DNA of 64,000 bases from Corallococcus sp. NCRR. Lineage in GTDB: Bacteria > Myxococcota > Myxococcia > Myxococcales > Myxococcaceae. Shown in pieces: positions 1 to 64,000 of this stretch. Every line of letters begins with the position of its first letter. Position 1 is the stretch's first letter. The stretch spans positions 7,907,461 to 7,971,460 of the forward strand of contig NZ_CP114039.1 of assembly GCF_026965535.1 (NCBI RefSeq). The letters run 5' to 3'. Under the pieces are notes generated by a model. That model was given only the letters and a program-made list of their open reading frames with translations. It ran no database searches and was not told where the DNA came from. The translations under genes and the position numbers were made by a program.

Positions 1-392
1 TCCGCGGGAGGCAGATCGAAGTGGGGCACCAGGGCGCGGACGATGCTCGCGGACCCCTGGTGCAAGGAGAGAACAGTGACTCGCCGTGAACCGTTCATCT
101 GAAAACACGAGACACCATCCGGTGTTTCACTGTCAACGATGCGCGACGTGCGATGCGTTTTTCAATGTCTGAGAAATGCCTGCTCGCCGCACTGGATCCA
201 ACCTGCTCCGTCATGACGCGGGCTGATACATGCCCGTGAAACATCCGGGTGGGTCTGGGCCAGCGGGTCGCGCCTGGCGCCCTGCCTGCCCGGTCTGTGC
301 TCACGGGCACAGTGGCAACGGCTGAAGCGCGCATGGCCATGGCTGGAGGGCCTCCCCATCCTGCCCCCGCGACATTCACGGGGGGTTTGGAC

Positions 393-1025
393 ATGCGGAC
401 AGCGAAATTCTGGATGGGGACGCTGCTGGCGGGAGCGCTGGCGCTGGGCTACGGCTGCGGAAGTGAGGCGAACAAGGATCCTGCGCCGCAGGATGTGCCA
501 CAGCAGCAGGTCCCGGACGCGGGCACCGACGCAGGCGTGATGCTGACGCTCACCGACGCGCAGATCGCCCGCGTCCTGCAGGTGGCCAACGAGGGCGAGG
601 TGATGCTGGGCCAATACGCCGCGCCGCTCGCCACCGAGCAGGCGGTGATCGACTTCAACAACCAGATGGTGACGGAGCACACCGCCGTGAAACAACGGCT
701 GGACGGGGTGCTCGCGGCCCAAGGCATCACGCCCGAGGACTCCCCGCTGAGCCTCCAATTGCAGACGGAGGTCCAGCAGCTGATGGAGGTCCTCGGCGGC
801 CCGAACGCGCCGCCCGCGGGCGCCGCGCGCGACCTGGCGCTGATCAGCGCGCAGCTCACCGCGCACGCGCGCGTGGCCTTCCTCGCCGACAGCCTGCTGA
901 CGCCCCAGATCACCAACCCGGCTCTCGCCCAGGAGGCGACCAGCGAGCGGCAGGCCGTGCAGATGCACATCGACGCGGCCACGGCGCTCCAGTCACCCCT
1001 CGTGCTCCCACCCGCCACGCCGTAG
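393..1025 (+). CDS. DUF4142-like secreted/lipoprotein (start taken at MRTAKFW; track ORF opens with GTG at 249)
   Basis: Signal peptide with Cys (LAGALALGYGCGS) after an internal ATG at 393; the rest resembles DUF4142 family proteins (helical repeats QVANEGEV...EHTAV); high GC3 codon bias. Confidence 0.55.
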   Translation: MRTAKFWMGTLLAGALALGYGCGSEANKDPAPQDVPQQQVPDAGTDAGVMLTLTDAQIARVLQVANEGEVMLGQYAAPLATEQAVIDFNNQMVTEHTAVKQRLDGVLAAQGITPEDSPLSLQLQTEVQQLMEVLGGPNAPPAGAARDLALISAQLTAHARVAFLADSLLTPQITNPALAQEATSERQAVQMHIDAATALQSPLVLPPATP

Positions 1026-1173
1026 CGGGAGCGCTTTCCGTCCCTGGATAAAAATACAGCTCGGGCTCTCAGAACCTGAGAGCCCGGGCGCATTCGCACG
1101 ACCTGTGGGGGAGGATTCGACCCAGGTGCTTTCCAATCGTGTCGGCCCGGTTTAGTAGGAATTTGGACCGCCG

Positions 1174-2817
1174 ATGCAAAAGCCAACCGAACCGACCTCC
1201 GCGCAGAGTGAGCCGTTGACGACGGGCCGGGTCCTGCGCTCCACGTATGAGATTGGCACCGTGCTGGGCAAGGGCGGCATGGGCGCGGTGTTCCTCGCGC
1301 GCCACCTGCGCCTGCCGGGCAAGCAGGTCGCCATCAAGGTGCTGCACGGCGCGGAGGCGCTGTCGGAAGAGGTGGCGGTGCGCTTCCGGCGGGAGGCGGA
1401 GATCGCCTCGCGGCTGGGGCACCCGAACATCGTGGAGGTGCTGGACTTCGACACCCTGGAGGACGGCACGCCCTTCATGGTGATGGAGTACCTGCGCGGC
1501 GAGGGCCTGTCGCGCCGGCTGCGCAAGCAGAAGCAGCTGCCGCTGGAGGAGGTCTTCTCCATCACGCGGCAGATGGGCGCGGCGTTGCAGGCGGCGCACC
1601 GCGCGGGCGTGGTGCACCGCGACCTGAAGCCGGGCAACGTGTTCCTCGTGCCCACGGAGGCGGGCGGCGTCGTGGGCGAGCGCGTGAAGCTGCTCGACTT
1701 CGGCATCTCCAAGCTCGTGGACGCGCGCACGGTGATGACGCTGGACTCCGTGCTGATGGGGACGCCGCAGTACATGGCCCCCGAGCAGGCCATGGGCCAC
1801 AACAGCAACGTGGACGCGCGCACGGACCTCTTCGCGTTCGGCTGCATCGTCTACGAGATGCTCGCGGGCCGGCCGCCCTACTCCGGCGAGAACGTCGCGG
1901 AACTCATCTACCAGATCGTCCACCTGGAGCCCCCGCCGCTCTTGACGCTGGCGCCCGGGACGCCGCCGCACGTGGTGACGGCCATCGCCCGCGCGATGGC
2001 GAAGAAGCCGGAGGACCGCCACCCGGACGTGGGCGCGTTCATCCTGGAGCTGACGGGCAGCCCGCTCCAGACGCTCGCGGAGATGAAGCCGGAGCAGCGC
2101 TCGCGCCCCACCCCGTCCACGGCCCCGCAGTCCGTGCCGCGTCCGCTGGACCGTGAGGAGCACATCCCCACGGTGGGCATGCGCCCCCACGCTCCTTCCG
2201 GACCCCAGACGGAGTCCCTGCCCGCGCAGCCGCTGGCCCCTGCCCGCCCGAAGTGGCCGGTGGCCGTGGCCGTGGGGATGGCGGTCATCATCGCGTTCGC
2301 GGTCGCCTTCTTCTGGAAGCGCCCGGGTGTGGCGCCGCCCGCCGCCGTCGTGGTGAATCCGCCGGTCCAGCCTCAAGCCCGGCCCGCGGCGCCCGTCACC
2401 CCGCCGTCCGCCGCTGTCGTGGCGCCGCCGGAGGACGCGAAGAAGCCCGTGGTGGACCCGGAGCCCCAGCAGACGCAGCCGACGGAGCCGGAGGAGCCCC
2501 GGCAGCCCACGGCGGAGCCGACCGCCGTGACGGCCCGGCCGAAGCCGCGCGGGGCCCCCGAGTCCATGCCGGACAGCGTGCGCGAGGACCTGGCGTCGGC
2601 GCAGAAGGCGCTGGACGCGTCCAACACGGCGGAAGCGCTGCGTCACATCCGGCGCAGCCAGCGCACGAAGATCACCGGCCTGTCGTTCTCACTGCTCACC
2701 CGCGTGTACTGCCAGCAGCACGACCTGGCGAACGCGCGGGCGCAATGGACCCGCGTCCCGGCAACGGAACGTCCAAGGGTCCGACAATACTGTTCGCAGT
2801 ACGATATCGACCTGTAG
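1174..2817 (+). CDS. Serine/threonine protein kinase, membrane-anchored, Pro-rich linker, C-terminal TPR-like tail
   Basis: Gly-loop GKGGMGAVF, VAIK, HRDLKPGNVF, DFG, GTPQYMAPE, TM helix WPVAVAVGMAVIIAFAVAFFW; ATG at 1174. Confidence 0.88.
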   Translation: MQKPTEPTSAQSEPLTTGRVLRSTYEIGTVLGKGGMGAVFLARHLRLPGKQVAIKVLHGAEALSEEVAVRFRREAEIASRLGHPNIVEVLDFDTLEDGTPFMVMEYLRGEGLSRRLRKQKQLPLEEVFSITRQMGAALQAAHRAGVVHRDLKPGNVFLVPTEAGGVVGERVKLLDFGISKLVDARTVMTLDSVLMGTPQYMAPEQAMGHNSNVDARTDLFAFGCIVYEMLAGRPPYSGENVAELIYQIVHLEPPPLLTLAPGTPPHVVTAIARAMAKKPEDRHPDVGAFILELTGSPLQTLAEMKPEQRSRPTPSTAPQSVPRPLDREEHIPTVGMRPHAPSGPQTESLPAQPLAPARPKWPVAVAVGMAVIIAFAVAFFWKRPGVAPPAAVVVNPPVQPQARPAAPVTPPSAAVVAPPEDAKKPVVDPEPQQTQPTEPEEPRQPTAEPTAVTARPKPRGAPESMPDSVREDLASAQKALDASNTAEALRHIRRSQRTKITGLSFSLLTRVYCQQHDLANARAQWTRVPATERPRVRQYCSQYDIDL

Positions 2818-2877
2818 GGTCGTCCGGGCGCGCGGAAACTCCAGAGTGGGGGCGCGCCCGCATTCCAAGGAGTCGTC

Positions 2878-3708
2878 GTGAGAGTGCTACTGGCAGTGGG
2901 GGTCGTGGCGCTGTCCCTGGGGTGTACCCGGGGCGTGCGGCCCGACAGCGAGGTGGCGGGGACGAAGCCCGCCACCGGCAAGGTGTATTCCAACGAGGCC
3001 GGAGAGAAGATCACCCTCATCGCGCTGGAGCCCGGTGACGCGAAGAAGGCGCTGGTCGCGTTCGACGGCACGAAGAGCGAGCTGGACGGCCAGGTGCTGG
3101 TCGCCTCCGTGGGCCGGGACAGGCGCGCCACGGAGTACTGGACGCTGTGGCGCGGCCGCAAGCAGCGCTTCGTCTCCGTGGAGGACCGGGGCGGCTACGA
3201 GGACCTCATCTTCAGCGGCGTGAACCACACGGGCTACACGCACCTGAAGCCGGACACGGGCAAGACGGGCTCGCTGAAGGTGGAGAAGGTCTTCGAGCGC
3301 TACCAGGACCTGGAGGGCGACAAGAAGTACCAGGCGATGCTCGCGTTCGACCGCAAGTTCTGGGCGAACCAGGCGGAGACGCAGCTGGCGGAGGCCCTGG
3401 CGGAGACGAACAAGGCGTGCGGCTCCAAGCTGACGTCCACCGTGGCCTGGGACTCCATCACGGACGCGCAGATCAACGAGATCTCCTTCGGCAGCTACTG
3501 CGTGGGCCCGCTGGAGTCGCTCCAGAAGCTGTGCGAGCGCTCCGACGAGGCGAAGCGCACCGTGCAGCAGAAGCTCCAGGCGGTGGAGTGCCGCATGGAC
3601 GCGAAGGCCGCGCTGAAGCTGGAGGCCCAGAAGGTCATCTGGACCGTGACCTCCGGTGAGACGGTCCAGCCGGACGCGACCACCTCCTTCTTCACCGACA
3701 CCCTCTAG
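2878..3708 (+). CDS. Hypothetical lipoprotein
   Basis: GTG start preceded by aaggag RBS (2865-2870); lipobox ALSLGC; high GC3. Confidence 0.6.
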   Translation: MRVLLAVGVVALSLGCTRGVRPDSEVAGTKPATGKVYSNEAGEKITLIALEPGDAKKALVAFDGTKSELDGQVLVASVGRDRRATEYWTLWRGRKQRFVSVEDRGGYEDLIFSGVNHTGYTHLKPDTGKTGSLKVEKVFERYQDLEGDKKYQAMLAFDRKFWANQAETQLAEALAETNKACGSKLTSTVAWDSITDAQINEISFGSYCVGPLESLQKLCERSDEAKRTVQQKLQAVECRMDAKAALKLEAQKVIWTVTSGETVQPDATTSFFTDTL

Positions 3709-3726
3709 AACGAAAGCCCACCGACA

Positions 3727-4542
3727 ATGACGCTTCGACACATGGTCATCGCCCTGGGGCTCGTCCTGGCCCCGCAAGCCGCGCTCGCGCTGGATCCGCC
3801 CTGGAAGAAGGAGGAGAAGCTGCGCGACCGCATGGTGCTGGAGTCCGCGAAGGTCTGCGCGGACGGCAAGGGCCACTACACGGTCCTCCTGCCCCAGACG
3901 CCCGAGCACGACGGCGAGCTGTACTACGGGGACGGCAAGACGTTCACGCAGGTGGCGCCCGTGGGCTACCCCAACGCCACGGAGGGCGGCTTCTTCGAGC
4001 CCCGCTTCTTCAACCCCAAGGCCAACGACAACTTCCGCGGCATGGACTACCGGGTCGTCTCGTATCTGAAGCTCAGCGAGGACCTGAAGACGTGCACGCT
4101 CAGCTGCGGGGAGAAGACCCTGCCGCAGCAGCCGGTGCCGGCGGATCAGGCCAAGGAGCTCCTGCGCAAGGCCGCCTACCAGCCCAGCCCGGTGAAGTTC
4201 CAGCCGTACGCGCTGCTGCGCGACGACAAGGGCGTCTACTACCTGGTGGAGCGCGGCATCGGGGCGGACAACAAGAGCTTCCGCATCTTCACGGGCCAGC
4301 GCGGCCAGGTGAAGCAGCAGAAGATGCTCAACGTCGTCACCGACTCGCAGGGAGAGATCTTCTCCACGCAGGGCGGCGACCTGCGCCTCGTGGTGGACCG
4401 CGAGGAGCCGTCGTTCTGGGTGGTGAAGAGCAAGCGCCAGAAGCTGCGCGCGGTGCCGGTGGGTGAGAACCTGCCCTTCATCTACAACGAGCTGGGCGTC
4501 TACACGGGCGCGCGGCTGGGCACGCCCTGCGACGACGTGTAG
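3727..4542 (+). CDS. Hypothetical secreted protein
   Basis: ATG at 3727, 18 nt after upstream gene; signal peptide MVIALGLVLAPQAALA; coding bias. Confidence 0.6.
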   Translation: MTLRHMVIALGLVLAPQAALALDPPWKKEEKLRDRMVLESAKVCADGKGHYTVLLPQTPEHDGELYYGDGKTFTQVAPVGYPNATEGGFFEPRFFNPKANDNFRGMDYRVVSYLKLSEDLKTCTLSCGEKTLPQQPVPADQAKELLRKAAYQPSPVKFQPYALLRDDKGVYYLVERGIGADNKSFRIFTGQRGQVKQQKMLNVVTDSQGEIFSTQGGDLRLVVDREEPSFWVVKSKRQKLRAVPVGENLPFIYNELGVYTGARLGTPCDDV

Positions 4543-4573
4543 TCCCGTAAGCCCCGGGGAGCCCCGGGCACGG

Positions 4574-7342
4574 TCAGCCGTTGAGCACCTTCACGGCCTT
4601 GACCATGTCCGGGGCCAGCTCCTCGTGTTCCAGGAGCGTGAACCCCAGCTTCTTGCTGACGGCCTGCATGCCGCGGTTGCGCGCGAGGATGTCCGCGACG
4701 ATGCGGCGCAGGCCCCAGTCCTTCCCGATATCCACCAGCCGCCGCAAGAGCTCCGTGCCCAGGCCCAGCCGCTGGGCCGTGTCGCTGACGGTGATGGCGA
4801 ACTCCGCGTCCTTCGTGCCGCGCAGGCGCGTGAGCCGGCCCACCGCGAGAATCTCTCCCCCACCCTTCCCGTCCGGCGACGGCCTCTCCGCGACGAGCGC
4901 CATCTCCCGCGCGTAGTCGTTGAAGCAGATGCGCGCCAGGCGCTCATGGGCCACGCGCTGGCTGAGCTTCATCAGGCCCGCGTAGCGCATGAACACCGTC
5001 TGTTCGGAGAGGGCCTGGTGGAAGCGGCCCATGGCGGGCTCGTCCTCCGGGCGGATGGGACGCACGAGCAACTGCTCGCCGTTCTTCAGCGTGAGCATCT
5101 TCGCGTACTGGTGCGGGTACGGTTCGATGGCGAGCTTCGGCAGCGACGCGGCCTGGACGTCCGGCGGGTGCAGCACCACGCGCGCGTCCAGCGCGATGAT
5201 GCGCTCGCCGGAGGCGAGCAGCGGGTTGATGTCCAGCTCGCGGATGAGGGGCTGCTCCACCACCAGTTGGCTGAAGCGCACCATCAGCCGCTCCAGCGCG
5301 CCCAGGTCCACGGGGGCCCGGCCGCGCACGCCCTTGAGCGCGTGGTGGATGCGCGTGCGCTCCATCATCCGCCGCGCCAGCGTGGTGGTGAGGGGCGGCA
5401 GGCCCAGGGCCCGGTCCTGCATCACCTCCACCAGCGTGCCGCCCGCGCCGAAGAGCAGCACCGGCCCGAACTGCGCGTCCAGGCTGCTGCCCAGGATCAG
5501 CTCGTAGCCGTCCAGCTTCGCCATGGGCTGCACGGTGACGCCGTCGAACGCGTCCTGGAGGCCCCGCTCCGCGAGCGCGTCGCGGATGGCGCGGAAGGCC
5601 TCCCGCACCTGCGCCTCGTCGCGCAGGTCCAACCGCACGCCGCCCACGTCCGTCTTGTGCGTCACCGTGAGCGAGTGCAGCTTGAGCACCACGGGGAAGC
5701 CCAGCGGGAGGGCCTTCTCCACCGCTTCGTCCTCCGACGTGGCGAGCCACGTCTCCACGGTCGGGATGCCGTAGGCGGCCAGCAGGCGCTTGGACTCGTA
5801 CTCCGACAGGAGGGTGCGGCCGGAGGCGCGGGCCTCGTCCACCAGGGCGCGCGCCACGTCGCGGCCTCCGCCGGTGGGCTCCTCCGCCAGCGTGGGCGTC
5901 TCATAGAGCCCGGCGATGTTGTCCGAGTAGCGCCACATGTAGTTGAAGACGCGCGCCGCGGTGTCCGGGTAGCCGAACGTCGGGATGCCCGCGTCGTTGA
6001 GGATGCGCTCGCCGGCGGCGACCTCCGAACCGCCCATCCAGCTGGCGAGCACGGGCTTGCCGGGCAGCTTCGCGTAGCCCTTGAGGCGGTCCGCCGTCTG
6101 GGTGGGCTCCGTCATGTCCTGCGGGGTGAGGATGACGAGCAGGCCGTCGCTGTTGGGGTCCGCGCCGGTGGTCTCCAGGGCCTTCGCGTAGCGCTCCGCG
6201 TCCGCGTCTCCCAGGATGTCCACCGGGTTGGCGTGGCTCCACGGCGGCGGCAGGAAGCCGTCCAGTTGCTTCCGGGTGTCGTCGGACAGCACGGCCAGCT
6301 CTCCGCCGCCGGACACGAGCGCGTCCGTGGCGAGCACCGCGGGGCCGCCCGCGTTGGTGAGCAGCGTGAGCCTGCGGCCGGAGGGCCGGGGCTGGCGGGC
6401 CAGCACCTCCGCCATGTGGAACAGGTCCTCGATGGAGTCCACGCGCAGCACGCCCGCGCGGCGGAAGGCGGCGGAGAGCACCTCGTCGCTGCCGGCGAGC
6501 GTGCCGGTGTGGGACGCGGCGGCCTGCGCGGCCTGCGCGGTGCGGCCGGCCTTGATGACGATGATGGGCTTGGTGAGGGCCACCTCGCGCGCGGCGGACA
6601 GGAAGGCGCGCGCGTCGCCGATGGACTCCATGTACAGCAGGATGGAGCGCGTCATCGGATCATCCGCGAGGAAGTCGATGAGGTCTCCCCAGCCCACGTC
6701 CAGCATGGAGCCCACGGAGACGAAGGCGCTGAAGCCCACGGCCTCGCGCAGGCTCCAGTCGAGGATGGAGGTGAGCAGCGCGCCGGACTGACTGATGAAG
6801 GCCACGTTGCCGGGGCGGGCCATGCCCTTGGCGAAGGTGGCGTTGAAGCCGCTCGTGGGGCGCATCACGCCCAGGCAGTTGGGGCCGATGATGCGCAGGT
6901 TCGCGGCCTGGGCGATGTGCAGCACCTCCTGCTCCAGCTTCGCGCCCTCCGGGCCCGTCTCCTTGAAGCCCGCGGAGATGATGATGACGCCCTTGACGCC
7001 GACCTCCGCGCACTCGCGGATGATGGCCGGCACGGACTTCGCGGGGGTGACGATGACGGCCAGGTCCACGGCTTCCGGCAGCGCGCGCAGGGACGGCCAC
7101 GCCTTGATGCCGAGCACGTTGGGGCGCTGCGGGTTCACCGGGTAGACGGTGCCGCCGAACGGGCTGCTGATGAGGTTCCAGAGGACGGTGCGCCCCACGC
7201 TGCCGGGGCGCTCGCTCGCCCCCACCACCGCGACGCTGCGGGGGGAGAAGATGACCTCCAGCGGTTGGCGGGTCCGCTGGTGGAGCAGGTCGATGGAGGG
7301 GTCCGTCCGGGCCGGGGGCTTGGCGGGGCGTTGCTCGTCCAT
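4574..7342 (-). CDS. Pat-like bifunctional protein: NDP-forming acyl-CoA synthetase domains (CoA-binding, succinyl-CoA-synthetase-like, ATP-grasp) fused to C-terminal GNAT acetyltransferase
   Basis: N-term [14 protein letters not shown] CoA-binding motif, succinyl-CoA ligase-like flavodoxin and ATP-grasp segments, C-term GNAT ([13 protein letters not shown]...[13 protein letters not shown]); ATG at 7342 (MDEQRP); track ORF extends further upstream. Confidence 0.8.
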
Positions 7343-7516
7343 GGTGCGCTCTTCTTCCGTGGGGTGACCGTACCGGAGCAATCTCCGGCAGGCCCCCATC
7401 GTGCACCAGTCGTGAGGAAGGGGACGGGGCAGCGGACGTCTCCCCCTCCTGTTCCTGATGCGAGCGAACGGTCGGACGCCCCGCGTGCGGAGCGGAGCGT
7501 CCGTGGCCTCACCCCG

Positions 7517-10500
7517 CTAACGGACGCGACGGCGCCGCAAGCCCCAGCCGAGCACGACGAGCGTCCCGAGCCATGGCGCCCACCCCGAGGCGCCGCCCGC
7601 CGAGCACGCGAAGCCGCCGGGCGCGTTCTCCGCCTCCTCGAGCCCCTGCCCACCGCTCATCCGCCACGACGAGGCCGACACCACGCTGAAGGACGCGGGC
7701 GGGGAGAAGCCGCTGCGGTGCCCTTGAGAGTCCTGCGCCTCCACGCGCCACGTGTACGTGCCGGGAGACAGCGTCCCGGGCAGCGTGAGCGTCGTGCCCG
7801 CGGCGTTGAGGGAGGCGATGACGGCGCCGTCGCGGCTCAGCTCCAGGCGGTAGCTGACCGCATCGCCCTCCGGGTCCAGCGAGGCGTCCCACGTGAAGGT
7901 CACGTCGCCCGAGGGCACGAGCGCGGTGTCGGAAGGCGCGCGGAGCACGGGCACGGCGGGCGCGTGGGGCACCTGCGCGACGACGGTGGCGGTGATCGTG
8001 GCGGGAACGGACGCGGTGGTGCCGTCATGCGCCTGGAAGGTGAAGGTGTCCGGCCCCTCGTAGCCCGCTTGCGGCGTGTAGATGACGTGGGGCGCGGTGC
8101 CGGAGAGCGTGCCGTGCGCGGGGAGCTGGAGCACGCTGTACGTCAGCGTGTCGCCGTCCGCGTCGGTGGCTTCCAGGGTGACGGGCACGCCCTGCCCCAC
8201 CACGGTGGTGAGCGACGCGCTCCGGGCCACGGGGGCCAGGTTCACGGTGCCGAGCGTCACGGTCACGGGCCAGGAGTCGGTGGTCCCGTCATTCACCCGG
8301 TAGGTGAAGGAGTCCGTGCCGGTGTGGCCCGCGTTGGGCGTGTACGTCAGGTCCGGCGCGGTGCCGGACAGCGTGCCGCGCGTGGGCTGGGTGAGGACCC
8401 GGAACGTGAGCGCGTCGCCGTCGTTGTCCCGGCCGGTGAGCGTGAGTTGCACGGGCTTCGCCTTGGAGGTGGTGACGGCGAAGGCAAGCGCCACCGGGAC
8501 GGAGTTGCTCACCCGCAGCGTCACGGTGCCCAGGTTGGAGTCCGCGACGCCGTCGCTCACCCGGAAGGTGAACGTGTCGACGCCGCTGTAGCCGGGCTGG
8601 GGCGTGTAGACGTGGGATGCGCCCGCGCCGGACAGCGTGCCGTGCTGGGGCGCCTGGACGATGGCGTACGTCAGCGAGTCCGAGTCCGCGTCCGCGCCAG
8701 ACAGCGTCACGGCGACAGGCGTGTTCTTCGACACGGACAGGGAGGCGTTGAGCGCGACGGGGGCGGCGTTCTCGTCGGTGACGCGCACCATGCGGCCACC
8801 GGTGACGCCCTGGACGGTGACGAGCAGCAGGTACTGTCCGGCCGCCACGGTGGGCGCGCGCGCGGAGAACTGCTTGCCGTCCTGCCATCCCGTCACGCCC
8901 TTCATCCAGGAGACCGCGCCGCTCTCCACGTTCACCAGGCGGGCCAGGGGGGCCTCGCTTGAGGACGCGTTCGTGTTGCCGCCGCCACCTTCCGAGACGC
9001 CGCGCAGACGGGTGCCCGTGGCGATGAACGGGGCCCCGGGAGACAGGATGCGCGGCGCGTCGAGCGTGGGCCGCGCGGAGGCCACCGCGGTCACGGGGTC
9101 GAGGGACTCCACGGAGGCCAGCACCGTGCTGCTGCGTCCGCCGGTCACGAGGATTTCACCCGAGGAAAGCAGCGTCGCGGTATGGCCCGCGCGAGCCACG
9201 ACCATGGGGGTCAGGTAGTCCCAGGCGGCCGTGGATGCCTCGAAGCGCTCGACGCTGTTGAAGTAGCTCTCCGCTCCGCTGTGGCCACCGGTAATGACGA
9301 CGTCGCCGGAGGGCAGCAGCGTCGCGGTGTGTCCCGCGCGCGGAACACCCAGCCGGGCGAGCCGGGTCCAGGTGTTGAGGCCCGGATCGTACTGCTCCAC
9401 TTCAGGCGTAGCGCCGCCGCCGGTGGTGAGGCCGCCGACGAGCAGCACCTTGCCGGAGAGCAGCACGGTCGCGGTGTGGTCCTCCCGGGCGGTGTTCATC
9501 GTGAGCACGGCGCTCCACGTGTCCGTGGCGGGATCGTAGACCTGCGCGGTGTTGAGCGGCGCGGTGCCGTTGGTGCCGCCCGCGACCAGCACCTTGCCGT
9601 TGGGCAGCAGCGTGGCGGAGTGCGAAGCGCGTGGCGAGGCCATGCGGCTCGCGGCGGTCCACAAGCCACTGCGCGGGTCATACAGCTCCACGGTGTCGTG
9701 GACGCCGTAGTAGCTCGCGCCGCCCGTCACCAGCACCTTGCCGGAAGGCAGCAACGTCGCGGTGTGCCGCGCGCGCTCCACGGACATCCGGCCCGCGGGC
9801 AGCCACTGGCTGGAGGCCGCGTCATACAGCTCCGCTTCGGAGACGGGCGCGAAGCCATCCGAACCTCCGGTGACGAGCACGCGGCCCGAGGGCAGCAGGG
9901 TCGCGGTGTGCTGGGTGCGCGGGCTGAGCATCCACGCGGCCCCGCCCCACTGCTTCCTGTCGCGGTCGTAGAGGTCCGAGGAGGCGAGCGCACCCGTCGA
10001 ATCCCGTCCTCCGGTGATCAGCAGCTGACCGGAAGGAAGCGGCGTCACGGTGTGATCCACGCGGGGCGTGACGCCTGGAGCCTCGGAGACCCAACGCCCC
10101 GAAGACTCCAGCAGCTCAGGGTGATTCATGTAGTTGGTGTCATTGCTGTTGGTCGTGAAGAAGTAGCCGCCCGCCACCAACAACCGGCCTGACGGCAGCA
10201 GGGTCGCGGTGTGGTTGCCTCGCGCGGTCTGGAGCAGCCCCCCGCGCTGCCAGGTGCCCGTCACGGGGTTGTAGAGCTCCGTGGCGTTCGTTCCGAGTGC
10301 CCAGCCGGCGGTCTGGCTGTCGACGCCACCCACGATGAGCACCCGGCCATCCGGCATCGCCGTGGCCGTGTGCCACTTGTGCGCGGCGGGCATGGCCGCC
10401 GTGGCCGTCCAACGCCCCGTGGCAGGGTCATACGTCTCGCAGGCGGCGATCATCTGGAAGTAGGAGTCCGTAGCCGTTCCTCCCGCGACCAGCACCCGCC

Positions 10501-11920
10501 CGTCGGACAGCAGGGTCGCGGTATGCTCCCTGCGGGCATTCACCATGGCGCCCGTGGTGCTCCACGTCCCCGTGACCGGATTGAAGAGGTCGGTGACGCC
10601 GGTGGCGAGGTTCCCGCCAGCGAGCAGAACCTGCCCCGAAGGCAACAACGTCGCGGTGCCATACGTTCGGGCAACGGACATGGCGCCAGCGGGCGACCAG
10701 GCACCCGTCTCGGGATTGAAGACCTCGGCGGAGGCAAGCACCGTGGTCGTGTCACCGCGTCCTCCTGCCACCAGGACGCGGCCGTCGGACAGCAGCGTCG
10801 CGGTGTGGAAAAAACGGCCCGTGGTCAAGACATCCGCGGGACTCCACGTTTCGGATTCAGGGTCGAAGAGTTCCGTCGTGGCGACAGGGGCACTCGCGAA
10901 GGAGCCACCTGCGATGAGCACCCGACCCGACGCAAGCAGCGTCGCGGTGTGCCCGGCCCGGGCGCCCGCCAGACGCGTGACGCCCCTCCACGTCCCGGTC
11001 ATGGAGTCGAAGAGTTCCGCGCTCGGCGTCATGGCGGAGGCACTGGTATGCCCGCCGGCCACCAGGACCCTGCCGGACGGCAGTAGCGTCGCGGTGTGAT
11101 AGCGGCGGGCCGTGGACATGCTGCCCGTCGACGACCAGCCCGGATCCACGACCACGGGCCCCTGCATCCCGCGCAGGTCCACGGCCATCGCCACGTCCAG
11201 GTTGCGCCCTGACAGCGCGTAGCGCGCGGGCCCCGCGCCCGGCACCCGCACCGCGCCGAGCAACTGGACCGTGCCCTCGCGGCTCAGCCCCTCCGCGTCC
11301 CGCGCGACCAGCGTGTGCATGCGCAGTTGGGGCACGCCGTGCGCGTCCGCGAACTCCAGATAGTCCCCCAGGTCGCGCACCGTGACGATGCCCTCGGGCA
11401 CCTCCACCGTGTAGCGCACGCGGTGCTCGGCGGCGCCCTCCGGCGCGACGTCGTACTCCTCCACGCGGGACGTCACCCAGCGGCCCGCCGCGTCCGTCGA
11501 ACGCGCCCCCACCTGCGCCCAGAAGTGCGGCGCGGCGGCGCGGTCCTTCAACGGGGCGCCCAGCCCTTCCACGCCGTGCCGCCTCGCGCGGAAAGTGAGG
11601 CCCCGGGTCTCCACCTCCAGCGTCCCCGTGGCCGTCGGGGGCACCGTCACGCGCAGTGCCGACGGCGGCGCTTCGGCTGGAGCGTCACCACCGGGAGCCA
11701 ACTCCGGGAAGTACGCATGCGCCAACGCGCGGGCCCCGGCTTCGGACGGCGCCTCCCGCCACGCTCGCACCGCCGCGCTCCGGGCTTCAGCGGCCCCTGG
11801 GTTTGCTCCGAGCCGTGACTCCGAAGTGACTCCCACCTCTTCGCGCGGACGTGAGGCAATACCGTCACACGCCGTCACCCCCAAAAGGAGGCACAGCCAC
11901 ACGACCACCGGTCTTCTCAT
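7517..11920 (-). CDS. Cell-surface Kelch-repeat beta-propeller protein with three cadherin/Ig-like repeats, an FN3-like domain and a MYXO-CTERM sorting tail
   Basis: Lipoprotein signal MRRPVVVWLCLLLGVTAC; about 20 Kelch blades (HTATLLPSGRVLVAGG repeated); three ~95-aa Ig-like repeats (VSDGVADSNLGTVTLRV; VNDGTTDSWPVTVTL; AHDGTTASVPATITA); C-terminal GGFACSAGGASGW...LGWGLRRRRVR. Confidence 0.82.
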   Translation of the reverse strand: MRRPVVVWLCLLLGVTACDGIASRPREEVGVTSESRLGANPGAAEARSAAVRAWREAPSEAGARALAHAYFPELAPGGDAPAEAPPSALRVTVPPTATGTLEVETRGLTFRARRHGVEGLGAPLKDRAAAPHFWAQVGARSTDAAGRWVTSRVEEYDVAPEGAAEHRVRYTVEVPEGIVTVRDLGDYLEFADAHGVPQLRMHTLVARDAEGLSREGTVQLLGAVRVPGAGPARYALSGRNLDVAMAVDLRGMQGPVVVDPGWSSTGSMSTARRYHTATLLPSGRVLVAGGHTSASAMTPSAELFDSMTGTWRGVTRLAGARAGHTATLLASGRVLIAGGSFASAPVATTELFDPESETWSPADVLTTGRFFHTATLLSDGRVLVAGGRGDTTTVLASAEVFNPETGAWSPAGAMSVARTYGTATLLPSGQVLLAGGNLATGVTDLFNPVTGTWSTTGAMVNARREHTATLLSDGRVLVAGGTATDSYFQMIAACETYDPATGRWTATAAMPAAHKWHTATAMPDGRVLIVGGVDSQTAGWALGTNATELYNPVTGTWQRGGLLQTARGNHTATLLPSGRLLVAGGYFFTTNSNDTNYMNHPELLESSGRWVSEAPGVTPRVDHTVTPLPSGQLLITGGRDSTGALASSDLYDRDRKQWGGAAWMLSPRTQHTATLLPSGRVLVTGGSDGFAPVSEAELYDAASSQWLPAGRMSVERARHTATLLPSGKVLVTGGASYYGVHDTVELYDPRSGLWTAASRMASPRASHSATLLPNGKVLVAGGTNGTAPLNTAQVYDPATDTWSAVLTMNTAREDHTATVLLSGKVLLVGGLTTGGGATPEVEQYDPGLNTWTRLARLGVPRAGHTATLLPSGDVVITGGHSGAESYFNSVERFEASTAAWDYLTPMVVARAGHTATLLSSGEILVTGGRSSTVLASVESLDPVTAVASARPTLDAPRILSPGAPFIATGTRLRGVSEGGGGNTNASSSEAPLARLVNVESGAVSWMKGVTGWQDGKQFSARAPTVAAGQYLLLVTVQGVTGGRMVRVTDENAAPVALNASLSVSKNTPVAVTLSGADADSDSLTYAIVQAPQHGTLSGAGASHVYTPQPGYSGVDTFTFRVSDGVADSNLGTVTLRVSNSVPVALAFAVTTSKAKPVQLTLTGRDNDGDALTFRVLTQPTRGTLSGTAPDLTYTPNAGHTGTDSFTYRVNDGTTDSWPVTVTLGTVNLAPVARSASLTTVVGQGVPVTLEATDADGDTLTYSVLQLPAHGTLSGTAPHVIYTPQAGYEGPDTFTFQAHDGTTASVPATITATVVAQVPHAPAVPVLRAPSDTALVPSGDVTFTWDASLDPEGDAVSYRLELSRDGAVIASLNAAGTTLTLPGTLSPGTYTWRVEAQDSQGHRSGFSPPASFSVVSASSWRMSGGQGLEEAENAPGGFACSAGGASGWAPWLGTLVVLGWGLRRRRVR

Positions 11921-12106
11921 GTCGAGCACGCCTGTCAGCCCGGCACACACGGCGGCGCTCGTGCCGGACGGGATGGTGTTGAGCGCAATGGCCCGCGCTC
12001 AACGCAATCCCCAGGCCAGGACCCAACCCCCTGGATTCTCAGGCTCTCAATCCCAGACAAGACCAGTCACGTTGTACCCGGGTCCCCACGCCCGGAGACG
12101 CTGGCG

Positions 12107-13000
12107 TCAGGACGCGCGCGCCTGCTCCACCGCCGGCTTGAGCACGGTGCTCGCGAACTCCGCCAGCGTGGTGGGCGTGGTGGTCTCCTTCGAGCGCGGC
12201 TCGGCCGACGCCATGCGCCCGTCCTGGATGGCGCGGTACATCTCCACGAAGGTGTCCGCCGCGAAGGCGGGCATGCCCGCGCCCAGCATCCCGTTGCGCA
12301 GGTCCTCCAGCCCCACCCGCACGTACTTCACGGGCTGGCCCAGCACCTGGGTGAGGATGCTGGCGACCTCCGGATAGGTGAGGTCCTGGGGCCCGTGCAC
12401 GCCCACGTAGCGGTGGCCCGTCCATGACGGATCCAGCAGCACCTCGGCGGCCTTGGCCGCGATGTCCGCCGTGGCGACCATGGGGAACGCCTGCGTCTCC
12501 GGGTTCGCGCTGAAGAGCGCGCCCGTCTTCGCCAGCCCGTGCACGTCGCGCAGCAGGTTCTCCATGAAGAAGCCGGCGCGCAGGCTGACGACGTCGGGCG
12601 CCGCCGCCTGGAAGGCCTCTTCAATGGACTTCATCGCGGACACCGGCCCCGTGCCCGCACCGCTCTGCGCGCCGACGCTGGAGAGCATCACCACGCGCTT
12701 CACGCCGTGCGCCTTCACGCGCTCCGCGGCCCGCTGGCCGTTGGCCTTCGCCCAGTCGTGGAAGTCCGGGCGGATGGCGGGCGGAGACAGCCAGAACAGC
12801 GCCTCCGCGCCCGCGAGCGCCGCGTCCAGCGTGGCCTGCTCGTCGATGGAGCCCTGCACCAGCTTCGCCCCCAGCTTCACCAGGTCCGCCACCTTCTCCG
12901 GCGTGCGCGAGATGACGGTGACCTTTCGGCCCGCCTTCAGCAGCTTCTCCACGAGGGGACGACCGATGTTGCCGTTCGGGGTGTTGATGACGATGGACAT
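12107..13000 (-). CDS. NmrA-like NAD(P)H-binding oxidoreductase
   Basis: MSIVINTPNGNIGRPLVEKLLKAG Rossmann motif; ATG at 13000; divergent from the LysR gene. Confidence 0.8.
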   Translation of the reverse strand: MSIVINTPNGNIGRPLVEKLLKAGRKVTVISRTPEKVADLVKLGAKLVQGSIDEQATLDAALAGAEALFWLSPPAIRPDFHDWAKANGQRAAERVKAHGVKRVVMLSSVGAQSGAGTGPVSAMKSIEEAFQAAAPDVVSLRAGFFMENLLRDVHGLAKTGALFSANPETQAFPMVATADIAAKAAEVLLDPSWTGHRYVGVHGPQDLTYPEVASILTQVLGQPVKYVRVGLEDLRNGMLGAGMPAFAADTFVEMYRAIQDGRMASAEPRSKETTTPTTLAEFASTVLKPAVEQARAS

Positions 13001-13082
13001 GGGGTGCCTCCAGCGACAGCGAGATGGACTGAACAGTGCCCCCGCGCGCCCCATGAGGCCACTGCATGCTATGCATGCACCC

Positions 13083-14084
13083 ATGCGCCGCGTTCATGAA
13101 ACCCCAGCGCCCTCCTTGAAGGAGGTGGACCTCTCCGGCATCAACCTCAACCTGATGGTGGCGCTGGACGCGCTGCTGCACGAGGTGCACGTCACCCGCG
13201 CCGCCGCGCGCGTGGGCCTCACCCAGTCCGCGATGAGCCACGCGCTCGCGCAGCTGCGGGAGCTGCTGGGCGACGCGCTCCTCATCCGCGGCCGGGGCGG
13301 CATGGTGCTGACGCCGCGCGCGCAAGCACTCGCCGCGCCGCTCAAGCGGGGACTGGCGGAGCTGCGGCGGGCCCTGCGCGACGAGCCCGCGTTCGCGCCC
13401 GCCACCGCGAAGCGCCGCTTCACCCTGGCCACGCGCGACTTCTTCGGGTCGGTGCTGCTGCCGGGCGCGCTGGAGCTGTTGGGCCGCGAGGCCCCCGGCG
13501 TGGACCTGACCGTGCTGCACGTGGACAGCAACACCTTCGCCAGCCACCTGGAGACGGGCGAGGTGGACCTGGCCATCATCGTCGCGCCCGTGCCGTCCGC
13601 GCCGGGCCTGCGCCAGCAGAAGCTGCTCACCGAGGACTTCGTCTGCGTGGTGCGCAAGGACCACCCCACCGTGCGCCGCACGCTGGACGTGGACACCTAC
13701 CTGAAGCTGTCCCACATCCTCATCAGCCCCAAGGGCGACGGCGTGGGCGCGGTGGACCTGGCCCTGGCCCAGCGCGGCCTGCCCCCGCGCCGCATCGCCG
13801 TGCGCGTGCCCTACTTCCTCATCGCGCCGCTCGCGGTGTCGCGCTCGGACCACGTCCTCACCGCGCCCCGCCGCCTCATCGCCGCGTTCAAGGACGCGTA
13901 TGAGCTCCAGGTGTTCCCCCCGCCCCTCCCCCTGCGCGCCTTCGACATCCTGCAGGTCTGGCACGAGCGCTTCGACGGAGACCCCGCGCACCAGTGGCTG
14001 CGCGGACTGGTGGCGCGGTCCGTCAACACAGGGTCTGAAAACACCCGGAGTTCACGAAGGGTGCGGCGCGCGCCAGCTTCCTGA
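13083..14084 (+). CDS. LysR family transcriptional regulator
   Basis: N-terminal HTH LNLMVALDALLHEVHVTRAAARVGLTQSAMSHAL plus LysR substrate-binding domain; ATG at 13083 (alternative 13071); the upstream part of the track ORF is antisense to the NmrA gene. Confidence 0.85.
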   Translation: MRRVHETPAPSLKEVDLSGINLNLMVALDALLHEVHVTRAAARVGLTQSAMSHALAQLRELLGDALLIRGRGGMVLTPRAQALAAPLKRGLAELRRALRDEPAFAPATAKRRFTLATRDFFGSVLLPGALELLGREAPGVDLTVLHVDSNTFASHLETGEVDLAIIVAPVPSAPGLRQQKLLTEDFVCVVRKDHPTVRRTLDVDTYLKLSHILISPKGDGVGAVDLALAQRGLPPRRIAVRVPYFLIAPLAVSRSDHVLTAPRRLIAAFKDAYELQVFPPPLPLRAFDILQVWHERFDGDPAHQWLRGLVARSVNTGSENTRSSRRVRRAPAS

Positions 14085-14163
14085 CACTCGGGGGGCGCGA
14101 CACTGAACGTCAGTACACAGGTGGGGGAGCATCGCATGGGGGGCTTCGTGTAGGGTGCTCCCC

Positions 14164-14781
14164 ATGAATCCTGAGAAGCTTGTCTTCGCCCAGACCGTCG
14201 AGGCGCTCTTCGTCCGCGCGTTGGAGAATCGCCTGACGCCCGCGTGCCGAGAGCACCTCAAGCGGGCTGGGCTGGACCTCGACAAGAAGCTGGAGCGCAC
14301 CTACTCGCTGGAGCAGTGGCGGGAGTTCCTGCGCATCGCGGCCGGGCACGTCTACGGCGGCGTGCCGGCGGAGGCCGCGTACTACTCCCTGGGCGAGCGC
14401 TTCATGGACGCCTACTTCGGGACGTTCTTTGGCCGTGCGCTGCTGGGCGTGGGCCGCCTGGCCGGTCCCCGGCGGATGCTGCTGCGGGCGGACCTGGGCT
14501 TTCGCGCCGGCAACAACTTCAGTGAAGTCAAAATCGTGGAGCGCGGCGCGACGTCGCTGGAGCTCTGGATGAACGACGTGCTGGCGGACCAGCCGACGTT
14601 CGCTGCGGGGCTCCTGGCGCGCGCGGTGGCGCTGTGCGGGGGCTGGCGGGTGGTGGCGCTGCCGGAGGAGTTCGACGGCACGGCGGCCACGTTCCACCTG
14701 CGCTGGAGCGAGGCCCCCTCGGAAGGGGCGCTCAGCGCCACTGGGGATGGGTCCGGAGGCGACGCTCGACCTCAGGCGTGA
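14164..14781 (+). CDS. DUF2378/TIGR02265-like protein (myxobacterial paralogous family)
   Basis: About 205 aa (MNPEKLVFAQTVEALFVRALENRL...); size and sequence style match the Myxococcus TIGR02265 family; family assignment from memory. Confidence 0.5.
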   Translation: MNPEKLVFAQTVEALFVRALENRLTPACREHLKRAGLDLDKKLERTYSLEQWREFLRIAAGHVYGGVPAEAAYYSLGERFMDAYFGTFFGRALLGVGRLAGPRRMLLRADLGFRAGNNFSEVKIVERGATSLELWMNDVLADQPTFAAGLLARAVALCGGWRVVALPEEFDGTAATFHLRWSEAPSEGALSATGDGSGGDARPQA

Positions 14782-15577
14782 GGCTGCCTCCGTGCGGGGC
14801 CCGGGAGGACGAGCGCTCCCAGCGCGCGAGCCACCGGGGCCCCAGCGGGGCGGTCAGGGATTCGTAGCGGGTCGAGGCCACGGTGGTCTCCCCCTTGGTG
14901 CCGGTGGAAGCGCCGGCGCCCACGTAGAACCCCGCGAGCAGCAGCGTGACGCGGGTGGGCGTGGCCGCGCTGTAGGTCATCAGCAGGGCGCCCTCTCCGT
15001 CTTCCCGGCAGTGCCGGCGCACCCGGGCGAGGACGGCTTCGGTCCACATGTCCGGGTTGGACGCGGGTGAGAACGGGTCGAAGAAGACGAGGTCCGCCGG
15101 GGGCAGCTCCGCGTCCAGGAAGGGCACCGCGTCCCCCAGCTTGAGGGTCCACTGGATGCCGGGCTCGCTCCACGCGCCGTGCTTCATGAGGCTCTCACAG
15201 GCTTCGCGGAACGGCTGGAGGAAGGGGAAGCCCTCCGCGTCCGCGAGCGCGAGCCTCAAGGGGGCCAGGTCCACCTCGAAGCTGACGATGTGCAGGTCGC
15301 GGGCGCGGTCCGGGCCCAGCTCGCGGGCGCGGGTGAGCGCGGCGACGGCGTTGGTGGCGGCGCCCAGGCCCACGTCGTGGATGACGAGCGGCGGGCCGGG
15401 CATTCGCAGGCGGTCCGCGAGGCCGGGCTGGTCGACGTAGAGGCGCAGGGCCTCCTGCCACGGGCCTACCGCGGGGTGCATGACCTCGCCATGGCCCAGG
15501 TGGCGCACGGCGCGGTGGCCGTTGCGCAGGGTGACGAGCTCGAAGTCGCCGTCGCGCGGATGGGAGGGCTCGGACAT
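14732..15577 (-). CDS. MnmC/MnmD-like SAM-dependent methyltransferase (DUF752)
   Basis: ATG at 15577 (MSEPSHP); motifs LVIHDVGLGAATN and DLVFFDPFSPASNPDMWT match DUF752; the long Arg-rich upstream extension in the track is rejected. Confidence 0.6.
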   Translation of the reverse strand: MSEPSHPRDGDFELVTLRNGHRAVRHLGHGEVMHPAVGPWQEALRLYVDQPGLADRLRMPGPPLVIHDVGLGAATNAVAALTRARELGPDRARDLHIVSFEVDLAPLRLALADAEGFPFLQPFREACESLMKHGAWSEPGIQWTLKLGDAVPFLDAELPPADLVFFDPFSPASNPDMWTEAVLARVRRHCREDGEGALLMTYSAATPTRVTLLLAGFYVGAGASTGTKGETTVASTRYESLTAPLGPRWLARWERSSSRAPHGGSLTPEVERRLRTHPQWR

Positions 15578-15625
15578 GGGGCTCCTGGCCTGGAGGGGAC
15601 GTGTGGGAAAGGATGGGTGCCTAGC

Positions 15626-16609
15626 ATGACGACTCCAGGGCAGGAACATCGGGGAGTGCTTCACGGGGAGGACGTCCGGCACGGGGAGGCTCCATTCGAG
15701 GGCGGCCGGGCGCGGCTGTCGCTGCGGGTGGAGGCGAAGACGCGCACGGTGCTGGCGGCGGCGTGGGAAGCCCCCGTGAAAGCGGGGCATCCGCTGGCGG
15801 TGTGCCTGGAGTCGCTGTGTCAGAACGCGGTGGGCATGGGGGTGGACGTGTTCCTGCGCTTCGACGACTTCCACCTGCGCTCGGGGTGTCCGGAGGGGAT
15901 GGAGGCGACGGAGGAGGCGGGGCTGGCGGTGCGGGTGTTCCGGCTGGCGTTCAGCCAGTTCCATCCCCGGGCCACGGGGCCCGCGTACCTGTCGAGCGGG
16001 CTGGTGCTGGCGAAGCTGCCCCGGGGCGTGCGTCCGGAGTGGGACGAGCCGGGGTTCTACTTCGCGCACTACTACCGCGAGGAGCTGTGGCCCGCGGCGG
16101 TGGAGGAGGCGCGCCGGGGCGGCGTGCTGGGGCCTCGGGCGGCGTGTGCGTACATCGATGCGCTGCTGGCGAAGGCGGATGACACGGTGGAGCTGGACTG
16201 GCCCGTGGAGCAGGGCGCGGCGACCTGGGACTGGCTGACGCGCGTGTGCCTGCCGGCGGTGACGGGGGGCGAGGCGCGGACGCGGCAACTGCTGGAGGGC
16301 GGGTACGGGGGCGCGAGCGGCACGGGGAGTTTCCCCTTCGGGCACCTGGACGGTGGCGCATGGCATCCCCCGGAGGGGCTGCCGGAGCCGGAGGACGTGG
16401 GGCACGCGGAGTTCATCCTCGGGGATCTGGAGCACCTGTTGCCGGAGCTGCCGAGGGGCGGCGTGCTGCTGGCCGCGCCCCGGTGGATGGCGGTGGGACA
16501 GACCCAGGACTCCCCTGCCCTGCGCCGCGCGGACATCTCCAGTGAGGAGGCCGGAGGCTTCGGCCTGTTCAACGCGGCGGCGCACGACGCGGGTGAAGAC
16601 GATGATTGA
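15626..16609 (+). CDS. Hypothetical protein
   Basis: ATG at 15626 (MTTPGQEH); high GC3; divergent from the mnmD-like gene; its stop overlaps the start of the next gene (ATGATTGA). Confidence 0.45.
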   Translation: MTTPGQEHRGVLHGEDVRHGEAPFEGGRARLSLRVEAKTRTVLAAAWEAPVKAGHPLAVCLESLCQNAVGMGVDVFLRFDDFHLRSGCPEGMEATEEAGLAVRVFRLAFSQFHPRATGPAYLSSGLVLAKLPRGVRPEWDEPGFYFAHYYREELWPAAVEEARRGGVLGPRAACAYIDALLAKADDTVELDWPVEQGAATWDWLTRVCLPAVTGGEARTRQLLEGGYGGASGTGSFPFGHLDGGAWHPPEGLPEPEDVGHAEFILGDLEHLLPELPRGGVLLAAPRWMAVGQTQDSPALRRADISSEEAGGFGLFNAAAHDAGEDDD

Positions 16610-17327
16610 GCGGCGCCTGCTGGGGGTGCTGGTGGCACTGCTCAGTGTGTCGTGCGCTTCGGGGCCGGCGCGGTACGCGCAGACGACCGACTCCGCGACC
16701 AGCGGCTGTCTGCGCAATCCCACCTGCTACACGCAGCCGGGGGACGAAGCGTTGCTCCCGTGGGTGGACAAGGCCGTCAGGGCCGCGGCCGGCGCGGGCG
16801 CGACGCTGAAGCTCCTGGAGGCGGCGGACGTGGCCCGCATCGAGCACCTGTTGGTGGAGTGCGCGAAGGAAGCGAACTTCATCGTCAATGAACGTGAGTA
16901 CGGCGAGGGGAAATACCCGGACGACAAGGAGTGCTTGCGTGTGGTGGGCTACGACAAGCACGGCGATCCCATACGACGACAGGCCGAGCTTGGGACAATG
17001 AAGCACGACGTTGCCTTCGCATGCGTGCGGCGCGAAATCCTCCGGCTCTTCCCCAACAACGTATCGATCGAGCCAAGCTACGTGGTCCGTGCCAGCAAGG
17101 CAGGACAACCCTCTGACCTCATGAAGCCTGACATCGTCCTTCATGCCTCGGGTCGGCCGGATCAGGTCCAATGCGTCTTCGACTTCAAGTTCCCATGCCT
17201 CAAGGACCGAAAGAGCGACCCACTTTCGGTTCCAAATACAAGGGTTCAGATGAATCGGTATGTAAACCTTGATGGACAATGCAATCCCGCCATCATCACA
17301 CCTCAGTTCGGGATCATTCGTGAGTAG
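16602..17327 (+). CDS. Secreted/lipoprotein with a lower-GC C-terminal half carrying a PD-(D/E)xK-like motif (candidate polymorphic toxin)
   Basis: Signal MIERRLLGVLVALLSVSC; N-terminal 90 aa is high GC, C-terminal about 150 aa drops to about 45-55% GC; KPDIVLH ... VFDFKF resembles a PD-(D/E)xK nuclease core. Confidence 0.5.
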   Translation: MIERRLLGVLVALLSVSCASGPARYAQTTDSATSGCLRNPTCYTQPGDEALLPWVDKAVRAAAGAGATLKLLEAADVARIEHLLVECAKEANFIVNEREYGEGKYPDDKECLRVVGYDKHGDPIRRQAELGTMKHDVAFACVRREILRLFPNNVSIEPSYVVRASKAGQPSDLMKPDIVLHASGRPDQVQCVFDFKFPCLKDRKSDPLSVPNTRVQMNRYVNLDGQCNPAIITPQFGIIRE

Positions 17328-18324
17328 CTACACGCTCTCTGAACACTTCGCCACGACACTCCCCAGGGTCCAGCTCGTCCTGCGCGTCGTGTTCTACCTC
17401 CCGCATGACCACGGCCCACTTGCTCCATACGCGAGACAGTCTCTGGACCTGTTTCTCAACGCCATTGGGCATGCGCCTGAGAAGCTGACCACGGGCTATG
17501 ACCCGGACATCAGTGAGGCGGCCTTCCCACTCACATCTGAGTTCTGGGAGGAGGCGCGGCGCCATGTCGAGAGGTCTCGCTTTGAGCCCTTGGATGACAT
17601 GGAGCAAGACTCCATCTGGTTCCGCACGCTGACCAAGCGGGGCTTCGACACGTGGATCCATCTCATCGGTGGAGAGTCGGACCCCAGTGGTTATGAATTC
17701 AGCTTCCGCTCCCGGCTTCCCTGGCGAAAACCTTCGTCCGAATACAGCGTTCTGAGCGTGAAGGTCCCCATGCAGTATCTGGAGGAGCAAGGGCCGGAGA
17801 AGGCACGTGAGCTGGCGCTGTCGCTGGCGAGGCTTCTTCCCTTCAGCACGGGCCATGCGGGACTGTCGCTCTCGTTCACCCGTGGCAGGTCGAAACTCCT
17901 TCCCCTCCTGAAGGAGCAACTGGTCCAGCATCCCGGCTGGGATGTCCCACGGGAGAGCACGTGGGGCATGGGAGAAGGAGTGGACGGCATCCACTGGCTG
18001 AACTTCCTGGGCCCGCCCCTCCTCGAAACCGTCGGCGGCATCCAGGCGCTCCGCTCGCACCTGAGCCACCCGGAGACTTCCGTCCAGGAGCTCACCGGAG
18101 GCCGTGCCGTGATTGGCCTGGGCCCCGCGCCGCTCGCGGGGAACACGAAGTGGGGTGAGACGCTGCCGGCGTATCGGGAGCTGGCCCGGTTCCTGGAGCC
18201 GTGGCTCCTGCCCTCCACTCCCTTCAACAATTTCGAGGGCTACACCCAGGAGGAGGCCCGTCTGTGGTGGCGCCGCTTCCTGGAGGCCCCTCCCGAGAAG
18301 CGCTACGACCCACGGGACGGGTAA
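17269..18324 (+). CDS. Hypothetical protein, candidate cognate immunity protein (alternative GTG start at 17320)
   Basis: 351-aa ORF overlapping the upstream gene end in another frame; intermediate GC; no signal peptide; position typical of immunity genes. Confidence 0.5.
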   Translation: MMDNAIPPSSHLSSGSFVSSYTLSEHFATTLPRVQLVLRVVFYLPHDHGPLAPYARQSLDLFLNAIGHAPEKLTTGYDPDISEAAFPLTSEFWEEARRHVERSRFEPLDDMEQDSIWFRTLTKRGFDTWIHLIGGESDPSGYEFSFRSRLPWRKPSSEYSVLSVKVPMQYLEEQGPEKARELALSLARLLPFSTGHAGLSLSFTRGRSKLLPLLKEQLVQHPGWDVPRESTWGMGEGVDGIHWLNFLGPPLLETVGGIQALRSHLSHPETSVQELTGGRAVIGLGPAPLAGNTKWGETLPAYRELARFLEPWLLPSTPFNNFEGYTQEEARLWWRRFLEAPPEKRYDPRDG

Positions 18325-18453
18325 CCGCGCCGGATTTTTTCACGCATTGCCCCAGCACCCGGCGCACTGATAATCCGCAACCCGGAGTGTTTACGTCGAG
18401 CGGCGGGCCGACGGTCGTGTTCGCGCCAGCCCTCGCGGATCGGGGTTTCATCG

Positions 18454-21400
18454 ATGCGGTCACAACGCGCTGTCTGGAGCAGGCTCCTGTTGTTCGCCGC
18501 GAGCCTGGGCCTTCTGTCCTGCGGCGGGAACGAGCGCCCGGCGGCACCCGGGGGCATCCGCGCCACGCAGGCCCGTCTCGCGACGGCCCCTGCCTGGTAC
18601 GCCACCCCGTCCATGGCGACGCCGCGCGGGCAACACGCGGCCGTCCTGCTCCCCACCGGGAAGCTGCTCGTCGTCAACGGCGTCAACAGGGACGGCTTCG
18701 TGGGCACGGCGGATCTCTACGATCCCGACACCAACACCTGGAGCTCCGCGGGCCCCTCCAGCCTCACGGGCAACATCACCCTGGCCGTGCTCCTGCCCAC
18801 CGGCAGGGTGCTGGTGCTGACCGACGGCTCGCAGGGGGGACGCCTCTATGATCCCATCACCAATACCTGGTCCGCCACGGGCAACATGGCCTCGACCCGC
18901 AGCCTCACCACGGCCACGCTGCTGGCCACGGGACAGGTCCTGATCGCGGGCGGCACCGGCGGTGGCGGCGTCCGGCTCACCACCGCGGAGCTCTACGACC
19001 CCGCGACCAACACCTTCACCGCCACGGGCTCCATGTCCGCGGGCCGGAACGCGCACACCGCCACGCGGCTGCGCGATGGCCGCGTGCTCGCGGTGAGCGG
19101 CTTCAGCGGCAGCGGTGAGGTGCCCGGCGCCGACCTCTACAACCCGGCCACCGGCACCTGGTCCGCCGCCGCGCCCCCGCTGGTGGCCCGGCACTACGCC
19201 ACCAGCACCCTGCTCCCCGACGGCCGCGTGCTCGTCGCGGGTGGCTTCGCCGCGGGCGGCGTGACGGCCCAGTCGGAGCTCTATGACCCGGCGGCCAACA
19301 CCTGGACCGCGACCGGCAGCCTCGCGTTCCCGCGCGCCGGCCACCAGGCCACGCTGCTGGCCGACGGGCGCGTCCTCGTCAGCGGCGGCGCCGTCAGCGG
19401 AGCACCCGCGCAGGCCGAGTCCGAGATCTACGATCCCGCCACCGGCACCTGGTCTCCCGGCGGCACGATGAACATCGCCCGCGAGAACCACACCGCGACG
19501 CTGCTGCCCGGCGGCAAGGTGTTCGTCACGGGCGGCTTCACCAGCGCCCCCAGCCTGACCTTCTACGCGGACACGGAGCTCTACGACCCCGCCCGCAGCC
19601 AGTGGTCCCCGGCCGGCGCCATGGGGACGCCCCGGACGGATCCCGTGGTGGCGCTGCTGCCTGGCGGCCAGGTGCTCGTCGCGGGAGGCCGGGGTGTCAG
19701 TTCCTCCGCGGCGGCGGAGGTGTATGACCGCGCGAGCAACAACTGGAGCGCCGCGCCCGCGCTCGCCGTGCCCCGCGAGCGCGCGACCGCGACCGTCCTG
19801 CGCTCCGGCCAGGTGCTGGTCGCGGGTGGACGCAACGGGGGCATCTCGACGGCATCCGCCGAACGCTTCGACTCCACCACCGGGACCTGGCTGCCCACCG
19901 CCGACCTGCTCGGCACGAGGCACCTCCACTCCGCCACGCTCCTGCCGGATGGCCGGGTGCTCGTGTCCGGCGGCCAGCGCAACGCCGCGGTGCTTGCCTC
20001 CGCGGAGCTCTACTCGCCCGACGCCAACACCTGGAGCGCGGCGGCGTCCCCCAGCATCGCGCGCGCCAGCCACGGCGCGGTGCTGCTCCATGACGGCAGG
20101 GTGCTCGTCGCTGGCGGTCATGACAACACCGGCGCGGAGACGGCCTCGGCGGAGCTGTACAACCCCGCCACGAACACCTGGGCCCCCGCGGCGAACCTCG
20201 GCGCGGCCCGGGACGAGCTGACGCTGACGCTGCTGCCCTCGGGCCAGGTGCTGGCGGTGGGCGGGATCGCGAGCCTCAACTACCTCACGTCCGCGGAGCT
20301 GTACGACCCCGCCACGAACACCTGGACGCCGGTGGGCCCGCTCGCGCAGTCGCGCATGCACCACACCGCCACGTTGCTGCCCTCCGGCAAGGTCCTGATC
20401 GCGGGCGGCCTGACCGACTTGGGCGCGTACGTCGACACCGCGGAGCTCTTCGACCCCCAGCTGCGCATCTTCACCACCGTCGCGGACCCCACCACGCGCG
20501 GAGGGCTGATCTCCACCGCCCTGCCTTCAGGCGAGGTCCTCCTCGTGGGAGGCGTGGGCCCGCCCGACGCGGAGCTGTTCAACGAGAACGGCGCCCAGCC
20601 CGCGTGGCGGCCCACCGTGACGAACCCGGTGACGCTCGTCGCCGCTTGCCCCACCGTCCTGGAGGGCCTGCTGTTCCGGGGCATCTCCGGCGGCGGCAGC
20701 GGCACCTACTCGGACTCCTCCACCGACTTCCCCCTGGTGCGCTTCCGCGCCGCGGAGGGCGGGCGGCTCTGGACGCTCCCCTCCAGCAACACCTCCGCCA
20801 CGCGCGCGACGGTGACCGTCCCCGCGGACGTGCCGGTGGGCCCCTACGGGCTGACCGTCTTCTCCAACGCCATCTCCGGCGGGCGGATGGTGAACGTCGT
20901 CGCCAACCGTCCTCCGACGGCGGCGGACCAGACGGTCACCGTTCCGAAGGACACGGTCACCGCCATCGCCCTGAACGGCACGGATCCGGACCCCGGCCAG
21001 GTGTTGAGCTGGACCACGGTCACCCAGCCGCAGCACGGCACGCTCGGCACCAGCGCGCAGGGGACGCTCGAGTACACCCCCAACCCCGGCTTCGTGGGCA
21101 CGGACAGCTTCACCTACCGCGTCCGTGACTGCGCCGACGACAGCAACATCGCGACCGTGACCCTCAACGTGACGGAGGACACGGTCCCCCCCACCCTCAC
21201 CTGCCCCGCGGACGTCACCGTGGAGGCGACGGATCCGGACGGCGCGATCGTGACCTACGACCCCGCGGTGCTGGAGCCGGCGGGAGGGCTCCCCGTGAGC
21301 TACTCGCAGCCGTCGGGCGCGCTGTTCCCGATTGGCACCACCCCGGTCACCGCGACCTCCACCGGCCTCACCTGCACGTTCCAGGTGACGGTGCAGGACA

Positions 21401-21753
21401 CCACCGCGCCCACCCTCACCTGCCCCGCGGACATCACGGTGGCGCCAGGCACGACGGTGACGTTCGAGCCCACGGCCACGGACGCGGTGACGGCCAATCC
21501 GGTCGTGACGTCCTCGCCCCCGTCGGGCAGCGACTTCCCCGCCGGGGCCACGCAGGTGACGGTCACCGCCACGGATGATGCGGGCAACACCGCGCAGTGC
21601 ACGTTCCAGGTCCGGGTCCAGGCGCAGGTCGTGGAGATCGCTGGCGGTGGCTGCAACAGCACCGGCGCCGGCTCTTCCGCGCTGGCGCTCCTCGCCGCGC
21701 TGGCGGCCTGGGGCACGTCGCGTCGCCGTCAGAACCCGGCCCGGGGGAACTGA
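18454..21753 (+). CDS. Kelch-repeat lipoprotein with two HYR (hyalin-repeat) domains and a MYXO-CTERM tail
   Basis: Lipobox LGLLSCGG; about 18 Kelch blades; two HYR domains (PPTLTCPADVTVEATDPDGAIVTYDP...FPIGTTPVTATSTGLTCTFQVTVQD, and a second copy); C-terminal GGGCNSTGAGSSALALLAALAAWGTSRRRQ. Confidence 0.82.
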   Translation: MRSQRAVWSRLLLFAASLGLLSCGGNERPAAPGGIRATQARLATAPAWYATPSMATPRGQHAAVLLPTGKLLVVNGVNRDGFVGTADLYDPDTNTWSSAGPSSLTGNITLAVLLPTGRVLVLTDGSQGGRLYDPITNTWSATGNMASTRSLTTATLLATGQVLIAGGTGGGGVRLTTAELYDPATNTFTATGSMSAGRNAHTATRLRDGRVLAVSGFSGSGEVPGADLYNPATGTWSAAAPPLVARHYATSTLLPDGRVLVAGGFAAGGVTAQSELYDPAANTWTATGSLAFPRAGHQATLLADGRVLVSGGAVSGAPAQAESEIYDPATGTWSPGGTMNIARENHTATLLPGGKVFVTGGFTSAPSLTFYADTELYDPARSQWSPAGAMGTPRTDPVVALLPGGQVLVAGGRGVSSSAAAEVYDRASNNWSAAPALAVPRERATATVLRSGQVLVAGGRNGGISTASAERFDSTTGTWLPTADLLGTRHLHSATLLPDGRVLVSGGQRNAAVLASAELYSPDANTWSAAASPSIARASHGAVLLHDGRVLVAGGHDNTGAETASAELYNPATNTWAPAANLGAARDELTLTLLPSGQVLAVGGIASLNYLTSAELYDPATNTWTPVGPLAQSRMHHTATLLPSGKVLIAGGLTDLGAYVDTAELFDPQLRIFTTVADPTTRGGLISTALPSGEVLLVGGVGPPDAELFNENGAQPAWRPTVTNPVTLVAACPTVLEGLLFRGISGGGSGTYSDSSTDFPLVRFRAAEGGRLWTLPSSNTSATRATVTVPADVPVGPYGLTVFSNAISGGRMVNVVANRPPTAADQTVTVPKDTVTAIALNGTDPDPGQVLSWTTVTQPQHGTLGTSAQGTLEYTPNPGFVGTDSFTYRVRDCADDSNIATVTLNVTEDTVPPTLTCPADVTVEATDPDGAIVTYDPAVLEPAGGLPVSYSQPSGALFPIGTTPVTATSTGLTCTFQVTVQDTTAPTLTCPADITVAPGTTVTFEPTATDAVTANPVVTSSPPSGSDFPAGATQVTVTATDDAGNTAQCTFQVRVQAQVVEIAGGGCNSTGAGSSALALLAALAAWGTSRRRQNPARGN

Positions 21754-21756
21754 GAC

Positions 21757-23415
21757 ATGCGCTCCCTCTTTTCTCGAATGGACCTCTCCTTGCGTACGAA
21801 GGCTCAGAGCTGGGCGCTGGCCGCGCTGCTGGCCACCGCCGTCACCCCCGCCGCGTTCGGGCAGACCACCACGAGCCCGCTGAGGCCGCTGGACCTGGAG
21901 CGCCTGCGCTTCACGCCAGCGGCGACGGACTCGATGCTGGTGGACACCGGCCGCGTGCTCCCCGAGGGCGGCTACCGCCTGCTCCTCATGGTCAACTACG
22001 AGCGCGGCATCCTCCTGCTCCAGGGCAGTGATGGGCTGGAGCGCTCCATCCTCCACTACCGCACCGCGGGCTGGCTGGCCGGCGCGTGGTCGCCGGTGGA
22101 CCGGTTGGAGTTCTCCGCGAAGCTGCCCGTCATCATCGCGCAGGGCGGCCACGGCGCGGAGCAGTTGGTGGGCGTGAGCGAGCCGGACTCGTTCGGCCTG
22201 GGCACGCCGGAGCTGGGCGTGCGCTACGAGCTCTTGCGGCGCGAGGAAGGCGCGCCGGTGTTCCTGGGCCTGGGCCTGGACATCGGGATTCCGGGCGGCA
22301 CGGCGGACGCGTTCGGCCGTCAGGCGGGCTGGGCCGGGTTCCAGTTCGCGCCCCGCGTGTCGGTGAGCCGCGAGCTGGGCCCGGTGGTGCTGGGCGCCAA
22401 CGCAGGCATCCGGATCCGCTCGAAGGAGGTCGAGCCGGGCCGCGATGTGGGCACGGAGCTGGAGCAGGGCGTGGTGGTGGCCACGCGAGGCAAGGGGCTG
22501 CGCGCCGAAATCGCGCTGCAGGCCGCCGAGTCGCTCGTGGAGTCGGACCTGGCGCTGGAGCTGCTCGGCGGCGTGCGGCTGCCGGTGGGCGCGGGCTTCG
22601 AGGCCTTCGCGATTGGCGGGCACGGCTTCACGGACATCCCCGGCACGCCGTCGTTCCGGTTGGGCGCAGGCATCGCGTACGCGAACGAGCCGGAGCCCGT
22701 GGACCACTGCCGCACTGGCCGCAGCCACACGCCGGAGCAGTGCCCCAACGAGGACGACGACGGCGACGGCGTGGCGAACAAGGACGACCGCTGCCCGCTG
22801 GAGGCCGGCTCCGTGGAGAACAACGGCTGCCCGGACAAGGACTCGGACGGCGACGGCGTGGTGGACCGCGAGGACCAGTGCCCGAACGAAGCTGGTCCTT
22901 CCTCCGAGCGCGGCTGCCCCGTGAAGGACACGGATGGCGACGGCGTGCCGGACAAGGACGACGCCTGCCCGAACGAGGCCGGCCCCGCGTCCGAGCGTGG
23001 CTGCCCCGCGAAGGAGCAGCCCAAGCCCGAGGAGCCCAAGCCCCAGCCCGAGGAGAAGCCCGCGGAGACGACGTCGCCGCTGGAGCACATCGTCCAGTTC
23101 CCGGTGAACCAGTCGGAGTTCCAGGAGAACGAGCAGCAGCAACTGGACGCCATCGCGGCCTACCTGAAGGCGAACCCCAAGCTGAACATCCGGATTGAAG
23201 GCCACACGGACAACAGCGGCCCGGAGGAGGCCAACCGCACGTTGAGTCAGCAGCGCGCGAACCGCGTGCGCGCGTACCTCATCCAGAAGGGCATCGCGGG
23301 CTCGCGGCTGGAGGCGAAGGGCTTCGGCCCCGACCGTCCGCGCGTGTCCAACGAGACGCCGGAAGGCCGCAGCGAGAACCGCCGCGTGGAGTTCGTCCCC
23401 GTCACGGGGAGCTGA
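21757..23415 (+). CDS. OmpA-family outer-membrane protein with thrombospondin type-3 (calcium-binding) repeats
   Basis: Signal peptide; repeated DxDxDGxxDxxDxCP motifs (DDDGDGVANKDDRCP, DKDSDGDGVVDREDQCP, DTDGDGVPDKDDACP); C-terminal OmpA domain NIRIEGHTDNSG...SQQRANRVRAYL...NRRVEFV; starts 4 nt after the Kelch/HYR gene. Confidence 0.88.
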   Translation: MRSLFSRMDLSLRTKAQSWALAALLATAVTPAAFGQTTTSPLRPLDLERLRFTPAATDSMLVDTGRVLPEGGYRLLLMVNYERGILLLQGSDGLERSILHYRTAGWLAGAWSPVDRLEFSAKLPVIIAQGGHGAEQLVGVSEPDSFGLGTPELGVRYELLRREEGAPVFLGLGLDIGIPGGTADAFGRQAGWAGFQFAPRVSVSRELGPVVLGANAGIRIRSKEVEPGRDVGTELEQGVVVATRGKGLRAEIALQAAESLVESDLALELLGGVRLPVGAGFEAFAIGGHGFTDIPGTPSFRLGAGIAYANEPEPVDHCRTGRSHTPEQCPNEDDDGDGVANKDDRCPLEAGSVENNGCPDKDSDGDGVVDREDQCPNEAGPSSERGCPVKDTDGDGVPDKDDACPNEAGPASERGCPAKEQPKPEEPKPQPEEKPAETTSPLEHIVQFPVNQSEFQENEQQQLDAIAAYLKANPKLNIRIEGHTDNSGPEEANRTLSQQRANRVRAYLIQKGIAGSRLEAKGFGPDRPRVSNETPEGRSENRRVEFVPVTGS

Positions 23416-23475
23416 CCGCGTCGACGTGACGCCGCTTCGTGGACCCCCACGAAGCGGCGCGTGGTGGTTTCAGTG

Positions 23476-23509
23476 AAACGGGCGTGGAGGCCTCCTCCAC
23501 GCCCGTTTT
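23476..23509. terminator. Bidirectional intrinsic terminator between the convergent OmpA and HAD genes
   Basis: Perfect 12-bp stem cgggcgtggagg / cctccacgcccg with a 3-nt loop, flanked by AAA upstream and TTTT downstream; a second hairpin sits at 23431-23459. Confidence 0.6.
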
Positions 23510-23512
23510 GCG

Positions 23513-24286
23513 TCAGGCCTCTTCGGGGTGCAGCTGCACCAGCGCGGGCAGCTCCGCCGCGCGGTCGCGCAGCCGCGACTTGGGCCGGATGGCCACCGGG
23601 ACGCGGGAGGCCGCGAGCAGCTCCAGGTCGAACACGTTGTCGCCGAACGCCGCGTAGAGCGGCCGGTCTGTCCGCAGCCTCAGGCTGTTCACCTTGCCGG
23701 GGCCGTAGGGCACGGGCTCGAAGACGGACGTCAGCAGCCGTCCGCCCTCCTCCTTCGGCGTGCACGCCACCACGAAGTCGGACGGGATGCCCACCTCGCG
23801 CACGGCGGCCTCCACCACCGCGCGCGGCGACGCGCTGACCACGTAGCAGTCCACGCCCTGCCCCCGCGCCCACTCCACCACGCGGCGGGCCTCCGGATGG
23901 ACGCGGCCAGCCACGCCCCGCCGCGCCACCACATCATGGGCGAAGCCGCGCACCTCCTCCGCGTGCCAGCCGGCGAAGACCCACGCCATCATCTCGTAGG
24001 TGTCCTTCTCCGGCAGGCGCCCGGCCTCGAACGCCTTGAACAGCGCGTGCGCCAGCGTCACCGCGTCCGGATGCGACTCCACGCCATGGCGGGCCCCCAG
24101 CCGCTCCAGCGCCGCGCGGGCCTCGGGGCGTACGCCGCCGTGCTCCAGCAGGGCCATGAACAGGTCATCCCCCACGTCCCCGCTCCACAGCGTGCCGTCC
24201 CCGTCGAAGGCCAGCACGCCATCCGGCGTCCGCTCCACCTCGCGACGGATGCGCTCCAGCGTCTCCTCGACCCGCTCAGTCCTCAT
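23513..24286 (-). CDS. HAD-superfamily hydrolase (HAD-IB/phosphoserine-phosphatase-like)
   Basis: Motif I AFDGDGTLW; ATG at 24286 (alternatives at 24295 and 24310). Confidence 0.75.
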   Translation of the reverse strand: MRTERVEETLERIRREVERTPDGVLAFDGDGTLWSGDVGDDLFMALLEHGGVRPEARAALERLGARHGVESHPDAVTLAHALFKAFEAGRLPEKDTYEMMAWVFAGWHAEEVRGFAHDVVARRGVAGRVHPEARRVVEWARGQGVDCYVVSASPRAVVEAAVREVGIPSDFVVACTPKEEGGRLLTSVFEPVPYGPGKVNSLRLRTDRPLYAAFGDNVFDLELLAASRVPVAIRPKSRLRDRAAELPALVQLHPEEA

Positions 24287-24389
24287 GGCCGGCATCCTCG
24301 CTGGCCGCACTGTCCGGTGTCACCCGTGTCCACGAGACCGGGACGCGGGCTGTTCACCATCCCTGCATTGGATGAGTACCCTCCCGGGC

Positions 24390-24950
24390 ATGGCACGAAC
24401 GGAGAAAGAGAAGATGCTCGCGGGCGAGCTGTACAGCGCCGTCGACCCGCGGCTGGTGGCCGAGCGGGCCCGCGCCCGCAAGCTCCTGCGCTCCTACAAC
24501 CAGTCCACCGAGGAAGAGCTGCCGCTGCGTGAGAGCCTGCTCACCGAGTTGCTGGGCAGGGTGGGCGCCGGGACGTGGATCGAACCGCCGTTCTTCTGCG
24601 ACTACGGCGAGCACATCCGGCTGGGCGAGCGCGTCTTCATGAACTTCCAGTGCGTCATCCTGGACTGCAACACGGTGACGATTGGCGACGACGTGTCCTT
24701 CGGCCCGAACGTGCAGGTGTACGCGGCCACGCATCCCCTGGATCCGGATGAGCGCATCAAGGGCCCGGAGCTGGGCCGCGCCATCACCATCGGTTCGAAG
24801 GTGTGGATTGGTGGCGGCTCCATCATCTGCCCGGGCGTCACCATCGGCGAAGGCACGACCATCGGCGCGGGCAGCGTGGTGACGCGGGACATCCCTCCGT
24901 ATGTCTTCGCCGCCGGCAATCCCTGTCGCGTCATCCGGAGCCTCCGGTAG
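24390..24950 (+). CDS. maa: Sugar O-acetyltransferase (maltose/galactoside O-acetyltransferase family, hexapeptide repeats)
   Basis: Left-handed beta-helix hexapeptide repeats (IGDDVSFGPNVQVY..., IGSKVWIGGGSIICPGVTIGEGTTIGAGSVV); ATG at 24390. Confidence 0.85.
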   Translation: MARTEKEKMLAGELYSAVDPRLVAERARARKLLRSYNQSTEEELPLRESLLTELLGRVGAGTWIEPPFFCDYGEHIRLGERVFMNFQCVILDCNTVTIGDDVSFGPNVQVYAATHPLDPDERIKGPELGRAITIGSKVWIGGGSIICPGVTIGEGTTIGAGSVVTRDIPPYVFAAGNPCRVIRSLR

Positions 24951-24992
24951 TCCTCTGTCATTGCGGCCCGGAATCGAGCAAGACTCGGGGCC

Positions 24993-25730
24993 ATGAGCCC
25001 GATATCGCTTCTGCTGGCGAAGAAGACGGCCCTGATCTGGGAGCGCCCCGAGCCTGCCCATCCGCCCGGGGCGATCTCGCTGCGGCGGGAGGCCATCGCA
25101 CGGGCAGCCATGAGCCTTGCTGACAAGAAAGGGCTCGGCGCCGTCTCCCTTCGTACCGTGGCGGCCGCGCTGAAGGTGGACCCGAAGCGGCTTCGCGAGC
25201 ACGTGTTCTCGAAGGACGAGGTGCACGAGCTCATGTCCGACGCGTTCTACCGGGAGCTGGTCGCGGACAGCCTGTTCGCCGGCGACTGGCGCCAGATCAT
25301 GCGCGAAGTCGCCCACCAGTTCCGGCGGGCCGTGCACAAGCACCTGTGGTTCACCGACCTGACGGGCGCCCGAATCGCCATGGTTCCCCACGCGATCGTG
25401 TACACAGAGAGAGCGCTGGCCGCGTTGGTGGATGAACCCGGGTTCGAGGACATCGGCATCGCCATGCGGACCCTGCAGCACGTCAGTGCCTACGCCGTGG
25501 GCGCCGTCCACGGCGAATCCGATGAGCTTCGCTACGAGCGCCGCTTCGGCAAGGCATGGATGGAGTTGCTGTTCACCATGGGGCCCTACTACCGGCGGAT
25601 GCTCGAATCCGGCCGGTTCCCGCGGACCGTCCAGGTGGCCGAGGCCTCCACGGACACGCCCCTGGACACGGTGTTCGACCAGGGACTGGAGTTCATGCTC
25701 GACGGGATTTCCGCGAAGCACTCTCACTGA
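24993..25730 (+). CDS. TetR/AcrR family transcriptional regulator
   Basis: N-terminal HTH (REAIARAAMSLADKKGLGAVSLRTVAAALKV) plus a helical ligand-binding domain. Confidence 0.8.
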   Translation: MSPISLLLAKKTALIWERPEPAHPPGAISLRREAIARAAMSLADKKGLGAVSLRTVAAALKVDPKRLREHVFSKDEVHELMSDAFYRELVADSLFAGDWRQIMREVAHQFRRAVHKHLWFTDLTGARIAMVPHAIVYTERALAALVDEPGFEDIGIAMRTLQHVSAYAVGAVHGESDELRYERRFGKAWMELLFTMGPYYRRMLESGRFPRTVQVAEASTDTPLDTVFDQGLEFMLDGISAKHSH

Positions 25731-25740
25731 GGCGGGGACT

Positions 25741-26496
25741 TCAGCCCACGGCCTGATGGGTCTCGGTGACGCCCTTGTACCCGTAGAGGCCGCTGTCATA
25801 CGGGGTGATGGCGTCGTCGGCCTTCTTGGTGCAGGCCGCGGCGGTCGGGTCGAAGGCCTGGAACTGGCCCTTGTCGTCCTTGAACTCCACCCACGCATGG
25901 AGGCCCCGGTCCGTATTGCCGAAGACGACCTGCGCGTCCACGCCGGCCTGCTCGAAGCGCTGTTCGGCCTCGATGGCCATGTCCACGCAGACGCCGGACT
26001 TGGACGCGTCGAAGTTGCCGGCGTTCTTCATGGCGGCATCCCACGACTTGCCGCCCGTGTAGTCGTAATTCCAGGACGTGGCCTCCTTCGCGATGTCCTG
26101 GGCCACCGCCTCCGCGCTCTTGCCGGAGGACGGGCCCTTCGCGCCCTGCGCCTGGGTGGGAGCCGGGGCCGGAGCGGGCTGGGGCTTCTGGGCCTGGGCC
26201 TTGGCCGGCTCGAAGCTGTCGCGGTTCCTGTTCTGCTGGAAGCGCTGGGAGCCATCGGTGGTGGGCTTCGGGCCCTGGGCCTTCACGGCCTCGCCCTTCA
26301 GCAGGGACTCCTTCGTCAGGCCCAGGTCCTTCAGCAGCTTGGCGAACTCCTGGGGCTGCTTCGCGGAGTCCACCGTCTTCACGTGCGAGCCATCCGGGTT
26401 GACGACCTTCACCACGACATTCCGCGGGGCCTGAGCGGCATCGGTCGGGAGCTTCGCGCACGGGCTGGAGGACGGACGCAGGGAGGAGATCGCCAT
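25741..26496 (-). CDS. Hypothetical protein with a transglutaminase-like (papain-fold) Cys-His-Asp core and a low-complexity K/Q/P/A-rich N-terminal region
   Basis: GVCVDMAIEAEQ ... HAWVEFKDDKGQFQAFDPT resembles the catalytic Cys / His / Asp spacing of the transglutaminase-like superfamily. Confidence 0.5.
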   Translation of the reverse strand: MAISSLRPSSSPCAKLPTDAAQAPRNVVVKVVNPDGSHVKTVDSAKQPQEFAKLLKDLGLTKESLLKGEAVKAQGPKPTTDGSQRFQQNRNRDSFEPAKAQAQKPQPAPAPAPTQAQGAKGPSSGKSAEAVAQDIAKEATSWNYDYTGGKSWDAAMKNAGNFDASKSGVCVDMAIEAEQRFEQAGVDAQVVFGNTDRGLHAWVEFKDDKGQFQAFDPTAAACTKKADDAITPYDSGLYGYKGVTETHQAVG

Positions 26497-26664
26497 GGGA
26501 CAGGGCCTCGAAGAACAGCGGGGATGCCTGTCCCATGAGCACGGCGCGTGCCAGGGCCCGGGGCGCCCAGGGCGAACGCCAAACCCCTGTCTTTCCAGCC
26601 TGTCCTCCTCAGCGCGGGCCCGCGCCCCTGATGACAGCCGTGCGCGGGGTGATGTCCGGCGTCA

Positions 26665-27849
26665 TCACCCCGCCGGCTCGGCGGCGCCCTCGGGCTCTGG
26701 CTCCTCCGGCCCCTCCACGGTGCGCTCCAACGTGCGAGCGAGCGCGGCCCGGGCCTCCTCCGCCTCCTCGAAGGGCTCATCACTCCCGGCCCGCGCCGGA
26801 GGAGGCACCGTCGCGTCCAGTTCCTCCGGATGCAGGCGGAACCACTTCGCGACGAGCATCACCTCCTGGGCCTCCTGCGCGCGGAGGCCAATCGCCTCCG
26901 GCTCCGGCACGTCGAAGATGGCCCGCACGCGCGCGTCCAGCGCCGCCTGCTCGTCCGGCGTCCGGGGCGTGGGCACCTCCGCGCGGATCCGTCCCCGCCT
27001 GAGCACGTACGTGCGGTCCTCCCCGCCGTGCCCGCGCGCCGTGTAGATCAACGACAGCCGCCGCAGCGTGCGCCCCAGCTCGACGATCCACGCCTGCACG
27101 TTCTCCAGCCGCTCCGCGCGGTCGCGCAGCTCCGCCGCGTATTCGAACTGGAGCCGCCGCGCCGCCATCGCCATGCGCTCGCGGAGGATGACGAGCGGCC
27201 GGTCCGACTCGCCGTTGAGGAACGCCCGGGCCAGCGCGACCTGTGCCAGGTACTCCGCCGTCGTGCACCCGCTCGCGCACGGCGACAGACAGCGCGCCGT
27301 CTGCCCGCGCATGCACCGCGGGTCATCCTTCAGGGGGAAGAGCTGGATCTGATCCGCCAGCCGCATGGGCGTCTCGGACGGGCAGTCGCGCAGCTCCAGC
27401 AAATCATTCACCGCGCGCACCACGTCCGCCATGGTGTGCCGGCCATGGAAGGGCCCGAAGTACTCCGCGCTCCCGCCGCCGCCGGGCTGCCTCACCACGC
27501 GCAGCCGGGGCACGGCCTCGCGCGTGAGCTGGAGGAAGCAGTGCGCGCGGTCGCGCTTGTGCTCCACGTTGTAGAGGGGCCGGTGGCTCTTGATGAGGCG
27601 GAACTCATGCAGCAGCGCCGCGAACTCGCTGGCCGTGTACTCCCACTCCACCTGGTGCGCCTGGGCGACGATCTCCCAGGCCTTCTCGCCCTCGTCCGCG
27701 CGGAAGTACGACAACAGCCGCGTGCGCACCCGCACGGACTTGCCCACGTAGAGCAGCTCTCCAGCGGGGCCGAAGAACCGGTACACGCCGGGCCGGTTCT
27801 CCGCGCTCGCGCGGACGTGACTCAGGAGGGTGGCGACGCGCGGGTCCAT
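26665..27849 (-). CDS. GIY-YIG nuclease, UvrC-homologue (Cho-like) with UVR motif and an acidic C-terminal extension
   Basis: GIY-YIG GVYRFFGPAGELLYVGKSVRVRTRLLSYF; UvrC-like Cys cluster; UVR-like EYAAELRDRAERLENV; ATG at 27849. Confidence 0.7.
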   Translation of the reverse strand: MDPRVATLLSHVRASAENRPGVYRFFGPAGELLYVGKSVRVRTRLLSYFRADEGEKAWEIVAQAHQVEWEYTASEFAALLHEFRLIKSHRPLYNVEHKRDRAHCFLQLTREAVPRLRVVRQPGGGGSAEYFGPFHGRHTMADVVRAVNDLLELRDCPSETPMRLADQIQLFPLKDDPRCMRGQTARCLSPCASGCTTAEYLAQVALARAFLNGESDRPLVILRERMAMAARRLQFEYAAELRDRAERLENVQAWIVELGRTLRRLSLIYTARGHGGEDRTYVLRRGRIRAEVPTPRTPDEQAALDARVRAIFDVPEPEAIGLRAQEAQEVMLVAKWFRLHPEELDATVPPPARAGSDEPFEEAEEARAALARTLERTVEGPEEPEPEGAAEPAG

Positions 27850-27972
27850 GCGGTGAAGGGGCCCGAAACCGGGGCACCGCAGGCTAACCCGCCACGTCCC
27901 TGCGCACCGCCGTCCGCGCACGGCCCGTCACAACCCGGCCGGAGAGCGGCCAGCGGGCCACGCGCCCGGACT

Positions 27973-29244
<1,272 letters not shown>

Positions 29245-29376
29245 CTACCTGCACCTGGGGGCGGGGGGTGGGAAGGCGGCATTTCCGGGGCGGCCCGGCG
29301 GTTACATTGGGTCCTTCCGTTACCGATTCACCGCGCGTCTTGGGTCGCCGCGCCATTTCCGTTACAAGCCGCCGCC

Positions 29377-30975
29377 ATGTTCAACGTCATCAACGTCTCC
29401 AAGGCCTATGGGCCCAAGAAGCTGTTCGAGGAGGTCAACGTCGCCTTCTCGCCGGGCCGCCGCTACGGCCTGACCGGCCCGAACGGGGCCGGCAAGTCCA
29501 CGTTCATGAAGATCCTCGCGGGAGACGAGGAGCAGGACACGGGCGAGATCATCCGCCCGCGCAAGCTGGGCATCCTGCGCCAGGACCACTTCCGCTACGA
29601 GAACGACCGCGTCATCGACGTGGTGTTGATGGGCAACCGCCACCTGTGGGCGGCGATGGACGAGAAGAACAAGCTGCTCGCCAAGTCGGACATCACCGAG
29701 GAGGACGGCAACCGGCTGGGTGAGCTGGAAGGCGTCATCGCGGAAGAGGACGGCTATTCGGCGGAGAGCGACGCGGCCACGCTGCTGGCCGGTCTGGGCA
29801 TCGAGGAGTCCTTCCACGAAGAGCCCATGCGCCAGCTGACGGGCGGCCTGAAGCTGCGCGTGCTGCTCGCGCAGGCGCTGTTCGGCAAGCCGGACGGGCT
29901 GCTGCTCGACGAGCCCACGAACAACCTGGATATCGACTCCATCCGCTGGCTGGAGAACTTCCTCCACGTGTACGAGGGCGTGCTGATCACCATCAGCCAC
30001 GACCGGCACTTCCTGAACAGCATCTGCACGCACATCGCGGACATCGATTACGAGACCATCATCCAGTACACGGGTGGTTACGACGACATGGTCCGGCAGA
30101 AGTCGCAGCTGCGCACCCGGGTCGAGTCCGAGACGGCGGAGAAGAAGAAGAAGATCGCCCAGCTGCAGGACTTCGTGGCGCGCTTCCACGCCGGTACGCG
30201 CGCGTCGCAGGTGCAGAGCCGCATCAAGCAGATCGACAAGCTGAAGACGGAGGACCTGAAGCGCTCGAACATCGCGCGGCCGTTCATCCGGTTCGACCAG
30301 AAGGTGGTCAGCGGGCGGCAGACGCTGATGTTCGAGGGGCTGAAGAAGTCCTTCGACGGGCAGCAGGTCATCAAGCCGTTCACGGGCCTGGTGTGCAAGG
30401 GCGAGCGCATCTGCGTGATTGGCCGCAACGCGGTGGGTAAGTCCACGCTGGTGAAGATGCTGGCCAACCAGTTGGAGCCGGACGCGGGGACCATCACCTG
30501 GGGCCACCAGGCGACGGTGGGTTACCTGCCGCAGGACCACCACGGCGTCATCCACAAGGGCACGACGTGCTTCGGCTACCTCCGGGAGATCAGCGAGAAG
30601 CTGACGAACGAGGAGATTTCCGGCGTGTTGGGCCGGATGCTCTTCTCGGGTGAGGAGCGGATGAAGGCGACGGACACGCTCTCCGGTGGTGAGACGGTGC
30701 GCGTGCTGTTGTCCAAGCTGATGATCATGCAGGACAACGTGCTGATCCTGGACGAGCCGACGAACCACCTGGACCTGGAGTCCATCGCGGCGCTGGCGGA
30801 AGGCCTGTCCAAGTTCGAAGGCACGGTCATCTGCGTGACCCACGACCAGGAGCTCATCTCCGAGGTCGCGACCCGCATCTGGAGCCTGGAGGCGGGCAAG
30901 GAAGTGCTCGACTTCAACGGCCCCTACTCCGAGTTCATGGAGAAGCACGCGGACGCGGCGCTCAAGCGCCGGTAG
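29377..30975 (+). CDS. ABC-F family ATPase (YbiT/EttA-like; two ABC domains, no TMD)
   Basis: Two Walker A (GPNGAGKST, GRNAVGKST), two ABC signatures (LTGGLKLR, LSGGETVR), two Walker B (LLLDEPTNNLD, LILDEPTNHLD); ATG at 29377. Confidence 0.9.
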   Translation: MFNVINVSKAYGPKKLFEEVNVAFSPGRRYGLTGPNGAGKSTFMKILAGDEEQDTGEIIRPRKLGILRQDHFRYENDRVIDVVLMGNRHLWAAMDEKNKLLAKSDITEEDGNRLGELEGVIAEEDGYSAESDAATLLAGLGIEESFHEEPMRQLTGGLKLRVLLAQALFGKPDGLLLDEPTNNLDIDSIRWLENFLHVYEGVLITISHDRHFLNSICTHIADIDYETIIQYTGGYDDMVRQKSQLRTRVESETAEKKKKIAQLQDFVARFHAGTRASQVQSRIKQIDKLKTEDLKRSNIARPFIRFDQKVVSGRQTLMFEGLKKSFDGQQVIKPFTGLVCKGERICVIGRNAVGKSTLVKMLANQLEPDAGTITWGHQATVGYLPQDHHGVIHKGTTCFGYLREISEKLTNEEISGVLGRMLFSGEERMKATDTLSGGETVRVLLSKLMIMQDNVLILDEPTNHLDLESIAALAEGLSKFEGTVICVTHDQELISEVATRIWSLEAGKEVLDFNGPYSEFMEKHADAALKRR

Positions 30976-31002
30976 TCCTTCGCTACTTCAGGCAGTGCCC
31001 AC

Positions 31003-31045
31003 GCCGCCCGTTTCCGGTCCTCCGGAAGCGAGGCGGCGTTTTCGT
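31003..31045 (+). terminator. Putative intrinsic terminator downstream of the ABC-F gene at the island boundary
   Basis: Imperfect inverted repeat gccgcccgtttccgg-tcct-ccggaagcgaggcggc followed by GTTTTCGTG. Confidence 0.4.
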
Positions 31046-31149
31046 GCAGGTGTCAATCACCCTCACGGGGGATGCAATCGCAGCGAGGAGTGCGCCAGAA
31101 CCTGGGGTGCCAGGTCGTCCCACCCATGACGACCCGGGGGGGCACCTCC

Positions 31150-34100
31150 ATGACTCCGAACGACTCGGTCCTGCTGAAAGAGCTTCAGCAGCAACGCACC
31201 CGGTTGCTGGATCTGAGCGCAACCAACCGACTCCTCCATTTCAAGCACACGGCCCGGACGTCGCTGCGCATTGTGGATGAATTGCCAGGTGTCGTCTTCG
31301 AGCGCCTGAGCAACCACCGCGCGCTCACGTTCCTGCCGGTGATGCCGCCGGCGCATGCCTCCAAGGAAGAGGAGGACGTCGACCCCGCCGCCGCGACGGT
31401 GGTGTTTTCGATGACGACGGAGGAAGCCCCCAGCAAGGACGCCCGTCAGAATCTGGTGCTTCAACAGGCGAAGAAGTTGGGCATTGATACCCGGTATGAG
31501 CTGCCCAAGGCGCTCCCGGCAGAGAGCGGCAGCAATCCTCGCAAGCACCAGGACCGCCACCTCCAGACGTTGTACTTCCCGGAGGATCTGGAGAGCCACT
31601 TGCACCGTATCCAGGGCCTCGCGCAAACGGCCATCCAGGAGACCGGAGCCAACCTGCTCCACTTCGTCTTCGGGTTCCTGCGCTGGTACGAGTCTGGCGA
31701 CACGCGGCAGGAGAAGCCTCGCAGCGCTCCGCTCGTGCTCATGCCGGTGAGCCTCAAGCGCGGTCAGGCGCACCCGGAGACGCAGGTCCACGCCTACGAA
31801 GTGGACTACAACGAAGGCGAGTCCATCGAAACGAACCTCACGCTCCAGGAGAAATTGCGGCAGGAATTCGGCATCACGCTGCCGGCCTTCTCCGCGGACG
31901 AGGGCCTGGAGGCGTACTTCGACAAGGTGACGACGCTGCTCAAGGGACTGCGTCCTGGCTGGAGCCTGGAGCGGCAGGTGACCCTGACGCTGCTGTCCTT
32001 CGGGCGGCTCCTGATGTGGCGGGACCTGGAGCCTACCCGCTGGCCCCAGAACAGTCCCATGCTGGCGAACCCGCTCGTCCGAACACTGATGGGAGGACAG
32101 GCGCAGGCGAACGAACCTGGTGGAGGTGGCGGGGGCAGTCGGGAACGCCGGAGCGAGGTCTACGACCTGGATTCACCCGAGGTAAATCCTCCGCCGCTCA
32201 TCACGGACGCCGACAGCAGCCAGCACAGTGTGTTGGTGGACGTACTCCGAGGCGAAAACCTGGTGGTCCAGGGGCCGCCTGGCACCGGGAAATCACAGAC
32301 CATCACCAACCTCATTGGCGCGGCGCTGGCGGCGGGCAAGACCGTGCTGTTCGTCACGCAGAAGCTGGCGGCGCTGGAGGTCGTCTCGCGCCGCCTCCAG
32401 CAGGCGGGGCTCGGCGAGTTCTGCCTGGAGTTGCATAGCCACAAGACCCAGAAACAGCAGTTCATGGAGGATCTGCGTCGACGACTCAACCTGGATACGA
32501 GCGCGAGCGCCCCTCGCCCTCTCACCGAACAGGTCTTGAGCGCGGCAGGCATCCTGCGCGCGCACACCGAGCGAATGCACAAGCCTTTCGGGACGCTCGG
32601 CATGTCACCGCACGACGTGTTCTGGAAGGTCAGTCGTGCGGAGTCAGAGTTGGGGGAAGCGGTCGTGGAGTTGGAGGGCCTCCGCTTCGAGGGCGCTGAA
32701 GGTATGTCCCCCCTTGCGCTGGCGGAGGTTCGCAACGCGGTTCGGAACCTCGCGGCGCAACTGGGGGATGTTCGCCGCGTCGCGCCCATCCTCAGTGCCC
32801 ACCCATGGGCGGGTGTAACGAACGATGCGCTGACCGACAAGGACCGCCAGACACTCATTCAACGGATCGCCACCTGGGAAGAGTCCGCCCTACTTCTAGA
32901 GAAGGCGCTGGCGACCTTCACCGTCCGCACGGGCGTCACGCCCAGGTCGAGCGCGCTCGCGGTGGATGCGCTGGTCTCCAACATCCGGGTCCTGCCGCAG
33001 CTTCCGGAGGGTGCTCCCGCAACGCTGGTCCCTGCCCTACTCGATTCGACGCAGCGCCAGGGATTACGAGTCCTGCTCGATGCCATCGAAGCGGTCCAGA
33101 AGCAGTGGGCGGGGTTGGAGGCGGGCTGGCGAGCCCAGGAGGACCTGACCGTGACCGCGCTGCGCGACGCGGAAGCCGTCCTCGACATTACCCTGCGCCT
33201 GCTCTCGCCTGACACCACGCTCGTCACCCTGACGCGCGCGCACGAAGCGGTGGAAGCAGCGGCCCGAGGCCTGGGGCAGGCTCGCCGGTTCGTTGCCGAA
33301 GTGGCCTTGCGCCTGGAGGTCGACGTCACGCTCTGGACGCCTCAACAAATCCAGATTTTCGCCCGCGTCGTCGAGGCCATGGCCGCCCTGGACGACACCA
33401 CTTTGGAGTGGCGGGACCCACGCTGGCTTGAGCGCGAAGCCGAGGAGGCACTTCGGAAAGCCGGGGTGACGTGCACGGAATTGAAAGAGCAGGGCCGGGC
33501 GCTCGCGGTGCGCTTCATGCCCGAGCTTGTCCCTCCCCTCGCAACACTCAAGTCCCATGCCGTCGCGGTTTCGACCGCGCCATTCATCCCCTGGTTCTCG
33601 GGCGCATGGCGTGCCGCGCGGCGGGACTTCCAGGCCATGGCTCATGGTGTCCGTCCAACAAAGCCCGTACTCATCCAGGGATACAACGACCTGCTGGCAC
33701 ATTACGCGGCACGGGAGCGGTTCCAAGAGGACGCGACCCTGAAAGAGACCCTGGGTGCCCGCTTCCAGGGAATCGAGACGCGTTTCGATCGAATCCTCTC
33801 GTGGTTGGACACATACCGGAACATCGACGCATTGCTCCTCCCAATGGGCGAGCGAGGTCTGGAGCTGCGCCGCGCGGTGTTGGAGCGTTCCCCGAGCCAG
33901 TGGCGAGATGCCCTGGCGAGGGTCCGCGCGAAGAGTGATGAACTTCCCCAGGTCCGCGACGTGAGTACCTCCGTGCAAGAGGCCTCGACGCGCATGGGGC
34001 TGCCGCACGCGCCCTGGAACACCGAGCCCTGCGGAAAGGCCCAGGACAGTCTCGACGCCCTGCTGAAGCACCTGGGTAAGGTTCTGCATTGGGCACGGAA

Positions 34101-36348
34101 GGGAGATGCCCCGCCGTCCCTGCCCCTCTCTCAACTCCAGGGACAGTTGCGCAGGGTGCGCGAGGCGTGCGGAGCCGCGGAGCGGCTGGAAGCTCACGCT
34201 CCCGCAGCGGCCCTGCCGGGGGTGGCCTACCAGGGCCGGAAAACCTCACTCGCGGGTCCCCGAAGCGTTCTTCGCCATGTCGATGCCCTCCTGGCGGCGC
34301 CGCTGCCGGAAGGTCTGGCGGAGTGGCTGCTGCGAGAGGACACGCCACGAAGGCACGCGGACCTGCATGCGGCCGCGAACGAGTTGGAGACCGGGCTCAC
34401 TGCCTATAGACAGTCCGCCGCCCAAGCCTGGGAACTGGGAAGGATGGCCCCGGGCACCTGGGAGGAACTCGCCACCGAGTCCCCGCTCCAATCGACGGTC
34501 TTGCGCCTGCGTCAGGCCCGAAGCCAGTCCGCGACGCTTCCGGCCTGGTGCGCGTATCAACGGCAGCGGCGCGCCGTCGCGCGAGCGCGGAGCACCGCCG
34601 GGTTCCTGGAGCGCGTCGACACACGCCCCGGTCTGGAGCCGGAACAGCTGGTCTCCGCCTTCGACGCTGTCTTCTTCCGCTCTCTGGCGGAAGCCATCCT
34701 GCGAGACCAACCAGAGCTCGATCAATTCACTGGCGCCATCCATGCATCCCAGCGAGAGGAGTTCGCACGCTTGGACACGCATTGCATCGAAAAGCAGGGC
34801 CGCTACCTGGCGCGTCAACTCAGCCAGCGTCCGGTTCCTCCCGGCGTGTCCTCGGCGAAGGTAGCGGGCATGACGGAGACTCATCTTCTGAGGCACGAGC
34901 TGGGAAAGAAGCAGCGGCACCTCCCCATCCGTGAACTGGTGGCACGCGCCGGCAGTGCGCTCCAGACGCTGATGCCGTGTTTCATGATGGGTCCGCAGTC
35001 TGTCGCCCAGTACCTGCCCGCCGGACAGCTGACCTTCGACCTGGTGGTGATGGACGAGGCCAGTCAGATGCGCCCCGAAGATGCCCTGGGAGCCATTGCC
35101 CGAGGAAAGCAGTTGGTAGTGGTGGGCGACCCGGAGCAACTCCCTCCCACCAGCTTCTTCGCCCAGATGGAGCAAGAGGACACAGACTCCAACGACGAGA
35201 CAGGACACGAGGCCGAGGGCCCGTCCTTCCTGGAGGATTCAGAGAGCATCCTCACGGCGGCGGCGGAGCGGTTCCCCATGCGCATGCTGCGCTGGCATTA
35301 CCGTTCCCGGCACCCCTCACTGATCGCCTTCAGCAATCGCGAGTTCTACAACGGTGACCTCATCACCTTCCCTGCACCGGGTGAGCAACTGGAAGGGTTG
35401 GGACTGCGCTTCCATAAGGTGGACGGAGGACTGTACGAGTCCAACCGCAACGTCCCCGAGGCTCGTGAGGTGCTCGCGAAGGTGAAAGAGCACGCGCGTA
35501 CACACCCCGAGCAAAGCCTGTTGGTCGTCACGTTGAACTCGAAGCAGCGGGATCTCATCGACGATCTGGTGACGGCCGAGGAGAAGAACGACGCGGACCT
35601 CCGGGCCTTCCTGGCGAGGTGGGAGAAGTCACCCATGCCTTTCGACGTGAAGAACCTGGAGAACGTCCAGGGCGACGAGCGCGACGCCATCTTCGTGTCG
35701 GTCACGTTCGGTCCGGACAAGAACGATCGCTTCCGGATGAACTTCGGACCCATCAACCAGGCGGACGGATACCGCCGGTTGAACGTCCTTTTCACGCGGG
35801 CGCGCTGCGCACTCACGGTGTTCGCGTCCTTCGACCCCTCGGACCTCAAGGTCCAGGAGAGCAGTCCCCGTGGGATGCGCGTCCTGCAACGGTACCTGTC
35901 CGAAGCCAAGGGAGAGAAGGTTGCGCACGGCGTGGGGAGCGGCCGTCCACCAGACTCCGACTTCGAAATCGCCGTCGCGAAGGCGCTCGCGGCGCGGGGC
36001 TTCGAGGTGGTTCCGCAGGTAGGTGTCGCGGGCTACTTCATCGACATGGCCCTCCGGCATCCCCAGCAATCGGGCCGATACATCCTCGGCGTCGAGTGTG
36101 ACGGCGAGCGGTACCACTCGTCGCGCTCCGCACGGGACCGGGATCGGCTCCGGGACCAGGTGTTGAAAGGCCTGGGGTGGAAGCTTCACCGCATCTGGTC
36201 CACGGATTGGTTCCGCTCGCCTTCAGAAGAGGTCGCCCGGATCGTCGCGCACGTTGAGGAACTCCTTCGGGAGGAGGCGGCTGGGTTGCCAGCCGTGGCG
36301 CGAGAAGAGTCCCCTGTGGATCAGCCAATGCGCGCCGTCAGCGCCTGA
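31150..36348 (+). CDS. DUF4011 / SF1 (Upf1-like) helicase / DUF3320 (Vsr/DUF559-like nuclease) giant protein; Hhe-like defence helicase-nuclease
   Basis: N-terminal DUF4011 (LLKELQQQRTRLLDLSATNRLLHFKH); Walker A VVQGPPGTGKSQTI; DEAS LVVMDEASQM; VVVGDPEQLPP; motif VI LNVLFTRARCALTVF; C-terminal Vsr-like IAVAKALAARGFEV...ILGVECDGERYHSS...RDRLRDQVLKGLGWKLHRIW; modestly lower GC than flanks. Confidence 0.82.
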   Translation: MTPNDSVLLKELQQQRTRLLDLSATNRLLHFKHTARTSLRIVDELPGVVFERLSNHRALTFLPVMPPAHASKEEEDVDPAAATVVFSMTTEEAPSKDARQNLVLQQAKKLGIDTRYELPKALPAESGSNPRKHQDRHLQTLYFPEDLESHLHRIQGLAQTAIQETGANLLHFVFGFLRWYESGDTRQEKPRSAPLVLMPVSLKRGQAHPETQVHAYEVDYNEGESIETNLTLQEKLRQEFGITLPAFSADEGLEAYFDKVTTLLKGLRPGWSLERQVTLTLLSFGRLLMWRDLEPTRWPQNSPMLANPLVRTLMGGQAQANEPGGGGGGSRERRSEVYDLDSPEVNPPPLITDADSSQHSVLVDVLRGENLVVQGPPGTGKSQTITNLIGAALAAGKTVLFVTQKLAALEVVSRRLQQAGLGEFCLELHSHKTQKQQFMEDLRRRLNLDTSASAPRPLTEQVLSAAGILRAHTERMHKPFGTLGMSPHDVFWKVSRAESELGEAVVELEGLRFEGAEGMSPLALAEVRNAVRNLAAQLGDVRRVAPILSAHPWAGVTNDALTDKDRQTLIQRIATWEESALLLEKALATFTVRTGVTPRSSALAVDALVSNIRVLPQLPEGAPATLVPALLDSTQRQGLRVLLDAIEAVQKQWAGLEAGWRAQEDLTVTALRDAEAVLDITLRLLSPDTTLVTLTRAHEAVEAAARGLGQARRFVAEVALRLEVDVTLWTPQQIQIFARVVEAMAALDDTTLEWRDPRWLEREAEEALRKAGVTCTELKEQGRALAVRFMPELVPPLATLKSHAVAVSTAPFIPWFSGAWRAARRDFQAMAHGVRPTKPVLIQGYNDLLAHYAARERFQEDATLKETLGARFQGIETRFDRILSWLDTYRNIDALLLPMGERGLELRRAVLERSPSQWRDALARVRAKSDELPQVRDVSTSVQEASTRMGLPHAPWNTEPCGKAQDSLDALLKHLGKVLHWARKGDAPPSLPLSQLQGQLRRVREACGAAERLEAHAPAAALPGVAYQGRKTSLAGPRSVLRHVDALLAAPLPEGLAEWLLREDTPRRHADLHAAANELETGLTAYRQSAAQAWELGRMAPGTWEELATESPLQSTVLRLRQARSQSATLPAWCAYQRQRRAVARARSTAGFLERVDTRPGLEPEQLVSAFDAVFFRSLAEAILRDQPELDQFTGAIHASQREEFARLDTHCIEKQGRYLARQLSQRPVPPGVSSAKVAGMTETHLLRHELGKKQRHLPIRELVARAGSALQTLMPCFMMGPQSVAQYLPAGQLTFDLVVMDEASQMRPEDALGAIARGKQLVVVGDPEQLPPTSFFAQMEQEDTDSNDETGHEAEGPSFLEDSESILTAAAERFPMRMLRWHYRSRHPSLIAFSNREFYNGDLITFPAPGEQLEGLGLRFHKVDGGLYESNRNVPEAREVLAKVKEHARTHPEQSLLVVTLNSKQRDLIDDLVTAEEKNDADLRAFLARWEKSPMPFDVKNLENVQGDERDAIFVSVTFGPDKNDRFRMNFGPINQADGYRRLNVLFTRARCALTVFASFDPSDLKVQESSPRGMRVLQRYLSEAKGEKVAHGVGSGRPPDSDFEIAVAKALAARGFEVVPQVGVAGYFIDMALRHPQQSGRYILGVECDGERYHSSRSARDRDRLRDQVLKGLGWKLHRIWSTDWFRSPSEEVARIVAHVEELLREEAAGLPAVAREESPVDQPMRAVSA

Positions 36349-36361
36349 ACAGGAAATATCC

Positions 36362-37927
36362 ATGACAACGATCATCGCCATTGGCCTGGGCGTTTTGGGC
36401 CTTTTGCTCCTGGGCTTGTTGCTGCGGACGCGAAGCCAACTCAAGGCGGTCCAGGCACGATTCAAGCCCATCCTGGACCTGGAGGCCGAACGACGCCGGC
36501 TCGCGGAGGAGTTGACGCAAGCCCGCACTGACGCAACCGCCGCGATGGCTGCGGAACAGAAGCGGGTCCAGGATGAGTTGGCGAAGTCCCGGAGCGAAGC
36601 GGACAATGCGCTGGCTGCGGAGCGGAAGCGGGTGGAAACCGAGCTCGCCCGCGCCAAGGCGGACGTAGAGCAGGCCATCTCCGCGGAGCAGGGCCGGGCG
36701 AAGGCGGAGTTGAACCGGATCCGCGAAGAAACGAACCGGACGACGCAAAGCGCGACGCGCGCCATGGAGGAGGCGGAAGCACGTCGAAAGCAGGCGAACA
36801 CCGAGCGGACCAGCCTGGAAACAGGCCTTGCCCGATTGAAAGCCGAATTGAAGGCATTGGAGGAAGAGGAGGTTCTGCTCACCTTCGGCTTCTACAAACC
36901 GGTGTACGCGCTGGCGTCGGTCAAGGAGTACGAGGACCGCTTGGAGAGGATCCGCGAATCGCAGAAGCAGATGCTGAAGAACAAGGAAGCAGCCACATGC
37001 TCCATTCAGTGGGAGGTGAATGGGAGCAAGGCGGAAGGCAAGAAGCAGATTGACCGGACCTTGAAGCTGATGCTCCGGGCGTTCAATGGCGAGGCGGACG
37101 CATGTGTGGCGAAGGTCTCCTACAAGAACGTGAAGGCCATGGAGACGCGTATCGAGAAGGCAGCTGCCGCCATCAATGGCCTCGCGGAGATCCAGCAGTG
37201 CGTCATTGCCAGGCGCTACGTCAAGCTCAAGGTCGAAGAGTTGATGCTCGCGTATGAGTACGAGGAGAAGGTGCAGCAGGAGCGTGACGAGCAGCGCCGG
37301 ATCCGGGAGCAGATGCGTGAGGAGGAGGCCGCCCAACGCGAACTGGAAAAGGCGAAACTGGAAGCGGAGCGCGAAGCGAAGCGCGACGCGGAGGCCCTGG
37401 CCAAGGCGAAAGCGGACTACGAGCAGGCCAAAGGCTCAGAGCAGCAGAAGTTGATGGAGCGCATCGCGGAGCTGGAGCGCCGTGTGGCGGAGGACCTGGA
37501 GAAGCAGCGGGCCATCTCCCAGGCCCAACTCACCCGGACAGGGCACGTCTACGTCATCTCCAACATCGGCTCGTTCGGGGAGGGCGTGTTCAAGATGGGC
37601 ATGACCCGCCGGCTGGTGCCCCAGGACCGCATCGACGAACTGGGAGACGCCTCGGTGCCGTTCGAGTTCGACGTTCACGCCATCATCCGGACCTCGGACG
37701 CCCCAGCCCTGGAAAACGCCCTGCACAAGGCCTTCGCGAACCGGCGCGTCAACCGCATCAACGAGCGCAAGGAGTTCTTCCGCGTCAACCTGGATGAGAT
37801 CGCGGAAGCGGTCCGCAAGCACCACGGCGAGTTTGAATTGACCCGGGTGGCCGAAGCTGCGGAATACCGGAAGACATTGGCACTCCAAGAGGAGGAACAG
37901 GGTCGACCCGGTGAGCGGGCCGCATGA
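36362..37927 (+). CDS. Membrane-anchored coiled-coil protein with DUF4041 and a C-terminal T5orf172 (GIY-YIG-superfamily) domain
   Basis: N-terminal TM MTTIIAIGLGVLGLLLLGLLL; long E/R/A/K-rich coiled coils; DUF4041 (LLTFGFYKPVYALASVKEYEDRLERIRESQ...); T5orf172 (GHVYVISNIGSFGEGVFKMGMTRRLVPQDRIDELGDASVPFEFDVHAIIRTSDAPALENALHKAF); starts 14 nt after the helicase stop. Confidence 0.78.
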   Translation: MTTIIAIGLGVLGLLLLGLLLRTRSQLKAVQARFKPILDLEAERRRLAEELTQARTDATAAMAAEQKRVQDELAKSRSEADNALAAERKRVETELARAKADVEQAISAEQGRAKAELNRIREETNRTTQSATRAMEEAEARRKQANTERTSLETGLARLKAELKALEEEEVLLTFGFYKPVYALASVKEYEDRLERIRESQKQMLKNKEAATCSIQWEVNGSKAEGKKQIDRTLKLMLRAFNGEADACVAKVSYKNVKAMETRIEKAAAAINGLAEIQQCVIARRYVKLKVEELMLAYEYEEKVQQERDEQRRIREQMREEEAAQRELEKAKLEAEREAKRDAEALAKAKADYEQAKGSEQQKLMERIAELERRVAEDLEKQRAISQAQLTRTGHVYVISNIGSFGEGVFKMGMTRRLVPQDRIDELGDASVPFEFDVHAIIRTSDAPALENALHKAFANRRVNRINERKEFFRVNLDEIAEAVRKHHGEFELTRVAEAAEYRKTLALQEEEQGRPGERAA

Positions 37928-39701
37928 ATTCGGCCCCGCCTACACTTCTGGTAGCGTTCACCTCTCAATGAGTTCCAACCCGTTTTCGTTTCCTGGGGAT
38001 GCGCTCCCCGACGCTGTCATTTCTGCCTCTAAAACTCGGAAAATCGCGTTCCTGGTAGGCTCTCCCTTGTCGACACAGGAAAGAGCCGACGCGCCCCAGG
38101 TTCCTGGCGTGAGCGCGATGGTGGCTCTGATCCGCGAGCACCTTCCGGCCGAAGCCCAAGCAAAATTTGACGCAGACCGACTGCATAACCAATCCAACGA
38201 GTACCAATGGGCCATGCGCTTCCTGCAGGGCCGAAGCAACAAAACGGCCGCCGAGAAAGTCGTACGAGAAGCTGTCCTCCGGGCACGGCTGGATCGACAA
38301 AAGGATGGCGCTGCCACGGACGAACAGCTTGACCAAGACTATCGTGGATGGGCGCTGCCGCCTGCGACGGAGCACCTCGGCAAACTCCTGGTGGAGAGGG
38401 CCGACAAGTTTGGTCCTGTCTTGACTACAAACTTCGACCCCCTCATCTCCGCGTCAATCAAGATGGCTGGCGGGAATTTCCATCGCACCCTCGTAGTCAA
38501 CGACAGTCCCTTCGGGCATACGACGCCGTCCTCCAACTCGACACACATCATTCATCTGCACGGGTACTGGCACAATTCGCCCACGCTACATACCAGCGCA
38601 CAGATCGCTCGTGATCGTGATCAGGTCGCCGCAGAACTCGTTCAGATCCTTCAAAACCACACACTCATTGTCGTCGGATACGGCGGCTGGGATGACATCT
38701 TCACCAAGACGCTCTCAGCGATCAACGCCAACCGGCACAATGACGTCGACATTCTCTGGGCATTCTACGAAACCGAAGCAGACCATCTGCTTGAGGCTCG
38801 CTATCAGCATCTATTCAGCAAGGTCACCAACTTAAGAGGCAATACGGGCCTTCGCTGCTACAGCGGAATCAATTGCCACAAATTCTTCCCTGAACTGCGG
38901 AGGCAGTTTGACGCATCCATTGCCCCGCAGACGCTCCCTCCCAGCACAATCCGACCGCCACCGCAGCCATCCTCCACAAGGGCCCCAAGCTCCAAAGCAT
39001 CTGAGCCAGTCGCCTCGACATCCTCAAGTGCGGCGAAGCCACCCGCGCCTGTGCCCCCCGTGTCGGACCGTCCCGCCTCCCCTTCCATTCCGAAAACAGA
39101 CGGCTCGGGCAGCCCTCCGAAATCGGGCTCCAGGAGGATCCTTACGTTTGCGGCAGCCGCGCTGATTGCCGGCGGGATGGCAGCAGTCTGGCCATCCCCG
39201 AGCAAAGACGTCAGCAATGACGTCTTCGTCGTTCAGACTCCGCGCAATCTGAGGCCTGTCCAGCCGCAGCCTCCTGCGGCTTACACTCCGTTCCCATCTC
39301 CCGCCGGTGGAACACTCCGGACCGCCCGCCAGCAACACCAGGTCGTACCTGCTTCGGACGCCGAACGTGGGACTCGCGTCTCGCAGCTTCCCAGGGGCCG
39401 TTACGCCTTTGTCCCGATGAGCGCTGTTCCCACCTATAGCGCGGACACATCCATCTATGGCCCGATCCAGGAGGGAATCGAGCTTCATCGCGCCCTCTCG
39501 GATGGGTCCCTGTACCTCGTGGGCTACGCGGATGCTCCAACCATCACGGCCCTGGGATATCCGAACCCTGCTCCCATCGTCATCACCCCCACGCCCAGCA
39601 ACAGAAGGACGCAGGTCGCGAGCATTCCCGTGACCCGGATGGCCACCGCGGAAGTTCGCATGGACAAAGGCACCCGCGTGTTGGTCCTCCACCTCAACTA
39701 A
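37911..39701 (+). CDS. SIR2_2-family (defence-type sirtuin-like) protein with Pro/Ser-rich linker, single TM helix and C-terminal domain; GTG start at 37911 overlaps the upstream gene (alternative ATG 37968)
   Basis: SIR2_2 motifs KIAFLVGSPLS, VLTTNFDPLISAS, HIIHLHGYWHN, LIVVGYGGWDDIF; low-complexity PPQPSSTRAPSSKAS... linker; TM ILTFAAAALIAGGMAAVWP; about 190-aa C-terminal region. Confidence 0.72.
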   Translation: MSGPHEFGPAYTSGSVHLSMSSNPFSFPGDALPDAVISASKTRKIAFLVGSPLSTQERADAPQVPGVSAMVALIREHLPAEAQAKFDADRLHNQSNEYQWAMRFLQGRSNKTAAEKVVREAVLRARLDRQKDGAATDEQLDQDYRGWALPPATEHLGKLLVERADKFGPVLTTNFDPLISASIKMAGGNFHRTLVVNDSPFGHTTPSSNSTHIIHLHGYWHNSPTLHTSAQIARDRDQVAAELVQILQNHTLIVVGYGGWDDIFTKTLSAINANRHNDVDILWAFYETEADHLLEARYQHLFSKVTNLRGNTGLRCYSGINCHKFFPELRRQFDASIAPQTLPPSTIRPPPQPSSTRAPSSKASEPVASTSSSAAKPPAPVPPVSDRPASPSIPKTDGSGSPPKSGSRRILTFAAAALIAGGMAAVWPSPSKDVSNDVFVVQTPRNLRPVQPQPPAAYTPFPSPAGGTLRTARQQHQVVPASDAERGTRVSQLPRGRYAFVPMSAVPTYSADTSIYGPIQEGIELHRALSDGSLYLVGYADAPTITALGYPNPAPIVITPTPSNRRTQVASIPVTRMATAEVRMDKGTRVLVLHLN

Positions 39702-39707
39702 CAATCA

Positions 39708-40370
39708 ATGACACTCAACAATCGAATCCTCATTCTTGGGCTGACGTCGGTTATCCTGCTAGCGGGCTGTGGGCCCGAGGACTTCAGCCCGGGCCCCATC
39801 ACGGAAGACCCGCCACTCGAAGAAATTTGTACTTCGGCGAACTGCGCAGGCTGCTGCGATCCAACCACGAACAAGTGCGTCGAAGTTCGCACCAACGATG
39901 CATGCGGAGTCACCGGCACCCAATGCACGAAGTGCGCGACCGGGACCATCTGCCATCCATCACAGCAGCAGTGCTACACCCCCACCATCCGCACGAAGAT
40001 CCAGCCTCTGCGCGCCCAGATCGCGCCGCAGGATCCTGCCGACAACAGTGATTGGGATGTGGATGGCTCGCCGCCGGATGTCGTGATCAAGCTGTCCTGC
40101 CCCAACGCGCAGCCTGCGCCCCCATCCGAGGAAGTTGAAAGCTTCACTCCCACCTGGACGAAGGGGGCATGCGACGTCCTGAGCACCGATCTGCTTTCGG
40201 CCCCCATCCAGTTCAGCGTCATCGACGTCGACACCCTCTTTGACGACCCGATTGCGTCGGTGCAGTACCAGGTGACTCGAGCCGACACTGACCGTGGCGT
40301 CCTGGAGTTCACGGGGTCCGGTGCGTTGCTCTCCGTGGCTTTCCAGGTCACCACCTACTACGCCGAATAG
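39708..40370 (+). CDS. Cys-rich lipoprotein (paralogue of 47184..47801)
   Basis: Lipobox ILLAGCGP; Cys-rich N-terminal module (CTSANCAGCCDPTTNKCVEV...CGVTGTQCTKCATGTICH...CYTP); shared motifs DWDVDGSPPDVVI and VQYQVTRAD with the 47184 gene; starts 7 nt after the SIR2 gene. Confidence 0.58.
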   Translation: MTLNNRILILGLTSVILLAGCGPEDFSPGPITEDPPLEEICTSANCAGCCDPTTNKCVEVRTNDACGVTGTQCTKCATGTICHPSQQQCYTPTIRTKIQPLRAQIAPQDPADNSDWDVDGSPPDVVIKLSCPNAQPAPPSEEVESFTPTWTKGACDVLSTDLLSAPIQFSVIDVDTLFDDPIASVQYQVTRADTDRGVLEFTGSGALLSVAFQVTTYYAE

Positions 40371-41488
40371 ACGGATACCTCGATCCGCCGCCAGCGTTGC
40401 TGGATGCTGGCGGCCATGTGCTTGCGGAGGTTTGCCATCCAGCGCTGACACGTCCTGGTCGCATCCTGCTCCCCTGCATTGAAGCCCAGTTCCAGGTCGA
40501 GGGCCCAATGCAGACTGGTGATGGCCTCGAGCCGCAGCTCATCCGGGGCCTTGAGCCGCGAGCGGGCCGCTGCCTCGAAGCATGGGTCCAGGAGGAGTGC
40601 CGCGATCGTGAGTTGAGGGCACGCCCCGCTTCGCCGGTCGATCAGCTCCCACAGTGCCGCCAGTGGCTCCGGACGCGCTCCGCCAATCAGCATCGCGACA
40701 ACGGCCAGCTTGTGGAAGATGGGATGTGTCTCACGGAAGAGCGCGAGGATTTCAGCATCCACGCCAGGACTCATCTCCACCGCTGCTTCCACGTGCAGCA
40801 CCAGCTCCTTACGGTCCAACCATCGGAGCGCGCGCGGGCCGGGGTCGAGAAGGAGGGCATCCATGAACGATGGGTACCCGCCATACTCCTGATAATAGCG
40901 CACACCTGCATTGCCCAGTCCCGCCCGCGCGTAGGTGCGAGGCCGGTCCGACAGAACGCCCGCGACACACGCTTCCTCCATGTCACAGCAAGACAACTCC
41001 GCGCCTCGGAGATTGGCGCAGCGCAGGTCCGCCTTCATCAATGTCGCTGCGGTCAAACGGGCGCCCTGAAGCCGGACGCGGCGGAATGAGCCGCGCACCA
41101 GGTTCGAAGCCGTGAGGGTCGCCCCTTCCATGGAGGCATCGTCCCAGCAGGTGCCCATCGCGACACACGCCATCAAACTGGCGCGCTCCAATCGCGCCCA
41201 GGACAGCGAGGCACCTGACAACGTGGCGAAGTCGAGCCGCGCCTCTTGGAGCCCGCAGTCGTCCAGACGGGCGCCATCGAGCCGTACATGGACGAGATCC
41301 GCGCCCGGTAGCTCTTCTTGTGTGAGGTCGATGCCTCGGAGATCCCCCACTTGGGGCCCCAGTGCATCCGCTCCCGGAAAGCCCTTGAGGACTTCACGCC
41401 AGGGCCCCTGGAATCCCGAGGCGAGCAGTCGCTCGCGCCGATGCAAGCCATCAGGTGTGAGCCAGCGCTCTGTCAGTTCGGGCAGCAT
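40358..41488 (-). CDS. Pentapeptide-repeat protein
   Basis: Many tandem A(D/N)LxG-type pentapeptides (ADLVHVRLDGARLDDCGLQEARLDFATLSGASLSWARLERASL...; ADLRCANLRGAELSCCDMEEA). Confidence 0.8.
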   Translation of the reverse strand: MLPELTERWLTPDGLHRRERLLASGFQGPWREVLKGFPGADALGPQVGDLRGIDLTQEELPGADLVHVRLDGARLDDCGLQEARLDFATLSGASLSWARLERASLMACVAMGTCWDDASMEGATLTASNLVRGSFRRVRLQGARLTAATLMKADLRCANLRGAELSCCDMEEACVAGVLSDRPRTYARAGLGNAGVRYYQEYGGYPSFMDALLLDPGPRALRWLDRKELVLHVEAAVEMSPGVDAEILALFRETHPIFHKLAVVAMLIGGARPEPLAALWELIDRRSGACPQLTIAALLLDPCFEAAARSRLKAPDELRLEAITSLHWALDLELGFNAGEQDATRTCQRWMANLRKHMAASIQQRWRRIEVSVYSA

Positions 41489-41591
41489 GGCCGGGCTATA
41501 ACACCTGGAACCAGAGGCGTTCGATGCCCTCCGGAACGTTCGCTATTCCTGATGCCGGGAGCACGGGTACCAGTGGGTATGATGCAAGGCC

Positions 41592-43043
41592 ATGTACCCG
41601 ATTCGCCGCCTTCTCGTTCGTGGACCGTGGTTGTTCGACCTCCGACCGCATCGGCTCATCGCCTTCCACGGAGCTGAAGGCATGCGCCGGGAGGTAGAAG
41701 GAGACGTGCCGGAGTACTCGTCCGCGCCCGTAGTGCTCGCCGCGCTCAATGAGTCAACGGACGTCTGGGTGGGAAGCGGGGATCGGCGTGTCTTCTCCGT
41801 GAGCACCGATGTGAGCGCATCCGTTCAGGCCTTTCCGAGGGAATGCTTCGATCTCACCTCCGATGGGAACCGGCTCATTGGAACGATGGTGGACGGCGCC
41901 CTCAAGCTGACCACCGTCTTCACGACCGATGGGTCCGGGCAGCGTTGGGAGCCCATGACTTTGCCCAAGCCCGTGTCCACCACGCACGGGTATGGCTATT
42001 CCGAGGGACGCCCTCCCCGTCAGTCCCCAGATGGGGCGTTCCTCGACACGAGCCCCTTTGGCATCACCGTCGTGGAGAAGGGCCGGGGCCGCGTCTACGT
42101 GCTCCGCTCGGGGGCGGCTCAGCCGGAGGGCGCGCTCCAGGTGGAACCGGGCCATGAGCAGGACATCTGGCGGGCCCTGGCCACTTCCCAGGGTGTGCTT
42201 CTCCTGCTCGTCATCGACTACCGGCAGACGGTGCTTCTTCACTTCGCGCTCGACGGCACCCTACTCGGCTCCCTCCCGTCCAACGATGAGGATGAGGACG
42301 AAGATGACGTTGAACTGACCTGGGGCGGTAAAGGGGTGTGCGTTCTCGACTCGGAGCGGGCGCTCCTCTTCGTGCAGGACAAGACCCTCCTGGTATCCCT
42401 GCCCGGGCTCCAGGTGCTTGAGACGCTCGCGGGGGAGTGGCCCCAATTCGTGTCCGTGGCGCCCGCTGGGCCAAACCGGTGGTGGGTGGGGTCCGAGGAC
42501 AGTGACGCGCTCTTCCTGCTCACCGCCGAGCCCGGACAGCCCTTGCGCCTCGACACCTCGAACCGTCCGGTGAGCCCGGGCGCGCCGCTCATGCACGTGG
42601 GCTACAAGACACCCACGCTCCACTGGACCGAACACACCTCGGCACCGCTGACTGTGTCCGCGCCCGTGTCCGAGACGTGGCGGGCGGTGGTGCGCAATGA
42701 CGGGACCGCGTGCGAGGCGGTACGGATCCGCGTGTCCGGGGTGCTCATCGGTGCTCGTGTGGTGGACGTGAGCGTGCGGTATCGCGGTCAGCCACTCCCG
42801 ATGGAGGAGGAGCACCGCGTGAACGTCGTGGGGGTTACCGGCGGCCTGGAGGCAGGGGCCACCGCGGAGCTGGAGATGACCTTCAAGCCCCGGAGCGAGG
42901 GCTCAGGACCGCTGACCATCACCGTCGAGCCATGCTCCTGGCAGTCTCAGGGCAAAGAGTGGCAGTGGGACAAAGAGCCGTCTCGCGTCCTCGTGGTGAC
43001 GGGCCATTCGGCATCCGCTCAATTCCTGCTCACGGTGGAGTAG
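41592..43043 (+). CDS. Hypothetical protein (possible beta-propeller-like N-terminal half plus Ig-like C-terminal)
   Basis: 483-aa ORF with ATG at 41592, consistent coding bias, no recognisable catalytic motif. Confidence 0.5.
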   Translation: MYPIRRLLVRGPWLFDLRPHRLIAFHGAEGMRREVEGDVPEYSSAPVVLAALNESTDVWVGSGDRRVFSVSTDVSASVQAFPRECFDLTSDGNRLIGTMVDGALKLTTVFTTDGSGQRWEPMTLPKPVSTTHGYGYSEGRPPRQSPDGAFLDTSPFGITVVEKGRGRVYVLRSGAAQPEGALQVEPGHEQDIWRALATSQGVLLLLVIDYRQTVLLHFALDGTLLGSLPSNDEDEDEDDVELTWGGKGVCVLDSERALLFVQDKTLLVSLPGLQVLETLAGEWPQFVSVAPAGPNRWWVGSEDSDALFLLTAEPGQPLRLDTSNRPVSPGAPLMHVGYKTPTLHWTEHTSAPLTVSAPVSETWRAVVRNDGTACEAVRIRVSGVLIGARVVDVSVRYRGQPLPMEEEHRVNVVGVTGGLEAGATAELEMTFKPRSEGSGPLTITVEPCSWQSQGKEWQWDKEPSRVLVVTGHSASAQFLLTVE

Positions 43044-44199
43044 CGCGAACCTTCTCGGGCTCGGGTGCGGCGCTCATCCTCCAGAGCAGGGCGCCTCCCC
43101 CAATGACGACTCCCAGGCCCACTGCCGCCGCGAGGATCCATCCTCGTCCCAGGCGGGGCCGTGCCTGGCTCTCCGGGCCGTCCGGAGCCGGGGCAATGAC
43201 GCTCGGATCGTCGCTCGGTGAGACCTGTTGGACGAGTTGGGCCACCTGTTTCGGTGTCACCGGCTCCCTCACCGAACGGATGAAGGCCTCCAGGTCCTTC
43301 CGGAACGCGTGGCAGTCCGGATACCGCTCGTCCCGATCCTTCGCGAGCGCCCGGGCGAGGATGGCTCGTAGGGCATCGGGCAGGTCTGGCCGGTGCTGCT
43401 CGGCAGGGACGATGGGCTCAGTCGCGACGACCCGAAACAAGTCCCAGTCGGACGTGGACTCAAAGGGCCTACGCGTGGTGAGCAGTTCGTAGAGCACCAG
43501 ACCCAGCGCGTAGACGTCCGCCCGCCGGTCCAACGGCCTGCCCATGACCTCCTCGGACGCCATGTACCTGTACTTGCCTAGGTTGGGCATGGGGTGTTCG
43601 GGTGTCCACCGGATCCGGAAATGCTCGATGCCGAAGTCCACCACCTTCGTCGTCCCCTGGCGCGACAGGAGGATGTTGTACGGCCGGATGCAGCGGTGGA
43701 TGAGCCGCAGCGGCTGGTTCGTCTCGGGGTCGGTGAGGTCGTGGGCATAGGCGAGCCCCTCGCAAGCTTGCGAGATGATGCGCGCGCACAGCGTCGCTGG
43801 CAGGGTCATCCGCTGGGCCACCACGTGATTGATCACCCCGCGCAGGCTGGGCCCATCAACGTGCTCTCTCGCGAGAAAGTACGTGCCTTCCGCCTCACCT
43901 ACATCAAAGACCTTCCCGAGGTGCGGGTGCGTGAGCCGGGCGGCGTCCCTCGCCGTGTCGAGGAACATCTCCGGGACATCCACCTGCTCCGCCATGTCCG
44001 AGCGGAGGCACTGGAGCACCAGCGTCTTCTCGACGCCCCGCGGGCCGGCGGCCGTGGCCAGATGGTCCTCGATGATGCCTTCGGAGAGCAGGCGGATGCG
44101 CTGGTATTTGCCGACTTGGGATGTCACGGGGCGTATGAATAGCAGACCATGACCCGCTACCGCTTCCTTGGGCTTCTGCTGGCGCTGCTGCCTCTCCAT
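43030..44199 (-). CDS. Degenerate Ser/Thr protein kinase (pseudokinase) with C-terminal TM anchor
   Basis: Kinase fold recognisable (DFG present: VVDFGIE; C-lobe YALGLVLYELL) but no Gly-loop, beta3 Lys absent (VLQCLR), catalytic loop HRCIRPYN instead of HRDLKPxN, SEE instead of APE; TM GWILAAAVGLGVVIGGGALLW; ATG at 44199 (alternative GTG at 44127); the track ORF upstream extension is antisense. Confidence 0.6.
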   Translation of the reverse strand: MERQQRQQKPKEAVAGHGLLFIRPVTSQVGKYQRIRLLSEGIIEDHLATAAGPRGVEKTLVLQCLRSDMAEQVDVPEMFLDTARDAARLTHPHLGKVFDVGEAEGTYFLAREHVDGPSLRGVINHVVAQRMTLPATLCARIISQACEGLAYAHDLTDPETNQPLRLIHRCIRPYNILLSRQGTTKVVDFGIEHFRIRWTPEHPMPNLGKYRYMASEEVMGRPLDRRADVYALGLVLYELLTTRRPFESTSDWDLFRVVATEPIVPAEQHRPDLPDALRAILARALAKDRDERYPDCHAFRKDLEAFIRSVREPVTPKQVAQLVQQVSPSDDPSVIAPAPDGPESQARPRLGRGWILAAAVGLGVVIGGGALLWRMSAAPEPEKVRATPP

Positions 44200-45900
44200 G
44201 TCAGCGCTGTCCCCATTCCAGCGGAGCAGTTGGTGGGAACCTGGGGCAGTGAGCGCGTCCTCGGACCTCAGGTTCGCGGAGAGTTGACACTGGTTCGTGA
44301 AGGAACGACGTGGCGAGCATGCATCGCGGGCTTCGACGTCCCGGCCCAGGTCGAGGGCCGCAAGGTGTCCGTCGTCTTCCCAGGCGGCGAACTCCGAGCG
44401 ACGTTGGCGGAGAACGGCCAGATCATCTCGGGGCACTGGATCCAGCCGCGCGTGCTCATGAGCGGCATGAAGTTCGCCTCTCCCGTGGAGCTGCGCGCGC
44501 TTCAGCCGAGGGTCTGGCGCGGCAACGTGGCTCCGCTGGAGGACCGGTTCTCGCTGTACCTCGTCGTCCAGAAGCAGCCTGACGGCTCCGTGACGGCATT
44601 CATCCGCAACCCGGAGCGGAACTTCGGCAACCGCATGCTGTTCCGCGTGGAGCTCCAGGACCGCACGGTCCGGCTCACGTCCACCAAGGACAACACCCGT
44701 ATCGAAGGCACGTTCGACGCGCAGTCCGGACGGCTGTCCCTCCCCTACCCTCCCTTCGACACGATGTTCGACTTCACCCGCCGGGACCGTTCGCAGGCCG
44801 TGGGTCTCTACTCCCGCACACCTGCTCCCGGCCCCTACGCCTACCAAAAGCCCATCGCGGAGGATGACGGTTGGACCACGGCATCCCCTACCGACGTCGG
44901 CATGGACATCCAGCCGCTCCAGCAACTCGTGCAGCGCATCCTCGACCAGGAACCGAGCCCGGAATCCGTCCCCGCCATTCAGGGCCTGCTCATCGCGCGC
45001 CATGGAAAGCTCATCCTCGAAGAGTACTTCCAGGGCTTCGACAAGGAGCGTCCCCATGACCTGCGGTCCTCCTCCAAGTCCTATGCGTCCCTGCTGATTG
45101 GCATTGCCCTGGACCAGGGCGCCCCCTTCACCGTGGACACGCCCGTCGCGTCACTCTTCCCCGAGTACAAGGGCAAGCTCTCCAACCTGGACGCGCGCAA
45201 GCGCAAGCTCACCGTCGCTCACCTGATGACCATGGCCACGGGTCTGGCCTGTGACGACGACGATCCGGATTCACCTGGCAACGAGGACCGGCTCGAGGAC
45301 TCCGTACCGGATTGGTACAAGTACACGCTAGACCTCCCCATGGTCCGCGCTCCCGGCGGTGGGAAGGCCGTGTACTGCTCCGCGAACATCAACCTGCTCG
45401 GGGGCATCCTCCACAACACCACCCGCACCTGGATCCCCGAGTTCTTCACCCAGAACGTCGCCACGCCCCTCCAGATGCGCGGCTACCACCTGGACCTGAT
45501 GCCCGACGGCGAGCAGTACCTGGGCGGCGGCATCTACATGCGTCCCCGCGATGCCCTGAAGCTCGGGCAGCTCTACCTCTCCGGCGGCACGTGGAATGGG
45601 AAGCGCGTGGTGAGCCAGCGATGGGTGGAACGCTCCGTCGCGAAACAGGCGACGATGCCGGATGGACGAACCTACGGCTACACGTGGTGGCGCCATGAGC
45701 TTCGCGTCGGTGACCGGGTGTATTCGCAGTACGAAGCCAGCGGCAACGGTGGCCAGCTCGTGATGGTCGTCCCGGAGCTGGACCTCGTCGTGCTGTTCAC
45801 CGCGGGCAACTACAACCACGTCTCCCTCTGGCGGAAGTTCCGCGAGGAGCTCCTGCCCCGGTACGTCATGGCCGCGGTCACGGCTCCCCCGCGGCCCTGA
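44149..45900 (+). CDS. Beta-lactamase-family serine hydrolase (class C / PBP-like) with N-terminal extra domain
   Basis: Signal peptide MTRYRFLGLLLALLPLHVSA; SxxK motif SSSKSYASLLIGIAL; YxN-like; starts 50 nt inside the divergent pseudokinase 5' end. Confidence 0.8.
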   Translation: MTRYRFLGLLLALLPLHVSAVPIPAEQLVGTWGSERVLGPQVRGELTLVREGTTWRACIAGFDVPAQVEGRKVSVVFPGGELRATLAENGQIISGHWIQPRVLMSGMKFASPVELRALQPRVWRGNVAPLEDRFSLYLVVQKQPDGSVTAFIRNPERNFGNRMLFRVELQDRTVRLTSTKDNTRIEGTFDAQSGRLSLPYPPFDTMFDFTRRDRSQAVGLYSRTPAPGPYAYQKPIAEDDGWTTASPTDVGMDIQPLQQLVQRILDQEPSPESVPAIQGLLIARHGKLILEEYFQGFDKERPHDLRSSSKSYASLLIGIALDQGAPFTVDTPVASLFPEYKGKLSNLDARKRKLTVAHLMTMATGLACDDDDPDSPGNEDRLEDSVPDWYKYTLDLPMVRAPGGGKAVYCSANINLLGGILHNTTRTWIPEFFTQNVATPLQMRGYHLDLMPDGEQYLGGGIYMRPRDALKLGQLYLSGGTWNGKRVVSQRWVERSVAKQATMPDGRTYGYTWWRHELRVGDRVYSQYEASGNGGQLVMVVPELDLVVLFTAGNYNHVSLWRKFREELLPRYVMAAVTAPPRP

Positions 45901-45907
45901 CCGGCGT

Positions 45908-46567
45908 TCAATCGCGGTCCGGCGCTCCCAGCGGGAAGAAATGCCGGTAGGGCCGCCCCCCATCCACCGCGCGGGCAACGGACGGGCGCGCGAGCAACCT
46001 CGCGCGATAGGCGCGCAGTTGGGGACACGACTCGGGAATCCGATGCGTCCAGTCCGCGTAGAACAGCGACGGCGCGGCCGCACAGTCCGCCAGAGTGAAG
46101 TCGTTGCCCGCCGCCCAGGTCCGGCCCCCCAGCTGCCCTTCAATCCAGCCGTAGGCGCGCTCCAGTTTCTCCACCGCCATCTTCATCCCGTCCTGGCGCT
46201 TCACCGGATCCCCCGTCAGCGCTCCGTCCACGGCGTGCTGGGCCGCGTTCATGACGTGCAGGTCGAAGAAGCGGTCGAGGAACCGCACGTCCAGCGCGGC
46301 CATCGGTTCCTCCGGCAACAGGCGCACCTGCCCGGGATGCTTCAGCTGGAGATACTCGATGATGATGCTCGTCTCGACGACCTGACGGTCCCCGTCCACC
46401 AGCAGCGGGAACTTGCGCAGCGGCCAGCGGCGCAGCCATTCGGCTGAATGCTCCGGCGTCTCCGGGCTGATGCTTCGAAACTCGAAGGACGTGCCGTTCT
46501 CGTACAGCGCGATGAGCACCTTCTGCGTGTACGAAGAGAAATAGTGACCGTAGACCGCGAGCGACAT
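45908..46567 (-). CDS. Glutathione S-transferase family protein
   Basis: MSLAVYGHYFSSYTQKVLIALYENG...FPLLVDGDRQVVETSIIIEYL thioredoxin-like N-domain; ATG at 46567. Confidence 0.8.
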   Translation of the reverse strand: MSLAVYGHYFSSYTQKVLIALYENGTSFEFRSISPETPEHSAEWLRRWPLRKFPLLVDGDRQVVETSIIIEYLQLKHPGQVRLLPEEPMAALDVRFLDRFFDLHVMNAAQHAVDGALTGDPVKRQDGMKMAVEKLERAYGWIEGQLGGRTWAAGNDFTLADCAAAPSLFYADWTHRIPESCPQLRAYRARLLARPSVARAVDGGRPYRHFFPLGAPDRD

Positions 46568-46646
46568 CGTTGGACCCCTCCATGAGACCACTTGCGTTTC
46601 GCAATGGGTTGAACCGTAGTTGGACCCCTTGCATACTGCAAGGAGC

Positions 46647-47150
46647 ATGGCCAGGCCTCAAACAGGGCGCTCCGGCTGCCCCATCAACCTGACACTCGAA
46701 CAGCTCGGCGACCGTTGGAGCCTGATCGTCATCCGCGATGTCATGTTCGGGAACCGGCGCAGCTACGGCGACCTGCTCTCGCAGAGCGAGGAAGGCATCG
46801 CCTCCAACATCCTCGCGGACCGGCTCAAGCGCCTGACCGCGTCCGGCCTGCTGTCGCGGCGTCCGGATCCGAAGCACCAGCAAAAAGGCATCTACAGCCT
46901 CACGGAGGCGTCCATCCAACTGGTGCCCCTGCTCGCGCACATGGGGGCCTGGGGCCGCCGACACACACAGGTGAGCGAGGAGCTGTCCGTGCGCGCGGAG
47001 CTGCTGGAGAAGGGCGGCCCGCCGCTCTGGGACGCGTTCATGGAGGAGTTGCGCCACCTGCACCTGGACGCTCCACGCCCTTCCCGCTCGGTGTTCCGTG
47101 AGCTTCAGGCCGCATATGAGAAGGCCGTCGCACGCAAGGCCCGGGACTGA
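46647..47150 (+). CDS. HxlR-type winged-helix transcriptional regulator
   Basis: CPINLTLEQLGDRWSLIVIRDVMFGNRRSYGDLL...IASNILADRLKRLTASGLL; aggag RBS at 46641-46645; divergent from the GST gene. Confidence 0.82.
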   Translation: MARPQTGRSGCPINLTLEQLGDRWSLIVIRDVMFGNRRSYGDLLSQSEEGIASNILADRLKRLTASGLLSRRPDPKHQQKGIYSLTEASIQLVPLLAHMGAWGRRHTQVSEELSVRAELLEKGGPPLWDAFMEELRHLHLDAPRPSRSVFRELQAAYEKAVARKARD

Positions 47151-47183
47151 AGGTCCTGAAACGGGTTAGCGTTCACCGCGCTC

Positions 47184-47801
47184 ATGAAAGTCCTCGGCTG
47201 GTTGTTCGTCCTGATGTGCGCGCTGTGGCTCCCTGCATGCGGTCCCTACGACTGCACCCCGGAGAACTGCGCGGACGGCTGCTGCTCCGCGCTCAATGAG
47301 TGCATCCGCTACCGGAGCGACTCGGAATGCGGCCCCAATGGCGGCCTCTGTGAAGCCTGCGGGGCAGGCAGTGTCTGCCGGCTGGACCAGCGCGCCTGCT
47401 ACACGGGCGTGATGCGCACCTTCATCCAGCCCCGGTACGCCACCATCGCGGACTTCGACCCGGACACGGGCGAGGACTGGGATTCCGATGGCTCGCCGCC
47501 GGACGTCGTCGTGGAGATGAACTGCCCCTCCGCTCCCGAACGCACCCGCACCGAGGAAGACGAGAGCTGGGACCCCGAATGGAGGACCGGCGGCTGCCAG
47601 GTCATCACGTCCAACCTCCTGCGCTACCCGCTCGAAATCTCCATCTTCGACAACGACGACTACACCTTCGATGACGAGTTCGGCGGCCTCTCCTACCAGG
47701 TCACCCGCGCAGACCTGAACCTGGGCCGCATCGAGCTCTCCATCCCGCCCATCGTGAAGACGCTCGTCTTCGACCTGAGCCACAACTACGCGCCGCAGTG
47801 A
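47184..47801 (+). CDS. Cys-rich lipoprotein (paralogue of 39708..40370)
   Basis: Signal/lipobox LWLPACGP; NCADGCCSALNEC...CGPNGGLCEACGAGSVC...CYTG; DWDSDGSPPDVVV; SYQVTRADLNLG. Confidence 0.58.
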   Translation: MKVLGWLFVLMCALWLPACGPYDCTPENCADGCCSALNECIRYRSDSECGPNGGLCEACGAGSVCRLDQRACYTGVMRTFIQPRYATIADFDPDTGEDWDSDGSPPDVVVEMNCPSAPERTRTEEDESWDPEWRTGGCQVITSNLLRYPLEISIFDNDDYTFDDEFGGLSYQVTRADLNLGRIELSIPPIVKTLVFDLSHNYAPQ

Positions 47802-47839
47802 GCTGTAACCGCCCCCGCGTCCCCGGCGTAGTCCTGACC

Positions 47840-48325
47840 ATGCGCGCCCACCTCCTGCCGCTCATGGTCCTGTTCACCGCCGCCTGTGGTCCCTCCTCCT
47901 CCGTGGACGAAGGGCTCGGCGTCGTCCAGGGCATCGACACGTCCGAGGACGGCATCACCGCCTTCGTCCGCTCGGGCCAGTACACCTCCTGGCTCGCGGA
48001 GCCCTCGGTCCACGACACGCGCGCGCCCCACGGCAGCAAGGTCCGCGTGTTCTTCAACGACGTCGTCGTGCAGTCCCTGCTCGATGGCAACGCCACGCAC
48101 CCCGTGGGCAGCATCCTGGTGAAGGAGCTCTTCGAGGATGACGGGAAGACGCTCCGGGGCCACGCGCTGGACGTGAAGGTCGCGGAAGGCCCCGGCAAGG
48201 ACACCTGGATCTTCTACGAGGGCTTCGGCCCCGACTACACGCGCAACTACTACGGCCGCGCCCACTCGACCTGTCACGGGTGCCACTCGGACGGGGTGGA
48301 CTACGTCACGTCCCCGCTGCCGTGA
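47840..48325 (+). CDS. Cytochrome P460-like periplasmic lipoprotein with CXXCH haem-binding motif
   Basis: Lipobox LFTAACGP; C-terminal STCHGCH (C-x-x-C-H); size about 160 aa; ATG at 47840. Confidence 0.5.
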   Translation: MRAHLLPLMVLFTAACGPSSSVDEGLGVVQGIDTSEDGITAFVRSGQYTSWLAEPSVHDTRAPHGSKVRVFFNDVVVQSLLDGNATHPVGSILVKELFEDDGKTLRGHALDVKVAEGPGKDTWIFYEGFGPDYTRNYYGRAHSTCHGCHSDGVDYVTSPLP

Positions 48326-48379
48326 AAATGAAGACGGGCGGCCCCCTTCCGAGGACCGCCCGCCGTCGAACGGCCAGGA

Positions 48380-49423
48380 CTACCGCGCCGCGGACTTGCG
48401 GCGCATCAGGAACACGCCCAGGCCCACGCCCGCGGCCCACTTCGCCGCGGCGGCCAGCGGCGTCTTGCCAAGCGCCACCGGGCGGCTCTCGTACTGGGGC
48501 TGGGGCGGAACCGGACGGAAGTCCGTGGCGCCGGGGAGGTTCGCGCCCTGCTCCTCCGCCTCCGTCTTCGTCACGTTCGGTCCCGGTGCATCCGGATCGC
48601 GCGCACCCGGCGCCTTCCCGTCCGGCGACTTGTGCTCGAGGATGCCGTTGATCTCCGCGCCCAGCAGCACGACCATGCAGGAGATCTGCATCCACAGCAG
48701 CATCACGATGACACCGCCGATGGCGCCGTAGTTCACGTCGTACGAGCCGAAGTTCGACACGTACTTCGAGAACCCCCACGAGGCGATGACCCAGATGATC
48801 ACGCTCACCACCGACCCCGGGGTGATGAACTTGAACTTCTGCTTCACGTCCGGCAGCACGTAGTACAGCACCGCCAGCAGCAGCATCATCAGGATGCCCG
48901 CCACGGGCATGCGCAGCCACAGCACGAGGTTGGTGAGCAGTCCGCCGCCCAGCCTGTCCGCGATCGCCGGCGTCACGACGGCGACGAGGGCCGCCAGCAC
49001 CACCGTGATGGCCGTGCCCAGCGTCGTCAGCAGCGCGATGCCACGCTTCTTCCAGAACGGTCGCTTCTCCGTCACGCCATAGACCGTGTTGAGCGCGTCC
49101 ATCAGCGCCACCACACCGCCCGAGGCCGCCCAGACAGCGCCCACGCCACCGATCGTCAGGAGCCCCACCGGGTTGCTGCTCGCCAGCGCCTCCAGCCGCT
49201 CGCCCAGGATCTTCGTCACCTCCTGGGGTGCCACCTTCGACAGCTCCTGGATGAGCTGCTGCGCCTGGTGCGGATCAATCAGCACGCCGGCCAGTGACAC
49301 GAGGAACAGCAGGAACGGGAACAGCGCCATGATGGCGGAGAACGTCAGCGCCCCCGCGACGTTGCCCACGTTGTCGCGTCCCCACTCGTCCTTGAGGGAC
49401 TTGAAGAACTCCTTCCAACTCAT
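48380..49423 (-). CDS. YihY/BrkB (virulence factor BrkB / ribonuclease BN-like) family inner-membrane protein
   Basis: MSWKEFFKSLKDEWGRDNVGNVAGALTFSAIMALFPFLLFLVSL... six TM helices; ATG at 49423. Confidence 0.82.
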   Translation of the reverse strand: MSWKEFFKSLKDEWGRDNVGNVAGALTFSAIMALFPFLLFLVSLAGVLIDPHQAQQLIQELSKVAPQEVTKILGERLEALASSNPVGLLTIGGVGAVWAASGGVVALMDALNTVYGVTEKRPFWKKRGIALLTTLGTAITVVLAALVAVVTPAIADRLGGGLLTNLVLWLRMPVAGILMMLLLAVLYYVLPDVKQKFKFITPGSVVSVIIWVIASWGFSKYVSNFGSYDVNYGAIGGVIVMLLWMQISCMVVLLGAEINGILEHKSPDGKAPGARDPDAPGPNVTKTEAEEQGANLPGATDFRPVPPQPQYESRPVALGKTPLAAAAKWAAGVGLGVFLMRRKSAAR

Positions 49424-49590
49424 TCCCCTGCCGGGCAGGACCATGCGTCTCCTCCTGGGAGGAGATTGGGCATTCCATCCCCCGGCTGGCTTCCTCCCCC
49501 GGGACGAGGCCTGCCTCCCTGCCTGCTCACCGCGCAGGAGGCGAAGAATGACAAGCCCCCCGCGCCACGCCTGCCCGGCCGCCTTCAGCG

Positions 49591-50136
49591 TCAGAAAACG
49601 GGCAGCACCGGCGCGTCCTTCAGCCGGGGCGCGCGCAGATCCTTCGCGGACAGGAGCGGCTCCTTCACCGGCCAGGGGATGGCCAGGTCCGGATCATCCC
49701 AGATGACGCTCCGCTCGGTCTCCGGGGAGTACAGCGCGGTGCACTTGTAGAAGAAGTCCGCCGAGTCGCTCACCACGCAGAAGCCGTGCGCGAAGCCCGC
49801 CGGCACCCAGAGCTGGTGCTTGTTCTCGCCCGTCAGCTCCGCGGCCACCCAGCGGCCGAACGTGGGCGACCCCTTGCGGATGTCCACCGCCACGTCCCAC
49901 ACCGCGCCCGCCAGGCACTGCACCAGCTTGCCCTGCGCGTTGGGCTCCTGGAAGTGCAGCCCGCGCAGCGTGCCCTTCACCGAGCGCGACAGGTTGTCCT
50001 GCACGAACGGGCCCACGACGCCCGCGTCCGCGTAGCGCTTCGCGTGGAAGGACTCGAGGAAGAAGCCCCGGTCGTCGCCGAACACCTTCGGCTCGATGAG
50101 CAGGACGTCCGGAATCGCCAGCGGGGTGACCTTCAC
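49591..50136 (-). CDS. rmlC: dTDP-4-dehydrorhamnose 3,5-epimerase
   Basis: [30 protein letters not shown]...; GTG start at 50136 overlapping the rmlA stop (GTGA); the track ORF upstream extension is rejected. Confidence 0.85.
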
Positions 50137-51014
50137 GACACCGCCCCCCGCTTCTCCACCAGGTCCAACAGGTACTGGCCGTACTCGTTCTTGCGCATGG
50201 GCTCCGCCAGCGCCGTCAGCCGCTGCTCGTCGATGTAGCCCATGCGGAAGGCGATCTCCTCCGGACAGGCCACCTTGAGGCCCTGACGGCGCTCGATGAT
50301 CTCGATGTAGTTGGACGCCTGCATCAGCGACTCGTGCGTGCCGGTGTCCAGCCACGCATAGCCGCGTCCCATCAGCTCCACGTTGAGCTGGCCGCGGCGC
50401 AGGTACTCCGCGTTGACGTCGGTGATTTCGTACTCGCCGCGCTTGCCCGGCTTGAGGTTCGCCGCGATGTCGATGACCTGGTTGTCGTAGAAGTACAGGC
50501 CCGTGACGGCGTAGTGCGACTTGGGCTTCGCCGGCTTCTCCTCGATGCTGACGGCCTTGTGCTGGGCGTTGAGCTCCACCACGCCGTAGCGCTCCGGATC
50601 CTTCACGTAGTAGCCGAACACGGTGGCGCCCTGCGTGCGCTTGGACGCGCGCTGCGTGAGCTCCCCCATGCCGTGGCCGTAGAAGATGTTGTCACCCAGG
50701 ATGAGCGACACCGGGTCCTTGCCCACGAAGTCCCGGCCGATGACGAACGCCTGCGCCAGGCCCTCTGGACGCGGCTGCTCGGCGTACTGGAGACGGATGC
50801 CCCACTGCTCTCCGTCGCCCAGCAGCTCGCGAAAGCGCGGCAGGTCCTGCGGCGTGGAGATGACGAGGATCTCCCGGATGCCCGCCAGCATCAGCGTCGT
50901 CAGCGGGTAGTAGATCATCGGCTTGTCGTAGACGGGCAACAGCTGCTTGCTCACCACGCGCGTCAGCGGGTACAGGCGCGTGCCCGAACCCCCGGCCAGA
51001 ATGATTCCCTTCAT
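50133..51014 (-). CDS. rmlA: Glucose-1-phosphate thymidylyltransferase
   Basis: [38 protein letters not shown]...; ATG at 51014. Confidence 0.92.
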
Positions 51015-51086
51015 GAGTTCTCCCCTGTGTTCCACGGCCCGGCCGCGAAACGGATGCGCGCGGCCCGGCCGCCACGCGCGGATGCA

Positions 51087-51986
51087 CTAGCTGGCGCGGT
51101 GCGCCTTCCAGGCCGCGTGGAAGCGCGCCAGCGACTCCGCCAGCTCCAGCGGTTGGGCCTTCAGCTCCGTGCGCACCTTGTCCGTCTTGAGGCCGCTCCG
51201 CAGCGGCCGGGGGCTGGCCAGCTTCAGGTCCGCCATCCGCGTGGGGGTGATCAGCGACGCGTCGAAGCCGAACACCTCGCAGAGCGCCCGGCCGAAGCCG
51301 ACCCGGTCGATGACCGTGCCGCCGCAGGTGTTCCACACGCCGCCCAGCCGCCGCTCGCCCAGCTCCACCAGCATGGCGGCCACGCTGTCCGCGAAGCTGG
51401 GGGACACGACCTGGTCCTCGAAGAGCTTCACCGGCTGGCCCTTCTCCAGGGCCCCCACCAGCCACGCTCCGAAGTTGGGACGCCCCGCCGCGGGCCAGCC
51501 GTACACCACCGCCGTGCGCGCGATGGCGCAGCCCGGCACGAAGACGCGCGCGGCCTGCTCGGCCATGTGCTTGGTCAGCGCGTAGACGCCGCGCGGGTTG
51601 GGCAGCGCGTCCTCCGAATACGGCCCCGCGTCCCCGTCGAAGACGTAGTCCGTGGAGACGTGCACCAGGTGCGCGCCCGCCGCCTTCGCGGCCCGGGCCA
51701 CCGCCGCGGTGGCGTGGACGTTCGCCGCGTAGGCCGCGTCCGGGTCCTTCTCACACGCGTCCACCTCCGTCATGGAGGCGGGGTGGATGATGGCCTCCGG
51801 TTGGGCCCGGGCGATGGCCGCGGCCACGTCCTGCTCGCGCGTGAGGTCCACCTCCACGTAGCCGTGCGTGCCGCCCGTGCGCCGGGGACCGCGCCCCAGG
51901 CCCACGACTTCATGTCCACGCTCGGTCAGCTGCGCGCAGACGCGGCTGCCCACCAGGCCGTTGGCCCCCGTGACGAGAAAGCGCAT
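51087..51986 (-). CDS. rmlD: dTDP-4-dehydrorhamnose reductase
   Basis: MRFLVTGANGLVGSRV...STDYVFDG... RmlD substrate-binding fold. Confidence 0.85.
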   Translation of the reverse strand: MRFLVTGANGLVGSRVCAQLTERGHEVVGLGRGPRRTGGTHGYVEVDLTREQDVAAAIARAQPEAIIHPASMTEVDACEKDPDAAYAANVHATAAVARAAKAAGAHLVHVSTDYVFDGDAGPYSEDALPNPRGVYALTKHMAEQAARVFVPGCAIARTAVVYGWPAAGRPNFGAWLVGALEKGQPVKLFEDQVVSPSFADSVAAMLVELGERRLGGVWNTCGGTVIDRVGFGRALCEVFGFDASLITPTRMADLKLASPRPLRSGLKTDKVRTELKAQPLELAESLARFHAAWKAHRAS

Positions 51987-51990
51987 GGCG

Positions 51991-53016
51991 CTAGCCCCGC
52001 CCCTGCAGACGGGCCTTGTACTGGGTGTCGAAGTACTGGCGGTAGGCGCCGCTGGTGACGCGCTCCCACCAGGCGCGGTTCTCCACGTACCAGGTCACCG
52101 TCTCCGCCAGCCCCTGCTCGAAGGTGTGCTTGGGCTGATAGCCCAGCTCCGTGCGGATCTTCGTGGGGTCGATGGCGTAGCGGCGGTCATGGCCGGGCCG
52201 GTCCGCCACGTACTGGATGAGCGACTCGGGCTTCTTCAGCAGGCCCAGGATGCCCTTGACGATCTCGATGTTGCGGCGCTCGGAGCCGCCGCCGATGTTG
52301 TAGACCTCGCCCGCGCGGCCCTTCTCCAGCGCCACCAGCAGGCCCTGGCAGTGGTCCTCCACGTGGAGCCAGTCGCGCACGTTGGCGCCGTCGCCGTAGA
52401 CGGGCAGCGGCTTGTCGTGCAGCGCGTTCACCACCATCAGCGGGATGAGCTTCTCCGGGAACTGGTAGCGGCCGTAGTTGTTCGAGCAGCGCGTCACCAC
52501 CGCGTCCATCTTGAACGTGTGGTGGTAGGCCAGCGCGATCAGGTCCGAGGACGTCTTGGAGGCCGAGTACGGGCTGGAGGGCTGCAGCGGAGAGGTCTCC
52601 GTGAAGGCGCCCGTGGGGCCCAGCGAGCCGTAGACCTCGTCGGTGGAGACCATCAGGAAGCGCTTCACGCCCCGGGCGCGGCAGGCCTCCAGCAGCTGCT
52701 GGGTGCCCAGCACGTTGGTGTTGATGAACACCTCCGGGCCCAGGATGGAGCGGTCCACGTGGCTTTCGGCCGCCAGGTGCATCACCGCGTCGACGCCGTG
52801 CTGGACGATGAGGTGCTCCACCAGCTCCCGGTTGCCGATGTCGCCGCGCACGAAGACGTGCTTCGGGTCGCCTTCCAGGTCGGCGAGGGTCTCGAGGTTG
52901 CCCGCGTACGTGAGCTTGTCGAGGTTGATGATCTTCCAGTCGGGCCGCTCGCGGCGGAGGTACTTCACCAGGTTGGAGCCGATGAAGCCGCAGCCACCTG
53001 TCACCAGGACGTTCAT
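51991..53016 (-). CDS. rmlB: dTDP-glucose 4,6-dehydratase
   Basis: MNVLVTGGCGFIGSNLVKYL...STDEVYGSL...YSASKTSSD...; ATG at 53016; the track ORF upstream part is antisense to the GT4 gene. Confidence 0.92.
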   Translation of the reverse strand: MNVLVTGGCGFIGSNLVKYLRRERPDWKIINLDKLTYAGNLETLADLEGDPKHVFVRGDIGNRELVEHLIVQHGVDAVMHLAAESHVDRSILGPEVFINTNVLGTQQLLEACRARGVKRFLMVSTDEVYGSLGPTGAFTETSPLQPSSPYSASKTSSDLIALAYHHTFKMDAVVTRCSNNYGRYQFPEKLIPLMVVNALHDKPLPVYGDGANVRDWLHVEDHCQGLLVALEKGRAGEVYNIGGGSERRNIEIVKGILGLLKKPESLIQYVADRPGHDRRYAIDPTKIRTELGYQPKHTFEQGLAETVTWYVENRAWWERVTSGAYRQYFDTQYKARLQGRG

Positions 53017-53130
53017 TGACACGCCACCACTCGGACAACGGGAGAAAGCGCCCTCCGTAGCGGAGCGACGGATCCCCGTCAAGGCAAGCGCGCGGCCACT
53101 TGTGGCCGGTGCGGGCCAGGGGTAAATGCC

Positions 53131-54777
53131 ATGGCCAACGTGAGCCTCTGGAACAGCAAGCGAGGGACCGCGTCCTCGAGCGCCGGAGCGGTCCACCAGC
53201 TCGTGCCGCGGCTGGCCTGGGGCGACGCCGTGGGCAACCAGGTGCGCTACCTGCGCGACCTCCTGCGCGGGTGGGGGTACGCGTCGGAGATCTACGCGGA
53301 GCAGTGGGACGAGGCGTGCCGCGACGAGGTGCGCCCCGCGCTGGAATACGCGCGCGACGCGGGCCGGGACACGGCGCTGCTCGTCCACCACAGCTTCGAG
53401 TCGCGGCTGGTGCCGCTGGTGGCCAAGGCGAAGGGGCGCAAGGCGCTGCTGTACCACAACGTCACGCCGGAGCGTTTCTTCGAGGGCACGGACCGCCACG
53501 TCGCCCGCGGCTGCATGCTGGCGCGCGAGGAGCTGCTCCAACTGCGCGAGCACGTGACGCACGCGTGGGCCTACTCGCACTTCAGCGTGGAGGAGCTGTC
53601 CGCCGCGGGGTTCCCGGACGCGAGCGTCCTGCCCTTCGCGGTGGACTGGAACGCGTTCAACGTGCCGCCGGACGCGGCCCTGCGCGAGCAGGTGGCGGAC
53701 GGCTGCGCCAACGTGCTCTTCGTGGGCCGCACCGTGCCCAGCAAGCGGCTGGAGGACGTGCTGCGCGTCTTCACCGCCTACCAGCGCCTGTACCAGCCCA
53801 AGAGCCGGCTGCTGGTGGCGGGGACGCTCTACAGCAGCGCGCCCTATGACGCGTCCGTGCTGGCGCTGCGCGAACAACTGGGCCCGGATCGCGTGATGTT
53901 CCTGGGGCGGGTGGACGCCGCCCAGCTGTCCGCGTGCTTCGCCTCCGCCACGGCGTACCTCTCCATGAGCCGCCACGAGGGCTTCGGCGTGCCGCTGCTG
54001 GAGGCCATGTACCGGGGCGTGCCGGTGGTGGCCTACGGCGCCGCGGCGGTGCCGGAGACCATGGGCGGCGCGGGCCTCACCACCCTGTCGGACGACCCCT
54101 CGCAGGTGGCGGGGCTGCTGGCGGTGCTGGAGCGCGACCCCGCCCTGCGCTCGCGGGTGGTGGAGGCGCAGCGCCAGCGCCTGGCGTCCCTGGATCAGCG
54201 GTCCGTGGCCCAGCGCGTGCGCGAGGCGCTCATGCCCTTCATCCAGGGAGATGCGCCCCCTCCCCGTCCGTCCGCCGGGCCCGCCGTCACCGTGGTGTGC
54301 CCGGGCTTCGACGTCGCGCCGGAGGCGCCCATGTCCCGGCTGGCGCGCGCGGTGGTGGACCGGCTGCCGGACGCGAGCCTGTGGACGGTGCGCCGCCAGG
54401 TGCTGCCCCTGCAGCTGGCCCCAAGTGACGAGCGCGAGGGTGTGACGCGGGTGCGGCGCTTCACGCCGGACGAGCCCACCTTCGGACTGGACGGGCCCGG
54501 CCCGCCGTCGTCGTCGCTGGAGACGGGCGTGCGGTGCGCCCCGGGGCCGCTGCTGTTCGCGGGCGCCGGTGAAGAAGTGGCCCGGCGCACGGTGTCGCGG
54601 CTCCCCGCGGAAGCGCGCGTCGCGGGCGTCTGGGAGCCCCGCCGCGCGCCGGACGCGAGCGTGCGGCAGGTCCTGGGAAAGAAGCTGTGGGAGCTCACCC
54701 CGGGGAGCGACCTGACGTCCCTGGCGGCGGAGCTGGCACGAGAGCTGGACGTGGGAGGACATCCGCATGCGCGCTGA
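53131..54777 (+). CDS. Glycosyltransferase family 4 (GT-B, group 1) protein with long C-terminal extension
   Basis: C-terminal GT4 motif SMSRHEGFGVPLLEAMYRGVPVVAYGAAAVPE; divergent from rmlB. Confidence 0.75.
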   Translation: MANVSLWNSKRGTASSSAGAVHQLVPRLAWGDAVGNQVRYLRDLLRGWGYASEIYAEQWDEACRDEVRPALEYARDAGRDTALLVHHSFESRLVPLVAKAKGRKALLYHNVTPERFFEGTDRHVARGCMLAREELLQLREHVTHAWAYSHFSVEELSAAGFPDASVLPFAVDWNAFNVPPDAALREQVADGCANVLFVGRTVPSKRLEDVLRVFTAYQRLYQPKSRLLVAGTLYSSAPYDASVLALREQLGPDRVMFLGRVDAAQLSACFASATAYLSMSRHEGFGVPLLEAMYRGVPVVAYGAAAVPETMGGAGLTTLSDDPSQVAGLLAVLERDPALRSRVVEAQRQRLASLDQRSVAQRVREALMPFIQGDAPPPRPSAGPAVTVVCPGFDVAPEAPMSRLARAVVDRLPDASLWTVRRQVLPLQLAPSDEREGVTRVRRFTPDEPTFGLDGPGPPSSSLETGVRCAPGPLLFAGAGEEVARRTVSRLPAEARVAGVWEPRRAPDASVRQVLGKKLWELTPGSDLTSLAAELARELDVGGHPHAR

Positions 54778-55267
54778 GGACCTCATCACCGACGATCCCA
54801 CCGTGAAGGCGGTGCTGGAGTCGCTGGAGCGGCTGCCCACGCCCGAGCCCGAGAAGGTGGAGGCGCTGCGCCGGCGCCTCGCCGCCACCCAGGCCCCGGC
54901 CGCCAGCGCCGCGTGGCCTGCGTTCCTGGAGGGCGCGCGGCTGAAGCGCGACGCGCGCTACGCGGATCCGCCTTCGTCCCACCGGCCCCTGGTGGGGCCC
55001 GCGCTGGTGATGGCCAAGCGCGCCTTCCGGCTGGCGTTCCAGCCCTTCATCAACGAGGCGCTCCGGCGGCAGGTGGAGTTCAACGAGGCCATCCTGGACG
55101 CGCTCATGCTCATCCACGAGCACCAGCGCGTGCAGGCGCGCACGCAGTCCCTGTGGCGCCAGGAGGTGGAGCGCCAACTGGAGCAGCTGACGTCGCGCCT
55201 GCCCCCGGCCGCGCCGGAGCCCCCGTCGAAACCCGCTCGGGCGCCGTCCCGGCGTCGTGGCCGGTAG
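54767..55267 (+). CDS. Hypothetical protein
   Basis: 166-aa ORF overlapping the GT4 stop by 11 nt; coding bias only. Confidence 0.4.
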   Translation: MRAEDLITDDPTVKAVLESLERLPTPEPEKVEALRRRLAATQAPAASAAWPAFLEGARLKRDARYADPPSSHRPLVGPALVMAKRAFRLAFQPFINEALRRQVEFNEAILDALMLIHEHQRVQARTQSLWRQEVERQLEQLTSRLPPAAPEPPSKPARAPSRRRGR

Positions 55268-55273
55268 CCCGCT

Positions 55274-56146
55274 TCAGGGCAGAGGCTTCTTCACCTCCAG
55301 GATCCACACCGCCTCCAGGCAGGAGGGATCCAGGAAGACCATCCGGATGTTGAAGGGCAGGCCCAGCTGATCACGGGCCACGGTGAACATCTCGAACATC
55401 TCGGTGAGCGTCCACACGTGGAAGTGGATGTTGACGCGATCCCGGATGAAGGCCTCCGTCAGGTGGGCCAGCTCCTCGCCCTCTTTCCGGTCGATGAGGC
55501 GCAGCCACTCGTCATAGTGGGCGCGCCGCGAGCCCTCCGGCCCCTTGAGGTAGTCCTCCACGACGTGTGCCGTGGGGGTGATGGCCCGGGGCAGGTCGAA
55601 GGTGAAGCGCTTGTCCGGGATGGCCATGAAGAGGATGCCTCCGGGCCGCAGGACCCGGATGAAGTTCTTCACCGTGCCAATGGGGTTTTCGCAGTGCTCC
55701 AGGACGTGGTTGGCGATGACGAAGTCCTGGGACTCCGCCGCCACCGTGCCCAGCTCCTCGCCGTTGTCGATGATGTCCGGCGTGACGATGCGGTCGGCCA
55801 CTTCCGGGAAACGGGAGCGCAGCACGTCGATGGGCGCCACGTCCACATAGCGGGCCCGGGCCCCGGCGGGCAGCTTCGTGGGATTGCACAGGGCGCCAAT
55901 CTCCAGGCCCTCGCCGCGCAGGTAGTGGGCCGCGATGAGCTCCCGGGTGAGGGGCGGAGCCACGGGGGCCTGAGGGGCCGGCTCCACGGGCACCGGCGGT
56001 GGCGGCTCCACGGGGGCCGGCGGCATCCAACGCGACCGGAGTGACGCCAGCTGGTTCTCCGTGCGCGTCAGCCCCGTGTGGAGCTGGGAGCGCACGACGG
56101 CCTTCATTGTGGGGGGAATCAGGGCCTTGAGCTGCGACAGACGCAT
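55274..56146 (-). CDS. Class I SAM-dependent methyltransferase
   Basis: VIANHVLEHCENP...VLRPGGILFMAIPD; Pro-rich N-terminal linker. Confidence 0.7.
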   Translation of the reverse strand: MRLSQLKALIPPTMKAVVRSQLHTGLTRTENQLASLRSRWMPPAPVEPPPPVPVEPAPQAPVAPPLTRELIAAHYLRGEGLEIGALCNPTKLPAGARARYVDVAPIDVLRSRFPEVADRIVTPDIIDNGEELGTVAAESQDFVIANHVLEHCENPIGTVKNFIRVLRPGGILFMAIPDKRFTFDLPRAITPTAHVVEDYLKGPEGSRRAHYDEWLRLIDRKEGEELAHLTEAFIRDRVNIHFHVWTLTEMFEMFTVARDQLGLPFNIRMVFLDPSCLEAVWILEVKKPLP

Positions 56147-56164
56147 GGAGTGCCTCCGGGGGTT

Positions 56165-59100
56165 TCAGCGATGGATGGTCGCGGCGCTGGCCTCCGCGCG
56201 GGGCGTGCTTCGCGCGGCGGGTGGCGCCACCAGGCCGGAGAGGAGCTCACGGAGTTCCCGGGCCTGGGTGACGTAGTCGCGCACGGCGGCGCGCTGGGGG
56301 TTCTGGTACCGGGCCAGACGCTCCGGGTGGGCCATCAGGTCGCGCAGCACGCGGCGGTAGCCGTCGGCGTCACCCATGTCCAGGACGTTGCCGTTGACGC
56401 CCTCCACGATGTCCTCGCTGACGCCGCCCGACGCCGTGGTGACCACCCACACGTTCCGGGCCAGGGCCTCGCGCACCGCCAGCCCGAAGCTCTCCTTCCA
56501 CTGTGAAGGCATCAGCAGCACGTCCACTCCGTCGAAGAAGGCGTCCAGCCCGTCCTGGTCATACGGAGGCACCACCTCCACCTGGCCCTTCACCTTCCAT
56601 TCCTTCGCGTCGATGGAGGCCGACCCCATGCGCAGCTGGATGTCCGTCATCTTCAGGACCCAGTTGGACTCATGCACCGACTCCATGAGGTCCTTGAGCC
56701 AGAAGTACCCCTTGTGCACCGCGCGGCCGCCCAGGTAGGCGAAGCGCACCGGAGCGTTCGCGGGGCGCGAGGCGCGCTCGCGGTGGGGCATCAGCACGCC
56801 GTTCTTGTTCACGACGATGCGCTCCGGCGCGACGCCGTTGGCGATGTAGAGCTGGCGCTGGAACTCGCTGGGCGTCAGCAGCAGGGCCGCGCCGTCCAGC
56901 ACCTTGCGCAGGGCGAAGGTGCGCGTGAAGGTGTAGCGCGAGTCCGGCACGCACTTGGAGCACACCCGCAGGTCGATGCCCTTCTGGTTGCAGTACGTGG
57001 CGTCCTCGCGGACCATGAACTGCCGCTCGCACAGCCACCACGCGTCATGCAGGGTGATGGTGTACGGGATGCCCTCCGCGACGCACGCCGTGGCGAGCGC
57101 GGAGCTCAAGAGCTGGATGGAGTGGAAGTGCACCACGTCCGGGCGCACCGCCTTGAGCACCTGGGTGAAGGTCTCCCCGATGCGCGGGTTCTGGTACTCC
57201 TGGGCGCGGTCGGTCTGGGGCGGCACCTGCGTGGCGATGACCGGCAGGCCCAGCGCCTCGTAGCGCACCACCGAATAGGCGGGCAGCGGCGAGTTCAGGA
57301 TGCCGGTGAACACGGTGACGTCGCAGCCCTCCTCCTTCAGCCGGTGCGCCACCTGCTCCGCGACGATGGTGGCCCCTCCGAAGCTCAAGGGCGCGAAGAG
57401 GATGTTGGCCTCCAGCACCTTGAGGCGCGGCGGCGGCGCGGGCGGCAGGTGCTGGAGGATGGGCTGCAGCCGCTCCGTGGCCACCACCGCGGGGTGGTAG
57501 CGCGCCGTCACGCTGCGGTGGGCCTCCTCGCCCATGCGCTTGCGCAGCGCCGCGTCCTGCACCAGCGCCGAGAGCGCGGACTCCCACTCCTCGCGGGTGG
57601 TGGCGATGAAGCCGTTGTTGCCGTGGTCGATGATCTCCCGGAACGGCCCGGCGCCGGAGCACACCGCGGGCACGCGGAAGATGGACGCCTCGATGAACTT
57701 GATGTTGCTCTTGGCGTCGTTGAAGACCGTCTGCTCCAGCGGCGCGATGGAGATCTGCCAGGACGCGAGCGCGCGCAGGTAGTCGTCCGCGTCCAGGAAC
57801 GGGATGCGGAAGACGCGGTCGGAGAAGCGCTGGAAGCCCTCCGGCAGCTCCAGGAAGCCGTGGATGGCCAGGCGCACGTTCGGATGGCGCTCCATCACCG
57901 CGAGGATGGCGTCGGCGGCGATGGTGAAGTCGGCGTCGTGCGTGCGCGTGCCGCTGCCGTAGCCGATGGTGACCGTGTCCGCGTCCACCACGGGCGGGCG
58001 CACTTCCATCTCCCGGGCCAGCTCCAGGATGCCTTCGTCCAGGCAGTTCTCGACGACGTAGACCTTGCCGGAGACGACCTTGCCCATCTCCCTGGCGATG
58101 GTGGGCGTGCTGGCGATGGCGTGCTCACACAGGCTGAGCGCCTTGCGGTAGAGCTTCGCGCCGTTGAGCAGCAGCTCGCGCTCGGCGGCGGGCAGCCGCT
58201 GCACGTTGGAGTTCCGCCGGTACTCCTCCTCATCGAAGATGAGGTCGTCGACGTCGAAGAAGTGCGGGATGCCCAGGCGTTTGGTCTCCGCGAGCAGCAC
58301 CTCCACGTCGGGGAAGGCGGGCACGCGGTAGTAGATGACCAGGCCGTGGAACTGGAGCGCGGCCTTGCACTCCGCGTGGTCGGTCCAGCGCAGGACGGTG
58401 ACGTCGTACCCCAGCCGCTGGAACATCGCGACCTTCTGATCCACGCGGTAGCGCTTGCACTGGGGCAGCGACAGCTCCGCGATGATGAGGATGCGCCGGC
58501 CCTGGCTGGCCTGGGAGATCCGCGTCAGCGGCGCGGTCCACGGAGCCGGGAGCGCGGGCGGCGCGCTCGGGACCGGGGCCGCGATCGCCGCGGTGGGGGT
58601 GACGGGAGCGGCCGGCGTGAGGGCGGCCCTGGCGGCACGCAGCGCCTGGAGCGCGCTCTGCTTCGCGGGCAGCTTGATCAGCTTCGCGCCCACCTTGTGC
58701 AGCGTGCCCTTGCTCTTCTGGTAGAGGTGGCCGCGCTTCGTTCCGGGGGGCAGCACGCGCTCGCGCATGGCCCAGTAGCGGTTGATGGCCTTCCAGGCGA
58801 GGCTGCCGTTGATGTGCGCCAGCTCCGAGCCCTGGCGCGCCACGTGCGCATCCAGCTCGAAGATGCGTGCGTTCTTGCGGCCCAGCTCTTCCTGGAGCAT
58901 CCGCTGGCTCAGGCCCAGCCGCGCGATCCGGCGCTCGGACTCGCGCAGGGTCTGCGCCGCTTCCAGCGCCTGCTCGCGGGCGGCGTCCAGTTCCGCCTGG
59001 AGCCGCTGCGCGTGGAGCGCCTGGTCCGCGACCTGCCGCTCCTTCTCACCGTAGGCGCTGAGCAGGTGCTGCTCGTGCAGTTGGAGCGTCAGGCGCGAGC

Positions 59101-59782
59101 CCAGCGTGGCGAAGGCCTGCCGCACGCGTTCGCGCTCCGCGTCCCGGGTGCTCGTCAGGGCCTTCATCCCTTCCGGCTGCTCCGGGCCCACGGCGAGCAC
59201 GCCCAGACCGTAGCCGTGCTCGAACTCGAAGGAGGGATACTGGTTCCGGAGTTCCTCCCACAGCCGCCAGACACCGAAGCCGCGCTCGCGCGTATGGGTG
59301 TCGTGGAAGAGGATGACGCCGCGCGCGCTCATCTTGGGGCGCCAGCGCTCGAAGTCCGCCTTCACCTGGGCGTATTCGTGACAGCCGTCGATGTGGAGCA
59401 GGTCGATGGAGCCGTCCGCGAAGTGGCTCACGGCCTCGTCGAAGGTCATCGCGTGCAGCTGCGAGAACCGGCTGTAGAGCGGGTCATGGTGCGCGCGCAG
59501 GTCCGCGAGCACGTCCGGTCCGTAGAAGCCCGCGTGCGGGTCGCCCTTCCACGTGTCCACCGCGTGGCAGCGCGTCTCCAGCTTCAGCGCGTCCACCGTC
59601 TGGCAGAACGCGGAGTAGGACACGCCGGTGTGCGTTCCCAGCTCCACCAGCGTCGCGGGACGCAGCAGGTCCACCAGGAACATCGCGAAGGGGACGTGCT
59701 CCACCCAGGCAGAGGATGCCAGCAGCCGCAGGGGCTGCGTCAGGCAGAGGGGGTGTTCCAGGGGATTGAGCTGTGAATGCAT
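56165..59782 (-). CDS. Multidomain methyltransferase (CmcI/TylF-like) / coiled-coil / tandem GT-B glycosyltransferase protein
   Basis: N-terminal [26 protein letters not shown]...[33 protein letters not shown]; central coiled coil; two group-1 glycosyltransferase-like domains; ATG at 59782. Confidence 0.75.
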
Positions 59783-59932
59783 GGTCGTGGCGTCCGGAAG
59801 GCCGACCCTCGCAGCAGGCAAGGCACGCCCCCCTCTCCTTGGCGGATGTCCTCCATGTCATCCCCCTCCGGGAGCGTCAAGGCTGGCAGGCCGCCCGCCC
59901 CCCTTGGGAGAAGGCGCGTTCGTTGTTCTTTT

Positions 59933-62200
59933 CTACGGTGTCTGGACGAAGTCGAGGCGCGGGTGGCCGGAAGGGTCGGTCCGTCCCGCGCGAGCCCATG
60001 TTTCACGCAGCCGGTCCGCGTCGCGGGCAGCCGCGTGTGCGCCCTTCCGCGAACGGGTACGCACGAGTCGCGCGTGGGGTGCGTAGAGGATGCGCAGTCC
60101 GGCTTCGCCCGCGCGCAGGCACAGGTCCACGCCCCGGGCCTCGTCGGACATGAAGGCCGCGTCCCAACCTCCGAGTGACTCCAGGACCTCGCGGCGGATC
60201 ATCGCGCAGGCGCTGGAGACGGCGCGCACGTCGCGCGGCCAATGCGAGCCGCCGAATGCGCCGAGCGTGGGATCGAGCATCCCCGCGAAGGGGCGCAGCA
60301 CCCGGCCCTCGGCGTCGAAGCGCAGCCCGGCCTCCAGCACCTGTCCCGCGGGAGAGACGATGCGCGCGCCCACCACGCCGACGTCGCGGCGCAATGCCTG
60401 CGATGCGAGCTCTCTCAGCCACCCCGGTCCGGTCGGGAGCGTGCCGGCCTCCAGGACGAGGATGAGCTCGCCCCGGGCCTCGCGCAGCAGCCGGTTCGCC
60501 ACGGCGCCCGGGGTCGCGTCCGCGTCCACCTGGACGTGGATGACGTCGCGAGTGGAGGAAGCGACAGGAGACGCAACAGGGATGCGGACCTCCACGTCCA
60601 GGTCGTCCGTGAAGGCGAGGAGCGCCGCGAGCTCGGACCCGGTGGGCGCCTCCGACAGCAGCACGGACACCCTCGGGCGGCCCACGAGCGGGTGGCGGAT
60701 CCGGTACAGCCCGGGGGCGACGGTCTCCGCCGAGCCGCCCTCCCCCATGCGCGCCAGGTGCTCCGCCACGGCCCTGCGGCCCGCTTCGGAGGCGGCGGGC
60801 TTCGCGCTGGCGTCCGTGGCGGTGGAGCCGGGCAGCGTCCTCCAGTGATAGAGCACGCGGGGGATGTGCTCGAAGCGCTGTGTGCGCTCCATCAGGCGCA
60901 GGAGCAGGTCATGGTCCTGCGCTCCCTCGAAGCCCGTGCGGATGCCCCCTACTTCGCGCAGCAGCGATGCGCGCACCACGAGGAAGTGGCACACGTAATT
61001 CACCGCGCGCAGCAGCTCCGGGGACAGCGCGGGCTTCAGGTAGGGCGCGAAGCGCAGGCCCCGCGCGTCCACCTTGTCCTCGTCCGAGTAGACGACGTCC
61101 GCGTCCGGAGCATCTCCCAGCCGCAGCGCGACCTCGGCCAATGCATGCGGCGCGAGCAGGTCGTCGTGGTCGAGGAAGCCCACGTACTCCCCGGTGGCCA
61201 GGGCCAGCGCGGCGTTGGTCGCGCGGGCGATGCCCTGGTTCGACTCCAGCCGCTCGAAGCGGATCCGCGCGTCCCCGGCCGCGGCCTCACGTAGCGCTTC
61301 CGCCACCGCCGCCGAGCGCGAGCCGTCATCCACGATGCACAGCTCCCAGTGCGGGTACACCTGCGCTCGCACGGACGCGATGCATGCGCGGAGGACGTCC
61401 ACGGGCGTCTCCCAGGCGGGAGTGATCAGGCTGATCCGCGGCTGGCGCTCCAGCCGGGCCAGCGCGGCGGTCGCGGCGCGGACCTCACGGTCTTCCTGTG
61501 CCAGAGCCTCGCGCGTGTACGTCTCCGGTGAGGGAAACAGCACGGCGGGACGGGCCGCGTCCAACAGGTGCCGCAACAGGCGGACGGTCGCGTGATTGAA
61601 GGCGACCTGCCGCCGCCACAGCTCGCGCCAAAGTGGCAGGCCCACCACGCCGGCCTCTTGCGACAGCACGTCGCAGCGGGCCTCCAGCGCGTCCAGTGCC
61701 TCGGCGGCGCCGTCGGTCCGAAGGGGCCACCCGGCCCTGGAGAGCAAGGCCACGACCGCGAGGTTCCAGGACCGCTGCGCCTCCAGCCCCGGCACGGAGG
61801 GAAGCCACCGGCCCACCGCGCCCACGGGCCGAGGATCCGCGAGTCGCGTGAGCTCCTCGCGGGCCAGCTCCGGCAGCGTCGGTTCCGGTTGCCGGAGCAA
61901 CGCCCTCAGCCGCAGGTCGAAGCGCAGCTGGCGGTCCAGCACCCACCGTTGCAGGGGCGAAAGCCCCCGCGTCCCCCACCGTTTGGCGGCCGTGATGACC
62001 GGGCCCCAACGTGCGCGGTGCGACCGCGGCACGTCGAAGCCCAGCACCTCGACGAAGTCATCGTGCGGCGGATGCGCTCGAGCGCCGGGATGTCCCGACG
62101 CGGCCTGCGTGGCGAAGGATGGCATCCGGTCGGCCTCGTCCAACGTCGCGACCTCGACGCCAGGTGTCTCCGGCGGGCCCTCGCTGTCGGGGGTGCCCAT
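59933..62200 (-). CDS. Glycosyltransferase family 2 protein (tandem GT-A domains)
   Basis: ISLITPAWETPVDVLRACIASVRAQVYPHWELCIVDDGS...GEYVGFLDHDDLLAP; a second GT-A-like region toward the C-terminus. Confidence 0.75.
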   Translation of the reverse strand: MGTPDSEGPPETPGVEVATLDEADRMPSFATQAASGHPGARAHPPHDDFVEVLGFDVPRSHRARWGPVITAAKRWGTRGLSPLQRWVLDRQLRFDLRLRALLRQPEPTLPELAREELTRLADPRPVGAVGRWLPSVPGLEAQRSWNLAVVALLSRAGWPLRTDGAAEALDALEARCDVLSQEAGVVGLPLWRELWRRQVAFNHATVRLLRHLLDAARPAVLFPSPETYTREALAQEDREVRAATAALARLERQPRISLITPAWETPVDVLRACIASVRAQVYPHWELCIVDDGSRSAAVAEALREAAAGDARIRFERLESNQGIARATNAALALATGEYVGFLDHDDLLAPHALAEVALRLGDAPDADVVYSDEDKVDARGLRFAPYLKPALSPELLRAVNYVCHFLVVRASLLREVGGIRTGFEGAQDHDLLLRLMERTQRFEHIPRVLYHWRTLPGSTATDASAKPAASEAGRRAVAEHLARMGEGGSAETVAPGLYRIRHPLVGRPRVSVLLSEAPTGSELAALLAFTDDLDVEVRIPVASPVASSTRDVIHVQVDADATPGAVANRLLREARGELILVLEAGTLPTGPGWLRELASQALRRDVGVVGARIVSPAGQVLEAGLRFDAEGRVLRPFAGMLDPTLGAFGGSHWPRDVRAVSSACAMIRREVLESLGGWDAAFMSDEARGVDLCLRAGEAGLRILYAPHARLVRTRSRKGAHAAARDADRLRETWARAGRTDPSGHPRLDFVQTP

Positions 62201-62204
62201 CGGC

Positions 62205-63626
62205 TCAGCGCTCGCCGTCGCGTTTGAGCCGGTTCGCCAGGGCCCGGAGCGTGCCGTGGACCCAGGGGATGCCGTGGACCCGGGCGTTCAGCGCGTCCAC
62301 CATCCGGTGCCGGAACTCACGGGCCTGGAGCGTCTCCTCGCGGATGCGCGCCACGGTGTCCACCCAGGCATCCAGCGGACGCACCAGCCAGGTCCCCGGA
62401 GCCACGGCGACCGCCCGCGGCTCGCCCGGCCCGCGCACCTCGCACGAAGCGATGCCGCCCAGGAACACCGGGGGGAACAGCGCCCCCATCCGCGCGGGCA
62501 GGTCCGCGAGTCCCGACTCCATCACCACCGGGAAGGGCCCGATGCGGCTCCGGTCGATGACCATCGCGTGGACGAGCTCCGGGTGCAGCACTAGGTGCTC
62601 CACCTCCAACCGGTCGCCCAGCGGGAACGGCACCTTCGCGCGCACGTAGGGCGGAGTTCCCTCACCGGCTGCCCACTCGGTGCGGAACGCCCGCGCCAAC
62701 GCCCAGGCCTCGCGGCCCGTCTGGAGCGCGCGCACCAACTCCACGTAGTGGCGCGGGTACACCACGCACCGCGCATCCACGAACGCCAGGTACTGTCCCC
62801 GGGCCTCGCGCACGGCCTCCGCGTACAGGGCTCCCACGGGCGCACGAACGGTGCGCGCCTGGAACGACCCCAACCTGCCGTAGCGCTCCAGCGCCGCCTC
62901 CGCGACGGACAGGTCCACGCCCTCGGGCGCCGCGAGCAGCAACTCCAGCGGCTGCTGCTCCTGACAGGCCAACGCGAACAGGGTCTCATCCAGCGCTGAG
63001 TCCCGCGTGCCCGGATCCACCATGACGACGACACTGAGCAGCCCCGCCACCGTCGCGCGCACGGGCCCGTCCGGCACCGCGACGTAGAGCCCCTCCTCCA
63101 CCTGCGTGGACGGCGACAACTGGACCAGCAGCGCCCGCAGCGCCCGCGCCGTGTCCTCCGCCAGCGCCGTGCCTCCGGACGCGCACGGCACCACCTCGCG
63201 GTGCGCCAGGCGGTAGCCCGCCTCGGCCAGCCGCCGCAGCATCCGCTGTTCGGAGAGACCCGCGCGCACCGGCGCCTCACCGGTCAGCGCGCCCAGCAGC
63301 GCCCGCGCCGAGCCCGCGTTGCGCAGGCTGAACACCAGCTCCGCCCCCGGCGCCTCGCGCCGCAGCGCCTCCAGCCCGTCTTCCAGCACCCGGTCGACCG
63401 CGTCGCCCTCCAGCACCACCAGCGCCGGCGCGGGCCCCCTGCCCCGCTTCCACTCCGGCCCCGGCAGCTCCCGCACGGCGGCGCCCCGCGCACGCAGGGC
63501 CTCCGCCAGCGCTGGCGACGCGCCCACGAGGGTCACCGCCGTGCCCGCGCCCGCACGCGACAGCACCAGCTCCATCCACCGCGCGGACGCGGCGGACGGG
63601 GGCGCCGCTTCGGAAAGAGCGTTCAC
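62205..63626 (-). CDS. Hypothetical glycosyltransferase-associated protein (degenerate GT-A / methyltransferase-like)
   Basis: Operonic, 4 nt from the downstream gene; LAFVDARCVVYPRHYVEL resembles a GT-A DxD region; otherwise no clear motif. Confidence 0.5.
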   Translation of the reverse strand: MNALSEAAPPSAASARWMELVLSRAGAGTAVTLVGASPALAEALRARGAAVRELPGPEWKRGRGPAPALVVLEGDAVDRVLEDGLEALRREAPGAELVFSLRNAGSARALLGALTGEAPVRAGLSEQRMLRRLAEAGYRLAHREVVPCASGGTALAEDTARALRALLVQLSPSTQVEEGLYVAVPDGPVRATVAGLLSVVVMVDPGTRDSALDETLFALACQEQQPLELLLAAPEGVDLSVAEAALERYGRLGSFQARTVRAPVGALYAEAVREARGQYLAFVDARCVVYPRHYVELVRALQTGREAWALARAFRTEWAAGEGTPPYVRAKVPFPLGDRLEVEHLVLHPELVHAMVIDRSRIGPFPVVMESGLADLPARMGALFPPVFLGGIASCEVRGPGEPRAVAVAPGTWLVRPLDAWVDTVARIREETLQAREFRHRMVDALNARVHGIPWVHGTLRALANRLKRDGER

Positions 63627-64000
63627 CAGCGCCTCCGGGCGAACTCCAGGTGGTGCCTGAAGTCCGCGATGCCCGCGAGCTTGCGCCCGGGCTTGACGAT
63701 GTCGGGCGTCTGGAACGGCTCGCCGCCCAGCCGCGCGTACTCCCGCAGGCGGTCATTCATGAAGGCCGCGTCCCCGTACTTCGCCCCGAGCAGGGCCGCG
63801 CTGCGGCGGACCATCCGCTCGCGCACCGGGCTCTCCTCGCGGGTGACGGTGTAGTGGTGCACCAGCGCGGCGGGCGCCACCCGGATGGACAACCCGTACG
63901 CCCTCGCCCGCCACGACAGGTCCACGTCCTCGCAGTACATGAAGAAGCGCTCGTCGAAGCCTCCCACGCGCGCGTGCAGCGTCCGCGTCACCAGCAGCAC
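63623..64000 (-). CDS. Glycosyltransferase family 2, C-terminal fragment (gene continues beyond window end)
   Basis: GGFDERFFMYCEDVDLSWRARAYG typical GT2 C-terminal motif; ATGA overlap with the downstream gene. Confidence 0.7.
   Translation of the reverse strand: MLLVTRTLHARVGGFDERFFMYCEDVDLSWRARAYGLSIRVAPAALVHHYTVTREESPVRERMVRRSAALLGAKYGDAAFMNDRLREYARLGGEPFQTPDIVKPGRKLAGIADFRHHLEFARRRW

Follow-up and report, generated by a model that had tools for sequence, protein, structure and literature searches.

Four co-directional ORFs, here named A to D, were found by ORF listing in the window, i.e. the whole 64,000-nt stretch of Corallococcus (Myxococcota) DNA that was analysed. An earlier note had described these genes in almost the same terms and had called the region a candidate composite anti-phage island, a label that we retain. 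The island and its left boundary consist of the following features:

31001..31044, + strand: intrinsic-terminator-like hairpin closing the ABC-F gene, the left island boundary (RNA fold)
31072..36348, + strand: gene A, Hhe-like SF1 (Upf1-type) helicase with a Vsr/MTES_1575-type nuclease (Pfam, PADLOC, NCBIfam)
36362..37927, + strand: gene B, SNIPE / PD-lambda-1 homologue (PADLOC, Pfam, architecture)
37968..38930, + strand: gene C, N-terminal cytoplasmic SIR2_2 domain, predicted NADase effector (Pfam, motifs)
38931..39290, + strand: gene C, Pro/Ser-rich disordered linker and single transmembrane (TM) helix (hydropathy)
39291..39701, + strand: gene C, C-terminal extracytoplasmic domain (CTD) of unannotated fold, and stop codon
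39708..40370, + strand: gene D, lipoprotein that combines a Cys-rich module with a C2 domain at its C-terminus

The boundary hairpin 3' of the ABC-F gene, already recognized in the earlier note, has a 17-bp stem and then a UUUU tract; its dG is -39.7 kcal/mol (z -4.5 relative to shuffled sequences). The intergenic gaps are 13 nt between A and B, 40 nt between B and C, and 6 nt between C and D, which corrects the 14 and 7 nt given previously for the first and last of them. The GTG codon at 37911, from which gene C had been read as overlapping gene B, does exist and gives a 17-nt overlap; however, the conserved start is ATG 37968, from which the B-C gap is counted. The homologues of 575-576 aa start there, and in the related C. 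coralloides locus (L001) the longest possible gene C ORF begins at the equivalent ATG. For gene A, ATG 31126 and ATG 31150 are alternative starts. Terminator-like sites between the four genes are no commoner than in shuffled sequence. Because of this and the short gaps, genes A to D are probably co-transcribed, and their synergy in Corallococcus is therefore possible.

The island differs from its flanks in base composition and in divergence. A lower GC content had been reported (about 55-60% versus 65-72%); the decrease is real, but its size was overstated, since genes A-D have 60-66% GC, compared with a mean of 69% for the window; 57% is found only in the SIR2-coding part. GC3 equals 0.68-0.83 in A-D (0.68-0.76 in C and D, with the minimum of the locus, 0.66, in the SIR2 part) versus 0.93-0.97 in the flanking core genes. 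As an indicator, GC3 separates the island from the flanks much better than GC. In comparison with L001, synonymous divergence rises across the left boundary from 0.06 in the adjoining ABC-F gene to 0.30 in gene A, and dS within the island is 0.30-0.43. All four genes are under purifying selection (omega 0.07-0.21), and the gene C linker evolves neutrally (omega about 1). The SIR2 module of gene C has a dS of 1.16 and is thus a mosaic, swapped allele.

The earlier domain calls for gene A agree with Pfam, where DUF4011, AAA_11/12/30 and MTES_1575 all exceed their cutoffs; the sequence contains the Walker A motif GPPGTGKS and the Walker B motif DEAS. PADLOC scores PDC-S37 (1258 bits) above Hhe (942 bits). 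In NCBIfam, the Hhe_antiphage score of 1424.9 bits lies below the equivalog cutoff of 2000, as does the ProA score of 1124.7 with respect to its cutoff of 1500. The alignment to Hhe_antiphage ends at profile position 1689 of 1797, and no Pfam match to DUF3320 was found at E <= 0.01. Plasmid relatives (37-38% identity) carry the hhe annotation, and in 3/3 annotated plasmid contexts they stand alone. By these profile comparisons, gene A is a PDC-S37-type variant of the Hhe family without the DUF3320 tail, i.e. a known single-gene type, as hhe itself is a single-gene system (bioRxiv 10.1101/2024.10.10.617714; PMC10925250). It shares with Hhe (HheA) and PDC-S37 the DUF4011 domain, the SF1 Upf1-like helicase and the Vsr/MTES_1575-type endonuclease in one polypeptide of ~1750 aa, but differs from Hhe in the absence of the C-terminal ~100 residues (the DUF3320 region), in falling below the NCBIfam cutoff, and in its better fit to PDC-S37.

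Gene B, correctly described before as a membrane-anchored DUF4041-T5orf172 protein, combines a TM helix at its N-terminus with a coiled coil, DUF4041 and a T5orf172 nuclease of the GIY-YIG superfamily. The Pfam scores all exceed cutoffs (DUF4041, 74.5 bits; T5orf172, 65.6 bits; MUG113, 65.2 bits), and the PADLOC PD-Lambda-1 profile is matched with E 8e-152 over positions 50-477 of 496. The N-terminal hydrophobic helix comprises residues 3-22 (TIIAIGLGVLGLLLLGLLL), which lie in the first ~70 aa where the SNIPE anchor is expected, and is followed by RTRSQLK. Plasmid-borne homologues are 40-59% identical over the C-terminal two thirds and unrelated in the sequence of the N-terminal region; such dissimilar N-terminal regions are typical of the SNIPE family (PMC13190303). 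Relatives of gene B had no conserved partner in 3/3 annotated plasmid contexts, and A, C and D were not found near them in 34 metagenomic loci, 11 of which extend >= 2 kb upstream and 17 >= 2 kb downstream. SNIPE (PD-lambda-1), discovered by Vassallo et al. 2022 (PMC9519451), is a single-gene inner-membrane-anchored GIY-YIG nuclease that in E. coli cuts phage DNA during injection (Saxton et al., Nature 2026; PMC13190303). The single N-terminal TM helix, the elongated helical region, DUF4041 and the C-terminal GIY-YIG/T5orf172 domain are common to SNIPE and gene B. On this architecture, gene B is assigned to the SNIPE type, and on the contexts of its relatives it probably acts as an autonomous single gene. 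Its membrane tether, mentioned in the earlier note as part of the unrecognised linkage, is a defining SNIPE feature and no novelty, one N-terminal TM helix being present in 59% of SNIPE homologues (PMC13190303).

Gene C was previously proposed to encode a membrane-anchored SIR2-like protein, and both parts of this proposal are supported: Pfam SIR2_2 scores 44.8 bits (cutoff 24.5), and a single Kyte-Doolittle peak of 1.79 marks a hydrophobic segment at aa 391-409 (nt 39138-39194). This segment is flanked by four K/R residues on its N-terminal side and one on its C-terminal side, and because of this excess the protein is predicted to be N-in/C-out. Residues N155 and D157 (TTNFD) and H198 (HLHG), which we take to be catalytic, as in SIR2 NADases, are invariant in 18 homologues and align to VLTTNFD and HIHG of the SIR2-like protein FAM118B, the best PDB sequence match of the domain. 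The SIR2 domain is thus probably, as judged from these motifs, an NAD+-destroying enzyme. Outside the myxobacteria, its closest relatives (35-41% identity, E around 1e-50 to 1e-60) are the SIR2 domains that form part of NB-ARC/NACHT STAND proteins or of TIR-SIR2 proteins. No NCBIfam match was obtained for gene C, and neither PADLOC 2.0 nor NCBIfam r20 contains a model for the CTD. In PADLOC, gene C weakly matches PDC-S65 and pAgo-associated SIR2 (E 2e-9 to 6e-3) within the SIR2 core only (aa 156-305), and no HerA, pAgo or LmuB gene is present among the neighbouring ORFs. With core-only matches and no partner gene, its assignment to a named SIR2 system (DSR1/2, PDC-S65, SIR2-HerA, pAgo-SIR2 or Lamassu-SIR2) was rejected. 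SIR2_2 with TTNFD and HLHG is kept as in SIR2-STAND/Avs, TIR-SIR2, DSR, Lamassu-SIR2 and pAgo-associated SIR2 proteins, but the cytoplasmic sensor of those systems (a STAND NTPase, SMC, pAgo, etc.) is replaced by the linker, TM helix and predicted periplasmic CTD, together with a separate lipoprotein.

This lipoprotein, the product of gene D, begins with MTLNNRILILGLTSVILLAG-C, a signal peptide ending in the lipobox LLAGC; C21, the predicted lipidation cysteine, is invariant in 15 family members. The protein contains 13 Cys (13-14 are conserved in the family), which fits, as expected, a disulfide-rich periplasmic protein and upholds its description as a Cys-rich lipoprotein. The C2 domain has a beta-sandwich fold with acidic loop residues and is predicted to be of the Ca2+/lipid-binding type. 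PADLOC 2.0 and NCBIfam r20 contain no model for gene D. Since D-family lipoproteins form 138 clusters versus 20 known representatives of CTD proteins, and since a stand-alone paralogue (D2, 47184-47801, with a core-like GC3 of 0.90) lies 7 kb away, the family is not tied exclusively to gene C.

Gene D had been regarded merely as the terminal gene of the island. However, a D-family gene lies directly downstream of the CTD protein gene in 18/18 loci examined; the two genes overlap by 4 nt in two of these, abut (0 nt) in one and are otherwise up to 71 nt apart. These loci form seven effector/context groups with four effector classes, not all of the groups being shown to be independent:

L001, L002: Corallococcus loci with A and B upstream of C+D
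L003-5: Myxococcus loci with an HSDR_N gene upstream of C+D
L008: further C+D locus with HSDR_N upstream
L006/7: SIR2-type C+D loci with no adjoining A, B or HSDR_N gene
L015-19: PNP-type CTD+D loci
L021: EAD5-PNP-type CTD+D locus
L020: LmuA-like-type CTD+D locus
L056-58: TIR-type CTD+D loci

The context sample is small, and some groups may represent orthologous positions; a fatty-acid desaturase neighbour is common to L003-5 and L008. The CTDs are homologous across effector classes (E 2e-9, 1.7e-13, 1.3e-10 and 5e-12). Each CTD protein has one TM segment, with K/R enriched on the N-terminal flank in 9/10, and one protein (P0145) carries the CTD as three tandem copies behind a signal peptide; both observations lend the predicted topology indirect support, as do the lipobox and the Cys content of D. 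The N-terminal domains match models of known immune effectors, namely the PADLOC models 'Effector PN-superfamily' and PDC-M60C, LmuA (E 9e-91), TIR_2 (E 2e-28) and EAD5, the EADs being domains of conflict systems in multicellular prokaryotes (PMC7159879). Neighbouring genes include Hhe and SNIPE at the present locus, a PDC-M17A HNH gene in L015, a PemK toxin gene in L021 and a phage-type integrase gene in L056. The family is almost entirely confined to Myxococcota, where its distribution is patchy, with the 20 CTD representatives coming from a search of 1.84 billion proteins. Identity matrices of CTD and D are correlated (Pearson 0.93, Spearman 0.32), although this is not proof of co-evolution because close relatives dominate. 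We conclude that C and D are conserved partners in a previously undescribed two-gene module.

The locus is best explained, with a probability of roughly 60%, as a defence island of three independent units: gene A, gene B, and C+D as an envelope-sensing abortive-infection module. In such a module, a cytoplasmic NAD+- or nucleotide-degrading effector (SIR2 here; PNP, LmuA-type or TIR elsewhere) would be tethered via the linker and one TM helix, which would join it to the small periplasmic CTD of novel fold. The lipoprotein and the CTD, presumably in physical contact, would keep watch on the envelope; if it were disturbed, for example by the adsorption or penetration of a phage, this would be relayed across the membrane, and the SIR2 domain would be released or oligomerised, depleting NAD+ and aborting the infection. 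More tentatively, C+D may constitute a new immune class that senses infection outside the cytoplasm, via the disulfide-rich C2 lipoprotein and the CTD, and signals through the single TM helix to interchangeable effectors. The detected cue would then be a disturbance of envelope or lipids caused by the phage, or else one of its tail or ejection proteins, and the stand-alone D2-like paralogues might be native envelope proteins that the lipoprotein of the system mimics or guards.

The trigger could also be of another kind. Myxococcota, being social and predatory, have many conflict systems that are not directed at phages, and since the C+D family is nearly confined to this phylum, its target need not be a phage. 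The module might sense that other bacteria are attacking the envelope, be it in kin discrimination, through outer-membrane-exchange toxins, in contact-dependent killing or in predation, and respond by NAD+ depletion, resulting in altruistic suicide or dormancy. The taxonomic range, the EAD5 domain of one member, which is known from multicellular-prokaryote conflict systems (PMC7159879), and the predicted periplasmic and lipid-binding sensor parts, placed where such attacks arrive, would suit this reading. It is nevertheless unlikely in our estimation, as the identifiable neighbours are anti-phage-type or mobile (Hhe, SNIPE, PDC-M17A, integrase), and for SIR2, TIR, PNP and LmuA-type domains an effector role in anti-phage defence is the best documented one. 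A housekeeping role, with C+D as an envelope-to-cytoplasm signalling pair, e.g. a Ca2+/lipid-responsive deacylase or ADP-ribosyltransferase, could account for the core-like codon usage of the stand-alone D2 (GC3 0.90) and for the C2 domain, a general lipid/Ca2+ sensor. Such an enzyme would not be expected to swap four unrelated NAD+/nucleotide-degrading domains, and the low GC3 (0.68-0.76), the rarity of the family, the island-like divergence and the mosaic SIR2 allele further make this explanation extremely improbable.

Two other explanations concern the borders of the system. The earlier note proposed that A, B, C and possibly D form one system for abortive infection or NAD depletion, or else that B and C serve an Hhe variant as accessory effectors, and would have given this up if the genes proved to be known single-gene systems or occurred separately. 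Tight co-directional packing with no excess of terminator-like sites is compatible with a single system, as are the identical four-gene order in C. coralloides (L001), partly seen in C. interemptor (L002), and the weak countering of E. coli hhe by phage NAD+-reconstitution genes (bioRxiv 10.1101/2024.10.10.617714). This linkage, however, is restricted to one genus and one chromosomal position; PADLOC places both A (Hhe/PDC-S37) and B (PD-Lambda-1) in single-gene systems, and their relatives stand alone elsewhere; homologues of C occur in Myxococcus and metagenomes without A and B, C+D being free of them in five or more of the other effector/context groups; and the parts differ in GC3 and dS history. 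By the note's own terms the proposal does not hold, and we regard it as very unlikely. Narrower borders would make C a stand-alone SIR2 defence protein, like DSR or PDC-S65, and D an unconnected envelope lipoprotein. The PADLOC matches of the SIR2 domain, the stand-alone paralogue of D and the excess of D-family genes over CTD proteins could be read in this way, but those matches span the core only, whereas D follows the CTD protein in every locus and behind four unrelated effector domains, in several cases with overlapping or abutting genes, so that separate functions for C and D seem highly improbable.

The three-unit reading, with C+D as an envelope-sensing module, has partial parallels among known systems. 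Like Lamassu, CBASS, Thoeris and Avs, C+D combines one chassis with interchangeable effectors (SIR2, PNP, LmuA-type FAD/NAD Rossmann and TIR); unlike them, its chassis, a TM-CTD protein and a C2 lipoprotein, is predicted to be extracytoplasmic and lacks SMC, cyclase and STAND components as well as any evident second-messenger machinery. Coupling of envelope events to cytoplasmic immune output by a membrane component would be shared with the motor-like ZorAB complex of Zorya (PMC11890865) and with DdvA, an M. xanthus transmembrane anti-sigma factor that controls a CBASS/CRISPR island via transcription (PMC11506125). As DdvA shows, myxobacteria do use envelope-to-immunity logic (PMC11506125). 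With ZorAB and DdvA, C+D has no sequence or architectural relationship, and in contrast to the transcriptional action of DdvA it would be coupled directly to an enzyme in the same polypeptide.

For annotation, the locus illustrates that a system is not defined by how tightly genes are packed in a defence island: an undescribed pair here shares one probable operon with two known single-gene systems. In most of the abortive-infection systems characterised, phage components are sensed in the cytoplasm, and the C2 fold is known for membrane binding in perforin, synaptotagmin and cPLA2. If the proposed function is correct, C+D would differ from most such systems by coupling a periplasmic domain and a lipid-binding lipoprotein directly to NAD+/nucleotide-depleting enzymes; it would provide a tractable model for trans-envelope infection sensing, add a bacterial role for C2 domains, represent another re-use of the SIR2/TIR/PNP effector toolkit on a new chassis, and make a start on describing the poorly charted defensome of Myxococcota.

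The locus consists of four co-directional ORFs, as the earlier note had essentially correctly observed, which follow a terminator-like hairpin downstream of a housekeeping ABC-F gene ending at position 30975. The ORFs encode an Hhe-like helicase-nuclease (A), a homologue of SNIPE (B), a SIR2 protein with a transmembrane (TM) helix and a C-terminal domain (C), and a Cys-rich C2 lipoprotein (D):

31001-31044, terminator-like hairpin (dG -39.7 kcal/mol, z -4.5)
31072-36348, gene A, 1758 aa, GC3 0.80
36362-37927, gene B, 521 aa, GC3 0.83
37968-39701, gene C, 577 aa, GC3 0.68
39708-40370, gene D, 220 aa, GC3 0.76

The intergenic gaps A-B, B-C and C-D are 13, 40 and 6 nt, and at its stop, a convergent gene for a pentapeptide-repeat protein overlaps the 3' end of D by 13 nt. 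The GTG at 37911, proposed earlier as the start of C, exists; the conserved start, instead, is the ATG at 37968, with which the initial Met of the C homologues (575-576 aa) aligns, and the C ORF of C. coralloides KYC2213 (locus L001) cannot be extended upstream of the equivalent ATG. In this high-GC window (69%), the proteins of which find their best matches in Corallococcus (Myxococcota), the island has a GC content of 60-66%, a modest drop against the flanks, while GC3 divides it clearly from the core genes tgt, ABC-F and yihY (0.93-0.97). Within the locus, terminator-like sites are not in excess (9 versus 7.3 +/- 1.9 in shuffled sequence), and a scan detected no sigma-70-like promoter, a consensus from which myxobacterial promoters may deviate. 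A low-GC3, strongly diverged block extends beyond D (40358-45900) and encodes the pentapeptide-repeat protein (376 aa; 81% identical to its L001 counterpart over aligned codons and 71% over the full length by tblastn), a 483-aa ORF without a Pfam match, a Ser/Thr kinase and a beta-lactamase-fold protein. The interval between D and D2, a paralogue of D, spans 7.5 kb in the window versus 4.7 kb in L001, and its gene content differs.

The protein A contains the Pfam domains DUF4011, AAA_11/AAA_12/AAA_30 and the restriction-endonuclease-like domain MTES_1575, whereas the Pfam search found no DUF3320. Among the PADLOC models, PDC-S37 (1258 bits) scores above Hhe (942 bits). The alignment with the NCBIfam equivalog model Hhe_antiphage (1797 positions) covers residues 38-1737 and profile positions 2-1689; its score, 1425 bits, falls short of the cutoff of 2000. 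A is filed as an Hhe-like, PDC-S37-type variant and not as an equivalog. Hhe is described as one gene that encodes both a helicase and a nuclease domain (bioRxiv 10.1101/2024.10.10.617714), its helicase being assigned to the SF1 Upf1 subfamily (PMC10925250). Plasmid relatives of A with 37-38% identity are annotated as 'DUF4011 domain-containing anti-phage protein Hhe', and no SNIPE or SIR2 gene neighbours hhe in Vibrio, Klebsiella and Ralstonia replicons. Two genes of phage Bas63 for NAD+ reconstitution, g79 and g80, weakly counteract E. coli hhe, and according to the authors hhe defence may involve depletion of NAD+ or adenine (bioRxiv 10.1101/2024.10.10.617714); beside this link, it is curious that the SIR2 gene C lies two genes 3' of A. 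In the P. aeruginosa defence hotspot cDHS1, a large DUF4011 gene forms a conserved core flank (PMC10250203). Hhe-like genes may more generally be markers or borders of variable defence regions, as with A adjoining the ABC-F core gene.

The protein B, with the Pfam domains DUF4041, T5orf172 and MUG113, is assigned by PADLOC to PD-Lambda-1 (E 8e-152), a system now renamed SNIPE (PMC13190303). The E. coli SNIPE is a single-pass inner-membrane protein with the DUF4041 and GIY-YIG domains on the cytoplasmic side, and it cuts lambda DNA while this is being injected; one N-terminal TM helix is present in 59% of SNIPE homologues, the N-terminal region of which is hypervariable (PMC13190303). The architecture of B is exactly the same, down to the hydrophobic N-terminus. 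Hence its membrane anchor, previously regarded as unusual, is one of the features that define SNIPE and no novelty, and B adds a member to a known kind. Relatives of B stand alone in Hymenobacter, E. coli and Leptospira replicons. Homologues of A, C and D were absent by tblastn from 34 metagenomic loci with B relatives (40-82% identity), 11 of which have at least 2 kb of upstream and 17 at least 2 kb of downstream sequence. The nearest plasmid homologues of B (H1/H2, 58-59% identity) reside on Hymenobacter plasmids, and a C homologue with 46% identity and a truncated C-terminal part (P0010) is attributed to a Hymenobacter MAG; these matches could stem from horizontal gene exchange of soil Bacteroidota with Myxococcota, or else from a mis-binned MAG.

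The protein C is built of four parts: the SIR2_2 domain (Pfam) at the N-terminus, a linker rich in Pro and Ser, a single hydrophobic segment flanked by basic residues on its N-terminal side, and a conserved C-terminal domain of ~135 residues, predicted to be extracytoplasmic (CTD). In the SIR2_2 domain, N155 and D157 of the TTNFD motif and H198 of the HLHG motif are invariant. Outside its own family, this domain is nearest to the SIR2 domains of NB-ARC/NACHT STAND and TIR-SIR2 proteins, and its sole sequence match in the PDB is the SIR2-like FAM118B. In PADLOC 2.0 and NCBIfam release 20, D has no match, and C has either none or matches confined to the SIR2 core. No description of a SIR2/TM/lipoprotein/C2 defence system was found in the literature searched, the coverage of which was limited.

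A scan of the genome collection with C as the only query retrieved two close Corallococcus loci and no others. In three Myxococcus loci (L003-L005), a full-length C homologue including the CTD (35% identity) is followed by a D homologue (37% identity); Hhe and SNIPE are absent, and a gene for an HSDR_N-domain protein lies upstream instead. L008 shares this layout:

L003-L005 8768-9976 and L008 8639-9877, HSDR_N-domain protein, 402-412 aa, 24-123 nt upstream of the C homologue

HSDR_N corresponds to the PD-(D/E)xK-like N-terminal part of the R subunits of type I restriction systems, and this protein could be a third component of the Myxococcus-type variant. In L006 and L007, C and D overlap by 4 nt and have neither A, B nor an HSDR_N-type gene beside them. 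Altogether, a tblastn sweep found C and D adjacent in all eight loci (L001-L008), while A and B occur solely in the Corallococcus loci. Further putative C-D pairs, suggested by contigs of equal length, are P0008/P0204, P0009/P0127, P0006/P0123 and P0012/P0156. In a mirror-tree comparison, the identity matrices of the CTD and D correlate with a Pearson coefficient of 0.93, which is due to three near-identical Corallococcus pairs, and a Spearman coefficient of 0.32. The proposal that A, B and C, possibly with D, form one multi-gene abortive-infection or NAD-depletion system is unsupported, since A and B stand alone elsewhere and C+D occurs in L003-L008 without them. The island comprises three units: an Hhe-like gene and a SNIPE gene, which are unremarkable representatives or variants of systems already known, and C+D, a real, well-supported and new module of two genes that is apparently undescribed.

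Variants of this module were approached through metagenomic D-family lipoproteins and through a CTD-only search, which gave 20 matches among 1.84 billion representatives. By both routes, the linker-TM-CTD part was also found behind N-terminal domains other than SIR2:

L015-19, P0139, P0142: PNP_UDP_1 (CTD match E 2e-9; PADLOC 'Effector PN-superfamily')
L021: EAD5 and PNP
L020, P0144, P0146: FAD/NAD Rossmann (matches the Lamassu effector protein LmuA, E 9e-91)
L056-58: TIR (CTD match E 5e-12)

Every effector variant has a D-family gene downstream; the spacing varies between an overlap of 4 nt and a gap of 71 nt, and in L020 the stop codon of the upstream gene is immediately followed by the ATG of the D-family gene. 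Among the neighbours identified at these loci are a PDC-M17A HNH protein, a PemK toxin and a phage-type integrase. In all three TIR contigs, the TIR-TM-CTD gene is preceded by a conserved protein without a Pfam match:

L056 3952-5823, L057 519-2390, L058 98-1981: protein of 623-627 aa

In L056, the phage-type integrase lies just upstream. Two proteins carry the CTD without this arrangement: P0145 (526 aa) has a signal peptide, three tandem CTDs and no effector, and P0143 (329 aa) has a TM helix, the CTD and an additional C-terminal domain. Both proteins support the predicted location of the CTD and show it to be an autonomous extracytoplasmic module that is not confined to the two-gene system. 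The cadherin-repeat protein P0137 also matched the CTD, in 8 short stretches, but this match was regarded as spurious.

Nei-Gojobori estimates between the window and L001 give a dS of 0.06 for the core ABC-F gene versus 0.30 for A, 0.38 for B, 0.43 for the CTD of C, 0.33 for D and 0.41 for the pentapeptide-repeat gene, so that the alleles of the island long predate the divergence of the two strains. Whole-gene omega values of 0.07-0.21, with about 1 only in the linker of C, indicate purifying selection on all four genes. The SIR2 domain of C (37968-38930 versus L001 10004-10970) reaches a dS of 1.16, with sliding windows up to above 3, and thus has a history separate from the remainder of its gene. 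These values suggest a recombinant, mosaic allele with its breakpoint near the linker; such a separate history is effector swapping at the microevolutionary scale.

A second Cys-rich C2 lipoprotein is encoded nearby:

47184-47801, + strand, D2, 205 aa, 38% identical to D

Flanked by a GST-like and a yihY-like gene, D2 stands alone, with a core-like GC3 (0.90) and a low dS versus L001 (0.14). D-family lipoproteins outnumber CTD proteins (138 clusters versus 20 representatives). Given this surplus and the core-like, lone D2, D could have been recruited from, or mimic, a native envelope protein, and D2 may represent the native paralogue that gave rise to the lipoprotein of the module.

Beyond the architecture, pairing, modularity and selection of C+D, which the analysis shows, we infer a mechanism in which D and the periplasmic CTD would watch the envelope, a signal would pass through the TM helix of C, and the predicted SIR2 NADase would be switched on, leading to abortive infection. 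According to the main rival explanation, inter-bacterial attack and not phage serves as the trigger, which is plausible because the C+D family is nearly restricted to social, predatory Myxococcota. The C+D module is worth experimental follow-up.

Follow-up and report, generated by a model that had tools for sequence, protein, structure and literature searches.

Hhe was reportedly described by Gao and colleagues in 2020 as a single-gene defence system. Members of the family, such as the E. coli protein WP_032200272 (1911 aa), consist of a DUF4011 domain, an SF1B helicase split by an insert of ~930 aa, and a Vsr-like nuclease with the residues ECDG..H..DRDR. The E. coli protein defends against lambda, T3, T7 and PhiV-1 and loses this defence with the substitution E1731A (bioRxiv 10.1101/2022.06.16.496414), and T7 genes 1.4-2 and 2.8 are its candidate triggers (bioRxiv 10.1101/2024.10.10.617714). 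The substituted residue is probably the glutamate of ECDG, which is E1727 in the E. coli allele that we retrieved (where residue 1731 is alanine) and E1719 in a Klebsiella plasmid Hhe. We did not find a settled mechanism for Hhe in the literature searched. In P. aeruginosa a large gene with DUF4011 belongs to the core genome (PMC10250203), and not every member of the wider family need therefore be a mobile defence gene.

A second family, ProA (NCBIfam NF058533, curated cut-off 1500 bits), corresponds to the PADLOC candidate PDC-S37. Its members have DUF4011, the helicase core and an MTES_1575 nuclease, together with an insert of ~630 aa and a C-terminal DUF3320. Our literature search found neither a paper defining ProA nor any text on PDC-S37. 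SNIPE (PD-lambda-1) is built from an N-terminal transmembrane helix, a DUF4041 domain and a GIY-YIG (T5orf172) nuclease at the C-terminus, and it protects on its own in E. coli (Saxton et al., Nature 2026, PMC13190303). The E. coli SNIPE and most of its homologues are solitary. Unlike these, the SNIPE gene in the window (the whole stretch of 64,000 nucleotides analysed here, from Corallococcus sp. NCRR) sits 13 nt 3' of an Hhe-like gene, with which it shares a leader.

The Hhe-like gene and its conserved motifs

The Hhe-like gene occupies 31150..36348 of the + strand and encodes 1732 aa. This confirms the gene, domains and architecture first observed there, a protein of roughly 1730 aa with DUF4011, an Upf1-like helicase and a Vsr-like nuclease. 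The open frame extends from 31072 to 36348. ATG 31150 has a conserved G-rich ribosome-binding stretch just 5' to it, and the product from this codon is equal in length to the C. coralloides orthologue (93% identity, 1732 aa). An in-frame ATG at 31126 was rejected as the start because indels in the orthologues break the frame there. Given the GC1/2/3 pattern (0.71/0.46/0.80) and homologues that number in the thousands, the open reading frame is a real gene and not a high-GC artefact. Public assemblies searched for the exact protein sequence gave no match.

DUF4011 is N-terminal (aa 18-236, 31201..31857, + strand; Pfam PF13195, 116.3 bits); it varies among congeners, and no solved structure is related to its fold. 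Pfam matches to AAA_30/AAA_11 (aa 356-416 and 1295-1335) lie on either side of an insert of ~850 aa within RecA1 (aa 441-1290, 32470..35019), which separates motif Ia from motif II. Motif I, the Walker A sequence GPPGTGKS (aa 375-382, 32272..32295), precedes the insert and motif II, the Walker B sequence DEASQ (aa 1302-1306, 35053..35067), follows it. RecA2 carries motifs IV-VI (aa 1374-1559, 35269..35826; Pfam AAA_12, 53 bits), and the C-terminal PD-(D/E)XK nuclease (aa 1605-1701, 35962..36252; REase_MTES_1575, 125.7 bits) has a Vsr-like fold, DUF559 scoring just 18 bits against a Pfam cut-off of 20.6. All of these features are on the + strand. The Pfam search reported no HEPN match in this protein; a 2024 preprint counts Gao_Hhe among HEPN-domain systems.

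Conservation of the motifs was judged on 21 homologues with 35-93% identity. Invariant throughout are motifs I (G375-S382), II (D1302-Q1306), III (G1326, D1327 and Q1330), IV (W1382-S1386), V (Q1507-D1512) and VI (R1542-R1550), among them the WHYRS, QGDERD and RRLNVLFTR sequences of RecA2, as well as the nuclease residues E1649-C-D-G1652, H1656 and D1663-R-D1665. The initial observation that the SF1 helicase motifs and the nuclease are intact therefore stands. The insert evolves faster than any other part of the protein (54-66% identity to other members of its clade), and is found at the equivalent position in 2946 cluster representatives (E<=1e-3), mostly with 23-30% identity. Among other clade members identity is 82-96% in the helicase motif I and nuclease regions, versus 54-72% in DUF4011 and the insert, which is an arms-race pattern.

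Array layout and the neighbouring genes

Four co-directional genes, encoding the Hhe-like protein, SNIPE, a SIR2 protein and a lipoprotein, are separated by gaps of only 13, 40 and 6 nt. Upstream, the stop of an ABC-F gene (30975) is followed by a terminator-like hairpin and T-run (31002..31043, + strand), recognized by eye as CGCCGCCCGTTTCCGG-TCCT-CCGGAAGCGAGGCGGCG and then TTTTCG; the consensus terminator scan did not list it. From its sequence, we infer that this hairpin closes ABC-F and that a new transcription unit begins after it. A leader of ~100 nt, beginning TGTCAAT and including the G-rich ribosome-binding stretch, spans 31051..31149 (+ strand). In an upstream alignment of seven loci it was conserved in six (the window, L001, L085 and L086, plus L002 and L003 in other genomic contexts), and it travels with the Hhe-like/SNIPE cassette. 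The scan found no sigma-70 consensus promoter, so we regard the leader as a putative promoter region. Terminator-like sites were at chance level (9 versus 8.1 expected). The four genes are probably co-transcribed, to judge from the short gaps, the lack of an excess of terminator-like sites, the hairpin after ABC-F and the conserved leader. Scans for tRNAs, Rfam families and repeats found no tRNA, RNA family or flanking direct repeats marking an integration site.

The second gene (36362..37927, + strand, 521 aa) starts 13 nt past the Hhe-like stop, with AGGAA 5' to it. Its product has an N-terminal transmembrane helix (aa 1-25, + strand as are its other domains), a coiled coil, DUF4041 (nt 37064-37231; Pfam, 74.5 bits) and a T5orf172/GIY-YIG nuclease domain (nt 37541-37819; Pfam, 65.6 bits) whose nuclease residues are invariant in 25 homologues. 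It thus has the membrane anchor, DUF4041 and GIY-YIG domain by which SNIPE is recognized, and the PADLOC PD-Lambda-1 model matched it with 504.6 bits over profile positions 50-477 of 496. This gene is a SNIPE, and by analogy with the characterized protein (PMC13190303) its product is expected to be an autonomous membrane nuclease.

The third gene (37968..39701, + strand, 577 aa) starts 40 nt past the SNIPE stop; ATG 37968 was preferred to GTG 37911, which overlaps SNIPE, because the orthologues are called as beginning ~40 nt past the SNIPE stop. The protein comprises a cytoplasmic SIR2 domain (TNFD, HLHG), a Pro/Ser-rich linker, a transmembrane helix (aa 390-409) and a C-terminal domain of ~170 aa. 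Over the aligned 91% of its length it is 100% identical to a SIR2 protein of an unclassified Corallococcus. SIR2_2 is its sole Pfam domain (44.8 bits), and its PADLOC matches are weak (<=34 bits) and within the SIR2 region. The partners of SIR2 in Thoeris ThsA, DSR, SIR2-HerA and SIR2-pAgo (SLOG, the DSR C-terminal region, HerA and pAgo, respectively) were not found in this gene, which has instead the transmembrane helix, the C-terminal domain and the lipoprotein as partners. The latter is Cys-rich, with the lipobox LLAGC (39708..40370, + strand, 220 aa), and is encoded 6 nt past the SIR2 stop. In Myxococcus faecalis the SIR2 orthologue is likewise followed by a lipoprotein homologue (37% identity), without Hhe or SNIPE. 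Judged by this gene order and domain content, the third and fourth genes are a separate SIR2-transmembrane and lipoprotein module and are not part of the Hhe family.

The Hhe-like/SNIPE pairing across genomes

An Hhe-like gene followed by a co-directional SNIPE gene was found at seven loci in four genomic contexts, with a gap of 13 nt at five of the loci and of 18 and 30 nt at the other two. A phylogeny had been proposed at the outset as a check on whether operon-embedded copies group together, and they do: all seven of the co-directionally linked Hhe-like copies form one Myxococcaceae clade in a neighbor-joining (NJ) tree. No SNIPE neighbour was detected at any of 77 Hhe-like loci outside the Myxococcaceae, even at tblastn E<1, and the pairing was absent from 38 other SNIPE contexts. 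Similarly, no Hhe-like gene was present within 8 kb of the relatives of SNIPE from M. xanthus, Archangium and a further genome (58-67% identity), or next to SNIPE at 34 metagenomic loci. There is no SNIPE at P0080, which belongs to the clade's sister group. At L009 a more distant Myxococcaceae Hhe-like gene (41% identity) does adjoin SNIPE; there the two genes are convergent, on opposite strands, in a larger defence island.

The wider Hhe family has no such partner, in contrast to the bicistron with SNIPE in this clade. No recurrent co-directional partner was found in 79 diverse loci, in which the sole recurrent neighbour was a small gene, upstream and divergently oriented, at 10 loci that belong to another subclass, and the plasmid and E. 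coli hhe genes stand alone amid IS elements and other defence genes. The C. exiguus alleles are 71% identical to ours for the Hhe-like protein and 93% for SNIPE, and such discordant allele histories argue against tight co-evolution. On the other hand, order, gap and leader are retained in four contexts, which is more than would be expected of a chance neighbour in a defence island, and some functional coupling is conceivable.

These results bear on the proposal in the first-pass annotation that the Hhe-like gene heads an operon with two further effector-like genes. The tight co-directional array is there, and has four genes, but the neighbours are separable modules and do not serve an Hhe system as accessory effectors. 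SNIPE acts alone in E. coli (PMC13190303), the SIR2 module occurs in M. faecalis without either Hhe or SNIPE, and the co-directional pairing was not seen in either family outside one Myxococcaceae clade.

Placement in the superfamily and candidate explanations

The Hhe models used were NCBIfam NF042953 (Hhe_antiphage, equivalog cut-off 2000 bits) and PADLOC PDLC02194. The former matched the Hhe-like protein in one stretch (residues 12-1711 versus profile positions 2-1689 of 1797) with 1425 bits, which is below the cut-off; a Halomonas control scored 2405. The latter gave 941.5 bits (E 2.4e-283), its best stretch covering part of the profile. The protein is colinear with E. coli Hhe, the domain order being common to both (34% identity over residues 126-1705), and it is 35% identical end to end to a Pseudomonas protein for which Hhe is the best PADLOC model. 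Colinear homology to Hhe covers ~95% of the length, and the ECDG..H..DRDR nuclease is shared. The Hhe N-terminal extension and the last ~108 profile positions (the C-terminal tail, ~1690-1797) are absent, and 84 aa follow ECDG versus 173-200 in Hhe. Motifs I and II are 927 aa apart, compared with 929-939 aa at Hhe-type loci (933 in Pseudomonas, 939 in Halomonas) and ~940 aa in Hhe from K. pneumoniae and from E. coli, versus ~625-650 aa in the ProA/PDC-S37 type. The resemblance to Hhe that was noted at first is thus real in colinearity and in the NCBIfam match, while the protein falls short of the equivalog threshold, lacks the tail and is not assigned to Hhe by PADLOC.

The top PADLOC model was PDC-S37 (1257.9 bits, versus 941.5 for Hhe), which would make the protein a member of ProA/PDC-S37 and not Hhe-like at all. 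We consider this very improbable. PDC-S37 ranks first because the C-terminal half is conserved, and its best stretch is confined to that part (residues 1004-1714 versus profile positions 652-1350 of 1550). The NCBIfam ProA model gave 1123.3 bits in two stretches, below 1500, whereas a Chitinophaga control scored 1637.6 end to end. BLASTP against true PDC-S37/ProA proteins aligned both ends and nothing else, the motif spacing is not that of a ~630-aa insert, Pfam found no match to DUF3320, and the NJ tree grouped the protein with the long-insert Hhe side. It would be equally hard to see it as a housekeeping DNA-repair or replication helicase-nuclease (Dna2-/Upf1-like), inherited vertically in Corallococcus and beside defence genes by chance. 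Such a role would fit with the retention of its position beside ABC-F in three or more named Corallococcus species, with the core DUF4011 gene of P. aeruginosa and with the nearest solved structures, the eukaryotic/archaeal Upf1-like SF1B helicases Sen1, IGHMBP2 and Dna2, the sole solved proteins with sequence similarity to ours. However, those matches are very weak and limited to the helicase motif regions (E 1e-7 to 1e-4), as opposed to E=0 for Hhe models. None of the three has DUF4011 or a giant RecA1 insert, and Dna2, although it too has both an SF1B motor and a PD-(D/E)XK nuclease, carries the latter at its N-terminus. The idea of a housekeeping Upf1/Dna2-like protein without Hhe similarity, raised in the first-pass annotation, is not borne out by the PADLOC Hhe match given above. 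The locus also has the character of an island. The islet sits between the core genes ABC-F and BrkB, and the GC3 of its four genes is 0.80, 0.83, 0.68 and 0.76, against 0.95-0.97 in tgt and ABC-F. Between Corallococcus species the flanking genes are 96-100% identical, versus 69-93% for Hhe-like, 86-94% for SNIPE and 46-78% for SIR2. The Hhe-like gene is in differing genomic contexts in other Myxococcaceae, the best 120 matches included no close M. xanthus orthologue, and relatives annotated as anti-phage Hhe were found on 498 plasmid records. An IS66 and an rve-type transposase/integrase gene lie near the L086 and L085 loci.

We think it likely that the Hhe-like gene encodes an autonomous single-polypeptide anti-phage helicase-nuclease, and that its neighbours are independent layers of immunity and not Hhe subunits. 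That Hhe-like and SNIPE, possibly with SIR2, constitute one obligate multi-gene system, in which for example SNIPE would cut entering DNA and the Hhe-like protein would load on the ends and degrade it, seems to us unlikely. The seven co-directional loci in four contexts, the gaps of 13-30 nt, the leader in six of seven, the single clade and the adjacency at L009 are what such a system would produce. Against it stand the 77 non-Myxococcaceae loci without SNIPE, the solitary SNIPE relatives of 58-70% identity, the convergent genes in a larger island at L009, P0080 in the sister group, the discordance in C. exiguus, and the literature in which Hhe and SNIPE each protect singly in E. coli. A specific two-stage bicistron, in which cutting by SNIPE at the membrane would supply free ends for the tail-less Hhe-like protein and processive degradation would follow, is a doubtful prospect, and quite unlikely in our estimation. 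Were it true, one cassette would hold a restriction-plus-RecBCD logic, and loss of the tail would reflect a changed licensing of the enzyme.

For the Hhe-like protein acting autonomously, biochemical activity and trigger are suggested by analogy. Because its score is below both curated equivalog thresholds, we can transfer function from E. coli Hhe (34% identity) only provisionally. As in Upf1, Sen1, IGHMBP2 and Dna2, the Upf1-like SF1B motor may move 5'->3' on nucleic acid. When replication or metabolism of phage DNA yields a suitable substrate, the motor would deliver or license the Vsr-like endonuclease at the C-terminus, which would then cut DNA; this step is proposed because the nuclease-site mutant of E. 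coli Hhe is defenceless and T7 DNA-metabolism genes act as triggers. DUF4011 and the insert of ~850 aa probably serve as surfaces for sensing or autoinhibition, since the concentration of divergence in them points to a probable seat of phage sensing or regulation in Hhe-type proteins. The missing C-terminal tail could mean altered regulation.

The islet would accordingly be read as an Hhe-like/SNIPE bicistron, probably mobile as a cassette within one Myxococcaceae clade, plus the separate SIR2-transmembrane and lipoprotein module. As a compact set of immunity genes that act independently, the islet is rather ordinary, apart from a pairing specific to one lineage, and it overturns no current view of defence islands. 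The lineage-restricted cassette offers a clean natural test of whether an entry-stage nuclease and an intracellular helicase-nuclease, layered together, act additively or synergistically.

Based on the sequence comparisons above, we place the Hhe-like protein in what appears to be a third, unnamed, tail-less and long-insert branch of the Hhe/ProA (DUF4011) superfamily, which would then divide by architecture into three or more branches, among them Hhe, ProA/PDC-S37 and this widespread one. Since the third branch scores below both naming thresholds, its NCBI name is simply "DUF4011 domain-containing protein", and in PADLOC it would be named after its top model, PDC-S37.

Reading frame and family placement of the helicase-nuclease gene

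The Hhe-like gene occupies a single open frame on the forward strand (31072–36348) and encodes 1732 aa from ATG 31150, the start given in the first-pass annotation. The C. coralloides orthologue (93% identity) is also 1732 aa long, matching this start, and a conserved G-rich ribosome-binding stretch lies just before it in the upstream alignment; an in-frame ATG at 31126 was rejected because its frame is not maintained across orthologues. The GC contents of codon positions 1, 2 and 3 (0.71/0.46/0.80) identify the ORF as a real gene. Pfam searches placed DUF4011 at aa 18–236, the two halves of an SF1 helicase (AAA_11/AAA_12) at aa 356–416 and 1295–1559, and REase_MTES_1575 at aa 1605–1701 (125.7 bits), with a sub-threshold match to DUF559. 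All SF1 motifs and the nuclease residues E1649-C-D-G, H1656 and D1663-R-D were invariant in an alignment of 21 homologues extending down to 35% identity. Taken together, the ORF, codon GC, domains and invariant motifs confirm in full the gene, domains and intact motifs described in the first-pass annotation, and show that the SF1B-type motor and the Vsr-like nuclease are both intact and lie in one polypeptide. A 1381-aa ORF at 26830–30975 (+) was dismissed as a high-GC artefact overlying tgt and the ABC-F gene; the true genes there are tgt and one encoding 418 aa, both on the minus strand, together with that of the ABC-F ATPase (29350–30975).

The resemblance to Hhe proposed in that annotation holds at the level of the superfamily, but not as an Hhe equivalog. 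PADLOC did return Hhe (941.5 bits), yet it scored PDC-S37 higher (1257.9 bits), and in both cases the best stretch matched part of the profile only. NCBIfam was more informative: Hhe_antiphage aligned in one stretch (aa 12–1711 to profile positions 2–1689 of 1797) at 1425 bits, below its curated equivalog cut-off of 2000, and "Anti-phage protein ProA", with 1123 bits, stayed under its own cut-off of 1500. The respective cut-offs were passed by control proteins from Halomonas (Hhe, 2405 bits; PADLOC Hhe, 2017 bits end to end) and Chitinophaga (ProA, 1638 bits; PADLOC PDC-S37, 2090 bits end to end), and the result for the latter shows PDC-S37 and ProA to be the same family. Proteins of two loci from other genomes, L021 and L034, are candidate system PDC-S37 by PADLOC and belong to the family now named "anti-phage protein ProA" (NF058533) by NCBI, that of L021 scoring above the NF058533 cut-off in an NCBIfam scan; our literature search found no publication defining ProA.

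Despite the higher PADLOC score for PDC-S37, we consider membership of ProA highly improbable. By BLASTP, ProA-type proteins aligned to the two ends of the window protein with nothing between, whereas a Pseudomonas protein for which Hhe is the top PADLOC model aligned end to end (aa 12–1690, 35% identity) and E. coli Hhe was colinear over aa 126–1705 (34% identity). The spacing of motifs I and II and the length of the tail after ECDG suffice to tell the DUF4011 helicase classes apart: ~625–650 aa and ~270–290 residues, including DUF3320, in ProA/PDC-S37, and ~927–939 aa and 154–200 residues in Hhe, with a fourth class having an intermediate insert (822–911 aa) and a long tail. The window type, at 927 aa and 84 residues, differs from ProA in both its long spacing and its short tail, while it shares colinearity and spacing with Hhe and departs from it in its tail and sub-cut-off score. 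The short tail is common to 74 of the 120 best homologues, and 2946 cluster representatives carry the ~850-aa insert where it lies here, most of them at 23–30% identity. Based on the scores, BLASTP and architecture measures, we regard the protein as a divergent variant within the Hhe/ProA superfamily, one that has a long insert and lacks the tail; its architecture is like that of Hhe, yet it is not an Hhe equivalog.

A composite array with a clade-specific SNIPE cassette

Beyond a hairpin and T-run ending the upstream ABC-F gene (31002–31043) lie four co-directional genes with gaps of 13, 40 and 6 nt. The Hhe-like gene heads this array, followed by gene 2 (36362–37927; 521 aa), with an N-terminal transmembrane helix, DUF4041 and T5orf172/GIY-YIG, gene 3 (37968–39701), a SIR2_2 protein of 577 aa whose transmembrane helix spans aa 390–409, and gene 4 (39708–40370), a Cys-rich lipoprotein. 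Terminator-like sites within the array were at chance level and the array scan found no sigma-70 consensus promoter; the four genes are likely co-transcribed. Gene 2 matched nearly the whole PADLOC PD-Lambda-1 profile (504.6 bits). PD-lambda-1, since renamed SNIPE, is a membrane-anchored nuclease that cleaves phage DNA at injection, and the single gene is sufficient in E. coli (PMC13190303).

In a forward test of 80 Hhe-like loci, one per species from bacteria and archaea, tblastn with the window SNIPE, SIR2 and lipoprotein (E<1) found SNIPE confined to Myxococcaceae loci, and no gene recurred as a co-directional partner of Hhe-like genes when all flanking ORFs of 79 diverse loci were clustered. 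The Hhe-like/SNIPE cassette is kept next to ABC-F in Corallococcus (the window, L001, L085 and L086) and occurs in three further genomic contexts (L002, L003 and L084). Across Myxococcaceae cassettes the intergenic gap is 13–30 nt (13 nt in five loci), and a leader of ~100 nt (31051–31149) is conserved despite different surrounding genes. The phylogeny called for in the first-pass annotation, a neighbour-joining tree, grouped the SNIPE-linked copies as one clade (56–93% identity). Its sister group includes a protein (P0080), whose locus lacks SNIPE, and L009, where SNIPE lies downstream of the Hhe-like gene (41% identity), convergent on the opposite strand. In the reverse test, SNIPE relatives (58–67% identity) were solitary in M. 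xanthus, Archangium violaceum and a third genome, and none of 34 metagenomic SNIPE loci had an Hhe-like neighbour within the sequence available. The cassette is therefore real and restricted to one Myxococcaceae clade.

The SIR2 and lipoprotein pair was found among Hhe-like/SNIPE loci in Corallococcus only, and recurs in Myxococcus faecalis in an unrelated context, behind an HSDR_N protein (35% and 37% identity). Based on this recurrence and the two linkage tests, the array is a composite of the cassette and a separate SIR2/lipoprotein module, so that the supposed operon of Hhe with two effector genes is better described as a stack of separable immunity modules.

Three features of other loci were also observed. 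L009 (1–21243, a Myxococcaceae MAG) is a larger defence island with TIR, Hhe-like, SNIPE, PLD-ResIII, helicase-DUF3427 and SF1 helicase-RNase H-like genes, of which the PLD-ResIII and helicase-DUF3427 ORFs are possibly one split gene. A small gene lies just upstream on the opposite strand in 10 of the 79 diverse DUF4011-helicase loci (L040, L043, L044, L056 and six more); a core DUF4011 gene of P. aeruginosa adjoins a "conserved small hypothetical gene" (PMC10250203). A large catalase gene is found no more than about 3 kb from the solitary M. xanthus SNIPE (L087–L090) and likewise from the solitary Hhe-like gene of L094, another Myxococcaceae MAG, a hint that Myxococcaceae have a variable hotspot common to both.

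Divergence and proposed mode of action

GC3 falls from 0.95–0.97 in tgt and ABC-F to 0.80, 0.83, 0.68 and 0.76 in array genes 1–4. Between Corallococcus species the flanks are 96–100% identical, compared with 69–93% for Hhe-like, 86–94% for SNIPE and 46–78% for SIR2, and divergence is discordant, as in C. exiguus (Hhe-like 71% vs. SNIPE 93%). Among other clade members the motif I region and nuclease retain 82–96% identity, while DUF4011 and the insert drop to 54–72%. Close to the array, two orthologous loci (L086, L085) contain IS66 and a gene for an rve-type transposase/integrase; scans for tRNAs, RNA families and flanking repeats found none that would mark an island. Accessory defence genes in a variable hotspot of the chromosome show this pattern: their enzymatic cores stay conserved while sensor or regulatory surfaces diversify.

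A housekeeping role would fit the nearest proteins of solved structure by sequence, Sen1, IGHMBP2 and Dna2, which match at marginal E-values, there being no solved structure for any superfamily member; given the pattern just described, we regard such a role as very unlikely. Functional coupling with SNIPE, which the short gap and conserved leader might suggest, is doubtful in view of the solitary SNIPE relatives and the discordant divergence. We consider it probable that the Hhe-like gene is an autonomous defence gene, its pairing with SNIPE placing an entry-stage nuclease beside a helicase-nuclease. E. coli Hhe alone protects against lambda, T3, T7 and PhiV-1, and the nuclease-site mutation E1731A removes this protection (bioRxiv 10.1101/2022.06.16.496414). 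A screen of phage knockouts showed T7 class II DNA-metabolism genes behaving as hhe triggers, a Bas63 gene whose toxicity was limited to cells with hhe, and partial countering of hhe by phage NAD+-synthesis genes (bioRxiv 10.1101/2024.10.10.617714); an anti-hhe gene is known from another phage. By likeness to Upf1, Sen1, IGHMBP2 and Dna2, the Hhe-like motor would translocate 5'→3', and the nuclease may cleave DNA upon the appearance of replication or recombination intermediates. DUF4011 and the insert could sense or gate this step, and the missing C-terminal tail may change how the protein is licensed. The predicted DUF4011 structure (pLDDT 79) returned no solved structural relative.

The SIR2 module and remainder of the islet

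The SIR2_2/lipoprotein pair (37968–40370, +; 8001–10519 in loci L095/L096 from other genomes) has no defined PADLOC system, with weak SIR2-region matches alone, and could represent a so far undescribed SIR2 module with a link to the envelope. The SIR2_2 protein has a cytoplasmic NADase-like domain (TNFD, HLHG), a Pro/Ser-rich linker, one transmembrane helix and an outer domain of ~170 aa, and the Cys-rich lipoprotein gene always follows. The public protein P0241 (527 aa) is 100% identical to the window SIR2 over the aligned region and starts 50 residues later than the 564–580-aa orthologues (window 37968–38117); this start is probably mis-called, since the FLVGSPLS nucleotide-binding motif is lost. 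A lipoprotein paralogue (37% identity, weak C2-domain match) lies 7 kb downstream at 47160–47801 (+), and orthologous Corallococcus loci also carry this second copy. In the remainder of the low-GC3 stretch (40358–45900) are genes for a pentapeptide-repeat protein, encoded on the minus strand and sharing 13 nt with the lipoprotein gene, for a protein of 483 aa without a Pfam match and for a beta-lactamase-fold protein. Gene content of the ABC-F to BrkB interval varies among Corallococcus species.

Follow-up and report, generated by a model that had tools for sequence, protein, structure and literature searches.

A SIR2 protein predicted to span the inner membrane is paired with a C2 lipoprotein gene in a candidate envelope-surveillance module of Myxococcota

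Introduction

In Zorya and other envelope-level phage defences, sensing at the envelope activates a cytoplasmic effector. RcsF-IgaA and NlpE-CpxA are relays that run from an outer-membrane lipoprotein to an inner-membrane sensor. SNIPE (PD-lambda-1) is also found at the membrane. In E. coli it is a self-sufficient inner-membrane GIY-YIG nuclease with E414 as catalytic glutamate, which cuts phage DNA during injection; the single gene suffices for defence, and its targets are siphoviruses (PMC13190303). The canonical layout is a transmembrane (TM) helix, DUF4041 and GIY-YIG, the TM helix lies within the first 70 residues in 59% of homologues, and no partner gene has been reported (PMC13190303).

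A 64,000-nucleotide stretch of Corallococcus sp. NCRR DNA, here called the window, was analysed. An earlier note had described two adjacent genes at 36362-39701 as a translationally coupled pair of membrane-tethered proteins. Comparison of homologues and their neighbours suggests that the second gene (gene A) is paired with a lipoprotein gene downstream (gene B) and not with the first (gene 1).

Results

The island and its SNIPE homologue

In the window, two separate units of defence type lie in one lower-GC island of the chromosome. GC is 0.58-0.68 at 30-47 kb compared with about 0.67-0.77 elsewhere, except for one kb-window at 0.59. PADLOC matched no Zor component in the genes lying at 26.8-45 kb. 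Gene 1 is preceded, at a distance of 13 nt, by another anti-phage gene:

31072-36348, + strand: Hhe-like anti-phage gene with DUF4011, SF1 helicase and MTES_1575 restriction-endonuclease-like domains (Pfam)

This gene matches the PADLOC models Hhe (E 1.5e-283) and PDC-S37 (E 0), and scores 1424.9 bits with NCBIfam Hhe_antiphage, under the cutoff of 2000. Gene 1 and its parts are as follows:

36362-37927, + strand: gene 1, SNIPE / PD-lambda-1 homologue of 521 residues, predicted membrane-anchored GIY-YIG nuclease (PADLOC, Pfam, published architecture)
36368-36424, + strand: N-terminal TM helix, residues 3-21, TIIAIGLGVLGLLLLGLLL, followed by RTRSQLK (Kyte-Doolittle [KD] 19-residue mean 2.71)
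37064-37231, + strand: DUF4041, residues 235-290 (Pfam E 5.9e-21, 74.5 bits, cutoff 27)
37541-37819, + strand: T5orf172 / GIY-YIG-type nuclease domain, residues 394-486 (Pfam)

A long charged helical region lies between the TM helix and DUF4041. The nuclease domain was found as T5orf172 (E 6.1e-18, 65.6 bits, cutoff 20) and as MUG113 (E 8.4e-18), so the part order given in the earlier note, including the N-terminal TM helix, holds. Residues 90-514 match positions 50-477 of the 496-position PADLOC PD-Lambda-1 profile (PDLC03977) with E 7.9e-152. The part order is that of SNIPE and the profile match is nearly full-length (Vassallo 2022; Saxton et al., Nature 2026, PMC13190303). Nothing notable differs, the periplasmic stub of gene 1 being only 2 residues. 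Its N-terminal region is unrelated in sequence to that of SNIPE, which is the rule among homologues (PMC13190303). By its sequence gene 1 is an ordinary copy of this known membrane nuclease, and by homology it probably cuts incoming phage DNA as SNIPE does.

Gene A starts downstream of gene 1

The earlier note had gene A start at GTG 37911, overlapping the gene 1 stop. Four related Corallococcus genomes (L001-L004) carry an in-frame stop 6-36 nt ahead of the corresponding ATG, no other start being available in between, and annotated full-length homologues begin aligning at M20 of the GTG-started ORF. These two results rule out GTG 37911, and the in-frame stops place the start at ATG 37968, giving a protein of 577 residues. 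This ATG sits 40 nt past the TGA of gene 1 (37925-37927), and the overlap proposed for translational coupling is lost.

37928-37967, + strand: 40-nt spacer between the gene 1 stop and the gene A start (in-frame stops in L001-L004; homologues align from M20)
37968-39701, + strand: gene A, SIR2 / linker / TM helix / domain X, 577 residues (Pfam, hydropathy, homologue alignment, start comparison)
38028-38900, + strand: SIR2 domain, predicted cytoplasmic (Pfam SIR2_2 core, conserved motifs)
38901-39137, + strand: Pro/Ser-rich cytoplasmic linker, called from composition, differing in length and sequence between homologues
39138-39194, + strand: single TM helix, ILTFAAAALIAGGMAAVWP, with KSGSRR on its N-terminal side (KD 1.79)

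The N-terminal domain scored 44.8 bits with Pfam SIR2_2 (cutoff 24.5). It keeps the motifs KIAFLVGSPLS, TTNFDPL (N155, D157) and HLHG (H198), numbered from ATG 37968, which align to those of the SIR2-like protein FAM118B. N174, D176 and H217 (GTG-ORF numbering) do not vary among 18 sequences, in which G50 reaches at least 90% conservation. The Asn/His motifs, whose catalytic role we take over from ThsA and DSR2, appear intact, suggesting a competent SIR2 head. Beyond the family the nearest relatives are the SIR2 heads of NB-ARC/NACHT proteins, which are 35-41% identical to the gene A SIR2. Most of the linker falls in GTG-ORF residues 341-420, an 80-residue segment with 18 Pro, 17 Ser and 12 Ala that runs into the TM helix. 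The SIR2 head, Pro/Ser-rich linker and single TM helix of the earlier note are therefore all present, and both proteins carry a hydrophobic helix predicted to tether them to the membrane. The KD of the gene A segment is moderate; the range in 16 relatives is 1.55-2.30.

The constant neighbour of gene A is a lipoprotein gene

39708-40370, + strand: gene B, lipoprotein of 220 residues, signal peptide with lipobox LLAG-C (C21), 10-Cys region at residues 41-89, C2 domain at residues 90-220

The partner common to every locus is gene B, which lies outside 36362-39701. It begins 6 nt downstream of gene A in the window, and in the 12 loci measured the spacing is between -4 and 127 nt. The order A then B also occurs in L002, L083/84, L087, L091, L096 and L098, and the short contig L091 shows the pair alone. 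Neighbourhoods are several: Corallococcus, where Hhe and SNIPE precede the pair; Myxococcus and the related contig L085, where a fatty acid desaturase occurs and the gene upstream of A encodes an HSDR_N protein; L086/87, where the upstream genes of L086 are divergent; L094; L095/96; L097/98; and L099. Gene A thus carries X after a single TM helix at its C terminus and has a C2 lipoprotein gene directly downstream, the arrangement that defines the module.

We wondered whether gene 1 and gene A might still form one co-translated membrane sensor-effector pair, as the earlier note proposed. They lie side by side on one strand in five Corallococcus loci (the window and L001-L004), the inner membrane is the predicted location of both, and the gaps of 13, 40 and 6 nt between Hhe, SNIPE, A and B make co-transcription plausible. 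However, the Corallococcus loci with upstream flank all occupy one syntenic position, so that the adjacency counts as one event in evolution. SNIPE was absent from the fetched flanks of A homologues (up to 10 kb, contig allowing) in Myxococcus, L085 and L086, and from the loci of the TIR, PNP, metallophosphoesterase and FMO versions of A described below. The predicted adjacency of homologues was therefore found, but within Corallococcus alone. Across Corallococcus, protein 1 identity is 83-94% compared with 46-76% for A, indicating that the two diverge at different rates. As SNIPE alone is sufficient in E. coli (PMC13190303) and the GTG overlap is refuted, a SNIPE-SIR2 pair is improbable.

The signal peptide of gene B, MTLNNRILILGLTSVILLAG followed by C, ends in a lipobox (pattern [LVI][ASTVI][GAS]C). 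The lipobox cysteine is invariant in 18 sequences and, with ten conserved cysteines, gives the protein the features of an exported protein. The 10-Cys region is read as rich in disulfides. In M. xanthus the sorting of lipoproteins turns on lysine at the +2 position. Gene B lacks lysine at +2, which by this rule suggests an outer-membrane location. Residues 90-220 have the eight-stranded beta-sandwich fold of a C2 domain. The domain falls under the threshold of Pfam C2 (PF00168), for which some family members have a precomputed match. D117 and D124 never vary, and conservation is 90% or more at D119, D173, D175 and D180; these residues were placed on Ca2+ loops by eye against the synaptotagmin pattern. 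The domain thus appears to keep acidic residues typical of Ca2+-binding loops, a putative Ca2+ site, and any Ca2+ or lipid binding is likewise putative. PADLOC matched neither gene B nor X. A paralogue of gene B lies further downstream and scored 20.5 bits with Pfam C2, slightly below the cutoff of 22:

47184-47801, + strand: gene B paralogue of 205 residues, lipobox LPAC, no adjoining X-domain gene (tblastn, 38% identity)

Domain X is predicted to face the periplasm

39306-39698, + strand: domain X of gene A, 131 residues, predicted periplasmic, signature LRxQHxV ... LPxGxYGF ... (I/F)E(L/V)H(R/K) ... LVGY ... IPxxR

The C-terminal region is conserved across homologues as the earlier note held. 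It is not one domain of 190 residues but a Pro-rich linker of about 37 residues after the TM helix, followed by a folded domain of 131 residues (AlphaFold2 pLDDT 90.5). Gene A has no signal peptide. In 36 proteins, whose N-terminal domains are of five kinds, a hydrophobic segment lies 22-80 residues before the C-terminal domain; its KD is at least 1.55 in 33/36 and weaker, 1.19-1.43, in three. Lysines and arginines in the 15-residue flanks number 117 on the N side versus 63 on the C side, with an excess on the N side in 28 proteins, equal numbers in 6 and the reverse in 2. These results predict that gene A spans the inner membrane with SIR2 inside and X in the periplasm.

If the segment did not span the membrane, X would be cytoplasmic, A would be a SIR2 protein that is either soluble or peripheral to the membrane, and there would be no physical meaning in its lying next to B. 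The KD of only 1.79 in the window protein and the three weaker relatives fit this alternative, as do the lysines and arginines that follow the helix in some N-terminally anchored X proteins, suggesting an inward-facing X. Many X relatives are small proteins without a TM helix or signal peptide (e.g. P0163), so X is not intrinsically periplasmic; conversely, P0138 carries three tandem copies of X behind a signal peptide, suggesting that X is able to fold outside the cytoplasm. Against a cytoplasmic X stand the recurrence of the segment at the same place in front of X with five heads, its positive-inside bias to the head side, the Pro-rich spacers on either side of it, and a constant partner with features of export. 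We give a cytoplasmic X little credence. A periplasmic X would make gene A unusual, as the earlier note remarked; searches of PADLOC v2, Pfam, NCBIfam and targeted full-text literature found no description of a SIR2 protein spanning the membrane with an outside domain.

The head is exchanged while TM-X and gene B are kept

Pfam heads on X-bearing proteins are SIR2_2, TIR_2, PNP_UDP_1 (once with EAD5), Metallophos and a FAD/NAD Rossmann domain. Gene B was confirmed downstream at one locus for each non-SIR2 head type (TIR, PNP, metallophosphoesterase and Lamassu-type FMO); most non-SIR2 examples of the module are single metagenome contigs. The heads match PADLOC models of LmuA (E 9.2e-91), a CBASS PN-superfamily effector (E 1.1e-28), a CBASS endonuclease effector (E 3e-22), PDC-S66 and ThsB-type TIR, and pAgo-associated SIR2. 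A partner that stays the same when the head changes must relate to the constant TM-X part, and B is therefore not a head-specific antitoxin. The ligand of X may be something general. Distance matrices of X and B are correlated (Mantel r 0.85, p 2e-4), as they are on nine less-redundant representative loci (r 0.61, p 6e-4), shared phylogeny confounding both values. Co-location, the constant partner and correlated divergence are together consistent with contact between B and X.

Gene A might instead encode a regulatory sirtuin anchored in the membrane, with protein deacylase or ADP-ribosyltransferase activity, which adjusts physiology to an envelope signal and is not toxic. True deacylases exist among SIR2 domains, and the Myxococcus A/B loci are flanked by housekeeping genes, without defence genes. 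However, the Pfam match is to SIR2_2, a SIR2-like family, and the closest relatives are NB-ARC/NACHT SIR2 heads. The head can also be replaced by a TIR, PNP, metallophosphoesterase or LmuA-type domain, which fits a generic toxic output and not a deacylase-specific role, leaving a regulatory sirtuin very improbable.

Gene B and the module were found in Myxococcota only. These bacteria swap outer-membrane lipoproteins between cells, and B, without lysine at +2, is probably an outer-membrane lipoprotein by the M. xanthus rule. The module could therefore be real and yet act in kin discrimination, or in answering outer-membrane exchange, predation or cell death during development, and not in phage defence. 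The PNP version adjoins sitAI6 toxin cassettes and Imm52, a small putative toxin/CxxC pair lies downstream in L097, and EAD5, present on one PNP version, is a domain of conflict systems in multicellular bacteria (PMC8195603). Conversely, the Corallococcus module lies downstream of two anti-phage genes, Hhe and SNIPE, 5/5 heads match anti-phage effector models, and no traA/traB or sit gene adjoins the SIR2 versions. A role in kin discrimination or exchange is unlikely on this evidence, though far from negligible.

Discussion

We consider it slightly more probable than its converse that A and B form a two-gene module, specific to Myxococcota, which surveys the envelope and turns on a toxic effector in the cytoplasm, with gene 1 as a separate SNIPE unit. 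Points against this reading are the moderate hydrophobicity of the TM segment, the many X relatives without TM helix or signal peptide, gene B paralogues apart from any X gene, the finding of the module in Myxococcota only, and the housekeeping flanks of the Myxococcus loci. The module has the look of a myxobacterial cell-envelope alarm not described before, to which any of five different cell-killing enzyme heads can be fitted. B would touch X in the periplasm, and an envelope insult such as phage adsorption or penetration, or other outer-membrane attack, would alter this contact. A molecules might then cluster across the inner membrane, and clustering would activate the head, by analogy with the oligomerisation of other SIR2 and TIR effectors. 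The attacked cell would be depleted of NAD+ and would then stop growing or die.

More tentatively, and at somewhat less than even confidence, the module may represent a new class of trans-envelope immune receptor in myxobacteria, in which X, a novel fold, and an outer-membrane C2-lipoprotein co-receptor are joined through one TM helix to an exchangeable death effector (SIR2, TIR, PNP, metallophosphoesterase or FMO). If true, it would be a bacterial counterpart of Toll-like receptor logic: outside sensor, one helix, inside TIR.

Known SIR2 defence systems differ from gene A in their sensing parts and partners. ThsA, DSR2, SIR2-HerA, SIR2-APAZ/pAgo, LmuA-SIR2 and STAND systems are cytoplasmic, whereas the sensing part of gene A is a TM helix with a predicted periplasmic domain and its partner is a lipoprotein; gene A lacks their NTPase, SLOG, HerA, APAZ/pAgo or LmuB partner. 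Thoeris, in which ThsA has a SLOG or Macro ligand-binding domain and is encoded next to a ThsB TIR gene, was rejected because PADLOC matched no ThsA or ThsB in A or its neighbours, and the C-terminal half of A is linker, TM helix and X. DSR2, with its large C-terminal sensor, and SIR2-HerA, SIR2-APAZ-pAgo and Lamassu LmuA-SIR2, with their adjacent HerA, pAgo or LmuB gene, were rejected because PADLOC matches to the pAgo, Aga and LmuA models cover the SIR2 core alone (residues 156-305) and gene A is bordered by the SNIPE and lipoprotein genes. STAND (NB-ARC/NACHT) proteins likewise place an N-terminal SIR2 head with its Asn/His motifs on a separate sensing part. Avs-like SIR2-STAND was rejected because Pfam found no P-loop domain in A, the SIR2 head being all that is shared. 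The C2 domains of eukaryotic type (cPLA2, synaptotagmin, perforin) differ from gene B, a bacterial lipoprotein predicted to be exported to the periplasm, in which C2 is fused to a 10-Cys region.

The logic proposed for A/B resembles that of Zorya and other envelope-level phage defences in that envelope sensing would lead to a cytoplasmic effector. A/B has no MotAB-like ZorAB motor and no ZorC/D, and no homology was found; the single-pass receptor itself carries the effector and is paired with a C2 lipoprotein. RcsF-IgaA and NlpE-CpxA are alike by analogy only, a lipoprotein there likewise partnering a single-pass membrane protein that governs a cytoplasmic output through its outside domain. 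The TIR-TM-X versions, again by analogy only, resemble Toll-like receptors in outside sensor, one TM helix and inside TIR, although the domain order is reversed, the head being at the N terminus. Neither the two relays nor Toll-like receptors are related to A/B in sequence or fold, and the output of A/B would come from an NADase or nucleotide-degrading head, not from a kinase or transcription cascade.

Organization of the locus

The G+C content of the window, about 70% overall, drops to 0.58-0.68 between about 30 and 47 kb. Four genes are tightly packed on the forward strand, with successive spacers of 13, 40 and 6 nt:

31072-36348, +, Hhe-like helicase-nuclease
36362-37927, +, gene 1
37968-39701, +, gene A, encoding a SIR2 protein
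39708-40370, +, gene B, a 220-aa ORF

Scanning 30.8-41 kb for promoters and terminators gave nothing above chance, and the window contains no tRNA genes. The Hhe-like gene, directly upstream of gene 1, encodes DUF4011, an SF1 helicase and an MTES_1575 nuclease. It is a divergent relative, since it scores below the NCBIfam cutoffs for both Hhe (1424.9 vs 2000) and ProA (1124.7 vs 1500). A 1381-aa ORF at 26830-30975 (+) carries a complete ABC-F ATPase in its C-terminal ~530 aa (NCBIfam ABC-F, 614.8 bits, under the cutoff of 762) and an N-terminal ~850 aa without a family match. This extension is kept, at least from residue 469, in the homologous Corallococcus locus L001. The ORF may represent an ABC-F fusion or a gene call extended too far in high-GC DNA. 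Downstream of gene B are the following genes, of which the pentapeptide-repeat and kinase genes are also kept in L001:

40358-41488, -, pentapeptide-repeat protein
41592-43043, +, 483-aa ORF without a family
43030-45057, -, Ser/Thr kinase with a 340-aa N-terminal region and generic PD-T4-6 kinase matches
44149-45900, +, beta-lactamase-fold protein with a 280-aa N-terminal region

Gene 1 encodes a SNIPE protein

The 521-aa product of gene 1 begins with the hydrophobic sequence MTTIIAIGLGVLGLLLLGLLLRTRS (Kyte-Doolittle 19-aa mean 2.71). This helix is followed by ~200 aa of charged helical sequence, DUF4041 (residues 235-290) and, in the C-terminal part, T5orf172/MUG113 (residues 394-486), the same layout of TM helix, helical region, DUF4041 and T5orf172 that the earlier note had described. 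Residues 90-514 matched the PADLOC PD-Lambda-1 models over profile positions 50-477 of 496 (E 7.9e-152). Gene 1 is therefore a member of an already known family, PD-lambda-1, renamed SNIPE by Saxton et al. (Nature 2026, PMC13190303). SNIPE is a single-gene defence that cuts phage DNA during injection; 59% of ~500 homologues have a single predicted TM helix within the first 70 aa, and their N-terminal region is poorly conserved (PMC13190303). Because of these two properties the anatomy of protein 1, which had been considered unusual, is the norm for the family. Half of the feature originally flagged is an ordinary SNIPE gene.

Gene A encodes a SIR2 protein with a predicted membrane-spanning segment

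The product of gene A matches SIR2_2 with 44.8 bits (cutoff 24.5). An 80-aa stretch holds 18 Pro and 17 Ser, and a single hydrophobic segment (KD 1.79) preceded by KSGSRR occupies residues 410-428 of the longest ORF, which begins at GTG 37911. The C-terminal region after this segment is conserved. The proposed order of SIR2_2 domain, Pro/Ser linker, TM helix and C-terminal domain was thus confirmed.

The start codon was revised. Full-length annotated homologues (564-580 aa) align from M20 of the longest ORF, and in four other Corallococcus species an in-frame stop precedes the equivalent ATG by 6-36 nt, without another start codon in the interval. GTG 37911 is ruled out by these two observations, which place the start at ATG 37968 and give a protein of 577 aa. 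Gene 1 terminates with TGA at 37925-37927, leaving a 40-nt spacer, so the two genes do not overlap; the reported overlap arose from choosing the longest ORF. The protein is 100% identical to NCBI entry P0001 (unclassified Corallococcus). That record has 527 aa, so it would begin at M70 of the longest ORF (region 37911-38118 of the window) and lack KIAFLVGSPLS, which forms the first Rossmann strand of the SIR2 fold. The public-record start is wrong in the opposite direction to the GTG start.

Across 18 family members TTNFDPL (N155 and D157, numbered from ATG 37968) and HLHG (H198) do not vary; both can be aligned to their counterparts in FAM118B, a SIR2-like protein. By comparison with ThsA and DSR2, the Asn and His would be the residues required for NAD+ hydrolysis. 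Outside the gene A family the closest relatives are the SIR2 heads of NB-ARC/NACHT/TPR proteins, with 35-41% identity over the SIR2 half. A genome scan with the full-length alignment was swamped by such SIR2-STAND loci and returned four full-length loci. Contig positions were not found for P0016 and P0017.

Five sister proteins (P0023, P0039, P0066, P0092 and P0112; loci L088/L089) have the SIR2-linker-TM arrangement with another C-terminal domain, marked by the motif YWxALNxxDYxxAWxLLSPxFQ. L088, the one sister locus with a downstream flank, has no C2 lipoprotein gene there; its SIR2-TM gene lies behind a gene for a secreted 317-aa protein and adjoins a phage-type integrase. A membrane-spanning SIR2 is thus not confined to proteins with the C-terminal domain of gene A. 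The view that such a protein is unusual held; its proposed pairing with gene 1 did not.

Domain X is joined to five kinds of head

The C-terminal 131 aa of the SIR2 protein, here called domain X, are predicted with confidence to adopt a mixed alpha/beta fold (pLDDT 90.5, pTM 0.84); none of the Pfam, NCBIfam and PADLOC families matches them. When 1.8 billion representative proteins were searched with a profile, 618 relatives reached E<=1e-3, and 133 of these reached E<=1e-10. X is a widespread domain without a family assignment. The longer relatives share a common plan in which an N-terminal domain and a linker precede one hydrophobic helix, located 22-80 aa ahead of a C-terminal X. By profile matching, the N-terminal heads correspond to known defence effectors and X to none.

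Table. Heads of X proteins (Pfam), with PADLOC matches
SIR2_2: pAgo-associated SIR2
TIR_2 (7 clusters): PDC-S66, ThsB and Aga-TIR models
PNP_UDP_1 (7 clusters, one also with EAD5): CBASS PN-superfamily effector, E 1.1e-28
Metallophos (2 clusters): CBASS endonuclease effector, E 3e-22
FAD/NAD Rossmann domain (4 clusters): Lamassu LmuA model, E 9.2e-91, presumably the FMO-type LmuA variant

Many of the proteins P0160-P0276 are stand-alone X proteins of 130-150 aa without a TM helix or signal peptide, for example P0163 (L100 409-834). One stand-alone X gene lies just upstream of a gene with a 2-oxoglutarate dehydrogenase E1-like N terminus.

Gene B is the conserved partner of gene A

The earlier note had treated the SNIPE-like and SIR2 proteins as a pair and proposed checking whether their genes always adjoin. 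The order Hhe, SNIPE, SIR2 gene, 220-aa ORF was found by tblastn in three other Corallococcus loci (L001, L003 and L004), of which L001 and L004, like the window, also keep the upstream ABC-F gene. On L002, a short contig, only the end of SNIPE is present, followed by the SIR2 gene and the ORF of 220 aa. These are one syntenic locus. In Myxococcus (L081-L084) a SIR2 homologue with the same architecture and 35% identity is found in the interval from a fatty-acid desaturase gene to carB. Metagenome contig L085 shares the upstream desaturase and HSDR_N genes with Myxococcus and differs in its downstream gene, and in L086 the upstream genes are divergent. No SNIPE homologue was found in the flanks covered of the Myxococcus, L085 and L086 loci. 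SNIPE and gene A are neighbours only within Corallococcus, and SNIPE was rejected as the conserved partner.

The HSDR_N protein, which resembles the N-terminal part of restriction enzymes (402-405 aa in Myxococcus, up to 412 aa with L085), is encoded 23-123 nt upstream of the SIR2-TM-X gene, at the position of SNIPE in Corallococcus (L081 8760-9977; L082-L084 8768-9976; L085 8639-9877). As a candidate for a known defence gene it gave only marginal PADLOC matches (E 0.001-0.008).

A 212-227-aa homologue of gene B lies directly 3' of the SIR2 gene in every Corallococcus, Myxococcus, L085 and L086 locus. Among the 12 loci in which it was measured, the gap runs from -4 nt (ATGA overlap, L086) to 127 nt. 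The conserved partner of gene A is the downstream gene B. One locus was looked up per non-SIR2 head type, and a lipobox, 10-Cys, C2 protein of the gene B family followed in each case: TIR-TM-X (L094), PNP-TM-X (L095/L096, Myxococcaceae MAG), Metallophos-TM-X (L097/L098) and FMO-TM-X (L099, Archangium). The unit therefore consists of two genes, A with a variable head, TM helix and X, and a constant B. Since B is constant while the head varies, it is not a head-specific antitoxin and must relate to the constant TM-X part. A metagenome scan with gene B returned four loci, of which L091 again shows the A-B pair; L093 looked degenerate and was left out. Pairwise distances of X and B were correlated over the 12 loci (Mantel r 0.85, p 2e-4) and over nine less-redundant representatives (r 0.61, p 6e-4), values that are confounded by shared ancestry and fit co-divergence.

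Behind the metallophosphoesterase-type module lie two further genes (L097 3041-4256); one product has 179 aa and contains the motif WHHIISK, the other is a CxxC protein of 228 aa.

Gene B encodes a predicted lipoprotein

The N terminus of protein B, MTLNNRILILGLTSVILLAG|CGPEDF, is a lipoprotein signal peptide with a lipobox. Among 18 family sequences nine Cys are invariant and a tenth is kept in at least 90%; of the acidic residues, D117 and D124 are invariant and D119, D173, D175 and D180 reach at least 90% conservation. Gene B matched no family in Pfam, NCBIfam or PADLOC. All family members found belong to Myxococcota (Corallococcus, Myxococcus, Pyxidicoccus, Cystobacter, Archangium and MAGs). 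No phage-borne copies of gene B were found in the viral contigs scanned; the X alignment was too divergent for use there.

A paralogue without a SIR2 neighbour is present at 47184-47801 (+), and others not behind an X-domain gene occur at L001 16497-17078, L003 12542-13141 and L004 11503-12054. The L003 and L004 copies stand in tandem directly after gene B.

Topology of protein A

Protein A lacks a signal peptide. Counted over 36 proteins, the 15 aa on either side of the helix contain 117 K+R towards the head vs 63 towards X; the head side is higher in 28 proteins, equal in six and lower in two. By the positive-inside rule this bias places the head in the cytoplasm, where domains that consume NAD+ or nucleotides have to work, and X in the periplasm. 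X is able to fold outside the cytoplasm, as P0138 carries three X copies in tandem behind a signal peptide. Because many relatives lack a helix and signal peptide, and some N-terminally anchored relatives have K/R after the helix, X is a general-purpose domain used on either side of the membrane.

A model for the A/B module

Domain order, conservation, head swapping, the constant partner, the C2 fold and the charge bias of A/B were computed. We lean slightly toward A and B being a two-gene conflict or immune module in which a cytoplasmic effector is controlled from the periplasm. The product of gene B would be exported and lipid-anchored, probably in the outer membrane, as it has no Lys at +2, an absence that by the M. 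xanthus sorting rule points to the outer membrane. X would reach B on its Pro-rich spacer. An envelope insult would change the B-X contact, perhaps through Ca2+- or lipid-dependent C2 behaviour, and A molecules would then cluster and switch the head on. Other SIR2 and TIR effectors are activated by oligomerisation. The resulting loss of NAD+ or nucleotide would halt the cell.

Phage may be the trigger, though this is somewhat less likely than not. The main rival keeps the module and makes non-kin outer-membrane exchange, predation or development the trigger. It is favored by the restriction of the module to Myxococcota and by the genes beside the PNP version (L095 3882-5318, 8569-9336; L096 640-1401), which adjoins an Imm52 gene and a sitAI6 cassette, consisting of a DUF2380 lipoprotein toxin and a double_CXXCG immunity protein (PMC12077181).

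If the module is indeed controlled from the periplasm, its receptor would monitor the periplasm or outer membrane and fire a cytoplasmic SIR2 or TIR head, and its action would precede or accompany genome entry. That would give bacterial immunity a new sensing compartment, and a bacterial C2-domain lipoprotein and domain X, with its 618 relatives, would each receive a first function. With only two genes, and with five head versions on one constant sensor, the module lends itself to direct testing in M. xanthus.

Comparison with known systems

To our knowledge, nearly all characterised NAD+-depleting bacterial immune proteins detect infection within the cytoplasm. As read from sequence, genes A and B would be effector-based bacterial immunity with a new sensing part. 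No description of a SIR2 or TIR, TM helix and periplasmic domain combined with a lipoprotein was found in the full-text literature covered, which was incomplete; C2 domains and lipoproteins are absent from the text of Kaur et al. 2021. Gene A has only its head in common with ThsA, DSR2, SIR2-HerA, SIR2-pAgo, Lamassu and SIR2-STAND, and lacks the partner or domain that defines each of them. Zorya, which senses the envelope, is the nearest defence system in logic and has no component in common with A/B. In working, gene A may be closest to the RcsF-IgaA and NlpE-CpxA envelope relays, and its TIR versions would resemble a Toll-like receptor, in both cases without homology.
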